From a bacterium (GTDB taxonomy: Bacteria; Patescibacteriota; Microgenomatia; Curtissbacterales; GWA2-41-24): a stretch of DNA of 64,000 nucleotides. How positions within the stretch are numbered: the first letter of the stretch is position 1; every line of letters starts with the position of its first letter. This document shows positions 1 to 64,000 of the stretch, in pieces. The notes under the pieces are model-generated. The model saw only the letters and a program-made list of their open reading frames with translations, searched no databases and was not told where the DNA came from. The stretch covers positions 206,115 through 270,114 of the forward strand of contig JAKAJD010000001.1 in the NCBI GenBank assembly GCA_021813945.1. The letters are read 5' to 3'. The position numbers and the translations under genes were made by a program.

Positions 1-1724
1 ATCGGGAAATCGCCAAGCTTTTCCATTCAGTAGCAGCAGCCTACACGGTTAAAAATGGAGATAGATTCAAAATTTTAGCATACGAAAGGGCAGCAGACAG
101 CATTGATAAGGCCACCAGCGAATTTAAAGATTTATGGGAAGAAGGCAATCTGGATTCTGTGCCCGGAATTGGAAAGGGCATTCAAGCACATTTAGATGAG
201 CTTTTCACGAGGGGCAAAGTAGCCCATTTTGAAACTGTTAAAAAAGATCTTCCCCAGTCGATGTTTGAATTTTTAGATATACCAGGCATGGGCCCGAAAA
301 CCGCTTATATTTTGGCATCAAAGCTCAAACTTAAAGACATTTCCGATCTTGAAAAAGCTGCCAAAACCGGCAAAATTCGAAAATTACCGGGCTTTGGCCT
401 AAAGAGTGAATCTGAAATTTTAGCTTCAATTGCGCAATTTAAACAAAAAACAAATCGATATTTATTGACGTTTGCCTTTCCAATCTCGCAGCGGATTGTA
501 AATTACTTAAAGCAGGAAAAAGAATGCCATGAAGCCTTACCGCTTGGTTCACTTCGCAGAATGGTATCAACGGTTGGTGATATAGATATTGCTGCTTCAT
601 CCAATAACCCCAAAAAAGTAATCGAGCATTTCAAAAAATTCAAAGAGGTAGATCGAATACTCGGCGCAGGACCAATGGCTTCCTCAGTGATTCTTAAAAA
701 TGGCCTCCAGATAGATCTTAAAGTTCTTCCTGAAGATTCATTTGGGGCGCTTCTACAGCATTTTACAGGCTCGAAAAACCACAATATTGCCCTTCGGGAA
801 TATTCCTTAAAAAAGGGCATGTCGCTTTCGGAACATGGCATTAAATTTAAAGGCCAAACGCAAAAATTTAAAGACGAAGAATCTTTTTACAAATTTTTAG
901 GAATGGAATATATTGAACCGGAATTAAGAGAAGACACAGGGGAAATTGAAGCAAGTTTAAAAAATGATTTGCCGCATCTAATCACCACCCAGGACATAAA
1001 AGGGGATATCCATCTTCATTCAAATTATCCCATTGAACCCAGTCACGATTTAGGAACTGGATCCATGGAACAAATAGTTAAAAAGGCAAAAGAGCTCGGA
1101 TATGATTATGTGGGTTTATCAGATCACTCCCCAAGCGTTAGCACACATTCGAAACAACAAATAATTGATTTAATTAAGCGCAGAACGGAAAAGATTGAAC
1201 AAATAAATGACTCGGAAAAGGGAATAAGAATACTAAATTTACTCGAAATAGATATTTTGGCAAATGGAGAACTCTCTGTACCCGATGAAGGACTAAAGCT
1301 ACTTGATGGATGCCTAGCAGGTATTCATTCCAGCCATAATCAGGCCAGAGATCTTATCACAAAGAGAATTCTAAAAGCTTGCGAGTCACCATATGTCAAA
1401 GTAATCTCGCACCCGACAAATAGGCTTCTTTTACAGAGGGAATCTTCAGATGCAAACTGGCCCGAAGTGTTTGAGTCTTGCGTGAAAACGAAAACACTAC
1501 TCGAAATCAACGCTTGGCCAAACCGACTTGACCTTCCAGACGTATTAGTTAAAGATGCTATTTCGACCGGAGTTAAGCTAATCATAAACACAGATTCGCA
1601 TGCCATCGACCAAATGGATAACATGAAATACGGCGTTTCTGTTGCCAGACGCGGCTGGGCCGAGCCTAAAAATATTGCCAACACCCTGCCTTGGCTTGAA
1701 TTCAGCAAAATATTTGGAGTATGA
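1..1724 (+). CDS. polX: DNA polymerase X family (Pol beta-like HhH/nucleotidyltransferase plus C-terminal PHP phosphoesterase domain). 5' end lies upstream of the window.
   Basis: The frame is open from position 3 ([34 protein letters not shown]..., an N-terminal 8-kDa-like domain). It contains HhH motifs (GIGKG..., LPGFGLKS) and a C-terminal PHP domain (HLHSNYP..., SDHSPS, HPTNR, NTDSHA). Stop TGA at 1722-1724. Confidence 0.85.
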
Positions 1725-1731
1725 TACAACC

Positions 1732-2283
1732 ATGTCGACAAACATAATCACTCTTGCTGTTGTTGCAATCATATTAATTTACATTTGGTTTCTCTATAAC
1801 GGTTTGGTTACCGCAAGAATCCGCGTCAAAGAGGCGTGGTCGCAGATAGACGTTCAACTTAAGCGCAGATCTTCTTTAATACCAAACTTGATGGAGACCG
1901 TAAAAGGTTATGCCAAGCACGAAAAAGAAGTCTTTGAAAATGTAACCAAGGCAAGGTCGGCACTTGTCGGAGCCAAAACTCCCAAAGAAGCGGCATCCGC
2001 CAACAATATGCTTTCGGGAGCCTTAAAAAGCCTCTTTGCTGTGGCGGAAGCGTATCCTAACTTAAGAGCTTCAGAAAATTTTAAAGAGCTTCAAGAAGAA
2101 CTTTCCGACACCGAAACAAAAGTCGCAGCGGCACGCCAGTTTTATAACTCGGTAGTAATGGACTACAACACAAAAATAAAAGTATTTCCTAACGTTTTAA
2201 TAGCAAATATGCTGGGGTTTAAAGATGAAGTATTTTTCGAGGCGGAAGAGGCAGAAAAAGCGGATGTTAAAGTAAAATTCTAA
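1732..2283 (+). CDS. lemA: LemA family membrane protein
   Basis: ATG at 1732 is followed by an N-terminal TM helix. LemA-like core [23 protein letters not shown]...[21 protein letters not shown]...QFYN. The ORF track's upstream extension overlaps polX and is unlikely to be translated. Confidence 0.85.
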
Positions 2284-2287
2284 ATCG

Positions 2288-3193
2288 ATGAATTCTCCCA
2301 AAATATTTGCAGGGTCTTCGAACTTACCTCTTACAAAACTTGTTTCAGAAAAATCTAAAATTCCACTAGGCAAAATTGAGCTTGGGGTATTTAAGGATAC
2401 CGAAATTGACGTTTGGGTAGAGGATGACGTTAACAACTCAAGTGTTTTTGTCCTACAGTCTAATTCTGTTCCCGTAAACGACAACATTATCGAGCTTGCC
2501 CTTATTGCGGATGCCCTAAAAAGATCCGGATCGCACAAAATTACGGCGGTTATTCCGTACTTGGGTTATTCCAGAAAAGAAAAACAAACAAGACGCGGTG
2601 AGCCGATTTCTGCAAAAGTCATAGCAGACCTTATCATTGCAAGCGGAATCAACAAGGTCGTTTGTTTAGATCTCCACGCCGACGCCATAGTCGGCTTTTT
2701 TAATGTGCCGGTAATATATCTTTCGGCTCTAGAGATTTTGGCAGACGCCTTAAAGCATGAAAACTTTAAAAAACCGTTAGTTGTTGCACCGGATGTTGGT
2801 GGAGTGAAGCGCGCCAGAAACTTTGCAGCTATTTTGAACGCCCCATTGGCTGTTATTGAAAAACACAGGCAAGTAGATGTTAGAGACCGTATGGAAGTTC
2901 TTTCTATAACAGGTGAAGTATCTGGTGACACGGCAATCATAATCGACGACGTAATATCCACAGGTGGCACAATTGTTGAGAGTGCCAACGCCCTTGCCAA
3001 AAAAGGTGCTAAAAAAATAATTGTTTGCGCAACTCATGGAGTGTTTGCGGGGGATGCAATTAAAAACCTTGAAGCAAGTCCTGTTGATAAAATTTTTGTG
3101 ACAGACAGCATAAAAAACGATGCAAAAAGTAAAAAAATCGAAACAGTTTCTGTATCCGGCCTTATAGCAGATTGCCTCAAGGACGAGCTCTAG
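2288..3193 (+). CDS. prs: ribose-phosphate pyrophosphokinase (PRPP synthetase)
   Basis: Prs architecture: N-terminal KIFAGSSN..., PRPP-binding loop DDVISTGGT, end ...VTDSI. Confidence 0.9.
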   Translation: MNSPKIFAGSSNLPLTKLVSEKSKIPLGKIELGVFKDTEIDVWVEDDVNNSSVFVLQSNSVPVNDNIIELALIADALKRSGSHKITAVIPYLGYSRKEKQTRRGEPISAKVIADLIIASGINKVVCLDLHADAIVGFFNVPVIYLSALEILADALKHENFKKPLVVAPDVGGVKRARNFAAILNAPLAVIEKHRQVDVRDRMEVLSITGEVSGDTAIIIDDVISTGGTIVESANALAKKGAKKIIVCATHGVFAGDAIKNLEASPVDKIFVTDSIKNDAKSKKIETVSVSGLIADCLKDEL

Positions 3194-3975
3194 TGAACTT
3201 TCAAGATAAACTTATATCAGCCCAAAGACAAAACAACAGCCTTCTTTGTGTCGGCCTGGATCCGGACCCTCAAAAACTTCAAAAAGCCGAAACTCAGTTT
3301 GACTTCAACAAAAAAATAATTGATGCAACATCGCAATCTGTCTGCTGCTATAAACCGCAAATCGCTTTTTACGCAGCCGCAGGTGAAAATGGCCTACAGA
3401 GTCTTAAAAAGACGGTCGATTACATTCATCAAGCTTACCCAAATGTCCCCGTCCTTCTGGATGCCAAAAGAAACGACGTTGGCCACACTTCTGAAATGTA
3501 CGCACAAGAGGTTTTCGATATCATAGCCGCAGACGGAGTGACGGTCACACCATATTGTGGGTTTGACTCTCTAGAACCGTTTTTCAAAAGGGGCGACAAG
3601 GGAATCTTTGTGATTTGCCGGACATCCAACCCCGGCGCGGCCGATTTTCAAGATCTCAAAGTAGGGGAAAGCCCGCTCTACGTCGAAGTTGCCAAGAAAA
3701 TCGTTGAATGGAGCAAAACGTATTCCAATGTTTATTTGGAAATTGGTGCAACATGGCCCGAAGAGATAGGAGTCCTCAGAAAACTTGCACCCGACATGCC
3801 GTTTTTGATTGCAGGAATTGGCGCTCAAGGTGGCGACCTTGAAGCAACTCTCAAAAATGGTCTGACAAAAGGTAAAGACGGCTTGATAATCTCAAGCTCC
3901 AGGGGCATAATTTACGCCGATAATCCCAAAAAAGCTGCCCAGGATTTGAAAGAAGAAATCAACAAGTACAGATGA
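3172..3975 (+). CDS. pyrF: orotidine-5'-phosphate decarboxylase (type 2, long form)
   Basis: LCVGLDPDP...CYKPQIAFY...LLDAKRNDVGHTS...ICRTSNPG motifs. The start is either ATG 3172 (22-nt overlap with prs) or the in-frame GTG at 3193. Confidence 0.85.
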   Translation: MPQGRALVNFQDKLISAQRQNNSLLCVGLDPDPQKLQKAETQFDFNKKIIDATSQSVCCYKPQIAFYAAAGENGLQSLKKTVDYIHQAYPNVPVLLDAKRNDVGHTSEMYAQEVFDIIAADGVTVTPYCGFDSLEPFFKRGDKGIFVICRTSNPGAADFQDLKVGESPLYVEVAKKIVEWSKTYSNVYLEIGATWPEEIGVLRKLAPDMPFLIAGIGAQGGDLEATLKNGLTKGKDGLIISSSRGIIYADNPKKAAQDLKEEINKYR

Positions 3976-4577
3976 TTAAAAATAGTCAAAAAGAAAAATT
4001 AGTTCTTGCTCTTTATGAAATTGGAGCAATCAAATTCGGAAAGTTTAAGCTGAAATCCGGGAAAATCTCGCCTTTTTATCTGGACCTTCGTTTCTTGTGC
4101 TCATACCCTGAAGTATTAAAGCTTGTGGCCAGCTCAATCAACGAGATACTCAATGATCTGAAATACGACTTAATTGTCGGAATCCCTTACACCGGAATCC
4201 CTATCGCTACAGCTGTCGCTCTCCAGTATGACAAAAAAATGATTTTTACCCGAAAAGAAGCAAAAGATCACGGGATCCAAAGAATGATCGAAGGCATTTA
4301 TAAAAAGGGCCAGCGTTCAGTTTTAATCGACGATGTAATAGCCGACGGAGCCAGCAAGTTTGAAGTTATTGAACCACTAGAAAAAGAAGGTCTAGTTGTC
4401 AAAGACGTCATTGTGATTTTAGATAGAGGACAGGGTGGCGCAGACATTATGAAAAAAAGAGGTTACAATTTGCATTCTGCCCTCAACATTGAAGAAGTCA
4501 TATCAATCTTAAGGTCTAAAGGTAAAATCAGCACCAAACAGGTAGCCGAAATCCGCGCTTTCTTATCAAGTCTTTGA
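3972..4577 (+). CDS. pyrE: orotate phosphoribosyltransferase
   Basis: ALYEIGAIKFGKFKLKSGKISPFYLDLR... and the PRTase motif VLIDDVIADGAS. ATGA overlap with pyrF. Confidence 0.9.
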   Translation: MIKNSQKEKLVLALYEIGAIKFGKFKLKSGKISPFYLDLRFLCSYPEVLKLVASSINEILNDLKYDLIVGIPYTGIPIATAVALQYDKKMIFTRKEAKDHGIQRMIEGIYKKGQRSVLIDDVIADGASKFEVIEPLEKEGLVVKDVIVILDRGQGGADIMKKRGYNLHSALNIEEVISILRSKGKISTKQVAEIRAFLSSL

Positions 4578-4608
4578 ATAAAACCGGCCCTCAAGCTAAA
4601 ATAAGCTA

Positions 4609-5679
4609 ATGCTTCAAGACCCGTTTTACGACCCAACGATATCCTACGAAGAAAATTACGAAGAAGGCCCGTTCAATGCGTTTGCAGACGGCAAAATTTA
4701 TCAGCAAAAAGGTGAACCAAAACATGGTTTTCTCGGTCAAAAAGTCTATCTTCCATTTGGAATTCCCGCAGGGCCACTCTTAAATAGTAAATTTGTAAAA
4801 AGCGCTTTTGAAAAAGGCTTTGATGTCTGCGTCTACAAAACCGTCCGCGCAAATGTCTTCCCGTGCCACGCTTTTCCAAACGTCCTCTCAATTCATTTTC
4901 AAGGCAAAGACTTATCAATGGAAAGGTTGAAAAAAGAAGTAGTTGCCGACGAAAATTTCCAGGATCCAATATCAATCACCAATTCTTTCGGAGTGCCGTC
5001 AAAAAACCCTGAAATATGGCAAGAAGACGCAAAAAGGGGCATCTCCTTTGCCGGCAAAGGCCAAGTTATGATTTTAAGTTTCATGGGAACAGTAAAAAAA
5101 GATCAAACACAAAAGGAATTTATAGATGATTTCATTCTTGCAGCAAAACTGGCTAATGAAACCGGAGCAAAAATTCTGGAAGCAAATCTTTCTTGTCCAA
5201 ATATCGGAAACGAAGGTCTTGTCTGCTATAACCTTCCGGTCACAGAGAAAGTAGTCAATGGAATAAGAAAAGCAATTGGCAACAAACCCCTAATTCTTAA
5301 AATCGGCTATTATCAAAACCAAAAGGATCTGGAAAAACTTGCAGAAATTACCAACGAGTATGCAGACGATGTAGCAGGTATAAATACTCTCCAGGCAACA
5401 ATAGTTGATCACGAAGGGCAGCAAGCTCTTCCAGGTCCAAACCGCCTAAGAAGCGGTGTCTGTGGATATGGTATTAAATGGGCCGGTCTTGAAACGGTTA
5501 GACAGCTGAAAAATATCAAAGAGAAAAGAAACTACAAATTCTCAATCACAGGTGTTGGCGGGGTTTTGTCAGTCAAAGACTATCAAGAGTACAAGACTGC
5601 CGGAGCCGATTGTGTTATGAGCGCAACCGGTGCAATGTGGAATCCATATTTAGCTCAGGAAATAAAAAAAGCGATTTAA
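4609..5679 (+). CDS. pyrD: dihydroorotate dehydrogenase-like (class 1 DHOD/DHPD family TIM barrel)
   Basis: ANLSCPN...KPLILKIG...ITGVGGV...GADCVMSATGAM are hallmarks of DHOD-family flavoenzymes. It completes a prs-pyrF-pyrE-pyrD block. Confidence 0.75.
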   Translation: MLQDPFYDPTISYEENYEEGPFNAFADGKIYQQKGEPKHGFLGQKVYLPFGIPAGPLLNSKFVKSAFEKGFDVCVYKTVRANVFPCHAFPNVLSIHFQGKDLSMERLKKEVVADENFQDPISITNSFGVPSKNPEIWQEDAKRGISFAGKGQVMILSFMGTVKKDQTQKEFIDDFILAAKLANETGAKILEANLSCPNIGNEGLVCYNLPVTEKVVNGIRKAIGNKPLILKIGYYQNQKDLEKLAEITNEYADDVAGINTLQATIVDHEGQQALPGPNRLRSGVCGYGIKWAGLETVRQLKNIKEKRNYKFSITGVGGVLSVKDYQEYKTAGADCVMSATGAMWNPYLAQEIKKAI

Positions 5680-5685
5680 TTAATT

Positions 5686-7176
5686 TTATCCTTTTCTGGC
5701 TAAAAGTTGAGAAAGCTGCTCGTAAAAAACCTTCGGATTATCGGTCATAGAAAAATGTTCACTATCGGGAATAACGATTTTTTGAACGTCCGGAATAGTT
5801 AGTAAAACCGGGACTAATCTTTGAGCGCTTCTTTCCCCGTAAACATAAGCTTTTCTTGCTTTAAGATCCCTGAATCTTTGAACTAATTCGCCATTTTTTA
5901 CTAAACGGGCTAAATCTTTCGAACTTCGATAAAAACCCAAAGAATCCGCCTTTTGCATCCACTCTGCCCATAATCTCCAACCAGGATCGGAAGATTGCGC
6001 AAATTCGTCTTTCATTCTACTAAAAACGCTTTCTTTAAATTCATCGTACGAGGCATCAACAGCTCTTGCACTAGAAGGACCTAAGATATTTAAAGTGCCC
6101 TCCACGTTTATAAATGACCCTAATCTATCACCTAGCCTTTCGGCCAGAAAAAGTCCTGGAGCATCACCGACACTATGAGCGACAGTATGAATTTTTTTAT
6201 GAGGGTATTTATCGAGCTCTAGCATTATTCTATCTGCCTGCTCTTTCATACGATAAGAAAAATATTCAGGTCTCGAAGAATCACCGTAACCTACAAAATC
6301 AGTCGCAAGCAATGAATATCCCTCCAAAGGTTTGGCTTCCCAAGCTCCTGCAAATGAATCTTTTGTGCATCCCAACCCATGAAGAAAAATAATAAGTTCG
6401 TCTCCACTTTCTCTATATTTGGACGAAATATGGATATCTTTTAATTCCGGTTTTTCAAGTTTATAAACTTCGACCTCATTATCAGGGTTGTCAACTGAGG
6501 CATAATGAAACTTGTCGTGTTTTGCTATTGCAAATCCTTTTGCTGCAACAAACCGTTCTATATCTGACTCAGAGGTAAAGTATACCTGCTCCCCTAATTG
6601 CGGTAACGATTCATGCGTAGCATAATTTACTACTTTCAATTCAAATTTCTCGCCATCTACCTCTATTTCTTTATCTTCTATTATTGCGCCCTTTTCTATT
6701 TGGGCTTGATAAAATGGTTCGTTGAATTTGTTGCCGAAAACCCTAAAATTAACTGCAGAATTTCCACCAGGTCTTAAAGCATAATGAAGAGTATCTAAAA
6801 CTGCGTTGGGGTTGTAAATCACAGCATTCACTGCTATTCCCACGTCTATCGAATTTTCAGCAACTGGTGGACGTTTCGTTGTGCCAAGAACAACATCAGC
6901 TCTCGCCGCAGAATCTTTAAATCTTTCTTGCGCTTGTTTGACAAGTTCAGGTGATATATCAAACCCTACTAAACGAAGTCCAGGGTCGTCTTCCATAAAT
7001 TCAAATTCATGCCCTGGACCGCATGCGACATTCAAGACAGTTATCTGGTGATTAAAAGATCTTTGCCTTGCTTCGGATATTAAAGGGGCGTGAAATTTCT
7101 CATAATAGGCTCTGCTTTTGGAAGGAGTATTAATACTTTGATCGTATTCTATTTCCCCAAAACCAGGTTCTGACAT
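5686..7176 (-). CDS. fusion protein: N-terminal class I SAM-dependent methyltransferase plus C-terminal alpha/beta-hydrolase (esterase/lipase fold)
   Basis: N-terminal motif I VLNVACGPGHEF and LVGFDISPEL. The C-terminal half has LIIFLHGLGCT and a nucleophile-elbow VAHSVGD (GxSxG-like). Confidence 0.7.
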   Translation of the reverse strand: MSEPGFGEIEYDQSINTPSKSRAYYEKFHAPLISEARQRSFNHQITVLNVACGPGHEFEFMEDDPGLRLVGFDISPELVKQAQERFKDSAARADVVLGTTKRPPVAENSIDVGIAVNAVIYNPNAVLDTLHYALRPGGNSAVNFRVFGNKFNEPFYQAQIEKGAIIEDKEIEVDGEKFELKVVNYATHESLPQLGEQVYFTSESDIERFVAAKGFAIAKHDKFHYASVDNPDNEVEVYKLEKPELKDIHISSKYRESGDELIIFLHGLGCTKDSFAGAWEAKPLEGYSLLATDFVGYGDSSRPEYFSYRMKEQADRIMLELDKYPHKKIHTVAHSVGDAPGLFLAERLGDRLGSFINVEGTLNILGPSSARAVDASYDEFKESVFSRMKDEFAQSSDPGWRLWAEWMQKADSLGFYRSSKDLARLVKNGELVQRFRDLKARKAYVYGERSAQRLVPVLLTIPDVQKIVIPDSEHFSMTDNPKVFYEQLSQLLARKG

Positions 7177-7190
7177 ATAATAATACTAGC

Positions 7191-8885
7191 ATGGCTGAAG
7201 CTGACTCTCAAAGCGAATCCCCAAAAACTGCTGAAACACCAATTATTGAAAGAATAAATGGTGCAAGCATTGAAGGAAAACTAATGGAGCTTGCACAAAT
7301 TGGAGGGTCTATAGAAGAAATTGGCAAAAGGGTTGCTGTAACTAGATTAGCATTTTCGGAAGAAGATAAAAGAGCGCGGGAGCTACTCAAACGTTCTATG
7401 TCAGAAGCCGGGATGTCCGTTGAAGAATTCCCCTTCGGTTTGGTTGGAACATATGGCGCGTCGGAAGACAGTTCACCTCAACCAGCGATCATGATGATGT
7501 CCCATTTTGACTCGGTTCCAAACGGTGGGGCATACGACGGAGATGTAGGCGTCATTTCGGCAATAGAAGTTGTAGATGCAATCAACAAACAAGGGATTAG
7601 ATTCCCTAGACCAATCAAGGTTCTTGCATTGACAGCCGAAGAATCTTCACGTTTCCAAATAGCTCTTCTTGGAAGCAAAATGGCCTTTAATGGATTAAGC
7701 CAAGATGAGCTGCAATCGGCTCGTCCTGGTGACGCAACTTTAGAAAAAGCTCTTGAAAACTGGGGGATAGATCCCCAAAGCGTCACAAAACCAACATTTC
7801 ATTCGCAGGATATCGCATCAGTCATTGAATTACATGTTGAACAAAACGACCGGCTTGCCGAAAAAAGTGTAGACCTCGGCGTAGTCGAAGCAATTGCCGC
7901 ACCAGTTAGGAAAGAATTTGTCATCGGCCAACCTATAACACAAGACACAACCGAATACCAAAATGCAAAATACCTTGAAATTACGGTTGCAGGACAAGCA
8001 GACCATTCCGGAGCGACCCCAATGGGAAAAGAAGATAGGGCGGACGGCCTGGTGCCGCTTGCCGATATTTTAATAACGGCAGGGGTATTACAAGATCAGG
8101 ATCCTAACGTAAAAATTTCAATAGGTAATGTCAAGGTTGAAGGCCAAGCCCTCAATAAGATTCCCGGCAACACTTCTTGCACAATAAAAATCGGTGGAAG
8201 CGATGAGCAAATCCAGGCAACAATAGCAACCCTTAAAGATAAAATTGAAAAAAGAAACGATTATTACGAACAGGAATATAAGGAATTCGGCAACGATCCG
8301 ATTAGCGTAAATATTTCGGATACTGCACCGCAGGACACAATCTTTTACAGGCCCAGCGATGTCCATGCATCCAACGAGCTTGCCGGACAGGTAATAAAAG
8401 CGGTAAATTCCGTAGCGCAAAATGTTGGTGAAGAAAATATTGTGGGCACTGTCGGAACTTACAATGTTAAAGACGGGCAAATCGTTTTAGGGGTCGATAT
8501 TAGAGGTATAGATAAAGCGCGGCTCGACGAAGTCTGGGACGAAATCCTTGAAAAACTGGACAGGATGAATAAACACAGAACTCCCTATGTACTCAAAGCG
8601 TTACCTGCAAGCGCCCCTCCAGCTAAAACTGATCAAAGACTTGTAGATTTAACAGAATCAGCAATCAAAGACAATAGCATAGGTTCATACGTTAAAACTT
8701 TTAGTCCTGCAGGTCATGATTCTCAAGTTACAGCAGAAGTTGGGATTCCAACAGGCATGATATTTATTCCAAGTAGAAATGGTGGTGCAAGCCACGTGCC
8801 CGAAGAATATTCTACTCAAGAAGATTTGGAAAAAGGTGCAAGAACTTTGGCTGCTTTGGTGATGAGATTGGCTAAATCCTCGTGA
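7191..8885 (+). CDS. M20 family Zn-dependent amidohydrolase (N-carbamoyl-L-amino-acid hydrolase / allantoate amidohydrolase-like), unusually long
   Basis: MMMSHFDSVPNGGAYDGDVGVISAIEV...LTAEES motifs typical of the AmaB/AllC M20 subfamily. It carries N-terminal and internal extensions (564 aa). Confidence 0.7.
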   Translation: MAEADSQSESPKTAETPIIERINGASIEGKLMELAQIGGSIEEIGKRVAVTRLAFSEEDKRARELLKRSMSEAGMSVEEFPFGLVGTYGASEDSSPQPAIMMMSHFDSVPNGGAYDGDVGVISAIEVVDAINKQGIRFPRPIKVLALTAEESSRFQIALLGSKMAFNGLSQDELQSARPGDATLEKALENWGIDPQSVTKPTFHSQDIASVIELHVEQNDRLAEKSVDLGVVEAIAAPVRKEFVIGQPITQDTTEYQNAKYLEITVAGQADHSGATPMGKEDRADGLVPLADILITAGVLQDQDPNVKISIGNVKVEGQALNKIPGNTSCTIKIGGSDEQIQATIATLKDKIEKRNDYYEQEYKEFGNDPISVNISDTAPQDTIFYRPSDVHASNELAGQVIKAVNSVAQNVGEENIVGTVGTYNVKDGQIVLGVDIRGIDKARLDEVWDEILEKLDRMNKHRTPYVLKALPASAPPAKTDQRLVDLTESAIKDNSIGSYVKTFSPAGHDSQVTAEVGIPTGMIFIPSRNGGASHVPEEYSTQEDLEKGARTLAALVMRLAKSS

Positions 8886-9402
8886 TTTTTTCCGCGGGGC
8901 AAATCCAAACTTGAATTGTCCTATCTCTTATCGGGTTTTTACCTTTTCCGTCTCTTCCGTCAAATTCAAAAGCCGCAACTTGCTGGTATTTCCCAAGCTC
9001 AAGCTTCCCGTTTAAAATCGGCACGACTACGCTCGGGTGGGAAAACTCAAGTGCTCTAATATGAGCAGCCGCATTGTAATCTTCATCTATCTCGTTGCAA
9101 TAGGGGTTATCCTGGCACCTGTGCCTATAATCTGTTGTCGGATGGTTGTAATCTTTTGAAACCCGGGTCGAACGTTTATCTTCCGGAATTGAATGAAGAG
9201 TGTGGTGCAAAATATCCTCAAGAAGGTTTGGCTCGGCAATTTCATTAACAACAATACCAAGCGTCGTATGCTTTGTATTTACAAAAACAAAGCCCTGTTT
9301 AACTTTAGATTTTTTTATCGCCGAGTTGATGTCGTCCGTGATGTCCAAAAAGTAAGTAGGCTTTGTTGACTTGAACTTGAGCTCTTTTAAAAAGGCTTTC
9401 AT
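8872..9402 (-). CDS. YjbQ/UPF0047 family protein (secondary thiamine-phosphate synthase-like)
   Basis: GFVFVNTKHTTLGIVVNEIAEP and HIRALEFSHPSVVVPILNGKLELGKYQQVAAFE match the YjbQ core, with an inserted Cys/His-rich segment. The 3' ends overlap convergently by 14 nt with the amidase. Confidence 0.7.
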   Translation of the reverse strand: MKAFLKELKFKSTKPTYFLDITDDINSAIKKSKVKQGFVFVNTKHTTLGIVVNEIAEPNLLEDILHHTLHSIPEDKRSTRVSKDYNHPTTDYRHRCQDNPYCNEIDEDYNAAAHIRALEFSHPSVVVPILNGKLELGKYQQVAAFEFDGRDGKGKNPIRDRTIQVWICPAEKITRI

Positions 9403-9456
9403 CGCTCAACTTTTAGATTTTACCAGAAAGCAGCCCAAAAGCAAAAAAGCCTAAGA

Positions 9457-9475
9457 AAAAGGTCAGCCCTTAACC
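9457..9475. repeat. intergenic motif AAAAGGTCAGCCCTTAACC, with two degenerate CTGACC/CCTTAAC copies at 9493-9510 and 9514-9529
   Basis: It matches 17 of 19 positions with 17982-18000. Confidence 0.5.
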
Positions 9476-9544
9476 AATGTATTTTCTCAAGCAAAGGCCT
9501 GACCTTAACTCAAGACCTCATCCTTAACTTTGCACATCAATTTC

Positions 9545-9550
9545 AGTTAT
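9545..9550 (+). promoter_or_regulatory. candidate -10 box (TATAAT) for htpX
   Basis: A consensus TATAAT lies 13 nt upstream of ATG 9563. This argues the ORF-track TTG start at 9530 is untranslated leader. Confidence 0.4.
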
Positions 9551-9562
9551 AATCCAAGCATA

Positions 9563-10474
9563 ATGACAGCTTACACCGGCTTAGAATCAAACCGCTTTAA
9601 AACTTGGCTAATTATGCTTCTTTTTGCTTTCTTTATAACTTTTGTCGTTTTTATCTTTTCGAACGCCTTAGGTTTTCGCGGACCCTCAGCTCTCGGATTT
9701 TCAGGAATAGCATTAATCATTGCCGGCATCATGAATTTTTTCTCCTACTACAACAGCGACAAAATTGTAATGGCTATATCTAGCGCCAAACAAATTCAAA
9801 AGAAAGATAACCCGACACTTTTCAGGACTGTTGAAAATCTCTGCATAGCATCCGGTCTTCCAATGCCCAAAATCTTTATTATCGATGATAGTGCTCCAAA
9901 CGCATTTGCAACCGGCAGAGATCCGCAACACGCCGCAATTGCTTTCACAACAGGAATACTATCAAAGCTTGACAAGCTCGAGCTTGAAGGGGTAACTGCC
10001 CATGAACTTTCGCATGTCGGCAACTACGACACAAGGCTTATGACAATAGTCTCGATACTTGTAGGCACGGTAGCCCTTCTTGCCGATTTTTTCCTTAGGA
10101 TCTCCTTTTACTCAAGAGGGGATAGGGATGATGACAGAGGAGGGCAGGCAATTTTTGTGATCCTAGGGCTTGTAATGGCAATTTTGGCGCCAATCGCAGC
10201 AACTTTGATCCAACTAGCCATTTCCAGAAAACGTGAATTTTTAGCAGATGCATCAGGAGCTCTCTTGACAAGAAACCCGGAAGAGCTGGCATCTGCTTTA
10301 ATCAAAATTTCTAACGACCCCGAGCCCTTGGAAGTTGCCAACAAAGCAACAGCCCATCTTTATATTGCCAATCCATTTAAGGACTCACACAAAGGTGTTA
10401 GCCTTTTTGCCAACCTATTTAACACTCACCCGCCAATCGCCGACCGCGTCAAAGCCCTGCGCGCAATGGAATAA
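9563..10474 (+). CDS. htpX: zinc metalloprotease HtpX (M48)
   Basis: N-terminal TM helices and HELSH (HExxH) in ...GVTAHELSHVGNYD. The alternative start is TTG 9530. Confidence 0.85.
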   Translation: MTAYTGLESNRFKTWLIMLLFAFFITFVVFIFSNALGFRGPSALGFSGIALIIAGIMNFFSYYNSDKIVMAISSAKQIQKKDNPTLFRTVENLCIASGLPMPKIFIIDDSAPNAFATGRDPQHAAIAFTTGILSKLDKLELEGVTAHELSHVGNYDTRLMTIVSILVGTVALLADFFLRISFYSRGDRDDDRGGQAIFVILGLVMAILAPIAATLIQLAISRKREFLADASGALLTRNPEELASALIKISNDPEPLEVANKATAHLYIANPFKDSHKGVSLFANLFNTHPPIADRVKALRAME

Positions 10475-10477
10475 ATT

Positions 10478-10771
10478 ATGTCAAAAGTTACATTAGATAT
10501 TGATCATGTTGCTAGGCTCGCAAATATTCCCTTGCAGAGCAACGAAAAATCAACTTTTTCAAAACAGCTCGAAGAGACATTGATTTATGTAGAAAAATTA
10601 GAGGAAGTCGAAACAAAAAATACCGAACCGACCAGCCAGGTAACAAATTTAGAAAATGTGACGAGAGAAGACGTTGCTTCACCATCCCTAACACAAGAGG
10701 AAGCGCTGCAAAATTCCAAATCGACTTATAACGGCTTTATATTAACGAATGCAATTTTGGAGGAACAATAA
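10478..10771 (+). CDS. gatC: Asp/Glu-tRNA amidotransferase subunit C
   Basis: Size and position immediately upstream of gatA and gatB. GatC-like N-terminus (VARLANIPL...). Confidence 0.85.
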   Translation: MSKVTLDIDHVARLANIPLQSNEKSTFSKQLEETLIYVEKLEEVETKNTEPTSQVTNLENVTREDVASPSLTQEEALQNSKSTYNGFILTNAILEEQ

Positions 10772-10774
10772 ACG

Positions 10775-12181
10775 ATGCTAAATAATCTGACCATAGCGCA
10801 AGCTAAAAAACTTCTAGATCAAAAAAAACTAAGCTCATCAGAGCTTACAAAATTTTACTTAGACAGGATAAAAAAATTAGAGCCAAAAATATCAGCGTTT
10901 GTTACTATCACCGATAAGGAAGCGCTTAAACAGGCAGAAAAAGCCGATAAATTAATCTCTCAAGGAGCAAAAAAACTATTATTGGGGATTCCAATAAGTA
11001 TTAAGGATAACTTCAACACAAAAGGGGTTCAAACAACTGCATCTAGCAAAGTTTTGGAAGGTTATATTCCTCCTTACGACGCAACTGTTGTCAATCTATT
11101 AAAAGAGGAAGGTGCTGTTATCGTTGGCAAGACCAATATGGACGCTTGGGCGCATGGTTCATCCACGGAAACCTCCGATTTTGGTTCGACTAAAAATCCA
11201 TGGAACATCAAAAGGCTTCCGGGTGGTTCATCGGGCGGGTCTACAGCAAGCGTAGCGGCTGATGAGGTAGTCATCTCGATTGGTTCAGAAACGGCCGGAT
11301 CGATTCGTCAACCTGCTGCCTGGTGCGGAGTAGTCGGCCTTAAGCCAACATATGGAAGGGTAAGCCGTTATGGCGTTATTGCCATGGGTTCTTCGTTGGA
11401 CAGCCCTGGTCCCATCACGAAAACAGTTGAGGAAAGTGCCTTTGTATTGAATATCCTCGCGGGCCAGGATAAATTCGACGCAACCACTTCACCGAAGAAT
11501 GTTGAGGATTACACAAAAAATTTAAACCAAAAAATATCAGACCTTAAAATTGGAATTTCAAAGCGTTATTTTGACCAATGCGAAAAAGATGTCAAAGACT
11601 CGGTTATGCAAGCTATCAAAGTTCTTGAAAAACTAGGTGCTAAAATCATCGAAATTGATTTATTCGACCCGCAATATGCAATAGCAGTTTACACAATAAT
11701 CCAAAGGGCTGAGGTCTCATCAAACTTGGCTCGCTACGATGGCATCAGATACGGAAATGGGCGAGATAAATTCGGTGAGGAAGCCAAAAGAAGAATAATG
11801 CTTGGAACTTACGCCCTTTCAGCCGGCTACTACGACCAGTATTACAATAAAGCTCAAAAAGTCAGAACGCTAATAATAAATGACTTCAAAAAAGCTTTTA
11901 GCCAAGTTGATGTAATAATTGGTCCCACAAGTCCGTCAACGGCACTCCCACTTGGCGCAAGTAAAGGCCATCCAATGTTTGGTGAAATGGCAGACGTTTT
12001 AGTCGAACCCTCATCGATTGCAGGCTTGCCCGGCATCAATGTCCCCTGCGGCCTTTCAAGCGAAAATCTTCCGATTGGAATGCAAATAATCGGCCCTCAA
12101 TTTTCAGAGAGTCTTATCTTAAATGTCGCCAACCAGTTTGAAAAAAATACAGATTTCCATAAAGCAAGTCCAAACATATGA
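10775..12181 (+). CDS. gatA: Asp/Glu-tRNA amidotransferase subunit A
   Basis: Amidase signature GGSSGGS and KDNFNTKG. 468 aa. Confidence 0.95.
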   Translation: MLNNLTIAQAKKLLDQKKLSSSELTKFYLDRIKKLEPKISAFVTITDKEALKQAEKADKLISQGAKKLLLGIPISIKDNFNTKGVQTTASSKVLEGYIPPYDATVVNLLKEEGAVIVGKTNMDAWAHGSSTETSDFGSTKNPWNIKRLPGGSSGGSTASVAADEVVISIGSETAGSIRQPAAWCGVVGLKPTYGRVSRYGVIAMGSSLDSPGPITKTVEESAFVLNILAGQDKFDATTSPKNVEDYTKNLNQKISDLKIGISKRYFDQCEKDVKDSVMQAIKVLEKLGAKIIEIDLFDPQYAIAVYTIIQRAEVSSNLARYDGIRYGNGRDKFGEEAKRRIMLGTYALSAGYYDQYYNKAQKVRTLIINDFKKAFSQVDVIIGPTSPSTALPLGASKGHPMFGEMADVLVEPSSIAGLPGINVPCGLSSENLPIGMQIIGPQFSESLILNVANQFEKNTDFHKASPNI

Positions 12182-13497
12182 AATATACACCTGTAATTGG
12201 TCTTGAGGTTCATATAGAACTTTACACAAAATCCAAAATGTTTTGTTCTTGCTCAGCCGACTATTTCGGAAAAGAACCGAATACTCACACTTGTCCGGTT
12301 TGCTTGGGTTTGCCGGGGGCTCTTCCTGTCCCTAACAAAAAGGCAATTGAATGGTGCATGGCAATCGGCCTCGCCCTAAATTGCGAAATTTCGGAATTCT
12401 CCAAATTCGACCGCAAAAATTATTTTTATCCGGATCTTCCGAAGGGTTATCAGATTAGCCAGTACGATCAGCCTTTCTGCAAAAAAGGGCAAGTCACTTT
12501 ATCAAGCGGCAAAAAAATCAGAATCACCCGGGCTCACATGGAGGAAGACACGGCAAAGCTGACTCACGCAAAGGTCGATGGCAAAAATGTTTCGCTAATC
12601 GACTTCAACCGCTCCGGTATTCCTTTGGTTGAAATTGTCACCGAACCCGATTTTGAAAATGCCAAAGATGTTGTTGAATATCTCAAGCTTCTCCAACAAA
12701 CTGCAAGATACCTCGGGGTTTCCAAAGCCGACATGGAAAAAGGGGATATGCGGCTCGAACCGAATATCTCTCTCAAAAAGGAGGGGTCAAGTGGTCTACC
12801 AAACTACAAGGTAGAAGTTAAAAATATAAACTCATTTAGATTTGTCGAAAAAGCCATAAATTTCGAGCTTGAGCGTCAAGAAAAAATTTTAGAAGAAGGC
12901 GAGACTCCCAAACAGGAAACACGCGGCTGGAATGAATCTAAACAAGCCACAATATCTCAGCGATCTAAAGAAGAAGCTCATGATTACCGCTATTTTCCGG
13001 AGCCAGATATTCCGCCTGTTAGAACAGGAAGAGATGAGATTGCCGAAATCAAAAGTACTCTACCGGAATTACCCCAAGAAAGACTCAAGCGATTCCAAAC
13101 GCTATACTCGCTCTCTTCCTACGATGCAGAAATCCTAGCAAGGGAAAAAGAAACGGCCGATTTTTTTGATCAAGCGGCAAAAGACGCTAAGTTGCACAAC
13201 GTCAGCCCAAAGCAGATCGCCAATTTCATAATTAACAAAAAACCAGACATTGAAAAAACTTTACCTGCCGAACTAATCCAATCGGTCATCAGTCAAAAAA
13301 CATCGGCGACCATCTCTCAATCGGATCTCGAAGAATTGGTAAAAGAAATTCTTTCTGAAAATCCAGATATTGTAGCGGATTACAAAAAAGGCAAAACCAA
13401 TTCAATTCAGGTCTTAATAGGAAAGGTCATGCAAAAAACAAAGGGTCAAGCAAATGCAAGTGAAGTCAAAACAGAACTCGAAAACCTGCTAAAGTAA
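12178..13497 (+). CDS. gatB: Asp/Glu-tRNA amidotransferase subunit B
   Basis: VIGLEVHIEL...CSCS...CPVCLGLPGALPV is the GatB N-terminus. ATGA overlap with gatA. Confidence 0.95.
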   Translation: MKYTPVIGLEVHIELYTKSKMFCSCSADYFGKEPNTHTCPVCLGLPGALPVPNKKAIEWCMAIGLALNCEISEFSKFDRKNYFYPDLPKGYQISQYDQPFCKKGQVTLSSGKKIRITRAHMEEDTAKLTHAKVDGKNVSLIDFNRSGIPLVEIVTEPDFENAKDVVEYLKLLQQTARYLGVSKADMEKGDMRLEPNISLKKEGSSGLPNYKVEVKNINSFRFVEKAINFELERQEKILEEGETPKQETRGWNESKQATISQRSKEEAHDYRYFPEPDIPPVRTGRDEIAEIKSTLPELPQERLKRFQTLYSLSSYDAEILAREKETADFFDQAAKDAKLHNVSPKQIANFIINKKPDIEKTLPAELIQSVISQKTSATISQSDLEELVKEILSENPDIVADYKKGKTNSIQVLIGKVMQKTKGQANASEVKTELENLLK

Positions 13498-13528
13498 AAT
13501 TTCAGTCTGCTAAAATATAGAGTAAATT

Positions 13529-16500
13529 ATGTCTAAATTCGTCCATCTTCACGTACACAGTGAATATTCTCTCTTAGACGGTCTTTCTAAAATTCCCAAA
13601 ATGGTAACTCAAGCAAAAATTTTGGGGATGCAGCATTTAGCAATAACAGACCACGGCGCAATGTACGGAGCGGTGAAATTTTATAAGGAATGCAAAAGCC
13701 AAGGTTTAAATCCCATCTTAGGTTGTGAGATGTATATTGCGAAAAGAAGTCTCAAAGATAAGGAAGCCGGCAAGGATAACGATTATCATCACCTAACCGT
13801 TTTAGCAAAAGATAGGGAAGGCTATGTCAACTTGATGAAGCTTGTGACAATAGCCCAGCTAGAAGGGTTTTATTATCGCCCAAGAATCGACAAATCAACT
13901 CTTGCCAAACATGCAAAAGGTCTTATGGCACTTTCTGGTTGTAACTCATCGGAGATTTCCAAGGAATTCATATCCAGAGATCTAAAAGCTGCCAGAAAGC
14001 TAGTCGAAGAGTATCAAGCTATCTTCGGTAAAGACGATTTTTACTTGGAAGTTCAAAGGCACGAATTTTCCAAATTTCAAGCTGCTCACGACAAAGGCTC
14101 CTATATCTACAACGAATTAGAAAGAATGCATCAGGAAGAACAAAAAATCATCGAAGGGGCCAAAAAATTATCAAAGGAAATGAGGCTTTCGCTAATAGCC
14201 ACAAATGACATCCATTACGTTATGCCACAAGATGCAAGCGCACAAGACGCCATTGTCTGCATTCAAACCGGCAAAAATATTCAGGACGAAAAACGCCTCA
14301 GAATGATAGACTCCCCTACTTTTTTTCTAAAAAGTGACGAAGAAATGAGAGAACTTTTTCCGGATATCCCAGAATCGATAGATAACACGGTAAAACTTGC
14401 AGAAAAAGTCAAAATTGATTTGACATTAGGAAAAGTTGCCTTTCCAAAGTATCAAGTTCCAAACCAAAAGTCCGCAGAAGATTATCTTAGGGATCTTTGC
14501 TTCGATAGAATTAAATCAAAAGTAGAAAAAGTAACTCCGGAGATTAAAGAGCGGTTAGATTATGAACTGTCCGTCATTTCCAAAAAAGGCTACTCGGCTT
14601 ATTTTTTAGTTGTGTCGGATTTTGTCAATTGGTCTCGCGAAAAAGGAATTATCTCAACAACTCGGGGGTCTGCATCCGGAAGCCTTGTTTCGTACGCTCT
14701 GGGAATAACGACTGTCAACCCGCTTTCATTTAAGCTGCCATTTGAAAGATTTTTAAATCTTTACAGACCGACATTACCAGATATTGACGTAGATTTTGAA
14801 GACAAAAGGCGCGACGAAGTGATCCAATATGTGCGCGAAAAGTACGGCCATGAAAAGGTCGCGCAAATTGGCACTTTCGGAACAATGATGGCCAGAGCAG
14901 CTGTTCGCGATGTCGCCCGCGTCTTAGGTTGGCCTTATTCAAAAGCCGATCGTATTGCCAAAATGATTCCCTTCGGAGCTCAAGGATTTCCTATGTCACT
15001 CGATCTGGCCAAAAAACAAAATAGAGATCTTGGAAATTTATACAACGATGATTCTGAAGTTAAAGAGCTTTTGGATTTAGCGGAAAAAGTAGAAGGCAAT
15101 GCCAGGCACGTTTCAGTCCATGCGGCGGGTGTCGTGATAGGTCCGGACGATCTATCCAATTACACACCACTTCAAAAAGAAACCACCGGAGAAAAAATCA
15201 TAACTCAGTACGATATGCATGATGTTGAAGATGTAGGTCTTGTAAAAATGGATTTTTTGGGAATCAGAAACCTTTCTATTCTGGGTCAGGCAGTGAAAAT
15301 TGTGCAATCGGAAAAGAATATCAAAATCAACCTCACAGATATTCCGCTTGACGACAAAAAAGCCTTTGATCTTCTTGCAAAAGGTGAAACGATGGGCCTT
15401 TTCCAGCTAGGCGGATCGGGAATGACGAGGTATTTAAAAGAACTTCGACCGACAACGGTCTTTGACATTATGGCGATGATTTCGCTTTTTCGCCCGGGAC
15501 CGATGAATTCAATCCCGGAATTTATCGAAAGGAAAAACGATCCGAAAAAAGTTAAATATTTCGACCCAAGAATGAAAGATTACCTGGATTTGTCTTATGG
15601 CGTCATAGTTTACCAAGACGATGTTCTTTTAACTGCTATCAACATTGCGGGATATACGTGGGAAGAGGCAGATAATTTCCGAAAGGCAATGGGTAAAAAA
15701 ATTCCGGCAGAAATGAGCAAGCAGCGCGAAAAATTCCTAGACGGAGCTATAAAAAACGGAATGACCGGAGAAAAATCGGAAGAGCTTTTTAAACTTATCG
15801 AGCCATTCGCGGCTTATGGTTTCAACAAAGCTCATGCCGCATCGTATGCAATTATTGCCTACCAAACTGCCTACATGAAAGCCAATTACCCGGTTGAGTT
15901 TATGACAGCTGTAATGACCGCTGAAGCCGACGATACGGACAAAATCGCCTCGGCTGTAGATGAGTGTGCCAAAATGGGTATCCTCGTTCTTCCGCCGGAC
16001 ATTAACGCATCGCACACAGGTTTCACTATTGAAAAAGTGCAAAAAACGAAAAAAGACGGTATCCGATTTGGGTTTTCCGCCATAAAAAACGTAGGTAAAG
16101 CCGCAATCGAGGCCATCATATCCGAACGTGAAGCACACGGACTTTTTAAATCTTTAGACAACTTTGTATCAAGAGTTAATTTAAGAGCAGTGAACAGGAA
16201 GACTTTAGAGAGTTTAATTAAAGCAGGCGCTATGGACGGTTTCGGGAAACGAAATGCCATGCTTAAAATTCTAGACGATATCAAAGCGCAAGGCACATCT
16301 CTTTCTAAAACCATAGCCGAAGGCCAGGGTACATTATTTGGTGAAGAAGAGCTGGATTCCAAAACCGTTATACCCAAATCAATGAGCTCTCTTTTAGAAT
16401 CAACCGAAGAGGCACCGAAGGAAGAAATACTTTCCTGGGAACGAGAGCTTTTAGGCTTTTATTTAACCGAACATCCGCTTGCAAATGTCTCAGAAAGAAT

Positions 16501-17041
16501 AGACAGAATTGCAACTGTTAAAATTGGCGAAATTGACCGTTTTACCTATGCCAACAAAACCATTAAACTCGGAGGAATAATCGCTTCTTTAAGAAAAACT
16601 GTTACCAAACTAAAGCAACAGGAAATGTGCTTTTTAAAGCTGCAGGACACAACAGGGACAATCGAGGTTATTGTATTTCCAAAAATTTACCAAATTGCCA
16701 GGGATATTATCGCCATGGATCAAATCGTCATCGTATCCGGTAAACTGGAAGCAGACGACGAAAGTTCAACCCTTATAGCAGACAGCATAACTCTACTTGA
16801 AAAGGAGCCGGAAACCGCAAGTATTGAAGAAATAAACATCTCTATCCCGAAAAATGCCGACAGGATTCTGCTTTCCAAAATTTATGAGGTTTTAAAAGAA
16901 AATTCTGGCAAAAGCCCTACTTTTCTAATCCTTCCCGGTCAGGATAGTGCAGTCCGCAAAATCCCTGTTCCTTTCGGCGTAGAAAGAAGTTTTAATCTAG
17001 AAGACAGTCTCTCAAATCTTGGTTGCCGCATTACAGGTTAA
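13529..17041 (+). CDS. dnaE: DNA polymerase III alpha subunit
   Basis: N-terminal PHP (FVHLHVHSEYSLLDG), a polymerase core and C-terminal OB region. 1170 aa. Confidence 0.95.
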   Translation: MSKFVHLHVHSEYSLLDGLSKIPKMVTQAKILGMQHLAITDHGAMYGAVKFYKECKSQGLNPILGCEMYIAKRSLKDKEAGKDNDYHHLTVLAKDREGYVNLMKLVTIAQLEGFYYRPRIDKSTLAKHAKGLMALSGCNSSEISKEFISRDLKAARKLVEEYQAIFGKDDFYLEVQRHEFSKFQAAHDKGSYIYNELERMHQEEQKIIEGAKKLSKEMRLSLIATNDIHYVMPQDASAQDAIVCIQTGKNIQDEKRLRMIDSPTFFLKSDEEMRELFPDIPESIDNTVKLAEKVKIDLTLGKVAFPKYQVPNQKSAEDYLRDLCFDRIKSKVEKVTPEIKERLDYELSVISKKGYSAYFLVVSDFVNWSREKGIISTTRGSASGSLVSYALGITTVNPLSFKLPFERFLNLYRPTLPDIDVDFEDKRRDEVIQYVREKYGHEKVAQIGTFGTMMARAAVRDVARVLGWPYSKADRIAKMIPFGAQGFPMSLDLAKKQNRDLGNLYNDDSEVKELLDLAEKVEGNARHVSVHAAGVVIGPDDLSNYTPLQKETTGEKIITQYDMHDVEDVGLVKMDFLGIRNLSILGQAVKIVQSEKNIKINLTDIPLDDKKAFDLLAKGETMGLFQLGGSGMTRYLKELRPTTVFDIMAMISLFRPGPMNSIPEFIERKNDPKKVKYFDPRMKDYLDLSYGVIVYQDDVLLTAINIAGYTWEEADNFRKAMGKKIPAEMSKQREKFLDGAIKNGMTGEKSEELFKLIEPFAAYGFNKAHAASYAIIAYQTAYMKANYPVEFMTAVMTAEADDTDKIASAVDECAKMGILVLPPDINASHTGFTIEKVQKTKKDGIRFGFSAIKNVGKAAIEAIISEREAHGLFKSLDNFVSRVNLRAVNRKTLESLIKAGAMDGFGKRNAMLKILDDIKAQGTSLSKTIAEGQGTLFGEEELDSKTVIPKSMSSLLESTEEAPKEEILSWERELLGFYLTEHPLANVSERIDRIATVKIGEIDRFTYANKTIKLGGIIASLRKTVTKLKQQEMCFLKLQDTTGTIEVIVFPKIYQIARDIIAMDQIVIVSGKLEADDESSTLIADSITLLEKEPETASIEEINISIPKNADRILLSKIYEVLKENSGKSPTFLILPGQDSAVRKIPVPFGVERSFNLEDSLSNLGCRITG

Positions 17042-17043
17042 GG

Positions 17044-17072
17044 TTTACAAAAACAGCCTTTTTGGATATACT
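17044..17072 (+). promoter_or_regulatory. near-consensus sigma70-type promoter (TTTACA-17 nt-TATACT) upstream of rplS
   Basis: Read directly from the sequence. ATG 17081 lies 8 nt downstream of the -10 box. Confidence 0.45.
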
Positions 17073-17080
17073 TTACCACT

Positions 17081-17356
17081 ATGGATATGACAAATTTTGC
17101 AGTCGGCGATATTATTCGTGTTTTTACAAAGGATCCGCAGGATAATAAAGTTCATGCAACGCCCTTTGAGGGAATTGTAATATCGCTGCGAGGCCAAAAA
17201 GAAAGCAGAACCTTTATAGTTAGGAAAAAAGGTGCGGACGGCGTTTTTGTGGAGCGCATTTTTCCAGTTGCTTCTCCTTCTATAGAAAAAATAACAGTTA
17301 TTAAATCTACGGGCGCAAGACGCGCAAAACTTTATCACCTTAGAAAAACAAAATAA
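17081..17356 (+). CDS. rplS: 50S ribosomal protein L19 (short N-terminus)
   Basis: GDIIRV...ATPFEGIVISLRG...VRKKGADGVFVERIFPVASP...ARRAKLYHLR matches the L19 core. Confidence 0.85.
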   Translation: MDMTNFAVGDIIRVFTKDPQDNKVHATPFEGIVISLRGQKESRTFIVRKKGADGVFVERIFPVASPSIEKITVIKSTGARRAKLYHLRKTK

Positions 17357-17358
17357 AA

Positions 17359-17976
17359 ATGGTTCTGCCTGACTTGTCAGAAGAAAAAATTCTTTGGCAT
17401 AAAGGTTTCTTAAGCGTAGTAGGAATAGACGAAGTAGGAAGAGGGTCATGGGCCGGTCCACTCGTCGCAGCGGGAATAGTCCTTCCAAGTGATTTTGAAA
17501 TTCCTAAAGGCCTTGCAGATTCAAAGCTTCTTAATCCTAAAAAAAGAGAAGAACTGGACAAGATGCTGAGAGCAAAGGCGCTAGGTTTTTTCATTTCAGA
17601 AGTTTCCCATCTTCAAATCGATAAACTCGGTATAGCCAAAGCAACGCAAGTTGCTTTCAGGAAAATAGTAAGCGCAATTTCACCAAAGCCTCAATATTGT
17701 CTGGTGGATGCTTTTCATATCAAATACGTAAGTTCGGAAGTTAAACAAAAAGCGATAAAACATGGAGATATGACTTGTGCCTCGATTGCTGCGGCCTCAA
17801 TAATTGCTAAAGTCTATCGTGATAATTTAATGGAGAACCTAGGGAAGAAATTCCCCAAATATAATTTTCAAAAGCACAAGGGATATGGGACCGAGGAACA
17901 TCAGAGGGCGATTCAAAAATTTGGCCTCACAAAGATTCATAGAACATCCTACAATTTGGATTTTCTGTATTCGTGA
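17359..17976 (+). CDS. rnhB: ribonuclease HII
   Basis: GIDEVGRGSWAGPLVAAGIVLP contains the DEVGRG active-site motif. Conserved rplS-rnhB adjacency. Confidence 0.9.
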   Translation: MVLPDLSEEKILWHKGFLSVVGIDEVGRGSWAGPLVAAGIVLPSDFEIPKGLADSKLLNPKKREELDKMLRAKALGFFISEVSHLQIDKLGIAKATQVAFRKIVSAISPKPQYCLVDAFHIKYVSSEVKQKAIKHGDMTCASIAAASIIAKVYRDNLMENLGKKFPKYNFQKHKGYGTEEHQRAIQKFGLTKIHRTSYNLDFLYS

Positions 17977-17981
17977 ACAGC

Positions 17982-18000
17982 AAAAGGTCAGGCCTTAACT
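17982..18000. repeat. intergenic motif AAAAGGTCAGGCCTTAACT, with a second CTGACCTTAAAC copy at 18016-18034
   Basis: Near-identical to 9457-9475. It lies between rnhB and yraN. Confidence 0.5.
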
Positions 18001-18041
18001 TAAGCTGCTTTTGGAAAAAGATCTGACCTTAAACAGAACCA

Positions 18042-18395
18042 ATGGATAGATCAAAAATAGGAAAATACGGTGAAGATCTTGCTGCGGCATACCTGTCAAA
18101 ACTTGGCTATAAAATAATTGAGCGAAATTTCAGGATTCGCGGCGGCGAAATCGATATAATTGCCCTAGATCAAGGAATACTTATCTACGTTGAAGTCAAA
18201 ACCCGATCGTCACACGATTTTGGTCTTCCAGAAGAATCCGTTACATATCATAAACTAAAATTTCTGGAGCGTGCTTCAAAATTTTACCGTGCAAACCGCC
18301 ATAACTTACCCCTTCAAGAGCGAATAGACGTTGTAAGCATCGACTTATCTCGTTCTAAACCATCAATAAACCTTATTAAAAACGCCGGCTTCTAA
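18042..18395 (+). CDS. yraN: YraN/UPF0102 family endonuclease
   Basis: GEDLAAAYLSKLGYKIIERNFR...GEIDIIALD...YVEVKTR is the YraN signature. Confidence 0.8.
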   Translation: MDRSKIGKYGEDLAAAYLSKLGYKIIERNFRIRGGEIDIIALDQGILIYVEVKTRSSHDFGLPEESVTYHKLKFLERASKFYRANRHNLPLQERIDVVSIDLSRSKPSINLIKNAGF

Positions 18396-18409
18396 AGATC
18401 TTCAAAAAA

Positions 18410-19378
18410 CTAACCAGTCTTAACAAGACCCATTGGGGTACGCCCCTCGAAAACATCTATCACGTTTTGTGCAGCGATTCTGGACATTGTTTCCCGGGTT
18501 TCAAAAGTTGCAGAAGCAATGTGGGGTGTCACCACGATATTATCAAGCGCCAGAAGTTCTTTAGAAATTTCAGGTTCGAACTCGAATACATCAAGTCCTG
18601 CTGATGCTATTACTTTTTCCTTAAGTGCCCAAACCAAAGCTTTTTCTTCAACTACGGGCCCCCGAGATGTGTTTATAAGAATAGCCGACTTTTTCATAGT
18701 CTTTAGCTCGTCACGGCCAATCATATGCCTGGTTTTTTCTGTTAAAGGAACATGAAGCGTTACAACATCTGCCTCTTTTAAAATTTCATGAACGGTTGAG
18801 TATCTGGCTTCACAAATAAGCTCAAAATCCTCGGCTCGTTTAACATCGTAATACATAACGTTCATCCTAAATCCTCCATAGGCAATTTGGCCGACAAATG
18901 TTCCTATTCTGCCGAGCCCGATAACGCCGATTGTTTGACCCCAAACCTGGTGCGAAAGAAATAAATTGGGATCCCAACGTTTGTATTTTCCTTCTCTGAC
19001 GAATTTATCAGCATCAATTATTGACTTGTTGCAAGCAAAAATTAAAGCAAATACGTGCTCTGCTACCGATTCATTGGCAACACCTGGAGTATTACAAACA
19101 ACAATCCCTTTTTGAGAAGCGGCCGAAAGGTCGATATTGTCGTATCCGACAGCATAATTGGCAATGAGTTTGAGTTTCGGTGAGGCAGCTTTCAGAACTT
19201 CGGAATCAAGCTTGTCATTTACCAAGGGGATTACGGCGTCGTATTCAGATAGGACTTTTTTTAAGCCTTCTTTTGTTAAATCTTTCCCGGAGTCATTTAC
19301 CTCGACAGAAAAACCCTTTTTGCGAAGTAGTTCTAGTCCAATATCGGGAATTACTCCGGTAACAAAAACCTTGGGCAT
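18410..19378 (-). CDS. D-isomer-specific 2-hydroxyacid dehydrogenase (glycerate dehydrogenase / hydroxypyruvate reductase-like)
   Basis: NAD-binding GVIGLGRIGTFVGQIA, catalytic ...HIASAT and RGPVVEE. The ATG at 19378 (MPKVFVTGV) is preferred over the TTG at 19417, which would overlap the upstream gene. Confidence 0.85.
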   Translation of the reverse strand: MPKVFVTGVIPDIGLELLRKKGFSVEVNDSGKDLTKEGLKKVLSEYDAVIPLVNDKLDSEVLKAASPKLKLIANYAVGYDNIDLSAASQKGIVVCNTPGVANESVAEHVFALIFACNKSIIDADKFVREGKYKRWDPNLFLSHQVWGQTIGVIGLGRIGTFVGQIAYGGFRMNVMYYDVKRAEDFELICEARYSTVHEILKEADVVTLHVPLTEKTRHMIGRDELKTMKKSAILINTSRGPVVEEKALVWALKEKVIASAGLDVFEFEPEISKELLALDNIVVTPHIASATFETRETMSRIAAQNVIDVFEGRTPMGLVKTG

Positions 19379-19397
19379 TATTATTATGATAAACGAT

Positions 19398-20393
19398 TTA
19401 GAGGGCGCTTGCCACAAATTCTGGAACAGTCGCCCGGTATCTTTCTATCTCCTCACGACTCATAAGACCGTTTTGTGCCCCAATTGAAGAAATTGCATGA
19501 GCAGAGTTGATAGAACCCCAAACCATAGCCTCACTTAGTTTTTTCCCAAAATTGGTAGCACCAATAAAACCAGCGGAGTATGCGTCACCCGCTCCAGTTT
19601 TCTCGACGACTTCCGTTGGGAAAATACCTAACTGTAGATATTGTTTCCCGTCCGAAGCATAAGATCCGCTATCTCCATTGGTTACAACTACTGTTTTTGG
19701 CCCCAAAAGCAACAGCTTAGAAAGAATATCCCTTATTACTTCTGGTTCCGAATCATCAAGACCCAGAATTTTTCGTGATTCTTCCAAATTAATAATTAAA
19801 ATCTCGCAGCGTTCCAGCACCCGGGGATATTTTTTAATATCGGCCCTAATCTGATAGGTTCCTGGAGCGAAAACAAGTTTTGAACCCGTTCTGTCGACGT
19901 ATCTACAGACCTCGTCCATGATGTTTGTTTTCTCAAAAGTCTCTGCCATAGATGTAAGATAAAGCCAATTAGAAGAAACCAAATCCCTGGGTAATTCATA
20001 ATCCCAATTCTGGTGATAAACAAAAATAGTACGCTCACCCTGATAAGATAAAACCACAGACATATTTGAACTTTTTGTGTCGGATTCAAAAACGTAGTCA
20101 GTTGAAACACCTTTATCAATAAGGGCCTTTCGTATTAACTCACCTTGGGAATCTTTACCTAAGTTTGTATAAATTGCGGATTTAAAACCTAAAATTGAGG
20201 ATCCAACCGCAACGTTTGCAGCATTGCCGGCAACTCCATGGTCAATTGCCTCAACAGGAATTTTACTCCCGTATTTAATACAAATTTTGCAATCTTTGGT
20301 ATTTATATCGCAAAAAACTGAAGCCCCCTCGACTTTAATGTAAGTATCTATCGTTGAATCGCCGACTGCTATGAGGTCAAAAGCCTTATCCAT
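19398..20393 (-). CDS. PfkB family carbohydrate/nucleoside kinase (ribokinase-like)
   Basis: N-terminal LIAVGDSTIDTY and C-terminal anion-hole GAGDAYSAGFIGA. Confidence 0.85.
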   Translation of the reverse strand: MDKAFDLIAVGDSTIDTYIKVEGASVFCDINTKDCKICIKYGSKIPVEAIDHGVAGNAANVAVGSSILGFKSAIYTNLGKDSQGELIRKALIDKGVSTDYVFESDTKSSNMSVVLSYQGERTIFVYHQNWDYELPRDLVSSNWLYLTSMAETFEKTNIMDEVCRYVDRTGSKLVFAPGTYQIRADIKKYPRVLERCEILIINLEESRKILGLDDSEPEVIRDILSKLLLLGPKTVVVTNGDSGSYASDGKQYLQLGIFPTEVVEKTGAGDAYSAGFIGATNFGKKLSEAMVWGSINSAHAISSIGAQNGLMSREEIERYRATVPEFVASAL

Positions 20394-21029
20394 CTAAATA
20401 GAAAATGTTGGGTGCTCATGGTTGTGATCAGAAGGTTTAAATTCTCTTTTTAAATCTTCAATCGATTTTATTGCGTCCTCTGGGGTATTTACTATCTTAA
20501 AAACCAGACGTTCTTCTGGCCTGATATACATTCCTCGAGTGAAGGCAAAAATTATCTCTTGCCAAAAATCACCAAAAAGAATAAGCGGCTTGTGGTGGCC
20601 AAAATAAAGCCTTGCCAATCCCCACGCCATACCAAATTCGGATATTGTTCCGGTCCCTCCATTAAAAATGATAAAAACTTGCCCAATCTCAAGAAGTTTC
20701 AGCGTTCTCTCTAAATAATTCTTTTCAACAATAAGCTTGTCAACTTTATTACTTTCATCTCTCCCCTCAAAAACAGGTATGTCCTTTGGATAGAAAGTAA
20801 TTCCTATGGTTTTTCCACCTTCACTTTTAGCTCCTAATGTTGAAGCTTTCATGATTCCAGGTCCGGCACCATTGACAACTGTGTAACCATGCTTTGCACA
20901 CAACGCCGCAGTTTTAAATGCGGCCTTAAAAGGGTCGTCAGCCTCCTTTGCATCCGCATATCCCAGAAAAGTTACATTTTTTATGGTTGTTTCCTCGCCA
21001 AAAACAGATCGGATAGGTTTTTTAATCAT
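20394..21029 (-). CDS. LOG family protein (nucleotide 5'-monophosphate phosphoribohydrolase / TIGR00730)
   Basis: IFNGGTGTISEFGMAW (PGGxGTxxE-like motif) in a Rossmann fold. Confidence 0.8.
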   Translation of the reverse strand: MIKKPIRSVFGEETTIKNVTFLGYADAKEADDPFKAAFKTAALCAKHGYTVVNGAGPGIMKASTLGAKSEGGKTIGITFYPKDIPVFEGRDESNKVDKLIVEKNYLERTLKLLEIGQVFIIFNGGTGTISEFGMAWGLARLYFGHHKPLILFGDFWQEIIFAFTRGMYIRPEERLVFKIVNTPEDAIKSIEDLKREFKPSDHNHEHPTFSI

Positions 21030-21053
21030 TTATCTTGAAGGGTCTTACAACTA

Positions 21054-21698
21054 TTATCGTTTAACCTTGGCAAGCTTATCAAGCTTCTCATAAGCAACAA
21101 CATAATCAGGAGCGTTGTGAAGTGCGGATGTTGCAACAAGGAAATCCGCACCTGCTTTTGCTAAAAGTGGCGCCGTATCAAAGTTAACACCAATATCAAT
21201 TTCGACTGGAAGATAAGGTTCAAGCAACTTTGATTCTTTGATCCTTCTATAAACAGGCTCTTGCAGCTTTTTTCCTGAAAAACCTGGGCTTGCTGAAAAT
21301 ATGCACAGCAGATCAAGATTTTCAGAAAAACCTATTATTGTTTCAACTGATGTCTCTGGATTGATTGAGAGACCGACTTGCTTGTCCATGCTCTTTACTT
21401 TGTAGATGTTTTCCAGAACATTTTCTTTAGTTTCGTAAGGAAAAATTATTCTCGAAACAAAATCTATATCAGCCAGTTTGGCGATGTGGCTCGATGGGTC
21501 TTTAACCATGAGCTGGACTTCCAACATAGAATTTGAGGGATATTTTTTTATTGTGTCGACACCCACAGTATGATTCGGAGCAAAAAAGCCATCTATAACA
21601 TCTACTTGAATAAGATCAGATACGTGTTCTGCCCGCCTTAATCTAGCAACATAATCGTTTTCGTCGTTAGTTAATATTCCAGGAACAATTTTTGCCAT
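21054..21698 (-). CDS. rpe: ribulose-phosphate 3-epimerase
   Basis: MAKIVPGILTND...VDVIDGFFAPN...LEVQLMV is the Rpe signature. Confidence 0.9.
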   Translation of the reverse strand: MAKIVPGILTNDENDYVARLRRAEHVSDLIQVDVIDGFFAPNHTVGVDTIKKYPSNSMLEVQLMVKDPSSHIAKLADIDFVSRIIFPYETKENVLENIYKVKSMDKQVGLSINPETSVETIIGFSENLDLLCIFSASPGFSGKKLQEPVYRRIKESKLLEPYLPVEIDIGVNFDTAPLLAKAGADFLVATSALHNAPDYVVAYEKLDKLAKVKR

Positions 21699-21707
21699 AT
21701 TTAGATT

Positions 21708-23055
21708 CTAGTATAAATCATGATATTCACCCATTTGCGGAATAATAACTTGCTTTCCAAGTTCCAATTTAATTTTTCCAGCAAGAGTTAGTTGTTGATC
21801 AACCTCTCCGTGTGTTAAAAAAATTCTTTTAACATTTTTTGAATAAGATAACCAGTCAATAAGCTGGGGCATGTCTGCGTGGGCGCTATACGATCCAATC
21901 GATTTAACTTGAGCGTTAACAACAACTTTTTTACCGTAAATTTTAACTTCTCTGTGCCCTTCGAAAATTCTTCTCCCTAAAGTTCCCTGCGCTTGATACC
22001 CCACAATAAGAATGCTGTTTTTGCCATCTTCTGCAAAATTTAAAAGGTGATGAAGTATCCTACCGCCATTCATCATTCCCGACCCGGCAATAATCACTTT
22101 GGGATTTGGCGCAAGTTCAATTTGTTTGGATTCTTCAACCGTGTTTGTCAAATGGATTCTTTCAAGGCCAAAAAAATTATTATCCCTATGGCTTTTTCGA
22201 ATAGTTGAGCTTAAATATTCCGGATATTTGCTAAATAGAGCAGTTGCCTTTTGGGCCAGAGGGCTATCAAGGTAAAAAGTTGGTTTTTCGCAGCCCTCTA
22301 TAGAGCAGAAATCCTCAATATCGTGCAGAAGCTCTTGGGTCCTCTCTATCGCAAAACTTGGGATCATCAAAACGCCATTTTGCCGTGTGGTATTATTAAT
22401 AATTTCAGCCAGTTTAGTCTTTCTCTTGGCCACATCCTCGTGAATTCTTCCGCCGTATGTACTCTCACAGATAATGTAATCGGCGGAAGTAATGTGCTCT
22501 GGAGGATTTAAAAGTAGTGAAGGTACATTGCCAAGGTCGCTCGTATAGGTAAGGCAAATACCGTCGGCTTCTAAAACGGCAAAAGCCGAACCGAGTATAT
22601 GGCCTGCATTTTTGAGAGTTAATTTAATGCCTGGTGAAACTTCGACAGTTTCATCGTAAGATATAGTTTCAAAAAGCTCTAAAATTCGCTCAATATCACC
22701 CTTTTCATAAAGAGGTTGAACATTTTCTCGCTCAGCTTTTTCTTCCATTAGCTTTTCACTATCGTCTAGAACTAGCTCGGCTAGTTCTTTTGTGGGAGCA
22801 GTTGCAAAAATCTTACCTCTAAACCCCTCTCTGGCAAGCTTTGGCAGCCTACCGGTATGGTCTAAGTGGGCATGGCAAACAATGACAAAATCAATCTTTG
22901 AAGCATCGTAAGGAAAAGGAGAATAGTTTCTTTCTTCGCTTGATTTTGAACCCTGAAAAAGGCCACAATCAAAAAGAATCAGCTTCCCGGCTGATTCAAT
23001 AAGGAAATTCGACCCTGTAACTTCACGAGTTCCACCAAAAAAAGATATCCGCACA
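21708..23055 (-). CDS. beta-CASP family RNA-metabolising metallo-beta-lactamase (CPSF73/RNase J-like)
   Basis: ISFFGGTREVTGS...DCGLFQG...CHAHLDHTGRLP (MBL motifs), with beta-CASP residues downstream. The likely start is the GTG at 23055 (MRISFFGG...). The ORF-track start at 23228 would overlap the matrixin gene. Confidence 0.75.
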
Positions 23056-23101
23056 ATTTTAGTATTAAACAAAAAATTGTCTAAGTAAAGTAAAATATGT
23101 T

Positions 23102-23953
23102 TTGGAAATGAAAAAACTAGCTTACATCGCCATTTATATAACAATAATTGCAGTTGTCGCAGCGCACGTTTTCCCGAAAAGCATAAGTCTCGACAATATT
23201 CTTCATAAATCCCCTTGCGACAAACCAAGTACCTACAGCATTGGTTTTATTGATGACCGTTTCAATATTACACAAGATCAATTTAAATCAGATGTCCAAG
23301 ATGCAGCCAACATCTGGAATAAGGCTGAAGGAAAACAGCTTCTAGTTTATGACCCGCAAGGCAAATTGCAAATTAATATGATCTACGACGAAAGACAGGC
23401 ATTAACCAGTCAGATCAATAACCTAGAAGGTAATCTCCAGGGTGGAAAACAAGCCTTACAACCGCAAATAGACGAGTACAACAAACTTGTGGCAGATTTT
23501 AAATCGCGAATCGATAGCCTGAACAGCCAAATTGACTATTGGAACTCACGAGGAGGGGCCCCTCCCGATGAATACAACAAGCTTATCCAAAAGCAGCAAG
23601 ATCTGCAGAAAGAATCAGACAGCATCAATGCGCTTGCCCAAAAGCTCAACTTACAAACCGCAAATTATAACAGCCAGGTTAAAAATCTTAATCAAAAGAT
23701 CGAATCTTTTAATCAGCAGCTTGCCCAAAAACCAGAAGAAGGACTCTATATTGGACAGGAAAATAGAATCGAAATATATTTCAATAGCACTAAAAATGAA
23801 CTGGAGCATACATTAGCCCACGAATTAGGGCATGCACTTGGAATAGACCACAACGAAGACCAAAACTCGATAATGTATCCTTACACTACGGAATCACTAA
23901 AGCCAACTCAAAGCGACATAAACGCGCTTAACGCCATTTGCAAAAATCAATAA
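23102..23953 (+). CDS. membrane-anchored matrixin (M10) zinc metalloprotease with a Gln/Asn-rich coiled-coil spacer
   Basis: N-terminal TM, coiled-coil heptads (QINNLEGNLQGGKQALQPQIDEYNKL...). The C-terminal HELGHALGIDH...SIMYP is the HExxHxxGxxH motif plus Met-turn. Confidence 0.75.
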   Translation: MEMKKLAYIAIYITIIAVVAAHVFPKSISLDNILHKSPCDKPSTYSIGFIDDRFNITQDQFKSDVQDAANIWNKAEGKQLLVYDPQGKLQINMIYDERQALTSQINNLEGNLQGGKQALQPQIDEYNKLVADFKSRIDSLNSQIDYWNSRGGAPPDEYNKLIQKQQDLQKESDSINALAQKLNLQTANYNSQVKNLNQKIESFNQQLAQKPEEGLYIGQENRIEIYFNSTKNELEHTLAHELGHALGIDHNEDQNSIMYPYTTESLKPTQSDINALNAICKNQ

Positions 23954-23961
23954 CAGAAAAA

Positions 23962-24213
23962 TTAATTAATTCCCAAAACGGAATCAAGTCTCACCTTGTC
24001 GAATCCTAAAATTTTATCAACTGAGCCATCATCTTTTGTGATGACAGTAAAAGGGACCCCCAACTGACCGGAAAGTTCAATCATCTTTTGGGCTTCTTCA
24101 GGGTTTTCATCAACGAGTATTTCCGAAAAATCTATATTTTTGGATTTGAGATACTCTTTTTGCATTTTGCAAAATGGGCAAGTCGTTGTTGTATAAATCG
24201 TTATTTTTGGCAT
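23962..24213 (-). CDS. glutaredoxin/NrdH-like thiol-disulfide oxidoreductase
   Basis: ITIYTTTTCPFCK CxxC motif and ...GVPFVIT... thioredoxin fold. 83 aa. Confidence 0.8.
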   Translation of the reverse strand: MPKITIYTTTTCPFCKMQKEYLKSKNIDFSEILVDENPEEAQKMIELSGQLGVPFTVITKDDGSVDKILGFDKVRLDSVLGIN

Positions 24214-24266
24214 TTGAAAGATTATATAAAAAAGCAGCTAATTATTCTATTTGCTAAAATTGACTA

Positions 24267-24899
24267 ATGTCCAGAGAAGGCCAAACCTTAACAACAATAG
24301 CCCTTATTTTTTTTGGACTATTTATTACATTTACTGTAATTGTTGGCTTAAGCTTGTTCAGCACGATAGATATACAGAGCACTGTCTATCTTCAAAACAT
24401 AGTGCCTCATTTTTTAGACCTGCCATTTTCCTTTTTAAGCTTTCTTGGATCATTTGAGGTAACTTTTGCAGTGTTGGTGGCAATTATAGTTACAAAGTAT
24501 GCAAAAAATTCGCGTCAAGCAATCTACACAATCATAGCCTTCTTGATTGGGACAATTGCCGAGCTCAGCGGTAAGTTGTACTTATTCCACCCATCGCCAC
24601 CTAAATTGTTTTTCCGCCATGTCGATATATTGTTTCCAACCACTTATGTTCATACAAATTATTCTTACCCCTCAGGGCATATGTTTAGAACAACATTTTT
24701 AATAGTGTTATTCATTTATTATTTATCCGGTTCAAAGAAAAAAATTTATCCAATAATTCTTCTTATAGTAATATTATTTTTAATGGCTTCGTCAAGAATT
24801 TATCTTGGTGAACACTGGTTAAGTGATGTAATTGGAGGAATACTTCTTGGAACTTTTTTTGGAATAACGCTCATCAATGTTGTAAACCGAACAAACTAA
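24267..24899 (+). CDS. PAP2 family lipid phosphate phosphatase
   Basis: YSYPSGH and SRIYLGEHWLSDV are PAP2 motifs 2 and 3. Multi-TM protein. Confidence 0.8.
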   Translation: MSREGQTLTTIALIFFGLFITFTVIVGLSLFSTIDIQSTVYLQNIVPHFLDLPFSFLSFLGSFEVTFAVLVAIIVTKYAKNSRQAIYTIIAFLIGTIAELSGKLYLFHPSPPKLFFRHVDILFPTTYVHTNYSYPSGHMFRTTFLIVLFIYYLSGSKKKIYPIILLIVILFLMASSRIYLGEHWLSDVIGGILLGTFFGITLINVVNRTN

Positions 24900-24902
24900 T
24901 TT

Positions 24903-26822
24903 GTGCACAAAAAGATAGATTTACTTTTGATTGCATTTTTACTTATTCTATCTATTTTTTTCATTAGCTCGCATATTGCACCGGGGTCAACTGATGCATA
25001 TTGGCATCTTGCCGTAGGTCGGCAAGTTTGGCAAGAAAAAAAAGTAGTGCAGGAAGACAAATTCATTTATGGGTCCCAAAATCATTACTTTACATCTGTA
25101 GAATGGTTGTCAGGCCTAATAACGTATGCACTTGTGAAAACAGCAAGTGTCAATTCAATTTATGTCTTGAGAGTTTCAATCGGCCTAGCCATTTTGCTTA
25201 TCGTTTATTCAACAAATCAACTATTCAATTTAAAAAAAAGCTTGAACTATGCGGCGATTTTGCTATTAGCGTACGTTTTGCCTTCAAGGTTAAGCCTCGA
25301 TCGTCCAGAAAATTTCAGCTTGCTTTTTGTCGCAGCCATCAACTTCTTTGGCTTTTACTATCTGACAAGGCGCAAAATTACATACTTTTTTTTAACTCTT
25401 CCAGTAATATTCTTGTTGTGGCCAAATCTGCACGTATATGTGCCAATAGGCATATTTTTATTGGTTGCCTGGCTTTTAATTTATTTTCTGTCTTTTCTGG
25501 AAGATCACACAAAAATAGCGGAATTAAGATCCATATCGATAATAGTGTCCCTTTCCGCCCTAATGGCCGTTATTCAGTTTAGACGATTCATTTTCTTTTT
25601 ATTCACACCGTCTTTTGCGAAGTTTAGCGTTGGCGAGCAAGTTTCAATATTTTCAAGATTAAACGAAATAAAAATAAACTTTTTAAACCAAGTGCCGTTC
25701 GAAATATACGTCTACTTTTTTGTCTCGGTAGTATTTTTTATTATCAGCACAATTTTTATTTTGAAGAAAAATTTTAAGCTCAGCAACTTGTGCGTTCTTC
25801 TAATGGGGGCCTTTATTACAATACTCCCTGCAATATATTTTAGGCTTATAGCCTTGGAGAGTATTCTTGTTATACCAGTCGCCCTTTATCTCTTGTCCTT
25901 AACGGGCCTGAAAGATAAAACGGTCACCTACATATCAAATTCAGTTTTAGCCTTTTTGACATTTATTATTTTGATCTCAATATTTATTGGCCACCCTCTA
26001 GGGTGGAGGCAGTATTGGCGTTATTATCAAAACAATCAAGGAGACTACATCGGGGTTAGAAATTTTTCATGGACTGCTCAATTTCCAAAAAGCATTTCAG
26101 AAAATATAAACAAAAATTTATATTCAAAAAGAATTATAACTTCTAAAATCTGGAGCAACTATTTAATTTGGATGCTGCCTGGCGTTAAAACATTTTCTGA
26201 TGCCCAGTGGACATTTAGAACAGAAGATGATTTTAAAGATGAACAGAATTTAAACGGCGGAACAAATAACTGGGAAGAGCTATTAAAAAAATATAACATA
26301 GACACAGTCGTAAATAGCCAGTATGATTCAATAATTGACAACTTTACACCTGTATACCAATTGCCAAATTGGAAGTTGGCTTATGTTGACAGCAATGCTG
26401 TGATTTATGCGCGCAATGATGTTATAAAAAATCTTCCAGTTAATTTATCCAAAATCCACCCAGAGCAAGCCTACATTCCCTTCAATTTATCTTTTGATCC
26501 TAAAGACGAAGAAGCAGCAAATCAGCTGAGAGCCTTACTGCGTTATGATGACAAAAATTCCTTTGCAAGATCACAATTAATTTTATATGAGATGAATTAT
26601 CAAAACGATTTGGAAAATGCAAAAAAATTAACATTAGAATCGAAGTTATTAATTCCACAAGACCCTATATTTAGCTATTTCATGACAGCAATTTACGCAA
26701 GAGAAAATAAATGTGACCTTGCATTAAGCTTTGCCAAAGAAATGAAGCAAAAGAGCTTCGGCGACATTAACTTCTCTCAAGCCGCAAACACGGAACTTGC
26801 AAAATGCCAAAAAGCGATATAA
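24903..26822 (+). CDS. large polytopic membrane protein, GT-C-like glycosyltransferase candidate with a C-terminal soluble/TPR-like domain
   Basis: About 12 predicted TM helices followed by a roughly 250-aa hydrophilic tail. GTG start at 24903. Lies directly downstream of PAP2. Confidence 0.5.
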   Translation: MHKKIDLLLIAFLLILSIFFISSHIAPGSTDAYWHLAVGRQVWQEKKVVQEDKFIYGSQNHYFTSVEWLSGLITYALVKTASVNSIYVLRVSIGLAILLIVYSTNQLFNLKKSLNYAAILLLAYVLPSRLSLDRPENFSLLFVAAINFFGFYYLTRRKITYFFLTLPVIFLLWPNLHVYVPIGIFLLVAWLLIYFLSFLEDHTKIAELRSISIIVSLSALMAVIQFRRFIFFLFTPSFAKFSVGEQVSIFSRLNEIKINFLNQVPFEIYVYFFVSVVFFIISTIFILKKNFKLSNLCVLLMGAFITILPAIYFRLIALESILVIPVALYLLSLTGLKDKTVTYISNSVLAFLTFIILISIFIGHPLGWRQYWRYYQNNQGDYIGVRNFSWTAQFPKSISENINKNLYSKRIITSKIWSNYLIWMLPGVKTFSDAQWTFRTEDDFKDEQNLNGGTNNWEELLKKYNIDTVVNSQYDSIIDNFTPVYQLPNWKLAYVDSNAVIYARNDVIKNLPVNLSKIHPEQAYIPFNLSFDPKDEEAANQLRALLRYDDKNSFARSQLILYEMNYQNDLENAKKLTLESKLLIPQDPIFSYFMTAIYARENKCDLALSFAKEMKQKSFGDINFSQAANTELAKCQKAI

Positions 26823-26826
26823 ATAT

Positions 26827-27225
26827 CTACAATAAATCTTGAGTAACTCTATAATTCGAATCTAATTTAAGTTGTCTTGCCGTTTTATGTAAAGCTGCCA
26901 CTGTGTGATATGCAGAGGTACCAAAAGCAAAGAATCCGCCTGCTTTAAGTACTTTGCCTCTTAAGTGATCAGTTTTAGTTCTCAGAAGTTTTCTGGATAT
27001 AAGGCCAGACAAAGCAGCAACGGCGATGTTTGTGTCGCGACACGCCCGGTTACTACTTCTAAAATGCTCAAGCCGTAAACCTTCAAAAACTGTACCGCTT
27101 TTCAGTTCTTGCAAACAATCTTGTAAATGAAGGCGTGGGAAAATAACTGAATTTAAAACTTCAATTCCATCTATGCTTTTTTTATCAACCGGTCTTCCAT
27201 GGGTGGCTGGCTCAACTTCAATCAT
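26827..27225 (-). CDS. hypothetical protein; possibly a gene remnant
   Basis: ORF only. The frame stays open 22 codons upstream (PKFQILIIVVRGARAFWYNFR-) without a canonical start. A 244-nt non-coding gap separates it from the next minus-strand ORF. Confidence 0.3.
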   Translation of the reverse strand: MIEVEPATHGRPVDKKSIDGIEVLNSVIFPRLHLQDCLQELKSGTVFEGLRLEHFRSSNRACRDTNIAVAALSGLISRKLLRTKTDHLRGKVLKAGGFFAFGTSAYHTVAALHKTARQLKLDSNYRVTQDLL

Positions 27226-27469
27226 TCGAAAATTATACCAAAATGCTCTTGCACCTCGAACTACGATAATCAGAATTTGAAATTTAGGTCAAAAACGTCA
27301 GCAACTGGCTTGAAAACGGTAAAGATGTTTTTGTCTATTTTAACAATGACGCAATGGGTTACGCCCCCAAAAACGCCCAAGATCTAAAAGGACTAGTTGG
27401 TTTGAGCTAAAAGATTCCAGAATATGAGCTCACCATTACCAAAAGACGAATCACAGAAACTCAAACGAA

Positions 27470-27979
27470 TTATTCTTTATATGGGCCAAATTCCAAATCG
27501 CCAGCTAAAATAGACCTCATAATACCAACCCCGTTAAGTGAAGATAGGCCTCTAGGAATTGAGCGTTCTGTGTTTATTAAATTTAGATCATGAGCAATTC
27601 TTAAAAATTCTCTATCTGGATTACGAGTGAAATCTAAATGTCCGGGCTGGCTCGTAAGTCGTAATATCATCAAATCAACGAGTAGTAACCCAGCATCGAT
27701 GTCATCCACAATGGATACTCGTTTGAGCATAGACCTGACAAGTGCATCGGGATACTCTCTTCTAGTCAGACACACGCTCTTTGAAGCTTCACGCAAAGAT
27801 TTAATTTGAGAAGTGAATGGGTGAAACTTTTCCGCTGCATCACGCCAAAGCTGTTCTCTTGACTCAAAATCATTTGAGGGGTCCATGCCTGCTAATTGGT
27901 CATCAATGTAAAGCTGCAAGATCTCTTGGGCGGCTGTTGGTAGCAATGCAAGTTCTTCTGGTGTCAAATCTCGTTCCAT
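27470..27979 (-). CDS. hypothetical protein (169 aa), adjacent to tRNA-Glu
   Basis: ORF only. No recognisable motif. Confidence 0.4.
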   Translation of the reverse strand: MERDLTPEELALLPTAAQEILQLYIDDQLAGMDPSNDFESREQLWRDAAEKFHPFTSQIKSLREASKSVCLTRREYPDALVRSMLKRVSIVDDIDAGLLLVDLMILRLTSQPGHLDFTRNPDREFLRIAHDLNLINTERSIPRGLSSLNGVGIMRSILAGDLEFGPYKE

Positions 27980-28033
27980 ATTGGGCTGGAATTATACAAA
28001 AGATCAGAAGATAAATCAACTATAGGTCTTAAG

Positions 28034-28105
28034 TGGCTCCACGGGGAATCGAACCCCGCTTTGGACCTTGAAAGGGTCCCGTCCTAACCGATAGACGATG
28101 GAGCC
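28034..28105 (-). tRNA. tRNA-Glu (anticodon UUC)
   Basis: Minus-strand sequence GGCTCCATCGTCTATCGGTTAGGACGGGACCCTTTCAAGGTCCAAAGCGGGGTTCGATTCCCCGTGGAGCCA folds as a cloverleaf (7-bp acceptor, T-loop TTCGATT, anticodon loop CTTTCAA). No encoded CCA. Confidence 0.85.
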
Positions 28106-28185
28106 AAATTTAGCTAGCAAATTTTACCACAAAACATCCACAAATTACCCCCTCAAACAGATCATCTATCGCTTGAGGCCAGAGC

Positions 28186-28854
28186 CTATTTCCTAAATTT
28201 CTCCAACAAGGCTTCGAGTAATGATTTCGCTGTTCCTTGGCCGCCGAGACCAAAAGCGAGTCCTCCGGCTAGTGCCAGCATCGCCACTAATCCACCGAAA
28301 AGAATTCTCAAAAGCTCTTGCGCAACGCCAAGCTGGTGCAAAACCAAAAAGGCCACAAAAACTATTACCGACCATTCGGCAACAAGCCCAACCGTGTTAG
28401 ATACTTGCTTGCCTAATGACTGACTTGCACTTTTTGCAAGCCTGTAACCCAATCTTGAGAATGCAAGACCTACCATGGCAACAATTACCGCAACAATCAC
28501 ATTTGGAATGTAAAGGATGACCCGGTTTAAAACTGTGTTAACCGCATCCAACCTCCATGCCTGAAGCGTTGGTACCAAAAAGACAATAATAATTGTCCAT
28601 CGGGAAAGCTCAGCTAAAATCTCACTCCACTCTATGTCTTTACCTTCAAGCTTAGTCACTCCATACCTTGCTAAAAACTTTTCAAGCTGGATCATCTTTA
28701 AAAGCCCGAAAACCACACGGTAGACGACAGCTGCTATCACAAGACCAACTATTAAAATAATCAAACCACCTATAAAGCCAGGTATAAAATTAATAAAAGC
28801 TGCAATGGACTTTAAAACGGCCGAAGAAACTGCTGTAGACAAATCGTTTATCAC
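28186..28854 (-). CDS. mechanosensitive-channel-related membrane protein (repeated conserved TM-helix, MscS/CmpX-like)
   Basis: Two repeats of a TM-helix unit (FIGGLIILIVGLVIAAVVYRVV... and LVAMLALAGGLAFGLGGQG). It is the only gene between two tRNAs. Confidence 0.5.
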   Translation of the reverse strand: MINDLSTAVSSAVLKSIAAFINFIPGFIGGLIILIVGLVIAAVVYRVVFGLLKMIQLEKFLARYGVTKLEGKDIEWSEILAELSRWTIIIVFLVPTLQAWRLDAVNTVLNRVILYIPNVIVAVIVAMVGLAFSRLGYRLAKSASQSLGKQVSNTVGLVAEWSVIVFVAFLVLHQLGVAQELLRILFGGLVAMLALAGGLAFGLGGQGTAKSLLEALLEKFRK

Positions 28855-28946
28855 AAATTCTCACCTCCTCCCTATTTCAGCTACACCTCCATTTAAAGAG
28901 ATGTATATGAAAAAAGCAAGTGAAAATAATTTTGGATAGCCAAATT

Positions 28947-28964
28947 TTGTGACCCGCACAGGAT
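28947..28964. repeat. 18-nt exact copy (TTGTGACCCGCACAGGAT) of the tRNA-Lys 3' end plus flank; extended similarity 28938-28964 versus 29036-29064
   Basis: Direct comparison of the two segments. The copies are exactly 100 bp apart. Confidence 0.6.
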
Positions 28965-28965
28965 G

Positions 28966-28990
28966 AAAACGTTTTGCTTCGCAAAATGCG
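28966..28990 (-). terminator. hairpin (TTTTGC-TTC-GCAAAA, extendable to 8 bp) followed on the minus strand by a TTTT run
   Basis: Perfect palindrome seen in the sequence. It lies about 60 nt downstream of tRNA-Lys on the minus strand. Confidence 0.4.
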
Positions 28991-29049
28991 AACCTAGGGG
29001 TTCAACTGGAGAAATCACAAACAATTTTGACCAGAGCCAAAATCATTTG

Positions 29050-29121
29050 TGACCCGCACAGGATTCGAACCTGTAACCAATTGCTTAAAAGGCAACTGCT
29101 CTACCATTGAGCTAGCGGGCC
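29050..29121 (-). tRNA. tRNA-Lys (anticodon UUU)
   Basis: Minus-strand sequence GGCCCGCTAGCTCAATGGTAGAGCAGTTGCCTTTTAAGCAATTGGTTACAGGTTCGAATCCTGTGCGGGTCA folds as a cloverleaf. Anticodon loop CTTTTAA. Confidence 0.85.
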
Positions 29122-29207
29122 AAACGAAGTAATCGTGTTTGATATTATATCCAAAGTAGCATTGATCATCAACCAAACTAAAAGGTAGAATTATCTAAGT
29201 CAAGCAT

Positions 29208-30164
29208 ATGAATTGGATTGATCTTGTAATTATTTTAGTTGTTTTGGCTTTTGCTATCGAAGGTCAGAGTCAAGGTTTTCTGGATCAAACATTAAATATT
29301 TTAGGGTTCGCATTTTCGCTTATTGCAGCGCTGCTATTTTATTCTTCTTTGGATAATGTATTATCAAAAGGTTTTAACTTATCACCCATAATCGCTGCTC
29401 CTATTGGATTTCTAATAATTTGGGTTGTAATAGAAACAGCATTTGCATTAATTATTAATGGTTTTCTCATAAAATATTTGCAAAAATTTGAAAAAAATAA
29501 GCTGAATCAATATTTAGGCTTTATACCCGCTATTTTTAATGCACTATTGTTTCTTTCATTTGTGCTATTGCTTTTCGTGTCTCTACCTGTAAGACCGGAT
29601 TTAAAAAACGATGTCTTTAGATCCAAAATCGGATCTTACTTAGTACAAAAAGCGATAACTTTAGAGCGCCCCTTAGACAAGGTTTTTGGACCTATTACAA
29701 AACAGTCACTGACATTTTTAACAGTTGATCCCAAAGAAAGCGGCTCCATCGACCTGCACTTTAAACAAGACCAACTGACAATAAATTACACAGACGAACG
29801 AGAGATGCTAAATCTAGTAAATAGTGAAAGGGCAAAAGTAGGAGTAGCACCCCTAACATGGAGCAATGCTTTGGCAGGTGTTGCCAGAGCTCACAGTGAG
29901 GATATGTTCAAACGTGGCTATTTTTCACACTTTTCGCCGGAAGGAAAAGACGTCGGGGACCGACTTTCGGATTCCGGCATTCCTTATACTTACGCTGGTG
30001 AAAACCTTGCACTTGCGCCAAATTTGCAAACAGCATTCCAGGGTTTAATGGGCAGTGAAGGCCACCGCCGGAATATGCTGGACCCAGCTTTTCATAAAAT
30101 AGGCATTGGCGCTGTAAACGGTGGTGTTTATGGCGAAATGTTTACACAAGTCTTTACCGAATGA
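29208..30164 (+). CDS. fusion of a CvpA-family membrane domain (N-terminal) with a CAP/SCP/PR-1 extracellular domain (C-terminal)
   Basis: The N-terminal 4-TM region resembles CvpA. The C-terminus has CAP motifs: ...LTWSNALAGVARAHSEDM..., HFSPEG, GENLA, GHRRNML. Confidence 0.7.
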   Translation: MNWIDLVIILVVLAFAIEGQSQGFLDQTLNILGFAFSLIAALLFYSSLDNVLSKGFNLSPIIAAPIGFLIIWVVIETAFALIINGFLIKYLQKFEKNKLNQYLGFIPAIFNALLFLSFVLLLFVSLPVRPDLKNDVFRSKIGSYLVQKAITLERPLDKVFGPITKQSLTFLTVDPKESGSIDLHFKQDQLTINYTDEREMLNLVNSERAKVGVAPLTWSNALAGVARAHSEDMFKRGYFSHFSPEGKDVGDRLSDSGIPYTYAGENLALAPNLQTAFQGLMGSEGHRRNMLDPAFHKIGIGAVNGGVYGEMFTQVFTE

Positions 30165-31711
30165 CGAAAAAACTCCCAAAATCATTACAAGTTTTTCTCA
30201 TCTTAATTCTTGCCCTCTTCTTGCTTACGCGAAAAATTGATAAACCCTTTTGGGGACATCACGACTGGAATAGCGTTGTCTACAGTAATATTGCAAGAAA
30301 CTATATTAGATATGGATATATAAAAACTAAATTTGGACAGGTCACGTCTGTTGATTTACAGAAACCTGAACATTTCACATATATCACTCATTACCCGCCA
30401 TTACTCCCGATTTTGATAAGCATAAATTTTCGTATATTCGGCCAATCAGAACTTGCTGCACGATCAACGATCGTCCTTTTTTCATTAATTTTAATTTTTT
30501 TCATTTATGAAATCGGTAATGAATTAGGAGGCAAATTGATGGGATCTCTAGCTTCAATATCTCTTACATTAACTCCTATTTTCATGTATTTCGGGAAATT
30601 ACCTGTTCACGACACAATAGTTCCTGCTATATCAGCAGCAGGTTTTTGGTCGTATATAAGATATATCAAAACGAAATCAAACAAATATTATGCACTCCTT
30701 GCCATAACTATTATTATAGGGGGCTTAATAAACTGGAGCGCATATTACTTAGTTCCAGCACTTCTATTTATGCAAATTACAACTAAAGCTGGTAAACAAA
30801 TAAGAGGCAATATCTATAAACTAATGCCACTCGCTATTCTTATTTTCTTAATTCAAATAATCCACACCAATATCTTGGATAGCGCATCTACAGGTTCAAT
30901 TTTCAGTAATGTTCTCGAGAGAATAGATCCTTATCTGACATCATCTCTTTATGGCTTTGCATTTTTCAAATACATAAGGCAAGAACTTTTATACCTAAGA
31001 ATTTATTACACAATGCCGGTGTTTTTAGGTTCTGCTTTTTTTATTCTGTTGACACTTTTTAATATATTTAAAAAGCAAAGAAGGTTAAATTCGGAGCAAC
31101 TTTTTATTTACGCACTATTTATTTACGGCGCTATCCAGCTTGTTCTTTTTTCTCAACTTTCATTTATTCATGATTATATGATCTATTATCTGGCGCCTTT
31201 TATGAGTTTATCCTTTGCCTACATTGCAACAAAAATGATAGACCCTTTTAAAAAATCTCTCATATGCCCGATTCTCTTGATTGGAATATTCTACTTCATA
31301 TTTGTAAGCCAGCTGAAATTTACTAAAGCCCTCATCGCAACAGATACAAATAAAAGGGGATTTCTTGTAGGTCAGTTAATAAATAAAGAATCGCCTTCAG
31401 GATCCTTAAGTTATATAACATCAAATTCATACAAAGAGTTTCAGGAAGTATTTATCGGTTATTATTCAGACAGAAATGTATCTTACGGGGAAAGTTTACC
31501 AAGGGATTTTGAAAGTAAATACGAGCTAATCGTAAGGCCAAAAGACCATGACCCTTTGCCGGTTGAACAAAAAGAAATTTTAGATACAAGATACCTGCGT
31601 TACGAAGATAATAATTTTATCTGGTACAAAACGAAGTTTACGCGAAGCAAATTTAACGTTTCTTCTCTACGGTCTCTACAACATCTAGAAGCCACGGATT
31701 TTCATCAATAA
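30161..31711 (+). CDS. GT-C fold membrane glycosyltransferase (ArnT/PMT family, GT39/GT83-like)
   Basis: N-terminal FWGHHDWNSVVYSNIARN, HYPPLLPIL and more than 10 TM helices are typical of ArnT/PMT_2 enzymes. ATGA overlap with the CvpA-CAP gene. Confidence 0.7.
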   Translation: MTKKLPKSLQVFLILILALFLLTRKIDKPFWGHHDWNSVVYSNIARNYIRYGYIKTKFGQVTSVDLQKPEHFTYITHYPPLLPILISINFRIFGQSELAARSTIVLFSLILIFFIYEIGNELGGKLMGSLASISLTLTPIFMYFGKLPVHDTIVPAISAAGFWSYIRYIKTKSNKYYALLAITIIIGGLINWSAYYLVPALLFMQITTKAGKQIRGNIYKLMPLAILIFLIQIIHTNILDSASTGSIFSNVLERIDPYLTSSLYGFAFFKYIRQELLYLRIYYTMPVFLGSAFFILLTLFNIFKKQRRLNSEQLFIYALFIYGAIQLVLFSQLSFIHDYMIYYLAPFMSLSFAYIATKMIDPFKKSLICPILLIGIFYFIFVSQLKFTKALIATDTNKRGFLVGQLINKESPSGSLSYITSNSYKEFQEVFIGYYSDRNVSYGESLPRDFESKYELIVRPKDHDPLPVEQKEILDTRYLRYEDNNFIWYKTKFTRSKFNVSSLRSLQHLEATDFHQ

Positions 31712-31958
31712 GCTGAGCGGTTGTACGCTCTTTATAATCCGAAAGGTCCCTCCTGTAAATTCCTTTCCAGTTTCCAGTCAAACCCTCGATGCGAGCTTCC
31801 TTTATTTCAACCATGCGCCTTATATGTGCAAGATCTCTAAGTAAATTGTCGTAGGGATTATCGGTTACTTGGTGTTGTGAATTTTCGCCAGGAACCTGTC
31901 TTCGTTCTGCCTCTGCTCCCAAACCATGCTCTATAGCCTCAATGCTTATCGCAGACAC
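31653..31958 (-). CDS. hypothetical protein (101 aa), last gene of the dinB operon
   Basis: ORF only. Co-directional, 27 nt downstream of dinB. Its 3' end overlaps the convergent glycosyltransferase gene by 59 nt. Confidence 0.35.
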   Translation of the reverse strand: MSAISIEAIEHGLGAEAERRQVPGENSQHQVTDNPYDNLLRDLAHIRRMVEIKEARIEGLTGNWKGIYRRDLSDYKERTTAQLIDENPWLLDVVETVEKKR

Positions 31959-31985
31959 TTATTATAGGTTAATTATATACCTTTT

Positions 31986-33266
31986 TCACGCCTTTTTCAA
32001 GAAATTTATCCTGTAGCTTTTGTCTCCAAAATAACCGGTCACTTCCGGCATTACAATTGGCATCCCCAAAAGCTGTCCAGGGAAAACAGTATAATGGCCA
32101 AAACGGCTGTTTATCCTATCAACCGACGATACTAGTCTTACACGCCTTCTCTCTTCATCAAAAAGCGGTACAGGTTGGTGTCTGCTCGCTGTAAGCATTC
32201 CAAGCGTAACTCCGCAAAAAATTATGTTTTTAGGTTGCCACTCGTCAGCAATCTGCTTACAAACCCTAAAAAGGTCTTGGCCTGTATTGATGTAACTTGC
32301 CAAGGTTTTGTGTCCATACCAGGATTTAGCCTCAGCATCGCTTTTTAAGTTCCCAGACCATTGCCTTGGCGAGGTTCTAAGACAAAACCCTACGTAACGC
32401 CCACAAAGCCTCATTGCACGGGCTTTTTCGGCGGCTTCCTCGCATAAATTTCGAGTAACTTTATAAATCTCAGATCTGCTTTCTAAAATCCTGTGTGCGG
32501 TATAAGTTCTGCCGACCGATTTGGCGTCTGGAATAGAATCAAGCCCAACTAAAGGACTGTTATCGATCCCTCTGGCAACATTATAAAGGTGTAAAGACCA
32601 ATAAGGCCCAAAATGTTTATATAAAAAGGGGAGTGATTGTTTTCGCAATTTGGCAAAATCATTTATCCCCAGGCTCGTTAAATGGCTATAAAGGCCCCAG
32701 CCGAGTCCGCAAATCTCCATCAATTTGGATTTGTCCAAAACCTCAAGCATATTATCGTGTGTAATCCAAAAAAGGCCATCAGGCTTGATTTGTTCAGAGG
32801 CAAGCTTAGCCAAAAGCTTATTGTGGGAAATTCCAACAGAACAAGTTAAATAATCACCAACTTCTCGCAGTCTCTTTTTAATATCAAATGCAATATTAAA
32901 AGCATTACCCCAGAACTTTTCAGTTTCAGTTACATCTATAAAACATTCATCCAGTGAAAAAACTTCGCAAAGCGGCGAATAACTTGAACAGATATCAATA
33001 AATTTCCGGCTTATATATTCGTATTTTGAAAAATCCGCAGGTACGAGAATAATTTCGGGGCAAAGTTTTCTAGCGTCATATGTTCTTGAACCTGTTCCAA
33101 CGCCTTTACGTTTGGCTTCAACAGAGGCCGCGATAATACAGCTTCTACCACGGGCTTTAACAACGCCAACAGGCTTCCCCCGGAGCGCAGGATTAGCTTG
33201 CTGTTCGGCCGTTGCAAAAAAGCTGTTTAAATCCGCATGGATGATAACTCGCTTGTCATTTTGCAT
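31986..33266 (-). CDS. dinB: DNA polymerase IV (Y-family translesion polymerase, DinB/UmuC-like)
   Basis: VIIHADLNSFFATAEQ...SCIIAASVEAKRKGV is the Y-family palm. 426 aa. Confidence 0.9.
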   Translation of the reverse strand: MQNDKRVIIHADLNSFFATAEQQANPALRGKPVGVVKARGRSCIIAASVEAKRKGVGTGSRTYDARKLCPEIILVPADFSKYEYISRKFIDICSSYSPLCEVFSLDECFIDVTETEKFWGNAFNIAFDIKKRLREVGDYLTCSVGISHNKLLAKLASEQIKPDGLFWITHDNMLEVLDKSKLMEICGLGWGLYSHLTSLGINDFAKLRKQSLPFLYKHFGPYWSLHLYNVARGIDNSPLVGLDSIPDAKSVGRTYTAHRILESRSEIYKVTRNLCEEAAEKARAMRLCGRYVGFCLRTSPRQWSGNLKSDAEAKSWYGHKTLASYINTGQDLFRVCKQIADEWQPKNIIFCGVTLGMLTASRHQPVPLFDEERRRVRLVSSVDRINSRFGHYTVFPGQLLGMPIVMPEVTGYFGDKSYRINFLKKA

Positions 33267-33276
33267 TTAAAAACGA

Positions 33277-33603
33277 TTAAACTTTCTCTGTCACCTTTTT
33301 GACCTTCCATATATAATTATTTGCATTGTATTCGAGTTCAAAATTTGCAGTATCCGAAGCGCAAACCAAATCGACCATCCGTGAATCACCAACTCGCCTA
33401 GAAGAGGAAAAAATTACCTTATCAAACTTTACAAAGCGCCGGTTCCAATTCATTGCAATAGGGAAAATTCCTTGATCAAAAAAAGCCCAAACTTTTACCT
33501 TATCATCAACCTCAGTATCCATAATCTCTTTATACCCAAATAAAACCCGAAAATCAAGTGGCAATTTAGCTAGATCTGTAGTATTCTCTAAATCCTTAGC
33601 CAA
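33277..33603 (-). CDS. hypothetical protein (108 aa), first gene of the dinB operon
   Basis: ORF only. 10-nt spacing to dinB. Lies 8 nt from the divergent rhomboid gene. Confidence 0.45.
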   Translation of the reverse strand: MAKDLENTTDLAKLPLDFRVLFGYKEIMDTEVDDKVKVWAFFDQGIFPIAMNWNRRFVKFDKVIFSSSRRVGDSRMVDLVCASDTANFELEYNANNYIWKVKKVTEKV

Positions 33604-33611
33604 AATTTAAA

Positions 33612-34271
33612 ATGTTTCCTATAAGAGATACTAAAAATTCCAATAAATTTCCTTTTGTAAACCTGGCAATAATAGGCACAAATATTTATGTTTTTTATCT
33701 TGAGCTGACAAACCCCGCAATCGAACAATTTATAGGCAAATACGCTCTAATACCGGCAAACATTAACTTTGCAGACATAAACACGCTATCACCGTTTGTG
33801 ACTTCGATGTTTCTGCACGCTGGGTTTTTACATATCATCTCTAACATGTGGTTTTTGTGGATTTTTGGTGACAACGTAGAAGCTAAAATTGGTCACATAA
33901 AGTACTTTACTTTTTACATATTTTGCGGAATCGTGGCAGCATTTGTGCAATATATATTTACGGCAAGCTCTAACATACCAATGCTAGGCGCATCTGGCGC
34001 GATAGCGGGTGTCCTGGGCGCTTATTTAAGGTTTTTTCCCCGCAACAAAGTTGACACGTTAATACCGGTTTTTTTCTTACCGCTTGTTATTAGTATTCCT
34101 GCGGTTTTTATGTTAGTTTACTGGTTTTTAATTCAAGCTTTTTCTACCTTTTCAGCCATAACCGAAACAGCCGGCGGCTTCGACGGCATTGCCTACAGTG
34201 CTCATATAGGAGGATTTTTAATTGGTTTTATAACAGCCCGCTATTTTGTATGGCAAAGCAGACGATTTTGA
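33612..34271 (+). CDS. rhomboid family intramembrane serine protease
   Basis: GASGAIAGVLGAY (GxSG) and the AHIGGFLIG catalytic His. Six TM helices. Confidence 0.85.
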   Translation: MFPIRDTKNSNKFPFVNLAIIGTNIYVFYLELTNPAIEQFIGKYALIPANINFADINTLSPFVTSMFLHAGFLHIISNMWFLWIFGDNVEAKIGHIKYFTFYIFCGIVAAFVQYIFTASSNIPMLGASGAIAGVLGAYLRFFPRNKVDTLIPVFFLPLVISIPAVFMLVYWFLIQAFSTFSAITETAGGFDGIAYSAHIGGFLIGFITARYFVWQSRRF

Positions 34272-34290
34272 CTTAGAATGAAATAAGGCA

Positions 34291-35334
34291 ATGTCACAAC
34301 CGTCGTATAGGGAATATCTTGATATCCTCAAAGGTCCAAGTACTCAAAAAAAAGTTTTCAAAAGTATCTTTCTTACTATTTTTATTGCATTGTTTCTTGT
34401 CGTTGGCACAGTAAGTTCCCTGTTCTTTTACTATAAAAAAAACATTGAGCCGCAAATAATTGCTTCGGATTTCATTCAAAGTACATCTGTTGGGTTCATT
34501 TCAACCAAGCAGTCCCTAAATGACGTGCTGGACACATTTCAAGTAGCCGGTGAAAAAGTTTCCGTAATTGATAAATTACAAAACAGTCAAAATTCCGAAG
34601 ATGGATATTTCGTGGACCTGCAAGATAAACAAAAATTACTGGAAAAGATACGCGTTGCAAAGGAAAATATCGAGTTTCAAAAAGGCCAACTTCAAAAAAC
34701 AAAATCACCGACAGAATTTAACAGCTTAACACAAGACCTTGTAAACTATTACAGCCAATCCGAAATCTTGCTTTCTCAAACGCAAAAAAATCACGAGTAT
34801 TTCAAAAACATGCTCCTAGCACTTGGGCCGGATTTCTATTTACCAATTCTTTCAAGCGACGCAGCATGGAACTCACAAGATCCTCAAAAAGTCCTTGCCT
34901 ATTACGAGGACAAAAGAACCAAAGCTCAGGATGCACTAACCAGCGTGGCTAAACTCTCACCACAGCCTGATTTTACAGATTATTATCAAGATGAAATAGC
35001 ATACTTGGAACTTTTTGCAAATCTCTCAGGCGATATAACTTCAATTCTAAAAACGCGGCAAGAGCAAAAACCGGACGAAGCACAACCTCTAGAGAAGGCA
35101 TACCAAAAGTTGATAAATGCACAATCAAAAAATAGTGTAATCGCAAGTCGTCTGCTTTCAGAAAAACAAAGGCTGCTTCTTCTAAACGAAAATCTAGACA
35201 AATTTGCGGCGGTAAGATTTCAAGGCAATTCTCTTGAATCAAGAATTAAGGAAGAAAATGCAAAATTTCAAAACGATTCAAGCCTAATTCCGACTTTGGT
35301 TAAATTCATCCATTCCCGAATCAAGACAACATGA
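34291..35334 (+). CDS. hypothetical membrane-anchored protein (single N-terminal TM, helical ectodomain)
   Basis: TM helix IFLTIFIALFLVVGTVSSLFFYY. The remainder is hydrophilic and helix-prone. Confidence 0.5.
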   Translation: MSQPSYREYLDILKGPSTQKKVFKSIFLTIFIALFLVVGTVSSLFFYYKKNIEPQIIASDFIQSTSVGFISTKQSLNDVLDTFQVAGEKVSVIDKLQNSQNSEDGYFVDLQDKQKLLEKIRVAKENIEFQKGQLQKTKSPTEFNSLTQDLVNYYSQSEILLSQTQKNHEYFKNMLLALGPDFYLPILSSDAAWNSQDPQKVLAYYEDKRTKAQDALTSVAKLSPQPDFTDYYQDEIAYLELFANLSGDITSILKTRQEQKPDEAQPLEKAYQKLINAQSKNSVIASRLLSEKQRLLLLNENLDKFAAVRFQGNSLESRIKEENAKFQNDSSLIPTLVKFIHSRIKTT

Positions 35335-35396
35335 AATTTGGTCCTTTACAATTGGCCTGTTAAATTTGTTAAAATTACATAAAGGAGGCTAATTTT

Positions 35397-35633
35397 ATGG
35401 ATCCCAACGACCAGAACCAAATGCCACCGGCAGACGGTGATAATGGCCAGGCACCAACTCCTCCGGCTCCGGAACCAACACCAACTCCGGCTCCGGAAGA
35501 ACCAGCTCAGGGTGGAATGGATGTTCCTCCAGCACCACCAGCAGGTGAAGATCAAGGTCTTCCAGTCCCGCCACCAGCAGGCGAGCCTGAAGTTCCTTCA
35601 GAAACACCTGCTCCTGAAACTCCTCAACAGTAA
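35397..35633 (+). CDS. small acidic Pro/Ala/Glu/Thr-rich low-complexity protein (78 aa)
   Basis: A perfect SD (AAAGGAGG) lies 8 nt upstream of the ATG. Local GC spike. Sequence PAPEPTPTPAPEEPA...PPAPPAGEDQGLPVPPPAGEPEVPSETPAPETPQQ. Confidence 0.5.
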   Translation: MDPNDQNQMPPADGDNGQAPTPPAPEPTPTPAPEEPAQGGMDVPPAPPAGEDQGLPVPPPAGEPEVPSETPAPETPQQ

Positions 35634-35689
35634 GGCTTTAGCCTTCTTAAAAATGGGGCAGCTAAAGTTCCTTTCAGAAGGGAGCATGG

Positions 35690-36358
35690 TTGACGTTAAA
35701 AAAATTTAAAACAGCTTTAAAAAGTTCGGTTGTTATTGGAGTGGTCGTATTCTATGGTTTGGCCGCGTTTATTGTCGGTAGATATACTTCGTCAAAAACT
35801 CCCGAGCAAGTAAAAGGGGTTAGAACTGAATCGACCGGTGACCAGATAGAGAAACCACAGCCTTACACAGACATTCAAAGCGGGTCGGTCATAGCCTCAA
35901 GTGTAAATTTTTGCTCAAACACAGTCTATTCTTTCCAACTCGCCTATCCTAAAGACTGGTTTACGACTTATAACAATAAGTATCAGGAGTGTACCTTTTT
36001 TGCACCGTTTTCCTTTGTTGTTCCAGGCTACCTAGAACATGATATTGTGCCCATAACAGTTGTTCCAGTTGCTCCAGCAGACTGGCAAACCACAGTCAAA
36101 CTCTATGAAAACCCCAACGATTACCAAAATGTTACATCCACAAAAAACGTTGAGATAAATGGAAGATCAACAGAAATAATCGACTCAACTTCAACGGGAA
36201 ATGGTTTTGTACCATTAGGTTTAGTTAAAAAAAGCTACCTTATATTTGATGGAAGAATGCCGCTTGTTATCTATTACCAGCAGCTGAATTCAAATGAAGA
36301 CGTTTTACGAACAGAAAAAGTTTTAGAAGAAACAGTAAGCAGCCTCAAATATTTTTAG
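35690..36358 (+). CDS. hypothetical membrane-anchored protein (N-terminal TM, about 190-aa extracytoplasmic domain)
   Basis: TTG start preceded by AAGGGAG. TM helix VVIGVVVFYGLAAFIVG. Confidence 0.5.
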   Translation: MTLKKFKTALKSSVVIGVVVFYGLAAFIVGRYTSSKTPEQVKGVRTESTGDQIEKPQPYTDIQSGSVIASSVNFCSNTVYSFQLAYPKDWFTTYNNKYQECTFFAPFSFVVPGYLEHDIVPITVVPVAPADWQTTVKLYENPNDYQNVTSTKNVEINGRSTEIIDSTSTGNGFVPLGLVKKSYLIFDGRMPLVIYYQQLNSNEDVLRTEKVLEETVSSLKYF

Positions 36359-36489
36359 ATAAAGAAAAGGCCTCTCTTGCGAGAAGCCCTTTCGAGTTGC
36401 CTATCTTGCGATAAGCACACATTTTATACATCTTGAAAAAAATCATGTCAAGGGATCAAAATGAGGCTAAATGCTATACTAGCTGAGTT

Positions 36490-37755
36490 ATGAAAATCCA
36501 AGAAGGTCAAGAAATTTATACCATTGCCGAGGTTAATCAGTCCGCAAAGCTTCTTTTGGAAGAGATGATCTTGTGGGTAGAGGGCGAAATTTCCCAAGTG
36601 CAAAAAGACCCAAAATGGTTCAACACTTTTATAACCTTAAAGGATGAAGGCAATGTGCTTGCTTGTTTTATGGAATCCGCTAGATTTTCGGCTCTCCCCG
36701 AAATAAAAGTTGGTGACAAAATAATAGCTTTCGGTAATCTAACCCTTTTCAAAAAAAATGAATATAAATTCAAAATAATAACAATCAAGCAAAACGGCGA
36801 TGGTGTTTTGCAACAGCAATTTCAAAAACTTTACGAAAAGCTTAAAAAAGAAGGCCTTTTCGAAGAAAGCAGAAAGAAAGATCTCCCAAAATATCCAAAA
36901 AAAATTTGTGTTGTGACGTCAATGGGCTCCGCCGGTTGGCACGATTTCAAAACCATAAGTGCCGATAAATACCCGCTTATAGAACTTTTTACTTTTGACA
37001 CAACAGTTAGCGGCCCTAAAGCAATAGGCCAACTTGTCAAAAAGTTGCCAATAGTCGACACAAAAGGCTTTGATGTTATCGCAATAACCAGAGGCGGCGG
37101 AGATGAAGCTTCACTTCTCGAGGTCTTTAACGACGAGCAAGTAGTCAGAACAATATCAAAGATGAAAACGCCAACAGTTGTAGCAATTGGCCACGAAATC
37201 AATATTACACTGTCAGAGCTTGCAGCCGACAAAAGAGCTTCAACTCCTACAGATGCCGCGAATATTATTGTCCAATCATATTCAAATCTTGAAGAAAAAT
37301 TAGAGAATATTAACTTTTATCTAAATTCAAAATTTAAAAGGGTATTGTCGGAAAATCAGCAAGTGCTCGATTCATTCTATTTAAGATTTACCCAAACAAA
37401 AGTCTCATTCAGGGAATTGCCGCACAGACTAAAAGCTGCAGAAAGCTATCTGGAAAACAGCAAAAAGCGCTTGATAATTGACGGTCAGGATAAAACGCAG
37501 CAAATCAAAGACCAGATGTTTAAAAACGCATATTTTTTAATGCAGACAAAAGGGCAAGCAGAAAAGTCACTATACAAATCTCTTGAAATCCTATCACCAC
37601 AAAACACCCTTGAGCGAGGTTACTCAATAACTTACAACGAAAACGGCCAAATTGTAACGTCAGTAAACCTCGTTGAGCCTCAAAGTACAATTGATGTAAA
37701 ATTACGTGACGGAAAAATAAAAGCCAAAGTAAAATCGAAATACAAAAATGACTAA
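36490..37755 (+). CDS. xseA: exodeoxyribonuclease VII large subunit
   Basis: N-terminal OB fold and catalytic region KICVVTSMGSAGWHDF...AITRGGG...AIGHE. Confidence 0.9.
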   Translation: MKIQEGQEIYTIAEVNQSAKLLLEEMILWVEGEISQVQKDPKWFNTFITLKDEGNVLACFMESARFSALPEIKVGDKIIAFGNLTLFKKNEYKFKIITIKQNGDGVLQQQFQKLYEKLKKEGLFEESRKKDLPKYPKKICVVTSMGSAGWHDFKTISADKYPLIELFTFDTTVSGPKAIGQLVKKLPIVDTKGFDVIAITRGGGDEASLLEVFNDEQVVRTISKMKTPTVVAIGHEINITLSELAADKRASTPTDAANIIVQSYSNLEEKLENINFYLNSKFKRVLSENQQVLDSFYLRFTQTKVSFRELPHRLKAAESYLENSKKRLIIDGQDKTQQIKDQMFKNAYFLMQTKGQAEKSLYKSLEILSPQNTLERGYSITYNENGQIVTSVNLVEPQSTIDVKLRDGKIKAKVKSKYKND

Positions 37756-37957
37756 AAAACAGCAGGAGATAAATTTTTCTGGAGCTTTAGTAAGGTTAGA
37801 AGAAATTGTCTCAAAGCTTGAAGATCCGAATTTGGATTTAGAAAAAGGCTTAGAGCTTCTTGAAGAAGGTGTCAGGTTGCATAAACTCTGCCGCACAAAA
37901 CTAAAACAAGCGAATGAAAAGATCACCAAAATCCTGGAAGACGATAAAGATATTTAA
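37748..37957 (+). CDS. xseB: exodeoxyribonuclease VII small subunit
   Basis: FSGALVRLEEIVSKLEDPNLDLEKGLELLEEGVRL. 8-nt overlap with xseA. Confidence 0.8.
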   Translation: MTKKQQEINFSGALVRLEEIVSKLEDPNLDLEKGLELLEEGVRLHKLCRTKLKQANEKITKILEDDKDI

Positions 37958-37962
37958 AAAAA

Positions 37963-38217
37963 ATGAAAAAAAATCAAATTGGAAAAATACTTCATTACTT
38001 TGACAAAATAAAAGTAGCAGTTATAAAACTTGAAAATGGTGATCTAAAAATTGGAGACGAAATAGAAATAGTTGACCAGGAAGGCAATGCTTTATCCCAA
38101 AAAGTTGATTCAATGCAGATTGAACACGCTCAAATAGATATTGCCAAAGCAGGAGACGAATTTGGTCTAAAAGTTGAAAAAGCAGTTAAAGCAAAATCCA
38201 AGGTATTTAAAACTTAA
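37963..38217 (+). CDS. small beta-barrel protein resembling a stand-alone EF-Tu domain-2-like fold
   Basis: The pattern IKVAVIKLENGDLKIGDEIEIVD...QIDIAKAGDEFGLKV resembles the G-x-I-x-x-G-D-E-x-x-I...A-x-A-G-D-x-x-G-L signature of translation-factor domain II. Confidence 0.4.
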   Translation: MKKNQIGKILHYFDKIKVAVIKLENGDLKIGDEIEIVDQEGNALSQKVDSMQIEHAQIDIAKAGDEFGLKVEKAVKAKSKVFKT

Positions 38218-38903
38218 TGTCAATCGTACTTCACGGAGAGGATATCCAAAATTCGTATCTTGAGCTTCAAAATACCCTTAGGCAATACCAAAACTTACAA
38301 AAATTAAGGCTCTCTTCTGAAAACGACCAGTCAATAAACGTGGCGCTTTTCTCAATCGATATGTTTGAAGCTAAAAAAGTTGTTATTGGGGAAGATCTTA
38401 TTGCAAGCAAAAAGGTAGACCCCAAAAGCCTTACTACAATACCAGAGGGCAATATCGTCATTTTTTGGGAGAAAAAAGAACTTCCCGCGTCAACTCTTAA
38501 GCTTTTTCCTCAGGGCACTACCATAAAACTTTTTAAGGCAAATCCTGTCTTATTCAAATTTCTTGATTCAATTGGATCCAGAAACGCAGTACAGCAAGGC
38601 CTTTTAGATAAACTAGAAAATACGAAAGTTGCCCTTACTTGGCAAATAGAAAATCGCCTTTTTTTGCTTATTCTCCTTAAGCTAGGCTACTCGGCAAAAA
38701 GAATCTCGGAAATTACCAAAAAACCAATGCAAGATTGGCAATTTGAGAAATTACAAACTCAAGCAAGAAATTTAAATCTCAACTTACTTAAGAAGTTATT
38801 CTCATCAACATTAAAAATAGAAACGTTGATAAAAAGCGGTCTCACAAATCAAGCTGAAAAAAATCTTATCTCACTGATGCTTTTGAAGCATTTCGCGAAC
38901 TAA
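38217..38903 (+). CDS. holA: DNA polymerase III delta subunit-like (HolA-like, short)
   Basis: HolA-like N-terminus (IVLHGEDIQNSY.ELQNTLRQY) and a helical C-terminal domain. At 228 aa it is shorter than canonical HolA. Confidence 0.45.
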   Translation: MSIVLHGEDIQNSYLELQNTLRQYQNLQKLRLSSENDQSINVALFSIDMFEAKKVVIGEDLIASKKVDPKSLTTIPEGNIVIFWEKKELPASTLKLFPQGTTIKLFKANPVLFKFLDSIGSRNAVQQGLLDKLENTKVALTWQIENRLFLLILLKLGYSAKRISEITKKPMQDWQFEKLQTQARNLNLNLLKKLFSSTLKIETLIKSGLTNQAEKNLISLMLLKHFAN

Positions 38904-38945
38904 ATATTTGTTACAATAAGTTAACTGCCCATCCTGCATTAAGAT

Positions 38946-41222
38946 GTGGCGGAAATTATGCAGGACATTGTATGGTTTTCTGAAGTTGATAAAAACGATG
39001 TTCAGCTTGTTGGCGGAAAAGGGGCCAACCTGGGCGAGATGTACCACGCCAAAATCCCCATACCAAACGGTTTCATAGTCACGTCGCAAGCTTACTTCAA
39101 CGCTGTAACTTCATCAGGTGCGGCAGATAGAATTAAAGCAATTCTCTACAATTTGGATCCTGACAACCCTCTCCAGCTCGAGGAAAAAGCCAAAGCCTGC
39201 CAAAAAGAAATCCTGGAAATTGATCTGGATCCTAAACTTGAAAAAGTCTTATTTGACTATTACAAAAAACTTGGGAACGGTAAAGATACATATGTAGCCG
39301 TAAGGTCTTCGGCAACGGCAGAAGACCTACCCGATGCGTCGTTTGCAGGCCAGCAATCCACGTTCTTGAATGTCTTGGGTACCAGAGATTTGAAAAAATC
39401 ACTTCTTGACGCATGGGCATCGCTCTTCGAAGCAAGAGCGATTTTTTACAGGCGCCAAAAAAACTACGACGATTTCAAAGTAAAAATAGCAATCCCTGTT
39501 CAAAAAATGGTTCAGTCGGAATCTTCTGGGGTGATGTTTACCGTTGACCCTGTAACTTCAAATAAAAAAATAGTCGTAATTGAGGCCATATTTGGACTGG
39601 GGGAATTAATTGTCCAAGGTGAAGAAACCCCTGATCATTATGAAGTAGACAAAAAAAGTCTCGAAATAACCACAAAAAAAATTAACAGCCAAAAAAATCA
39701 ATTAGTAAAAACCAAATCTAAAAACGTACTTTTAAAAATTGCCGAAAGTCACAGCAAAGACCAAAAAATAACCGACGAACAAATTATATCCCTTGCAAAA
39801 ATCGGCCTATCTTTAGAAAAGCATTATTTTTTTCCACAAGACATTGAATGGGCAACTGAAGACGGGGAAATTTTTATCGTCCAAACAAGACCAGTTACAA
39901 CCATAAAAAAAGAGCAAAAACCTCAAAAACTCAAAGAGTCAGAAAAACTAAAGATCTTGGCGGAAGGGTCACCAGCTTCACCTGTAATTGCCTCAGGAAG
40001 AGTCGTTATCGTCAAAAATGTCTCAGAGCTGGGAAAAGTCACAAAAGGTAGCGTTTTGGTTACAGAAATGACTAATCCGGACTTTGTCCCGGCAATGAAA
40101 AAAGCAGTTGCCATTGTAACGGAAAGAGGAGGAAGAACATCGCATGCAGCAATTGTCTCCCGAGAACTCGGAATAGCCAGCGCTGTAGGGGTTGAAGGAG
40201 CGCTAAAAAAATTAAAAGAGGGAATGGTTGTAACAGTGGATGGAGCAAAAGGCCTAATCTATGAAGGCTCACCTGTCAAACAAAAAGGCCAAGAGACAAC
40301 ACTCAAAAAAGAATCACGCGATGCCAACTTCAAAAAAACGGCGACGCACCTTTATGTCAATTTAGCAGAACCCGACCAGGCAGCAATTGTAGCTGCAAAA
40401 AACGTCGACGGGGTCGGCCTTTTAAGAGCTGAATTTTTACTTGCCAAAATTGGAACGCATCCCAAAGAATACATCAAGCAAAAAAAAGAAAAAGAATTTA
40501 TCGAAGAACTTTCGAAAGGATTAGCCATGTTTGGAAAAGCTTTTGGTAAAAGGCCTGTTATTTATCGCGCCAGCGATTTGAAATCCAATGAGTACCGGGA
40601 CTTAAAAGGCGGAGATAAATATGAACCGAACGAACCTAACCCATTAATGGGCTATCGTGGGGCCTACAGGTATGTAAAAGACCCTGATATTTTCAAAATG
40701 GAGCTCCAAAGCCTAATTGAAGTGCGCAAGAACTATAAAAACATTCACCTCATGATACCGTTTGTGAGAACACCTCAAGAGCTAAAAGCGGTTCGCGCTT
40801 TAGTAGAGGAAAAAGGGTTATTTGATGACAAGACATTTAAGTTTTATATGATGGCCGAGCTACCAACTAATGTAATCTCGCTTGAAGACTTCATAAAAGT
40901 AGGCGTAGATGGCGTTTCCATAGGGACAAATGATTTGACAATGTTAGTTTTAGGTACAGACAGGGACAACGAAGAAGTAGCCGCAGAGTATTTTGAGATG
41001 AACCCATCTGTGCTTTGGTGCCTGGAAAGAATTGTAAAAACGGCTGGCAAATTTAATGTCACATCATCCATTTGTGGTGAAGCAGCATCTACATATCCGG
41101 ATCTAACAGAAAAACTTGTCTCATGGGGCGTAACGTCTATTTCGGTAAATCAGGATGTCCTCGATTCTACCCGGGAAATTATTGCTGCCGCCGAAAAAAA
41201 GTTATTAGCCAAAGGAAACTAA
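38946..41222 (+). CDS. ppsA: phosphoenolpyruvate synthase (pyruvate, water dikinase)
   Basis: VGGKGANLGEM, VAVRSSATAEDLPDASFAGQQSTFLNV, phosphohistidine domain TERGGRTSHAAIVSRELGI and a C-terminal PEP-utilising TIM barrel. Confidence 0.9.
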   Translation: MAEIMQDIVWFSEVDKNDVQLVGGKGANLGEMYHAKIPIPNGFIVTSQAYFNAVTSSGAADRIKAILYNLDPDNPLQLEEKAKACQKEILEIDLDPKLEKVLFDYYKKLGNGKDTYVAVRSSATAEDLPDASFAGQQSTFLNVLGTRDLKKSLLDAWASLFEARAIFYRRQKNYDDFKVKIAIPVQKMVQSESSGVMFTVDPVTSNKKIVVIEAIFGLGELIVQGEETPDHYEVDKKSLEITTKKINSQKNQLVKTKSKNVLLKIAESHSKDQKITDEQIISLAKIGLSLEKHYFFPQDIEWATEDGEIFIVQTRPVTTIKKEQKPQKLKESEKLKILAEGSPASPVIASGRVVIVKNVSELGKVTKGSVLVTEMTNPDFVPAMKKAVAIVTERGGRTSHAAIVSRELGIASAVGVEGALKKLKEGMVVTVDGAKGLIYEGSPVKQKGQETTLKKESRDANFKKTATHLYVNLAEPDQAAIVAAKNVDGVGLLRAEFLLAKIGTHPKEYIKQKKEKEFIEELSKGLAMFGKAFGKRPVIYRASDLKSNEYRDLKGGDKYEPNEPNPLMGYRGAYRYVKDPDIFKMELQSLIEVRKNYKNIHLMIPFVRTPQELKAVRALVEEKGLFDDKTFKFYMMAELPTNVISLEDFIKVGVDGVSIGTNDLTMLVLGTDRDNEEVAAEYFEMNPSVLWCLERIVKTAGKFNVTSSICGEAASTYPDLTEKLVSWGVTSISVNQDVLDSTREIIAAAEKKLLAKGN

Positions 41223-42479
41223 ATGGCCAAAATTAAAAAAATCATAGCCAGAGAAATACTCGATAGTCGGGGTATGCCCACAATAGAAGCTATTGTACAG
41301 CTTGAAGATGGCGCTGTGGGCTCCTTTGCAACCCCATCCGGAATTTCCGTAGGCAAACATGAAGCAGTCGAACTACGTGATGGCGACAGCAAGAGGTATG
41401 GAGGTCACGGCGTGCTAAAAGCCTTAGAAAATATCTTAACATTTTTGGCACCTGCCTTAATTGGAAAAGATGCGCGAGATCAAGCAGAAATAGATAAATT
41501 AATGATACAAATCGACGGAACTGACAACAAATCCAAAATGGGAGCAAACAGCATACTTTCCCTTTCCGGGGCTATAACTCGTGCTCAAGCTGCGTCTCTC
41601 AAAATAACACTGTATCAATACATCTCCAGTATTTTAACTGGAAAAGTCGCAGCCCAATTTTCGATTCCCACACCAATGTTTAACATTTTAAATGGCGGAA
41701 AACATGGCGGAGGAAATATAGATTTTCAAGAGTTCTTAATTGTCCCTCCTCAGGCTAATTCTTATTCTCAAAATCTAAAAACCGGTGTCGAAATTTATTA
41801 TTCTCTAAAAGAGGTAATCACAAACCACAGTGGCGTCACGCTTCTTGGTGAGGAAGGTGGCTATGCACCGACTTTATATTCCAACTCAGACGCTTTTAAG
41901 ATCATAGAAGAATCTGTAACACGGGCAGGCTATACATTGGGTCTTGATACATTTTTAAGTGTGGATGTCGGGTCATCCTCTTTTATGAAGGGTGGAGCCT
42001 ACAAGATCAAAGACAGGCCTGTTGGTCTTACAGCTTCCGAATTTATCGATTTCTTTGTAGCACTAAACGAGCAATATCACATGCTCTCGTTGGAAGATCC
42101 GCTTTCGGAAGATGATTGGGATGGCTGGCACAAAATAACAGAAGCGATGGGTGAAAAGACAATAATAGTTGGTGACGATCTTATAACTACCAACATGGAA
42201 AGACTTAAAAAAGCTATTGATAAAAAATCTGCAAACGGAATAATCATAAAGCCCAATCAGGTTGGAACCATTACAGAAACTCTCGAGGTAGTAAAAGTTG
42301 CCAAAGCAGCAAACTTCAAAACAATTGTTTCGCATAGGTCGGGAGAGACTGATGACGATTTCATTGCTGATTTTGCTGTAGGGATTGGCTCCGATTATGC
42401 AAAATTTGGGGCACCCGCAAGAGGAGAAAGGGTAGCAAAATACAACAGGCTTTTGGCAATAGAGCATGAACTTTCCTAA
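41223..42479 (+). CDS. eno: enolase
   Basis: ILDSRGMPTIEA...SGISVGKHEAVELRDGD...SHRSGETDD are canonical. Confidence 0.95.
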   Translation: MAKIKKIIAREILDSRGMPTIEAIVQLEDGAVGSFATPSGISVGKHEAVELRDGDSKRYGGHGVLKALENILTFLAPALIGKDARDQAEIDKLMIQIDGTDNKSKMGANSILSLSGAITRAQAASLKITLYQYISSILTGKVAAQFSIPTPMFNILNGGKHGGGNIDFQEFLIVPPQANSYSQNLKTGVEIYYSLKEVITNHSGVTLLGEEGGYAPTLYSNSDAFKIIEESVTRAGYTLGLDTFLSVDVGSSSFMKGGAYKIKDRPVGLTASEFIDFFVALNEQYHMLSLEDPLSEDDWDGWHKITEAMGEKTIIVGDDLITTNMERLKKAIDKKSANGIIIKPNQVGTITETLEVVKVAKAANFKTIVSHRSGETDDDFIADFAVGIGSDYAKFGAPARGERVAKYNRLLAIEHELS

Positions 42480-44077
42480 TGTTAAGAGTAACTGAAAAAC
42501 CAAAGCCTGTAGTTTTGTGTATCCTAGATGGTTGGGGTGTTTCCCAAGACAGTCCAGGTAATGCAATAACCAGAGCTCGCCCCACAAACTACAACAATTT
42601 TTGGTTTTCTTATCCGCATGCTTTACTTGTAGCATCCGGCCAAGCAGTTGGGCTACCGGAGGGGCACGTAGGAAATAGTGAGGTGGGACACCTCAATCTT
42701 GGCGCCGGCAGGGTAGTTTTTCAAGATTTATTGAGGCTAAACAATGCGATAGCAGACGGTACTTTTTTTGAAAACCCTGCGCTTATTGGTGCAATCGATC
42801 ACATTACAAAAAATAACTCTAACATTCATCTGATGGGCCTTGTTGGCTTGGGCGCAGTCCACAGTGAAATGAGCCATCTTTACGCACTTTTGACTTTACT
42901 CCAAAAAAAACAGATCCCCGCCTCAAGAATTAAGCTCCACCTATTTACAGACGGTAGAGATAGCCCGCCAACTTCTGCAAAAATCTACATGAGTGATCTG
43001 GAAAATAAGCTTAAAACTGGGAATCTTGGAGAAATAGCATCTGTAAGCGGAAGGTATTTCGCAATGGACCGGGACAACCGCTGGGACAGGACTGCAAAGG
43101 CATATTTAACAATAGTCGGTAAAGGCCAAAACAAAGCTCCAAATGCGCTTTCCGTTATCGACAACTCTTACACTAACGGCAAAACAGACGAGTTTATTGA
43201 ACCGACAATAATTGCCGATGAAAGTGGTATCCCAATCGGCGCCGTCTCGGCCAATGATTCGATAATATTTTTCAATTACCGCCCGGATAGGGCCAGGCAA
43301 TTAACTCAAGCTTTTGTTTTGGACGATCTTACGCACCTAAGAACATCATCAGGTGAACAAGCAGCTGGATTCGAAAGAGGTCCAAAAATCGCAAATCTAT
43401 ATTTTGTTTCACTCACACGTTACTCGAAGGATCTACCTGTGACAGCTGCTGCTTTTAACCCGGAGGAAGTAACCATGCCAATTGCCCGAATTTTTGCAGA
43501 ACGAAATGCAAGGCAACTTCATATCGCCGAAACAGAAAAATACGGACACGTTACATATTTTTTTAATGGTGGTTTGGAAAAACCATTCAAGGGGGAAGAT
43601 AGAATTCTAATCGACTCTCCAAAAGTAGCTTCGTACGATAAGGCTCCAGAGATGTCTGCGGGTGCTTTAACCCAAAGATTAATTGAAAAAATTAATAGCA
43701 GAATCTATGACTTTATTGTCGTAAATTACGCAAATGCAGATATGGTCGGCCATAGCGGGAATATTGAAGCAACAATAAAAGGTGTTCAGACAATCGATCA
43801 AAATTTAGGAATTCTCGCCAAAACTGTTTTAGCTGCTGGCGGCGGTCTTATCGTAACCGCAGATCACGGTAACGCCGAAGAAATGATAAATCTAAGAACA
43901 GGGGAGCCAGACACCGAACATAACATAAGCCCAGTCCCTGCAATATTTATCTTTAAAGAATTGGAAGGAAACGCCCAGCAACTCCCTCAAGGTTTACTTG
44001 CAGACATTGCACCAACTGTACTCGGTGTTCTGCAAATCCCCAAACCTTCGCAGATGACCGGCAGAAGTTTACTTTAG
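42479..44077 (+). CDS. gpmI: 2,3-bisphosphoglycerate-independent phosphoglycerate mutase
   Basis: PVVLCILDGWGVS...GNSEVGHLNLGAGRVV...ADHGNAE. Confidence 0.95.
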   Translation: MLRVTEKPKPVVLCILDGWGVSQDSPGNAITRARPTNYNNFWFSYPHALLVASGQAVGLPEGHVGNSEVGHLNLGAGRVVFQDLLRLNNAIADGTFFENPALIGAIDHITKNNSNIHLMGLVGLGAVHSEMSHLYALLTLLQKKQIPASRIKLHLFTDGRDSPPTSAKIYMSDLENKLKTGNLGEIASVSGRYFAMDRDNRWDRTAKAYLTIVGKGQNKAPNALSVIDNSYTNGKTDEFIEPTIIADESGIPIGAVSANDSIIFFNYRPDRARQLTQAFVLDDLTHLRTSSGEQAAGFERGPKIANLYFVSLTRYSKDLPVTAAAFNPEEVTMPIARIFAERNARQLHIAETEKYGHVTYFFNGGLEKPFKGEDRILIDSPKVASYDKAPEMSAGALTQRLIEKINSRIYDFIVVNYANADMVGHSGNIEATIKGVQTIDQNLGILAKTVLAAGGGLIVTADHGNAEEMINLRTGEPDTEHNISPVPAIFIFKELEGNAQQLPQGLLADIAPTVLGVLQIPKPSQMTGRSLL

Positions 44078-44104
44078 TCACAAATCGATGTTATTATTTC
44101 TCTA

Positions 44105-44308
44105 ATGTTAGAGAGTGACATCGGATGTTCGATAGTTAACCGATCAAATCCAATAGATATACAGGCTCAGATGCAGACCCTCGCAGGGCAACCGTCAGAA
44201 ATTAGGTGGAAAGCACTTGAAAAATCACTTAAAGCAAACGCTGATTATCGTCGAAGACACAGGGTCGCTGATCCAAAATCGGTGAGGGAAATAGTCTTTT
44301 CTGCTTAA
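44105..44308 (+). CDS. possible small basic protein (67 aa); doubtful
   Basis: ORF only. Its end overlaps rsmI by 4 nt on the opposite strand. Confidence 0.2.
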   Translation: MLESDIGCSIVNRSNPIDIQAQMQTLAGQPSEIRWKALEKSLKANADYRRRHRVADPKSVREIVFSA

Positions 44309-44961
44309 AAAAGGATTACAAATTCTCCCTTAATAGTCATTTTAAACTCGCTAATTTTTCCCCGATAAATTTCTTCATGGAGCTTCGTTAGCTCTCTGCA
44401 TACAATAATTTCTATATCTCCAAATACATTCTTAATGGAATCGAGTGTTTTTAAAACACGAAAAGGCGATTCATATATTATAAAGGTTGTTTTGACAATA
44501 CCATCAATCTTTTTTAAATCCTCAAGCTGGCTTTTTCTTTTCCCATCTTTTTTCGAAAGATATCCAACAAACATAAGCTTGTCTGTTGGAAGACCCGATA
44601 CAGTCAATGCGGCAATAGCAGCAGTCGGACCTGGAATTGACTCCACCTTAATGCCTTGAGATATTGCTTCCCTAACAACCTTAAACCCGGGATCGGAAAC
44701 AAGTGGAGTGCCGGCATCAGAAATCAATGCAATACTTGCACCCAATTTTAATTTTTGAATGATTTCTGGCAATCTCGACTCTTCATTAAAGTCATTAACT
44801 GCTATCATAGGTTTGTTTATGGACAAATGGCTCAGAAGTTTTCCAGTCACCCTGGTATCCTCACAGCAAACAAAATCGACACTTTCCAAAACATCAATCG
44901 CCCTCAAAGTGATATCTTTCAAATTGCCTATTGGAGTCGATACAATATACAAAGTGCCCAT
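44305..44961 (-). CDS. rsmI: 16S rRNA (cytidine1402-2'-O)-methyltransferase
   Basis: LYIVSTPIGNLKDITLRAIDVL...CCEDTR...SDAGTPLVSDPG (tetrapyrrole-methylase fold). Lacks the C-terminal extension. Confidence 0.85.
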   Translation of the reverse strand: MGTLYIVSTPIGNLKDITLRAIDVLESVDFVCCEDTRVTGKLLSHLSINKPMIAVNDFNEESRLPEIIQKLKLGASIALISDAGTPLVSDPGFKVVREAISQGIKVESIPGPTAAIAALTVSGLPTDKLMFVGYLSKKDGKRKSQLEDLKKIDGIVKTTFIIYESPFRVLKTLDSIKNVFGDIEIIVCRELTKLHEEIYRGKISEFKMTIKGEFVILF

Positions 44962-45004
44962 AAGCGTGTTTATTGTTTACTGTTTATAAGCCTATGTCAA
45001 ATTA

Positions 45005-45652
45005 ATGAATCAATCAATTCTCGAAGCAATTGGTTTTTGGGTTATGGGAGTAATCTCTCACATGGGATACGGCGGCGTATTTTTCCTAATGACCCTTGAG
45101 TCTGCACTGATCCCAATACCGTCGGAAGTTATTATGCCCTTTTCTGGTTTCCTTGCGTCAACAGGCCGTTTTAGTCTTCCACTTGTCGCCTTAGTCGGGG
45201 CATTAGGTAACTTATTTGGATCCTGGATAGCCTACGCCATTGGTTATTACAAAGGAGAAAAATATGTAAGGATTCTAGTCAAAAAGTACGGTAAATTCAT
45301 TTTACTCACAGAAGAAGAGTTCGATTCGTCACTAAGACTTTTTAGTAAGTATGGACAGTGGCTTGCTGCTGCTTCACGCCTTTTACCTGCTGTAAGAACC
45401 GTAATCTCTCTTCCCGCTGGAATTGCCAAAGTCGATTTTTGGAAATTTTCAGCTTTAACCTTCTTCGGGTCTTTGATTTGGTCTTATGTATTAGCTTATA
45501 TCGGATACGTTTTGGGCCAAAATTGGGAAATAATAAGACCAATTTTTAGAAAATTTGATATTCTGATAGTTATTATTGCAATACTTCTTGTTGGAGCATA
45601 TCTTTACCACAAGTTGCTGAGTCCCAGGATTAAAGCGAAAAGATCTTCTTAA
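45005..45652 (+). CDS. dedA: DedA/SNARE-associated family membrane protein
   Basis: GYGGVFFLMTLESALIPIPSEVIMPFSGFLA is the DedA signature. Confidence 0.85.
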   Translation: MNQSILEAIGFWVMGVISHMGYGGVFFLMTLESALIPIPSEVIMPFSGFLASTGRFSLPLVALVGALGNLFGSWIAYAIGYYKGEKYVRILVKKYGKFILLTEEEFDSSLRLFSKYGQWLAAASRLLPAVRTVISLPAGIAKVDFWKFSALTFFGSLIWSYVLAYIGYVLGQNWEIIRPIFRKFDILIVIIAILLVGAYLYHKLLSPRIKAKRSS

Positions 45653-45722
45653 ATTTGTTACAAAAAGTTTATCTAATTAAAAGCTACTAGACAAAACGCT
45701 TAGGTACACTTATTCTTAAATT

Positions 45723-47078
45723 ATGAGCTTGCCTCAATTCCCGGATGAGGTTTTAAGAGTTTCAAAACGCGTTGCCGCATTTCCAAAGGAATCTAAAAGA
45801 AAAGGCTTTAGTCGTTTTCTTCGAATACTTGGCCCAGGTATTGTTACGGGCGCTGCCGATGACGACCCCTCAGGTATAGCAACTTACTCTCAAGCTGGTG
45901 CACAGTTTGGCTTCAACATGCCCTGGACCATGCTTTTTACCTTTCCACTCATGACAGCAGTCCAAGAAGCATGCGCAAGGGTTGGGGCCGTAACAGGCAA
46001 GGGCTTAGCCGCTTCTGTTAGAGATCATTATTCAAAAAAAGTACTTTATCCCGTTGTAGCTCTGGTAGTAACTGCAAACACGTTTAACATCGGATCAGAT
46101 ATAGGTGCTATGGCCGCGAGTACTAGGTTGCTTCTCCCCAATATACCTTTTGCTCTTTTAGCAGTTGCATTTGCAACAATTATTTTGATCTTAGAAATAA
46201 TGGTTTCCTACAGAACCTATATGCATATCTTAAAATGGTTAGCTATGGCTTTGTTTGCATATTTTATAACGGCATTCATGGTTCAAGTACCCTGGACTGA
46301 TGTACTAAAGGCAACACTTGTGCCACATATAGAATTGAACAAAGAATTTCTATATATAATCGTTGGAATTTTCGGAACAACTATTTCCCCTTACCTGTTT
46401 TTTTGGCAGACAAGTAACGTTGTAGAAGACGAAATAGCAGAACATCGCTTGGCAGAAAACACAGAAGGCACTCCCCGTATTTCAAAACCCTATATTCAAC
46501 GTTTGAGAATCGATACCGCTGTAGGAATGCTGTTTTCTAATGTGAGTGCCTGGTTTATCATCGTTGTAGGTGCGGTAGTTTTAAACAGTGCAGGAGTAAC
46601 AGATATAAAAACCGCAGCGGATGCGGCAAGAGCACTTGAGCCACTAGTCAAAAGCTTCCCCAATGCTGGTTTTCTTGCCAAGTTGATTTTTTCCATTGGT
46701 GTAATTGGCATCGGCCTCCAAAGCATACCCGTATTAGCAGGGTCATCTTCTTATGCAGTCTCTGAAACATTCAACTGGCGTGAAGGATTGTTTAGAAAAT
46801 TCAAACAGGCGCGTGAATTCTATTTTGTAATAATTTTTGGAACACTGGTCGGTCTCATATTTAATTTTATTGGCTTCGATCCTATGAAAGCACTTGTGCT
46901 AACGGCTGTTTTTAACGGTATTGCTGCTGTACCTCTTATTTTCCTAATCGCCAAGGTTTCAGGAAGGGAAGACATAATGGGAGAACACAAAAGCGGAGTT
47001 TGGTCTAAACTTGGTCTTTGGATATCTTTTGTGGTAATGGGAGTTTTCTCAGCCGCCTTACTTGTTTCTTTTCTCTAA
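45723..47078 (+). CDS. mntH: NRAMP family divalent metal (Mn2+/Fe2+) transporter
   Basis: LGPGIVTGAADDDPSGIATYSQAGAQFGF metal-binding motif. 11-12 TM helices. Confidence 0.85.
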   Translation: MSLPQFPDEVLRVSKRVAAFPKESKRKGFSRFLRILGPGIVTGAADDDPSGIATYSQAGAQFGFNMPWTMLFTFPLMTAVQEACARVGAVTGKGLAASVRDHYSKKVLYPVVALVVTANTFNIGSDIGAMAASTRLLLPNIPFALLAVAFATIILILEIMVSYRTYMHILKWLAMALFAYFITAFMVQVPWTDVLKATLVPHIELNKEFLYIIVGIFGTTISPYLFFWQTSNVVEDEIAEHRLAENTEGTPRISKPYIQRLRIDTAVGMLFSNVSAWFIIVVGAVVLNSAGVTDIKTAADAARALEPLVKSFPNAGFLAKLIFSIGVIGIGLQSIPVLAGSSSYAVSETFNWREGLFRKFKQAREFYFVIIFGTLVGLIFNFIGFDPMKALVLTAVFNGIAAVPLIFLIAKVSGREDIMGEHKSGVWSKLGLWISFVVMGVFSAALLVSFL

Positions 47079-47096
47079 AACGAAATGAGCTCGTAC

Positions 47097-47717
47097 TTAA
47101 TTCTGGTACTTTCTAATAACTGCAACACACTTACCCTGTATCGTTACATTTTTGGCAAATATTGGCTGCATAGTAGTATTTGAAGGCTGCAACCTAACTC
47201 TATCCTTTTCCTTAAAGAAACGTTTTAAAGTCACAACCCCGTTTTCTATCATCGCGACGACAATGTCCCCGTTATTCGCGTGGTTTGTCTCCTCAATAAC
47301 TACAAAGTCTCCATCCAAAATTCCGTCATCCACCATAGATTCTCCCTTAACTTGCAAAACATAAGATTTTTTGTTTGCGGAAACCATATTTGCGGAAACT
47401 GCAAAAGTTGCATTAGGGTCGGTATAAGGTTCGATTGGAGAACCAGCAGCAATGAAACCCGAAAGAGGCAACTCAATGCCCTTAACAATTTTTCCGATTT
47501 TTTGGTCTATCAGCTCTATGCTTCTGGACACTCCACCGGATTTTTTGATCAAACCCTTTTTCTCTAGCGTCTGTAAATGCTCATGGACTGTAGCAAGCGA
47601 TTTAACCCCAAGTTTTTTAGCAATCTCAACTAAAGTCGGCGCATGTCCGTACTTTTCAATATAGTCGTTAAGATAATCTAAAATTTGTTTTTGCCTTTTG
47701 TATAAAACTAAACTCAT
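47097..47717 (-). CDS. lexA: LexA repressor (S24 peptidase)
   Basis: N-terminal wHTH (LTKRQKQIL...GHAPTLVEIAKKLGVKS) and C-terminal KGESMVDDGILDGDFVVIEE...VTLKR (Ser/Lys dyad). ATG at 47717 (MSLVLYK...). Confidence 0.9.
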   Translation of the reverse strand: MSLVLYKRQKQILDYLNDYIEKYGHAPTLVEIAKKLGVKSLATVHEHLQTLEKKGLIKKSGGVSRSIELIDQKIGKIVKGIELPLSGFIAAGSPIEPYTDPNATFAVSANMVSANKKSYVLQVKGESMVDDGILDGDFVVIEETNHANNGDIVVAMIENGVVTLKRFFKEKDRVRLQPSNTTMQPIFAKNVTIQGKCVAVIRKYQN

Positions 47718-47740
47718 GTTATGATATATATATACCAAAT

Positions 47741-47759
47741 AAAACCCGAAATTGTCAAG
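47741..47759. promoter_or_regulatory. 19-bp element AAAACCCGAAATTGTCAAG, copy 1 (contains TTGACA on the lexA strand)
   Basis: Exact duplicate of 47797-47815. Lies in the lexA/uvrB divergent promoter region. Confidence 0.45.
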
Positions 47760-47796
47760 GGCCCAATTTATTGTTTTGAGCCGCTAAACCGGTCTA

Positions 47797-47815
47797 AAAA
47801 CCCGAAATTGTCAAG
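47797..47815. promoter_or_regulatory. 19-bp element AAAACCCGAAATTGTCAAG, copy 2
   Basis: Exact duplicate of 47741-47759. A TATAAT for uvrB lies at 47839-47844. Confidence 0.45.
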
Positions 47816-47855
47816 AATCAAATCTGGCGGATTTAATATATAATGTACGATTGAT

Positions 47856-49850
47856 ATGAAATTTGATCTAAAAGCAACATATAAACCAACCGGTGACCAG
47901 CCTCTAGCAATTGAGAAACTAGTTGATGGCCTAAGTAATAACTATCAACACCAAACGCTGCTTGGCGTAACTGGTTCCGGAAAAACTTTCACAGTTGCCA
48001 ATGTTATCCAAAAAATCCAAAAGCCAACGTTGGTTATCAGTCACAACAAGACGCTGGCAGCCCAACTCTACCAGGAATTCCGCGAATTCTTCCCAAACAA
48101 TGCGGTATGCTATTTCGTCTCTTATTACGACTATTACCAGCCCGAAGCCTATCTTCCCGCAACAGATACATATATAGAGAAAGAAACCGAGGTAAACGAG
48201 GAGATAGACAGGCTCAGGCTAGCAGCAACTACGGCACTTTCAACCAGAAACGACGTTATCGTAGTAGCTTCCGTCTCCGCAATCTACAATCTTGGGTCAC
48301 CTGAAGAATATAAAAACGCCCGCGTCGATCTAAAAGTCGGCCAGGCGTGGTCAAGACTCGACCTTCTCACAAATTTTGCCAGGCTTCAATATGAACGAAA
48401 CGATACGGATTTTGCCAGGGGAACCTACCGCGTCCGCGGCGAAAACGTAGAAATAATCCCTGCTTACGAAAATAATGGTTTAAGGCTCGCTTTCTCAAAC
48501 GATACAATCCGAAAAATAGAAACTATCCACCCCGTGACCGGGAAAATCATCAAGTCTCATGAAGCTTATGCCCTCTATCCGGCAAAGCATTATGTAACAG
48601 CTGATCCAACAAACGAAAACGTCATCTCCTCAATAAAAGACGAACTAAAAGCCCAGCTTAAATTCCTGGAATCAAAAGGGAAAGTTTTAGAAGCGCATCG
48701 CCTCAAACAACGTACGAACTACGATTTGGAAATGATAAAAACGCTGGGTTATTGCAAAGGTATCGAAAATTACTCCCGCTACTTTGACGGCAGAAAACCG
48801 GGCGAGGCACCATTTTCCCTAATTGAGCATTTTCCTAAAGATTATCTTTTAGTAATCGACGAGTCGCATATGACTATTCCTCAAATCCAGGGAATGTATA
48901 ACGGCGACCATGCCAGAAAAACCATGTTGGTTGATTTCGGCTTTCGGCTTCCGTCTGCATTCGACAACCGGCCGCTTAAGTTTGAAGAGTTTGCTCGCAG
49001 AATAAATCAGGCAATTTACACGTCGGCTACTCCGGCCCAATATGAAATATCCATATCAAACCAGGTAGTCGAGCAACTTATTCGTCCTACGGGATTAATA
49101 GATCCCCAAATATCTGTCCGCAAAACAGAAGGCCAGATAGAAGATCTAATAACAGAAATTGAAAAAAGAGTACAAAAACACCAACGGGTACTGGTCACCA
49201 CTCTCACAAAACGTATGGCCGAAGAACTTTCAAAATATCTCGAGGAAAAGAAAATTCGCGTAACCTACCTTCACAGCGAAATAGAAACACTAGACAGAAC
49301 GGATATTTTAGACGATCTTAGGCTTGGGAATTACGACGTTTTAGTTGGCATCAACCTTCTGCGCGAAGGTTTGGATCTTCCCGAAGTTACCCTCGTTGCC
49401 ATTCTAGACGCAGATAAAGAAGGTTTTCTCCGGTCGGAAACGTCACTTATCCAAACAATGGGCAGGGCTGCACGCCACGTAGACGGATCTGTAATTCTAT
49501 ATGCAGATACAGTCACCAAATCAATGGATAGAGCAATAAAAGAGGTCACAAGAAGAAGAAAAATCCAGATGGACTATAACGCCAAACACAACATCAAGCC
49601 CCGTTCAATCGAAAAACCTATCCGCGGAAAGCTAGTTGAGCGTCAAAAAGAAGAAGATAAAAAGCTAATCTACAGGGACACAGTAATAGCCAGTGTTATG
49701 GAAAGGGCCAAAGAAGGATCAATTTTACCTGAAGACAAAACAAAACTTATAAAATTTCTAAATCGCGAAATGAAATCAGCGGCCCGCGTCCTCGATTTCG
49801 AAAAAGCGGCGTATCTGCGTGATCAAATCATAGAACTCAAAACAAATTAG
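47856..49850 (+). CDS. uvrB: excinuclease ABC subunit B
   Basis: GVTGSGKTF Walker A, beta-hairpin and helicase motifs, and a C-terminal UVR domain (...AAYLRDQIIELK). Confidence 0.95.
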   Translation: MKFDLKATYKPTGDQPLAIEKLVDGLSNNYQHQTLLGVTGSGKTFTVANVIQKIQKPTLVISHNKTLAAQLYQEFREFFPNNAVCYFVSYYDYYQPEAYLPATDTYIEKETEVNEEIDRLRLAATTALSTRNDVIVVASVSAIYNLGSPEEYKNARVDLKVGQAWSRLDLLTNFARLQYERNDTDFARGTYRVRGENVEIIPAYENNGLRLAFSNDTIRKIETIHPVTGKIIKSHEAYALYPAKHYVTADPTNENVISSIKDELKAQLKFLESKGKVLEAHRLKQRTNYDLEMIKTLGYCKGIENYSRYFDGRKPGEAPFSLIEHFPKDYLLVIDESHMTIPQIQGMYNGDHARKTMLVDFGFRLPSAFDNRPLKFEEFARRINQAIYTSATPAQYEISISNQVVEQLIRPTGLIDPQISVRKTEGQIEDLITEIEKRVQKHQRVLVTTLTKRMAEELSKYLEEKKIRVTYLHSEIETLDRTDILDDLRLGNYDVLVGINLLREGLDLPEVTLVAILDADKEGFLRSETSLIQTMGRAARHVDGSVILYADTVTKSMDRAIKEVTRRRKIQMDYNAKHNIKPRSIEKPIRGKLVERQKEEDKKLIYRDTVIASVMERAKEGSILPEDKTKLIKFLNREMKSAARVLDFEKAAYLRDQIIELKTN

Positions 49851-49866
49851 CATCGGAAATTAAATT

Positions 49867-49876
49867 TGTGTATAAT
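49867..49876 (+). promoter_or_regulatory. TGTGTATAAT, a strong -10 (TG-extended-like) ahead of the unknown gene between uvrB and uvrA
   Basis: Read directly. It lies 8 nt upstream of ATG 49885. Confidence 0.4.
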
Positions 49877-49884
49877 TCCAACCC

Positions 49885-50712
49885 ATGCTGGAACGCTACG
49901 GCATAGAGTATAGCCCCGACGGCAAGCTTCAAAAGCTAGACGCCCAAAGAGCTTTTGAAGTTGTCAGAGAAGATATTAGTGGGCTCTTTCAAATCCAAAC
50001 ACATGGGGCGGTTGTTGAATTCACAAGTCCGGAGGGATACGCACAAAGACTCAGAGACTTACTTGCAGCAAGAAACATAACAGATCAAGCCGATATTGAC
50101 GCAACTGTTAAAAGAATTGGGGAAGCAACAGAGATAGGTGGTGTAACAGCCTACTGTGGAGATCTTGACTTAGCATTAGAATGGAGGCCCAGGTATATTA
50201 TCTTTTTAAGTAATGCGTCAAAAATAACACACTTACCAGCAATACTAGCAGAGGAAGTAACACACGGTGAACACGAAGCCTATATGATTGATGATGTGGG
50301 GATGTCGTACGCCGATTACCAAACATCTTTTCACGCAATCTCAAAAGAATTTTTGGGTTATCTTGGAAGAAAAAGGGTCATTGAGATTATCGGTCTGGAA
50401 GGCAGATATGGAACAACACTTGACGCATCAAGAGACTTAACGGAGAACGAGTGGTCACACTTTATTGGTTACTGGATTGCAGACGACCTCTTAGATAAAG
50501 GCAAAAAGTTACCTTATAGAGAACTTTTCCACGCAACAAGCGAAGAAGAAATGTGGCATATTTTAAAAACAGCAATGGGAGATGATTTCAACTTTACCTT
50601 AAATTTTGCGGAGAATTTAAATTACGAGAAACTACAAGAAGCGCTAAATTCTATAATAAGGAGAAATAAAGCGGCCGATTATATAAAGCTCAACTTCAGG
50701 CAGATAAATTAA
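49885..50712 (+). CDS. hypothetical protein (275 aa) inserted between uvrB and uvrA
   Basis: ORF with good coding texture. No TM helices. Contains ...ITHLPAILAEEVTHGEHEAYMIDD... No recognisable family. Confidence 0.5.
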   Translation: MLERYGIEYSPDGKLQKLDAQRAFEVVREDISGLFQIQTHGAVVEFTSPEGYAQRLRDLLAARNITDQADIDATVKRIGEATEIGGVTAYCGDLDLALEWRPRYIIFLSNASKITHLPAILAEEVTHGEHEAYMIDDVGMSYADYQTSFHAISKEFLGYLGRKRVIEIIGLEGRYGTTLDASRDLTENEWSHFIGYWIADDLLDKGKKLPYRELFHATSEEEMWHILKTAMGDDFNFTLNFAENLNYEKLQEALNSIIRRNKAADYIKLNFRQIN

Positions 50713-50869
50713 CCGGAAAATCAATTTCTATGTCAGGTTTAATCACTTGAACAAATCTTGCCAAAGGTGATAAAATTTTCCCTCAGTGTACTAATCTTGT
50801 TTCGGTAAATATTCGGGTTTACACTGAAAAGCATCGACGAAGTGTTGCCTTATAAATTGAAATGTTCAT

Positions 50870-53755
50870 ATGGACAAAATAATCATAAAAGGTGCAAGGG
50901 AAAACAACCTTAAAAATTTAAGCGTTGAAATCCCAAAAAATAAGCTGATTGTCTTCACCGGCATTTCCGGTTCAGGTAAATCATCTTTGGCTTTCGACAC
51001 AATCTACGCAGAAGGCCAACGCCGTTACGTCGAATCGTTAGCCTCGTACGCTCGTCAGTTTCTTGGTGTGATGGACAAACCCGACGTTGACTCAATTGAA
51101 GGCCTTTCCCCAGCAATCTCGATCGATCAAAAATCAACTTCCCATAACCCTCGTTCAACTGTAGGTACAGTCACGGAAATTTACGACTACCTTAGACTTT
51201 TATTCGCAAGAGTTGGTCATCCACATTGCCCGATTTGCGGGCGTGAAATTGCCCATCAGTCTGCAGCACAAATAGTCGACGAAATTCAAAAATTACCACA
51301 ACAGACAGGTTCTAAAAACTTTAAAATCTTGCTTCTTTCTCCTGTTGTCAAAGACCGCAAAGGAGAATTCACACAACTTTTCAGGGATCTTTTGAAAAAG
51401 GGCTACCGCGAAGCCAGAATCGACGGTCAAATTAGAGAAATCGATGAAGATTTTACCCTCATCAAAACTAACAAACATACAATAGAAGTAGTTATGGATA
51501 GGCTGATAATCCCTGCGGAAAAGCAGCGCCTTTCTCAGTCAGTCGAGCAAGCGCTGAAGTTATCAGAAGGATCCCTTATAGCCTCTGAGATCCTAGATAA
51601 AAGCTTCGAAATTCAGAAATATCCCAAAGAGTTAAAGGACCATCTTTTTTCCGAAAAATTCACTTGTCCTGTAGATAACATTTCTTTGCCAGAAATAGAA
51701 CCTAGATCATTTTCTTTTAATTCACCTCATGGCGCCTGTCCAAAATGTAATGGCTTAGGGGCAATTAAGAAAGTCGATCCTAAATTGGTCATCAATCCAA
51801 ACCTAACCATAGCAGAAGGCGCAATACTTCCTTGGGCAAGGATAGTTGGAAGCGATTCATGGTCCTGGAGGGTGTTAGAAACAGTCTGCAAAGAAAACAA
51901 CATAAACATAAACATCCCTTTCCGTGACCTAAATCAAAGCGCTCGAGAGCAAATCTTAAACGGTACAGGCGATAAGCTTTATCGAATCAAGGGCCCAAAC
52001 AGGTTTGGCAAAATCGTGACTTGGGATAGCAATTTTGAAGGCGTAACAGAAAACATTGAGAATAAATATTCCCAGACAGAATCAGATTTCGTCAGGCGCG
52101 AAATTGAACGTTTTATGAGGCAAGAAGAATGTGAAACTTGCGTGGGAACCAGGCTCAAGCCGGAAGCACTTTCGGTGACAATCGAGAAAAGATCGATAGC
52201 TGACATCTCGCTCCTGAGCATACAGGATTTCTTTGCTTGGTTAGAAAAACTCCAAAAGAACGAAACAAATATTCTGTCAGAACGAGAAGCCCTGATTGCC
52301 AAACCTATCTTAAAAGAGCTGATAGCTCGAACAAAGTTTCTTGTCGACGTAGGTTTAGATTACCTAACAATTGCCAGGTCGGCTGTAACCTTGGCCGGTG
52401 GGGAAGCACAACGCATTCGTCTGGCGTCACAAATTGGATCTGGTCTTTCAGGCGTTTTATATGTTTTGGACGAGCCCTCAATTGGCCTTCACCAAAGAGA
52501 CAATCAACGCCTTATATCAACATTAAAAAAACTTCGCGATTTGGAAAACACGGTTATTGTAGTCGAACACGATAGCGAAATGATGTTTGCATCCGATGAA
52601 ATTTTGGATTTCGGACCTGGTGCGGGCGAACACGGGGGGCAGATAATTTCTCAAGGTTCCCCTCAAGCGATAACTAAGGACACAAATTCTTTAACTGGAA
52701 AATATCTATCTGGCAAAAAGGAAATCAAGCTGCCTAAAAGACGCATTGTTTCCAAAAGCGGCTTAGCGCTAGATCTTATAGGTGCAAAAGAACACAACCT
52801 CAAAGATATAGACGTGACATTTCCCCTGGGAAATTTAATTTGTGTAACAGGTGTATCTGGATCTGGCAAGTCGACATTAATCCATGACGTTTTGTATAAC
52901 GCGATAGCTGCCGAACTATACACGTCAAAAGACAAACCAGGTGCTTATAAGTCACTAAGGGGCTTAGAAAATGTTGATAAAGTGATTCTTATAGATCAGT
53001 CACCAATTGGCAGGACACCACGCTCTAATCCTGCGACCTATACCGGTGCCTTTACGCATATTCGCGAACTGTTTTCTCAAACAACGGACGCTCGAATCCG
53101 CGGCTACAACCCCGGACGATTTTCTTTTAACGTCAAAGGTGGCCGCTGCGAAGCTTGCGAAGGTGAAGGCCAGGTAAAAATAGAAATGCAATTTCTTCCA
53201 GACGTTTATGTTGATTGTGAAGTATGCGGGGGCAAAAGGTATAACGAAGAAGCCCTAGAGGTTCATTACAAAGGGAAAAATATCTCAGAAGTTCTCCAAA
53301 TGACAGTGGAAACCGCTTTAGAGTTTTTCCAAAACATTCCGCAAATTAAACAAAAACTGGAAACAATAAACGATGTAGGTCTTTCTTATATCCATTTAGG
53401 CCAGCCTGCGCCAACACTCTCTGGCGGGGAGGCTCAACGGGTAAAACTGGCAACCGAGCTATCCAAAAAGGCAACAGGCAGAACTATTTATATTTTAGAC
53501 GAACCAACAACCGGGCTTCATTTTGCCGATATCGAGAGGCTGCTCAAGATTTTGGATAGATTAGTTTCAACAGGGAACACTGTTATAGTCATTGAACATA
53601 ACATGGATATAATTGCCAATGCAGATTGGATAATCGATTTAGGACCGGAAGGCGGAAACAATGGCGGCCAGGTAATTGCAGAGGCAACACCGCAAGATTT
53701 GGCTAAAATTCCTGCGTCTTATACAGGGCAATTTCTCAAAAAGTATCGCACTTGA
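50870..53755 (+). CDS. uvrA: excinuclease ABC subunit A
   Basis: Two ABC ATPase modules ([12 protein letters not shown] and [10 protein letters not shown]), LSGGEAQR signature motifs and Zn-finger Cys clusters. Confidence 0.95.
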
Positions 53756-53787
53756 CACGTTAAAGCCAAAAACAGATACTTAACACT

Positions 53788-55665
53788 GTGAAATCGCTTG
53801 CCCGATTTTTACTGATCCTCCCGCTTTTCTTGCTGTTTACTTATTGCTTTCCAAAGCCTGCATATGCCGAAGGTGAATTTCAAACAGATTATCAGGTCAA
53901 CTACCAAGTAGGAACTGATGGAAAAACCGATGTTACCCAAAACATTACATTAACCAATAAAACTGCCAATTATTATGCAGATAAATTTGAACTGAAAATC
54001 GGTTCAACTAAAGTTACAAACGTAAAAGCTTCGGACGATGCTGGCAATCTAGAAACTAAGGTAAATTTTGACAATAACGTTACAACAATAGCGGTAAAGT
54101 TTAATCAAAGAGTCATAGGTGAGGGTAAAAAACTAAGTTGGAATCTTTCTTATTCATCCAACGAATTGGCAACAAAATCCGGCCAAATTTGGGAAATATC
54201 AATCCCAAGACTGGCATCATCGCAAGATATGGGAAACTATAATGCAACATTGGCAATCCCGCGAATTTTTGGGCCAATGGCTTTCACTACCCCAACACCC
54301 ATATCGACTCAGCAAAAGTCACAATCCCAGGAATTCGCATTCACAAAAGATCAGCTTTTGCAATCAGGAATTTCAATGTCCTTTGGAGAAAAACAAGTAT
54401 TTGCCTTTAAACTCAATTACTATCTCCAAAATAACAATGTAACATCACAAACATCAACAATCACACTTCCACCTGATAACAATTACCAGAAGATTGTTTT
54501 AGAAAAAATAGACCCGAAGCCTCAAGATGTAACAGTAGATGAAGACGGAAACTTTATCGCAAAGTATAAGCTTTCACCAAAGCAAAAATTAAATATTACA
54601 ACGCAAGGTTATGTAGAAGTTTTTTCCAAGCCATTCAGAAATATCGACTCACTGAATCAAGATCAGAAAAACGAATATCTGCAGCCGCAAAGATATTGGG
54701 AAACAGATAACGGTTTTATTAAAGACAAAGCAAACGAGCTTAAAACCCCCAAGCAAATATACAATTTTGTTTCATCATACCTTAGCTATAGCAACGACCG
54801 TCTTGCCCAGCAAACCATAGAAAGGAAAGGGGCAGCTGCTGCAATCCAGACACCCAAAGATTCAATTTGTATGGAATTTACAGATTTGTTTATTGCCATA
54901 GCAAGAGCTGCAAAAATTCCGGCCCGAGAAGTCGAAGGTTATGCCTTCACCCAAAATGAGCGCCTTAGACCGCTTTCGCTGACATTAAACAGTGGTGATG
55001 TACTTCATGCCTGGCCAGAATATTGGGATGACAACTTAGGGTGGGTTCAAGTAGACCCGACTTGGGGGTCAACTTCTGGTGGCTTGGATTACTTCAATAA
55101 ATTAGATTTTAATCACATAACATTTATCCAAAGGGGCATTTCATCAACAGATCCCCAACCGGCAGGTGCTTTTAAAGATAAAACAAAGCTCAATCAAAAA
55201 AGCGTTGATGTTTCTTTTGCTGAAGATCTACCCACGCCAACCTCAAGCGTCCAACTGCAACTTCTTACTCCCGAAACAATCTATTCCGGTATACCAACTA
55301 CAGTTACAGCCAACCTTATTAATTCTGGCTCGACGTCGATTATCAAGCAAAAACTCACCCTTAACTCGCAGATTTTGTCAATTACATCGCAAAACCCGCT
55401 TCTTATCAACTTGCTTCCGCCGTTTGCAAATAGAAACGTCAAGTTTGATGTGGAAACTAAAGGGAAGCTTAATCAGCAAAGAGATAATCTGATTGCCGGA
55501 TTTGCTGACTCACAAATTTCCAAACCAATACTCATAAAACCGATTTACGAAATAGCCTATTCATTGCCTTTTTTGGCATCACTACCCATTGCAATAGCAT
55601 TACTATATTTAGGCTTGCGATTTTACAATAAGCATCACAAGAAATACCGCAGAGCACAATATTAA
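53788..55665 (+). CDS. secreted, C-terminally membrane-anchored transglutaminase-like cysteine protease domain protein
   Basis: Signal peptide (LLILPLFLLFTYCFPKPAYA). Transglutaminase-core triad context: DSICMEFTDLF (Cys), LHAWPEYW (His), VQVDPTWG (Asp). C-terminal TM LPIAIALLYLGL plus a basic tail. Confidence 0.75.
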   Translation: MKSLARFLLILPLFLLFTYCFPKPAYAEGEFQTDYQVNYQVGTDGKTDVTQNITLTNKTANYYADKFELKIGSTKVTNVKASDDAGNLETKVNFDNNVTTIAVKFNQRVIGEGKKLSWNLSYSSNELATKSGQIWEISIPRLASSQDMGNYNATLAIPRIFGPMAFTTPTPISTQQKSQSQEFAFTKDQLLQSGISMSFGEKQVFAFKLNYYLQNNNVTSQTSTITLPPDNNYQKIVLEKIDPKPQDVTVDEDGNFIAKYKLSPKQKLNITTQGYVEVFSKPFRNIDSLNQDQKNEYLQPQRYWETDNGFIKDKANELKTPKQIYNFVSSYLSYSNDRLAQQTIERKGAAAAIQTPKDSICMEFTDLFIAIARAAKIPAREVEGYAFTQNERLRPLSLTLNSGDVLHAWPEYWDDNLGWVQVDPTWGSTSGGLDYFNKLDFNHITFIQRGISSTDPQPAGAFKDKTKLNQKSVDVSFAEDLPTPTSSVQLQLLTPETIYSGIPTTVTANLINSGSTSIIKQKLTLNSQILSITSQNPLLINLLPPFANRNVKFDVETKGKLNQQRDNLIAGFADSQISKPILIKPIYEIAYSLPFLASLPIAIALLYLGLRFYNKHHKKYRRAQY

Positions 55666-55670
55666 CCTAT

Positions 55671-56954
55671 TTGTTACAATGCAAGGCTGTGAAGACTCTT
55701 GCAGAGAAGATTAAAAAACTCCCTAACACACCAGGGATTTACCAGTTTCTCTCGAAAGACAAAAAAATTATCTACGTCGGAAAATCTGTTTCGATCAAAA
55801 AACGCGTAGGTTCCTATTTTAACAACAAAAATTTAGGCCCTAAAACCGATATGCTCGTTAAAAATATTGCCGACGTAAAAACGATAAAGGTTTTTTCCGA
55901 ATTTGAAGCTTTAATGCTTGAATCGGAACTTATAAGAACCAATATGCCCTTTTACAACGTAATTGCCAAAGACGACAAAAGTCCAATTTACATCAAAATT
56001 GAAGGTGAGATTCCAATTATAAGCCTATCAAGAAAGGTAAAACCGCAACGGGGGGTATTTGTAAAAGGGCCTTTTCCGTCAGCAAAAGCCACAAAAGACG
56101 TTCTGAAAATCGTAAGAAAAGTTTTTCCATATTGCCAGCACAAAAACCCCAAGAAACCTTGTCTATACGTTCACCTAGGTCTATGCCCGTACCCATATAA
56201 AGACGCTGCGACGAAAATCGAATATAAAAAAACAGTCGATCGAATTAAAAAGCTTTTATCTGGTAAAAGTAAAAAGCTTATCCGAGAACTTTCTTCAGAA
56301 ATGCAACAAGCATCTAAAAAACTTGATTATGAAAAGGCAGCAAAAATTAAAAAACAGATTCAAAACCTTGAATATTTGGCTACTGTTTTTCACACCCCAA
56401 GAGAATTCCTGGAAAAACCAACACTTGTAGACGACTTAGCTTTAATAAGGTTAAAAGATTTAAAAGCGAAACTTAATTTGAAAAAGCTCCCTAGAAGGAT
56501 TGAATGCTACGACATTTCAAATTTGCAGGGTAAGCTTGCAACGGGATCGATGGTTGTATTTATAAACGGGGCAGTAGAAAAATCAGAGTACAGGCGTTTT
56601 AGAATAAAATTTTCAAACAAGCCGAACGATTATCAAATGCTTCAGGAAGTTATCACAAGGCGCCTTAAAAATTCTTGGCCTCAACCTGACTTAATGATCA
56701 TAGATGGTGGAAGAGGTCAACTAAATGCGGCGCTTTCAATACTTGCAAAATTTAAAAGTGGCGATATTCAGGTTGCATCCCTTGCGAAACGGCTGGAGCA
56801 GATATTCATTCCGGACAAAATATTACCAATTGCCCTTCCTAAGGAAAGCCCTGCGAGACAACTCGCACAAGCAGTTCGTGACGAAGCACATCGATTCGCC
56901 ATAACTTACCATAGACACTTAAGATCTAAAGCTTTCCTAAGCCGAATAACTTGA
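55671..56954 (+). CDS. uvrC: excinuclease ABC subunit C (short form lacking the C-terminal HhH region)
   Basis: GIY-YIG (PGIYQF...IIYVGKS...KRVGSYF), UvrB-interacting UVR-like segment, and an Endonuclease-V-like domain (MIIDGGRGQL). The start is TTG 55671 or GTG 55689. Confidence 0.8.
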   Translation: MLQCKAVKTLAEKIKKLPNTPGIYQFLSKDKKIIYVGKSVSIKKRVGSYFNNKNLGPKTDMLVKNIADVKTIKVFSEFEALMLESELIRTNMPFYNVIAKDDKSPIYIKIEGEIPIISLSRKVKPQRGVFVKGPFPSAKATKDVLKIVRKVFPYCQHKNPKKPCLYVHLGLCPYPYKDAATKIEYKKTVDRIKKLLSGKSKKLIRELSSEMQQASKKLDYEKAAKIKKQIQNLEYLATVFHTPREFLEKPTLVDDLALIRLKDLKAKLNLKKLPRRIECYDISNLQGKLATGSMVVFINGAVEKSEYRRFRIKFSNKPNDYQMLQEVITRRLKNSWPQPDLMIIDGGRGQLNAALSILAKFKSGDIQVASLAKRLEQIFIPDKILPIALPKESPARQLAQAVRDEAHRFAITYHRHLRSKAFLSRIT

Positions 56955-57000
56955 AAACCGTAAGATAAAATGCCAAAATCAGATGTGATCGCCTGTCCTT

Positions 57001-57402
57001 ATGCGCCATTACATAAAGTCTCTCTTAATCGCCATTGCCTCGGTCTATACAACCATTAACATATTCCCAGTTGTAGGGTTAGGCGCGAATCCAAAAAACC
57101 TTGTTCTTCTTATAGGCGGTTTTTGGCTAATAACACTTCTTATAAATCCTATTTTTTCAATCGTTTTTCTACCTATAAATATTTTAACTTTTGGCCTTGT
57201 TTCTGCAATTTTAAATATAGCTTTTCTATTTGCTCTAATGACCTTTCTTCCCGGTTTTCATATAAAAGCTTACACTTTTCCCGGTGCCACCATAAATGGA
57301 GTGATTTTACCGGCGGTTCATCTAAATCAGGTACTAACCATAGCTGCTATTGCCATCTCAATTACCATTTTACAAAAAATTCTCCACATAATTTTTGAGT
57401 AA
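57001..57402 (+). CDS. DUF360/YvlD-like 4-TM membrane protein ('phage holin family 4'-type)
   Basis: 133 aa, four predicted TM helices. Composition and pattern typical of this family. Confidence 0.5.
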   Translation: MRHYIKSLLIAIASVYTTINIFPVVGLGANPKNLVLLIGGFWLITLLINPIFSIVFLPINILTFGLVSAILNIAFLFALMTFLPGFHIKAYTFPGATINGVILPAVHLNQVLTIAAIAISITILQKILHIIFE

Positions 57403-57452
57403 GCAGAAAATATGCTCGACATAAAGTCAATTTTAGGTTAATATACCCAACA

Positions 57453-58448
57453 ATGTTTAGAAAATTTCTAAAACATTACTTCGAAATTCCAGAAGAAAAA
57501 AGTGCTATAACCTGCCTGGGTGGAGGCGTTGGCACCGCTCAAATCCTAAAAGGCCTAAGGGATCTGGATCTCGATATCACTGCTATAGTTTCGATGGCAG
57601 ACGACGGTGGTTCTGCAGGCAGGCTGCGGCGGGCATTTGCCGTTCCTCCTCCCGGTGATTTAATCAACTGCCTTGCTGCACTTTCGGAAGAAGAATCGGT
57701 AATCCGTGACCTCTTTTTGTATCGCTTCGAGGGTAAACGTTACGGTAAAGACACAGATTTAGGCGGTCAAAAACTCGGAAATTTAATTTTCGTTGCCTTA
57801 ACACATATTTACAAGGGTAATACCGAAAGGGCTCTTGAAGAACTTTCTAAAATCATCTCCTCTACAGGCAGGGTTCTTCCTGCAACAAAAGGCGATGTTA
57901 ATATTTGGGCAAAAACCCAAGAAGGCAAAAAAATATTCGGTGAAAAAAACATCGATTTCGGCAAATACAATGGCACAAGAACCCTAACTGAAGTCCATCT
58001 TAGCCCAGAATCACCTACAGCCTATAAACCATCTGTTGACGCAATTGCTGCTTCACAAGTATTAATCGCCGGGCCTGGCGACCTTTTCAGCACAGTTTTG
58101 CCAGTCCTTATAGTTCCCCAAATTAAAAAAGCAATCACGGCCTCTTTTGCGAAAAAACTTTTTATTGTCAATATTGCAAATAAGCCCTTTGAAACATCAG
58201 GCTTTAGCGTTTCGGATTACTTAAAAGCTCTAAAACACAATTTAGGTGCAAATATCTTTGACGCCGTTCTTGTAAATACTAACTACACTCCAAAAATCCC
58301 AAGCAAACTTAACTACTCTTATGTAAAATATGATAAAGAGAAGGTCGCGGATTATAATCTAAGGATAATTGAGGGAGATTTTGTTAAAGCAGATTTTCCT
58401 CTTTACCACGATCCGATAAAAGTGGCAAAAGCCATTGAAGATCTATGA
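57453..58448 (+). CDS. yvcK: YvcK/CofD-like (UPF0052) gluconeogenesis-factor family protein
   Basis: ITCLGGGVGTAQILKGLRDL...IVSMADDGGSAGRLRR...PPGDLINCL. Confidence 0.85.
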   Translation: MFRKFLKHYFEIPEEKSAITCLGGGVGTAQILKGLRDLDLDITAIVSMADDGGSAGRLRRAFAVPPPGDLINCLAALSEEESVIRDLFLYRFEGKRYGKDTDLGGQKLGNLIFVALTHIYKGNTERALEELSKIISSTGRVLPATKGDVNIWAKTQEGKKIFGEKNIDFGKYNGTRTLTEVHLSPESPTAYKPSVDAIAASQVLIAGPGDLFSTVLPVLIVPQIKKAITASFAKKLFIVNIANKPFETSGFSVSDYLKALKHNLGANIFDAVLVNTNYTPKIPSKLNYSYVKYDKEKVADYNLRIIEGDFVKADFPLYHDPIKVAKAIEDL

Positions 58449-58455
58449 AAAATTT

Positions 58456-58671
58456 ATGAAAACTTTCCTATTAATCTTACAACTTGTGGTATCGATCAGC
58501 CTGATAACACTTATTCTTTTACAATCAAAGGGATCAGGGCTCGGTTCGGTTTTTGGAGGTTCGGGTGGCGTTTATCGTTCAAAAAGAGGGATCGAAAAAC
58601 TTTTCGTATATTTAACTGTAATTTTTGCCTTTTTGTTTTTTCTGATTTCAGTCCTTCAAATTTTAATTTAG
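58456..58671 (+). CDS. secG: preprotein translocase subunit SecG
   Basis: LILQLVVSISLITLILLQSKGSGLGSVFGGSGG is the SecG signature. ATG at 58456 is preferred over 58435, which overlaps yvcK. Confidence 0.8.
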   Translation: MKTFLLILQLVVSISLITLILLQSKGSGLGSVFGGSGGVYRSKRGIEKLFVYLTVIFAFLFFLISVLQILI

Positions 58672-58675
58672 ATAA

Positions 58676-60049
58676 ATGTCACTTTTATCTGTACGAATAA
58701 GGCGCCTAAAATTTTGGTGGCATTTATTGCTAGCCTACACAAAAAGATACCAGCGTAGAGTGCTAATTTCAGCTTTAATACTCATCCTTATCATCTCAAC
58801 ACTAATAAAGTTATTCCCTATAATAGGGAACGGAAATACAATAACATTAGGCTATGTTGGGAATTACACTATAGAAACAATACCTTCCGAAGTGCTTTCG
58901 CTAGCAACACAGGCACTTATAACAGAAGGCCCAGACGGCAAGGCCCAACCCCAACTGGCATCTCATTGGACGGTTTCGGATGACCAAAAAACTTATACGG
59001 TTTTTTTAAAAGATAATCTGACCTGGCACGATTCAACAACAGTTGATGCCAAAGACATAAGCATTGCAATTTCAAATGTTACTGCAAGCGCAATAAACAA
59101 CAAAACAATCGAATTTCATCTTCCAAATCCGATATCCTCATTTCTCGAAGCTTTGGACAAACCTGTTTTTAAATCAAAAACTTTTTATGGAACCGGGGAA
59201 TTTAGAATTGTAAAAATCGACAAGGTAGATTCAATGATAAAAAGAATAAGACTTCACCCAAAAAACCCAAACTTACCAAAAGTTGAAATTAAATTCTATT
59301 CAACAGAGAAACAAGCTATTGCCGCTTTAAAGATGGGGGATATTAAAGTGTTAAAAGTTGCTAATGTCAAAGCTCTCACGTTATGGCCTAACGTTGATGT
59401 AAAAGTAGCAACCGACAAAAGCTCACTGGTTACCATATTTTTCAAAAACAGCGACCAACTTCTTTCATCTCGAGATTTGCGTCAAGCGCTAAGCTACGCA
59501 ATAAATAAGGACAATTTCGATGGAGAAGCCGCTTATGGCCCTATATCATCTGCAAGCTGGGCATATAATCCATCTGTAAAAAGATACGATTTTAGCCCTG
59601 CAAAGGCAAAAGAGCTTATAGCAAGAACAAATGCCAAAGGCCAAACAATTACACTCTCAGTAATGCCGGGTTTGGATGATGTTGCCAAACAGATCCAAGA
59701 AAATTGGCAAGCAATTGGGATAAACGTGAAACTTAAACCTGAAAAGGGAATACCTTTAAAATTTCAAGCACTTTTAGCGGTAAACCATCTTCCGCCGGAT
59801 CCCGATCAATACGCACTATGGCACTCTACACAAAAATCTACAAATATAACCGATTACGTAAATGTAAAAATAGACAAAATTTTAGAAGATGCAAGATCTA
59901 CACAAGACGATAGCCAAAGAAAAGATTTGTACTTCGATTTTCAACGGTATCTTGTAGAAGACGAACCTGCAGCCTTTTTGTATCACCCCAACACATATCA
60001 GGTAATTTATAAAAACTCAGAAAACATGTTTAAAGAATTGCCACTCTAA
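58676..60049 (+). CDS. extracellular solute-binding protein, family 5 (Opp/Dpp-type), orphan
   Basis: N-terminal anchor and SBP_bac_5-like core (TLGYVGNYTIETIP..., ...LTWHDSTTVDAKDI...). No permease or ATPase genes are adjacent. Confidence 0.65.
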   Translation: MSLLSVRIRRLKFWWHLLLAYTKRYQRRVLISALILILIISTLIKLFPIIGNGNTITLGYVGNYTIETIPSEVLSLATQALITEGPDGKAQPQLASHWTVSDDQKTYTVFLKDNLTWHDSTTVDAKDISIAISNVTASAINNKTIEFHLPNPISSFLEALDKPVFKSKTFYGTGEFRIVKIDKVDSMIKRIRLHPKNPNLPKVEIKFYSTEKQAIAALKMGDIKVLKVANVKALTLWPNVDVKVATDKSSLVTIFFKNSDQLLSSRDLRQALSYAINKDNFDGEAAYGPISSASWAYNPSVKRYDFSPAKAKELIARTNAKGQTITLSVMPGLDDVAKQIQENWQAIGINVKLKPEKGIPLKFQALLAVNHLPPDPDQYALWHSTQKSTNITDYVNVKIDKILEDARSTQDDSQRKDLYFDFQRYLVEDEPAAFLYHPNTYQVIYKNSENMFKELPL

Positions 60050-60061
60050 ACCAAAACTAAG

Positions 60062-61627
60062 CTAACTTGCCAGATTTAGGAAAAACCTTACAAAACCATT
60101 TCCCGAATTCTGTCTAATAAAATTCAACAAATCTCCATGGTCTATTTGTGGAGGATTCGTTTTCCACCACTCGACGTTTTTTTCAAATACATTAGAAGTA
60201 GCGACACTTTCTAAAAGATTAGTGCTTGTGCCTTCTCGGATAGGCTCCCAATTAAATTCACCACCTCTTTCACAAACCATTATATTTTTTCCATCCAGGC
60301 TTTCCCGACCGTCCATGTATATAAATAAAGAAAGTGGGTGGCTTATCCTGTTACCGTTTAGGGGACAGCTGAAAATATTAAAAGAATGAGTATAATTTTT
60401 TGAATAAATATCATTCTTAAGAAGGTTTATATTGTTAAAATTAATCTGGCTTGGACCCAAAAGCCCTAAAGATGTTTTTACAGACACCAAAACTACTAGC
60501 GTGACAAAAGCCATTCCTGTCAAAGCATTCTTTTTATAAAGTTCAAAACAAGCCCAAGACGAGAGGACGATTACCAAAGGATATGCAAATAAGCTGTAAT
60601 AGTTAAATCTCTCGCCACGATAGTATCGATAAATCACAATCTCGAATATAAAAACAAGAAGAATAACAAAAATAGGCCTTTTTAAAGATAAATTTCTGGC
60701 TTCCCGAAAAAGGAAAAGCAAAAGCAGAATAATGATTGCGTACGAAACAATGGAGTTGCCTGATACGATTTCTGACCAAGCCTTCGGCCAATAGGAGAAA
60801 ACGTATGTAAGCCAGCGGTTGGGAACCCAAATTTTATACTGATCAACAAGTAAATAAATCAATAAATTCCTTGTGTCAAACCAGAAATGATAATAATCAA
60901 AATAAACTAAAGGCGAAAATGGCAACACAAATCCGACAATACCGACAATAATACTTACAGCAATATTTTTAAATTTTTTTGAGAAAAAAACGTAAACCAC
61001 TCCAAAAAGAAAAGATGGGGTTAGCAAAATGCCCTGAAAATGAACAGTTATACTGAGTCCTGAAAAAAAACCTAAAAGAAATAAATAATAAATTCTTCCA
61101 TTTTCAATAAATTTCAAAAGCAGAAAAATTATTATCAAAGCGAAAAAAGGCATAATCGAAGGGTTCCAAACGGACAGTGAATTGTTAATAAGGCCAGGAG
61201 AAACCGACGCAAACATCAGGCTAAAAAGTCCAACGTATCTTCCACCAATTTTTGAACCTAAAAAGAAAATGCAAACAAGAAATAGTACGGATAGTAAAGA
61301 CATAAAATACCATACCGTTAAGTATCCCAGGGGATGAGCGTACAAAGTCTCTAGAAACCAATACCACCAAGGGCCGTAAAAAAAAGGGGCAGCAGACGAA
61401 AACTGGCCAATAATTGGAACTTTCCCGTGGTCATAGGCAAAGATCGCTATTTGCGCATCACGCGAATTATCTGCATCTAAATGAACTCTGTTAGCATAGT
61501 TATAAGTTCTAAAGAAAATTCCCAAAGCTACGGCAAAACCGACTAAAAAGTAATAAACTGAAAATCTGTTTGCTAAAGACTTGAGTTTTTCCGCAAAAAT
61601 TTTGACGTTATCCTTGGGCGGTCTCAT
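60062..61627 (-). CDS. GT-C-like polytopic membrane glycosyltransferase, paralogue 2
   Basis: N-terminal loop motif ...LDADNSRDAQIAIFAYDHGKVPIIGQFSSAAPFFYGPWWYWF... shared with the 61624-63141 and 63382-64000 ORFs. About 12 TM helices and a C-terminal soluble domain. Confidence 0.6.
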   Translation of the reverse strand: MRPPKDNVKIFAEKLKSLANRFSVYYFLVGFAVALGIFFRTYNYANRVHLDADNSRDAQIAIFAYDHGKVPIIGQFSSAAPFFYGPWWYWFLETLYAHPLGYLTVWYFMSLLSVLFLVCIFFLGSKIGGRYVGLFSLMFASVSPGLINNSLSVWNPSIMPFFALIIIFLLLKFIENGRIYYLFLLGFFSGLSITVHFQGILLTPSFLFGVVYVFFSKKFKNIAVSIIVGIVGFVLPFSPLVYFDYYHFWFDTRNLLIYLLVDQYKIWVPNRWLTYVFSYWPKAWSEIVSGNSIVSYAIIILLLLFLFREARNLSLKRPIFVILLVFIFEIVIYRYYRGERFNYYSLFAYPLVIVLSSWACFELYKKNALTGMAFVTLVVLVSVKTSLGLLGPSQINFNNINLLKNDIYSKNYTHSFNIFSCPLNGNRISHPLSLFIYMDGRESLDGKNIMVCERGGEFNWEPIREGTSTNLLESVATSNVFEKNVEWWKTNPPQIDHGDLLNFIRQNSGNGFVRFFLNLAS

Positions 61628-63141
61628 CTATAAAACAAACCAGGGTTGATTCCAAAATCGAATGATATCTTTTGCTGCTCATCAGAAAGAGCGTATTTTT
61701 CAATCTTAAAATTATTTTGAAGGTACCATGTTGTAAGCGGCTCATTGTTAATCCTTACCGCCCCGTATTTAAACTTGACTGCTGTTGTTGTTGGATTGTT
61801 AGATGGAGGCTCGTCAATAATGTAAGTAACAGCTCGTTTTGAAAAAGCGTAACCGTTTTTCCTAAAAACCTGATGAGCATACTCCATTGCATAACGAGGT
61901 CCATAGCCAAATATATCCGGCGAATAGATAAAGTAACCAAATTCCTTATCAGGTTGAGAGTATACGATTGACGACGTACTCAAAAGAGCTTTCCAGGAGA
62001 ACTGGTTCTTACCAATGATTTTTTTAGACTGGTCTATAAAGTTAAAAACGGAAATCATGTTTAAAATGTAAATAGCTATAAAAGCGGTAAGAAATAGTTT
62101 GCGGTATTTGGATGTCCAAAAAGAAGAAAATATCAAAAACACAAGTGAGTACATCGGGAAAGTATAGTTGTAAAGAAGGTCGTACCTATTTAAAAGGCTA
62201 AATACAAAAAATCCAAAATAAAAATAACAAAACCATAAGTAAATCTGACGATATTTACTTTCCTTAAACTGCCCAAACAAAAGAATAAAAAAGATTATAG
62301 AAGGAATGACGTTAATATAGGAAAAATTGAAGTGCAAAAATTCCGTGCTTCTGAATACATTTACAAAACGATTAAAAATTATCTCCAAAAAGGAAGAATG
62401 CGGATCACTTGTTCCCAAATGGCGAATGACGTTTCTGACTAAAATATGTTCGTGCCTTAAGTCAAATAATATAAATGTGCTAAATGGTATCGAGTATGCG
62501 CTTAGAAAAATTAAATGCCGAAAGTGTTTACTTTTCCAGCAGATATAGCAAATGGCAAGAACCGAAAGCGCAGAAAGAGGAATTCCAACTGCCATTTGCA
62601 TTTGTATCATTCCGCCGGCAAACAATATATGTAAGAGAAGGTGACGCAACTTAAACGTTTTAATATATCTAACGAATGAAAAGAAGAATAGTGGCAGTAG
62701 AAAAAAAGCTCCATGCGGATTAATAAACTCACGTGTGCGAAAAATCAAGTATACGGAGATTAAAAGAACGTACAAAATTGCGCTATTTTTATTAAATAAG
62801 GATTTTGCAACAAAATAAAAAATCGCGATAAAAGTTATATACAAGATCACCCAGTACCAGCCTAAAAAAACCGGGTTGCCATGACCCATTAAATACCCTG
62901 GATAAGTTAAATAAATCCATAAGGGGCCATGGTATAATCCCCCAACACTTGATCTTGGTCCGATCAGAATCAATTTCTTTTGGTCTACTTCTTTAAAAAT
63001 CCACATATCTCTTGCCACGTCGGCGCTAAAATAAATATCTCCATGTAGCGCGTACCAAGACGCAAAAAAGGCATTTAAAACCAGGAGAAAAACGACAAGA
63101 ATAAGAACAAGCTTTTTATAAGACCATTCAAGTTTTATCAC
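61624..63141 (-). CDS. GT-C-like polytopic membrane glycosyltransferase, paralogue 1
   Basis: ...FSADVARDMWIFKEVDQKKLILIGPRSSVGGLYHGPLWIYL... ATGA overlap with the downstream paralogue. Confidence 0.6.
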   Translation of the reverse strand: MIKLEWSYKKLVLILVVFLLVLNAFFASWYALHGDIYFSADVARDMWIFKEVDQKKLILIGPRSSVGGLYHGPLWIYLTYPGYLMGHGNPVFLGWYWVILYITFIAIFYFVAKSLFNKNSAILYVLLISVYLIFRTREFINPHGAFFLLPLFFFSFVRYIKTFKLRHLLLHILFAGGMIQMQMAVGIPLSALSVLAICYICWKSKHFRHLIFLSAYSIPFSTFILFDLRHEHILVRNVIRHLGTSDPHSSFLEIIFNRFVNVFRSTEFLHFNFSYINVIPSIIFFILLFGQFKESKYRQIYLWFCYFYFGFFVFSLLNRYDLLYNYTFPMYSLVFLIFSSFWTSKYRKLFLTAFIAIYILNMISVFNFIDQSKKIIGKNQFSWKALLSTSSIVYSQPDKEFGYFIYSPDIFGYGPRYAMEYAHQVFRKNGYAFSKRAVTYIIDEPPSNNPTTTAVKFKYGAVRINNEPLTTWYLQNNFKIEKYALSDEQQKISFDFGINPGLFYR

Positions 63142-63241
63142 AGCGCGAAGCAGATATACTAAACTTTAGTTGAAATCAGAAAGCTCTGCAATAAGTAGTT
63201 TAATAGGGAAATCCCAGAGTTTTATTAAGAAGAGCTTCTTG

Positions 63242-63316
63242 GGTGGCTGAGGGGACTCGAACCCCCGACATCCGGCTCCACAAGCCAGCGCTCTAACCAA
63301 CTGAGCTACAGCCACC
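63242..63316 (-). tRNA. tRNA-His (anticodon GUG) with an encoded G-1
   Basis: Minus-strand sequence G-GTGGCTGTAGCTCAGTTGGTTAGAGCGCTGGCTTGTGGAGCCGGATGTCGGGGGTTCGAGTCCCCTCAGCCACC. Anticodon loop TTGTGGA. G-1 pairs with C73. Confidence 0.85.
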
Positions 63317-63381
63317 AAGCATGCAAATTATACCAAAATACAGTTTGATTTATCTTGGAATTTGAAGGTATTATTCAAGAA

Positions 63382-64000
63382 GTGTTTGGAAACTCGCGGC
63401 AAATTATAAGATCAATTATTATTTTTTCACTTGCTTTTTTGTGCTTTGAATATCTTCGCAGCATTTTAAATGGGTATTCAGCATTTTGGTTTGATCCTGC
63501 AAGGGACTTTACTCTCGCGCTTTCTAATCTTAAAAAAATTTCTCTTATCGGCTCACCTACGGGAATACCAAGTGTTTTTTATGGACCTTACTGGATTTGG
63601 CTCATCAGCTTAGGAATGCTAACAACCAAAGATCCGGCACTGATTATAATTTTTCTTCAAGTTATTCCGTATCTTGTCATCTTTCCAGCATTGTTTTTTA
63701 AATTCAAAAAATTCTTTTCAAAAGAAATAATCTTGGCACTTTTATGGCTTTTTTACCTTTCATCAGGAAGTTACATAGTACAAATTTGGAATATAAACTA
63801 TGCTCCGCTGATATTTCTTGCAACAACTTATTTAGTAATCGCTCTCTCAAGCCTAAGAAAACCTACTCTAAAATTTCTTTGTCTTTTTATCATAGCGATT
63901 TTAAACGCGCTTCTTATTAATTTTCATTTCTCTTTCGGTTTTGCTGTCAGCTTATCAACGGTAATTTTTATTACCATATCGCAGCTGAAAGAAATCTTGT
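63382..64000 (+). CDS. GT-C-like membrane glycosyltransferase, paralogue 3 (3' end beyond the window)
   Basis: Open frame from GTG 63382 (or TTG 63355) to the window end. It is not in the ORF track because no stop is reached. ...FDPARDFTLALSNLKKISLIGSPTGIPSVFYGPYWIWL... is homologous to the two minus-strand paralogues. Confidence 0.5.
   Translation, partial: MFGNSRQIIRSIIIFSLAFLCFEYLRSILNGYSAFWFDPARDFTLALSNLKKISLIGSPTGIPSVFYGPYWIWLISLGMLTTKDPALIIIFLQVIPYLVIFPALFFKFKKFFSKEIILALLWLFYLSSGSYIVQIWNINYAPLIFLATTYLVIALSSLRKPTLKFLCLFIIAILNALLINFHFSFGFAVSLSTVIFITISQLKEIL

Follow-up and report, generated by a model that had tools for sequence, protein, structure and literature searches.

Four predicted GT-C-type membrane glycosyltransferase paralogues around tRNA-His in a Microgenomates genome

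A three-component pathway consisting of a GT2 enzyme, a flippase and a GT-C enzyme has been described (PMC11127046). Systems of this kind (Gtr, CsbB/YfhO, GT136) resemble the genes reported here in that members of the family to which these belong lie beside a GT2 gene in 14 of 81 loci, are fused to one in two cases, and share their clusters with YfhO-type proteins; they differ in having a single GT-C each instead of several side by side, and the 64-kb stretch of DNA that we analysed (the window) contains neither a GT2 gene nor a flippase. Among individual GT-C enzymes, ArnT (GT83; PDB 5f15) shows only 12% identity and gives no sequence-level match, even when family profiles are used. The lipid A that serves ArnT as acceptor is expected to be absent from bacteria of this monoderm type. 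ALG12 and ALG9 (GT22; PDB 9s6t, 9s6u), at 12-13% identity, are Dol-P-Man-dependent mannosyltransferases of the eukaryotic ER that lack a C-terminal soluble domain. The mycobacterial and corynebacterial GT-Cs (MptA/B/C, AftA-D, EmbA-C, PimE) have structural scores much below those of ALG12 and ArnT, and their large lectin-like C-terminal domains are absent from the family. Patescibacteria (CPR) are uncultivated organisms with tiny genomes that probably live attached to other cells, and their envelope chemistry is almost unknown; a limited literature search for GT-C, GT39 or ArnT enzymes in this group returned nothing relevant.

Against this background, we examined a locus in which polytopic membrane proteins are arranged around a histidine tRNA gene. 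Its features are as follows.

60062-61627, minus strand: paralogue A, 521 aa, predicted GT-C-fold glycosyltransferase, PMT_2-like
61364-61471, minus strand: loop motif of A, D53-N-S-R56-D57 ... I-G74 ... Y-G85-P86-W-W
61624-63141, minus strand: paralogue B, 505 aa, an open reading frame homologous to A
62917-63021, minus strand: loop motif of B, D41-V-A-R44-D45 ... I-G61-P ... H71-G72-P-L-W
63241-63315, minus strand: tRNA-His (GTG), called by ARAGORN
63382-64000, plus strand, running past the window end: paralogue C, GTG start, open frame
63493-63594, plus strand: loop motif of C, D38-P-A-R-D ... I-G ... Y-G-P-Y-W

The three homologous polytopic proteins of the original prediction were thus recovered at their coordinates, as were the ATGA overlap between A and B and the position of tRNA-His between B and C. 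The number of paralogues needed correction: they are indeed clustered, but there are four and not three, since on the parent contig a fourth, D (499 aa), begins 2 nt downstream of C, just beyond the window. The full-length C encoded there has 508 aa, or 517 aa if translation begins at an alternative TTG codon at 63355. The tRNA therefore separates two divergent pairs, B-A and C-D, and shares its strand with the former. B lies upstream of A, and the 4-nt ATGA stop/start overlap, read directly in the sequence, indicates that B-A is probably an operon. A scan of positions 59900-64000 for promoters and terminators yielded no more sites than shuffled sequences did, and hence transcription units can be inferred solely from this overlap.

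We consider it likely that A-D all belong to a single large GT-C family, as yet unnamed and centred on the Microgenomates, within which these four diverged long ago. Its members would use polyprenyl-phosphate-linked sugars outside the membrane. When A, B and C were compared with every ORF of 150 aa or more in the window, they matched solely one another at E < 0.01 (pairwise BLASTP: A/B 4e-08 over 222 aa, A/C 4e-05, B/C 1e-05). Profile comparison extends the relationship to the whole protein: hhalign aligned the A-family and B-family profiles over 428 columns (prob 99, E 2.8e-18) and placed C and D in the same family (prob 99.4 and 99.5); the homology of B, C and D to A extends over their full length. 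Homologues of B in Microgenomates number more than 519, and the family falls into at least 1,558 clusters when grouped at 50% identity, its overall size being put at roughly 1,500-5,600 clusters. Where the homologues of A and B carry any name in their source, it is mostly 'hypothetical protein'; a large family of this description is now given a fold and a probable mechanism.

The assignment to GT-C enzymes rests on the predicted structure of A together with profile matches. The AF2 model of A (pLDDT 93) has about 13 transmembrane helices and a small C-terminal alpha/beta domain of about 120 aa, and in a Foldseek search against the PDB every match at E <= 0.001 was a GT-C enzyme, with TM-scores to solved GT-Cs of only about 0.5. 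The Pfam profile PMT_2 (PF13231) is matched by A (31.3 bits) and D (33.8 bits), both above the gathering threshold of 26.1 bits. B and C set the family apart from PMT_2 enzymes, as B and the partial C have no match to this profile at E <= 1, nor the full-length C at E <= 0.001; a minority of B orthologues do have a precomputed PF13231 match. Neither B nor C has a hit among curated profiles (Pfam, NCBIfam), NCBIfam scans of a set A-F that includes A-D gave nothing above cutoff, and searches of PDB sequences, also with family profiles, detected no PDB sequence. The profiles that had been suggested for this family did not fit: for YfhO (PF09586), DUF2079 and GT87, and likewise for true PMT/GT39 (PF02366, MIR, PMT_4TMC), A, B and C gave no match at E <= 1, and full-length C and D none at E <= 0.001. 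GtrA and MATE profiles found nothing in A-D either. By predicted structure and sequence, A-D nonetheless belong to the GT-C fold superfamily, showing both its polytopic architecture and a conserved acidic residue in the first loop. The original assignment as GT-C-like is thereby upheld through the fold search of A, the PMT_2 matches of A and D and the homology of B-D, and no profile search placed the paralogues in a non-glycosyltransferase family.

The acidic residue lies in a loop motif, D-x-x-R-D...[IV]G...[YH]GP, that A, B and C share. The N-terminal signature in its originally proposed, literal form matches A alone, but a relaxed core, D..RD-x12-20-[IVL]G-x8-12-[YHF]GP.[WY], is common to all three; in a six-frame translation of the window it finds exactly A, B and C, and in 200 residue shuffles it has no match. 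It is also kept in orthologues. In an alignment of 124 family members from about 80 species, D53 is Asp in 94% and Glu in 6% of the sequences, R56 and D57 are each conserved in 91%, and G74 and G85 each in 99%; in 34 B-type sequences, R44, D45, G61, P62, H71 and G72 are invariant. Some A-type orthologues lack R56 and D57 (e.g. DNAWL, DHSLF), leaving the first Asp alone as universal. In the model of A, the motif follows directly after TM1 (H24-41), within helix H52-66, and a K/R-rich N-terminus precedes TM1. D53 of A is the putative catalytic acid.

How old, and how mobile, is this cluster? The original prediction spoke of a tandem family expansion, which does not hold as a recent event. Mutual identity among A, B, C and D is 18-23%, while in other Microgenomates A has orthologues at 35-55% identity and B at 40-77%, and D-type orthologues occur at 7 loci; the C-type group is thin, with one clear case. 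With paralogues at about 20% identity and clear orthologues of A, B and D elsewhere, the duplications that gave rise to A-D are, on sequence grounds, ancient. The slot between tRNA-His and SBP has nevertheless changed: in three related species it contains {B,A}, {A} or {B}, and across species the size and order of the cluster differ widely, from one to more than eight genes. Since its content differs between related species, the gene set at this slot is evolutionarily plastic, as is the set of steps that it would encode.

One may go further, in keeping with the original prediction, and regard the cluster as a tandem expansion that is specific to the lineage, turns over fast and sits at a hotspot linked to the tRNA, providing surface decoration that varies between strains, for instance in the evasion of phages or hosts. 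The varying slot and the variable cluster size would fit such a view, as would two relatives (L088, L089) in which the same tRNA lies directly upstream of a single GT-C gene and the contigs break exactly at the tRNA. We find it rather doubtful, however, because the paralogues are so divergent, because orthologues of A, B and D are spread over several candidate phyla-level groups, and because the four contigs of the source species that carry A, drawn from four samples, have 100% identical DNA across the locus. No integrase, repeat or mobile-element gene was found near the locus. The GC content of A-D (32.5-35.9%, against 39.6 ± 2.8%) is low, but the same is true of every other gene for a membrane protein in the window (PAP2 34.0%, 24903-26822 34.8%, 30161-31711 33.3%); a feature common to all of them reflects composition and not origin. 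An origin of the locus as an island, or through horizontal transfer, was rejected on these grounds. Of the proposed variable surface decoration, what remains is the difference in slot content among three related species, an indirect indication, whereas the contigs within the species show no variation.

Returning to the reading of A-D as old members of a GT-C family, gene neighbourhoods in relatives suggest the source of their sugars. Clusters that combine family genes and GT2 genes are found repeatedly, in about 80 species. The gene directly beside the B-type gene was compared at 81 loci, all from different species: it encodes a GT2 in the 14 cases cited above, while at 20 loci it is a GT-C of the family and at 11 a PMT_2 GT-C. 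Runs of consecutive GT-C and GT2 genes reach 8-11. YfhO proteins are neighbours at four loci (L010, L030, L053, L071). When neighbour genes were grouped by single linkage, GT2 and GT-C were joined through a real fusion protein, and the group was then split by length. Two fusions are known to us from this material: a 765-aa protein (L027:5967-8264) made up of a GT2 domain, two transmembrane helices and an A-type GT-C with the motif DNARD, and a 752-aa protein (P0196) that combines GT2 with a family GT-C. Together, the clusters and fusions support the usual route, in which a GT2 enzyme would make a polyprenyl-phosphate-sugar donor and a GT-C would transfer the sugar outside the membrane. In the window (about 45 genes scanned) and 10 kb beyond, no GT2 gene, GtrA/Wzx/MATE flippase or sugar-nucleotide gene was found.

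We therefore picture each paralogue as a predicted polytopic enzyme of about 13 helices whose active site, in the first extracytoplasmic loop, would be the conserved acid of D-x-x-R-D; this residue is D53, D41 and D38 in A, B and C, respectively. The topology, with its K/R-rich N-terminus, suggests that this site faces outward at the cytoplasmic membrane. The donor, to judge from GT-C biochemistry, the GT2 neighbours and the two fusions, would be a polyprenyl-phosphate-linked sugar, made by a GT2 polyprenyl-phosphate glycosyltransferase on the cytoplasmic face and flipped across, after which an acceptor on the outer side would receive single sugars. Because A, B and D have orthologues of their own elsewhere, each paralogue most likely has a different sugar, linkage or acceptor. 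Acting as a set, A-D would assemble a glycan of the cell wall or surface, or decorate it, by analogy with mycobacterial Mpt/Aft/Emb or eukaryotic ALG3/9/12, and as acceptor we prefer a glycopolymer over protein. The fold and the likely chemistry are well known, and this is no new kind of enzyme or pathway. As a speculation, and one that we rate as improbable in its full extent, Microgenomates may make a major, undescribed envelope glycopolymer largely outside the membrane by means of GT-C batteries, some of them fused to GT2, in analogy to mycobacterial arabinogalactan and LAM, with the tRNA-His slot swapping steps between species and thereby creating surface diversity for host attachment or phage recognition. 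Studies of CPR surface glycans now have concrete targets in the conserved Asp, in the fusions to GT2 and in the tRNA-His slot with its varying content.

Protein as the acceptor deserves separate consideration. A-D could be PMT-like O-glycosyltransferases that take sugars from polyprenyl-phosphate donors and attach them to Ser/Thr residues of proteins which are secreted or lie at the surface (pilins, S-layer), each paralogue with its own substrates. The PMT_2 profile (PF13231), which A and D match, presumably also includes GT-Cs that do not act on protein, such as ArnT-like enzymes. The PF02366, MIR and PMT_4TMC profiles all remain without a match, and the finding of PF02366 in a neighbour gene of one relative (L007) indicates that this profile is able to detect such proteins in the lineage. 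In the fold search, ALG12 and ArnT, with lipid-linked acceptors, outscore the PMTs, and polysaccharide-type genes (GT4, Wzy_C, YfhO, epimerases) abound at related loci, counted as occurrences without a genomic background. On this evidence, we regard transfer to protein as unlikely. An enzyme of the OST or ligase type, which would take an oligosaccharide assembled beforehand from its polyprenyl-diphosphate carrier and transfer it as one block, instead of using single sugars from a monophosphate, would agree with the best Foldseek E-values, which belong to AglB and PglB. The motif WWD[YW]G, which oligosaccharyltransferases (GT66: STT3/PglB/AglB) carry in a large C-terminal extracytoplasmic domain, is absent from the translations, and the C-terminal domain of the A model has only about 120 aa; we hold this reading to be very improbable. 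That A-D are non-catalytic GT-C-fold scaffolds or transport subunits, like PIG-U/GAB1, is scarcely credible given the near-universal conservation of the acidic loop residue and its surrounding motif, the far higher scores of catalytic GT-Cs and the direct fusion to GT2.

The window contains further envelope genes, all on the plus strand.

24267-24899, plus strand: PAP2 lipid-phosphate phosphatase (Pfam PAP2, 63.4 bits)
24903-26822, plus strand: 639-aa protein that, according to structure prediction, has a GT-C membrane domain, then a middle domain of mixed type and, at its C-terminus, a TPR tail
29208-30164, plus strand: Colicin_V (CvpA) membrane domain fused to a CAP/SCP domain (Pfam)
30161-31711, plus strand: PMT_2-type GT-C, 516 aa (Pfam PMT_2, 52.6 bits), more typical than A-D

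These genes had been read as parts of one envelope-glycosylation system with A-D. They do form an inventory, to which 24903-26822 adds another GT-C; as the genes are scattered among housekeeping genes, and the window lacks both GT2 and flippase, they do not constitute a single system. Six GT-C enzymes nevertheless fall within about 75 kb (A-D, 30161-31711 and 24903-26822), and small Patescibacteria genomes thus invest in many extracytoplasmic glycosyltransferases. The multi-TM protein with a soluble tail indeed follows PAP2 directly, after a gap of 3 nt, an adjacency kept in one relative (L091) but not in another (L090). Its GT-C nature is visible through structure prediction alone; it has no Pfam match, and hhalign against the A family gives no signal (prob 1.4). 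The ArnT/PMT-like gene 30161-31711 is likewise confirmed in its operon, as its start overlaps the stop of its upstream partner, CvpA-CAP, by 4 nt. It aligns with the A family in hhalign over 117 columns (prob 96.5), and its pairing with CvpA-CAP is kept in L091.

The membrane proteins A, B and C had been predicted to be motif-sharing paralogues at 60062-61627, 61624-63141 and 63382 to the window end. The ORFs, the open frame and BLASTP bear this out, but the real number is four, with D lying beyond the window:

60062-61627, minus strand: A, 521 aa
61624-63141, minus strand: B, 505 aa
63241-63315, minus strand: tRNA-His(GTG)
GTG 63382 to beyond the window end, plus strand: C, open frame
L001:5218-6717 (parent contig, just past window base 64000), minus strand in L001: D, 499 aa, 2 nt downstream of C

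The stop codon of B overlaps the start codon of A (ATGA). On the parent contig, C is 508 aa long (517 aa if an upstream TTG is used) and D carries the motif as DQARD...VGPP...HGPLY; the genes are thus arranged as one pair B-A, with tRNA-His, and a second pair C-D divergent from it, with tRNA-Arg(TCT) and tRNA-Gly(TCC) after D. The window sequence, with a GC content of 39.5%, is contained identically in a 976-kb metagenomic contig (ENA ERZ27237587 k141_182599).

When compared with every long ORF of the window, A, B and C match only one another (BLASTP E: A/B 4e-08, A/C 4e-05, B/C 1e-05), a similarity beyond chance. Comparing the profiles of the A-type and B-type orthologues gave a probability of 99 (E 2.8e-18) over 428 columns including the C-terminal domain, and the joint profile is matched by full-length C (probability 99.4) and D (99.5). 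The loop signature proposed as common to the three proteins matches A alone as literally written, whereas in the six-frame translation a relaxed core, D..RD-x12-20-[IVL]G-x8-12-[YHF]GP.[WY], hits A, B and C and nothing else, with zero matches in 200 shuffles. In the structural model of A, TM1 spans residues 24-41, the K/R-rich N-terminus ahead of it being presumably cytoplasmic, and the motif lies in the post-TM1 loop, where a helix (52-66) begins at D53. The catalytic acid of GT-C enzymes sits at this same place, in the loop after TM1. When 124 family members were aligned, A-D together with ORFs taken from the genomes of about 80 species, position D53 was Asp in 94% and Glu in 6%. Conservation of the other positions is 91% for R56 and D57, 99% for G74 and G85 and 90% for P86, and another conserved motif, F-D-x-[RK]-H, is found near residues 243-247 of A. 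Some A-type orthologues have R56/D57 replaced (DNAWL, DHSLF, DQAHD) and retain the first Asp. The original prediction had named lack of conservation in orthologues as an argument against itself; given the conservation in 124 members and the retained Asp, this argument fails.

The AlphaFold2 model of A, built with 46 homologues, is confident (pLDDT 93, pTM 0.91), and its Foldseek matches in the PDB at E<=0.001 are exclusively GT-C glycosyltransferases. Together with matches of A (31.3 bits) and D (33.8 bits) to Pfam PMT_2, slightly over the gathering score of 26.1, this upholds a GT-C-like identity, with the fold of the family taken from the model. B and C have no match in Pfam, none of A-D has one in NCBIfam, and no PDB sequence was detectable for the family, even with family profiles. 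The Foldseek matches have only 7-14% identity and TM-scores of about 0.5, and the family is therefore a remote GT-C branch outside every structurally characterised family. Membership in GT39, YfhO, DUF2079 or GT87, which the original prediction had named for comparison, was not upheld: no profile match was obtained for true PMT/GT39 (PF02366, MIR) or for YfhO, DUF2079 and GT87. The new points are the assignment to GT-C of a large Microgenomates family that mostly lacks annotation, two of its subfamilies escaping curated profiles altogether, and the GT2 fusions and variable tRNA-His slot described below. Among the papers searched, none deals with GT-C enzymes in CPR bacteria. The superfamily is a known one, and the family is expected to share its established chemistry; a specialist would not find the assignment surprising.

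A recent tandem expansion is contradicted by the divergence of A-D, which are only 18-23% identical to each other, and by the orthologues of A, B and D found elsewhere. Those of A are 35-55% identical; B has >519 homologues, with orthologues at 40-77%; D-type proteins at seven other loci score 140-190 bits, versus about 40-50 bits across paralogues; and the sampled loci hold one clear C-type protein. Searched against 1.84 billion representatives, clustered at 50% identity, the joint profile matched 1,558 clusters with E<=1e-30 and 5,659 with E<=1e-10. Every homologue of A and B that bears a name belongs to the Microgenomates-type Patescibacteria (Curtiss-, Levy-, Gottesman-, Davies- and Roizmanbacteria). 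On such sequence comparisons, the family is old and large, with several subfamilies.

The content of the tRNA-His slot differs between species. Contigs L088 and L089, from two close relatives whose flanking proteins are 73-82% identical to those of the window and 88-90% to each other, start with the same tRNA-His, followed by one GT-C gene and then SBP_bac_5-SecG-CofD-holin-UvrC as in the window. L088 carries an A-type gene there (55% identity to A) and L089 a B-type one (76% identity to B), so that the slot holds {B,A}, {A} or {B} across three related species. No other evidence touches the variable surface decoration originally proposed, and this evidence is at species level. That the locus is a fast-turnover hotspot, a reading compatible with glycosyltransferase function, is possible but doubtful: slot content varies between species, four contigs of the window's species, recovered from different samples, show 100% identity, and no integrase or repeat was found near A-D. 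We do not claim horizontal transfer of A-D, the low GC of these genes being common to all membrane-protein genes of the window. In both relatives the contig stops precisely at the tRNA-His gene (L088:2-76, L089:3-79), a sign of a possible assembly break on the C/D side, caused by variation or a repeat.

Scanning one genome of each GTDB species with the pattern yielded 80 loci, all Microgenomates-type. Many of the species-representative MAGs (L009, L011-L013, L017, L019 and others) are titled "uncultured Gammaproteobacteria" or "Pseudomonadales bacterium", titles that look wrong. Many loci contain further family members within ±10 kb, and in 44 of 83 two or more GT-C/GT2 genes are adjacent. At L053:28-20663, L010:18-12464 and L027:5967-20290, 8-11 genes of GT-C, GT2 or YfhO type stand in a row, clusters that far exceed that of the window in size. 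The direct neighbour of the B-type gene, in 81 loci, is a family GT-C (20), GT2 (14), PMT_2-type GT-C (11) or PTPS_related/DUF6541 membrane protein (6); GT4, sugar epimerase/dehydratase, Wzy_C, hexapeptide acyltransferase and YfhO genes recur nearby, counted as recurrence only. Two proteins join GT2 to a family GT-C:

L027:5967-8264, minus strand: 765 aa, N-terminal GT2 with DADEH, two TM helices, A-type GT-C with DNARD
P0196 (protein): 752 aa, N-terminal GT2, two TM helices, family GT-C

Such fusions would place donor synthase and user in a single polypeptide. In the established three-component logic, GT2 makes a polyprenyl-phosphate sugar that GT-C uses outside the membrane (PMC11127046), and the fusions give Rosetta-stone support for the family working in this way. 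The active site would face outside, with polyprenyl-monophosphate sugars as probable donors for single-sugar transfer; A-D probably differ in specificity, and a glycan is favoured over protein as the acceptor. Protein O-glycosylation by A-D, the reaction of PMT-type enzymes, we consider unlikely; PMT_2 matches A and D, and true PMT/GT39 profiles match none of A-D. En-bloc, OST-like transfer is very improbable, and non-catalytic proteins, given the conserved acidic motif, are the least credible reading of all.

Other parts of the proposed glycosylation inventory are as follows:

24267-24899, plus strand: PAP2, adjoining 24903-26822
24903-26822, plus strand: 639 aa, predicted GT-C fold membrane domain and C-terminal TPR tail
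29208-30164, plus strand: fusion of a CvpA (Colicin_V production) membrane domain and an extracellular CAP/SCP domain
30161-31711, plus strand: more typical PMT_2 GT-C (52.6 bits)

The last two genes overlap by 4 nt and are translationally coupled, in line with the operon predicted, and the pair is kept in relative L091 (47% identity); the core of the PMT_2 protein is related to the A family (hhalign probability 96.5). The large multi-TM protein with a tail after PAP2 was likewise correctly described. It has no profile match, only about eight homologues were found, and its PAP2 adjacency is kept in L091 but absent in the more distant L090, where the homologue adjoins a LytR_C-domain gene. With five GT-C genes in the window and D just outside, the inventory is unusually dense. 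It is not a single coherent locus, as the GT-C genes lie amid about 45 other genes that are housekeeping (pyrimidine synthesis, GatA/B, DnaE, glycolysis, UvrABC), with no GT2, GT4 or flippase among them. Three further products encoded in the window are:

159-1724, plus strand: PolX-type polymerase (HhH, DNA_pol_B_thumb and PHP), 521 aa
5686-7176, minus strand: methyltransferase and alpha/beta-hydrolase fusion, 496 aa
53788-55665, plus strand: transglutaminase-core protein, 625 aa, between uvrA (50870-53755) and uvrC (55671-56954)

The order uvrA, transglutaminase-core gene, uvrC is the same in L088.
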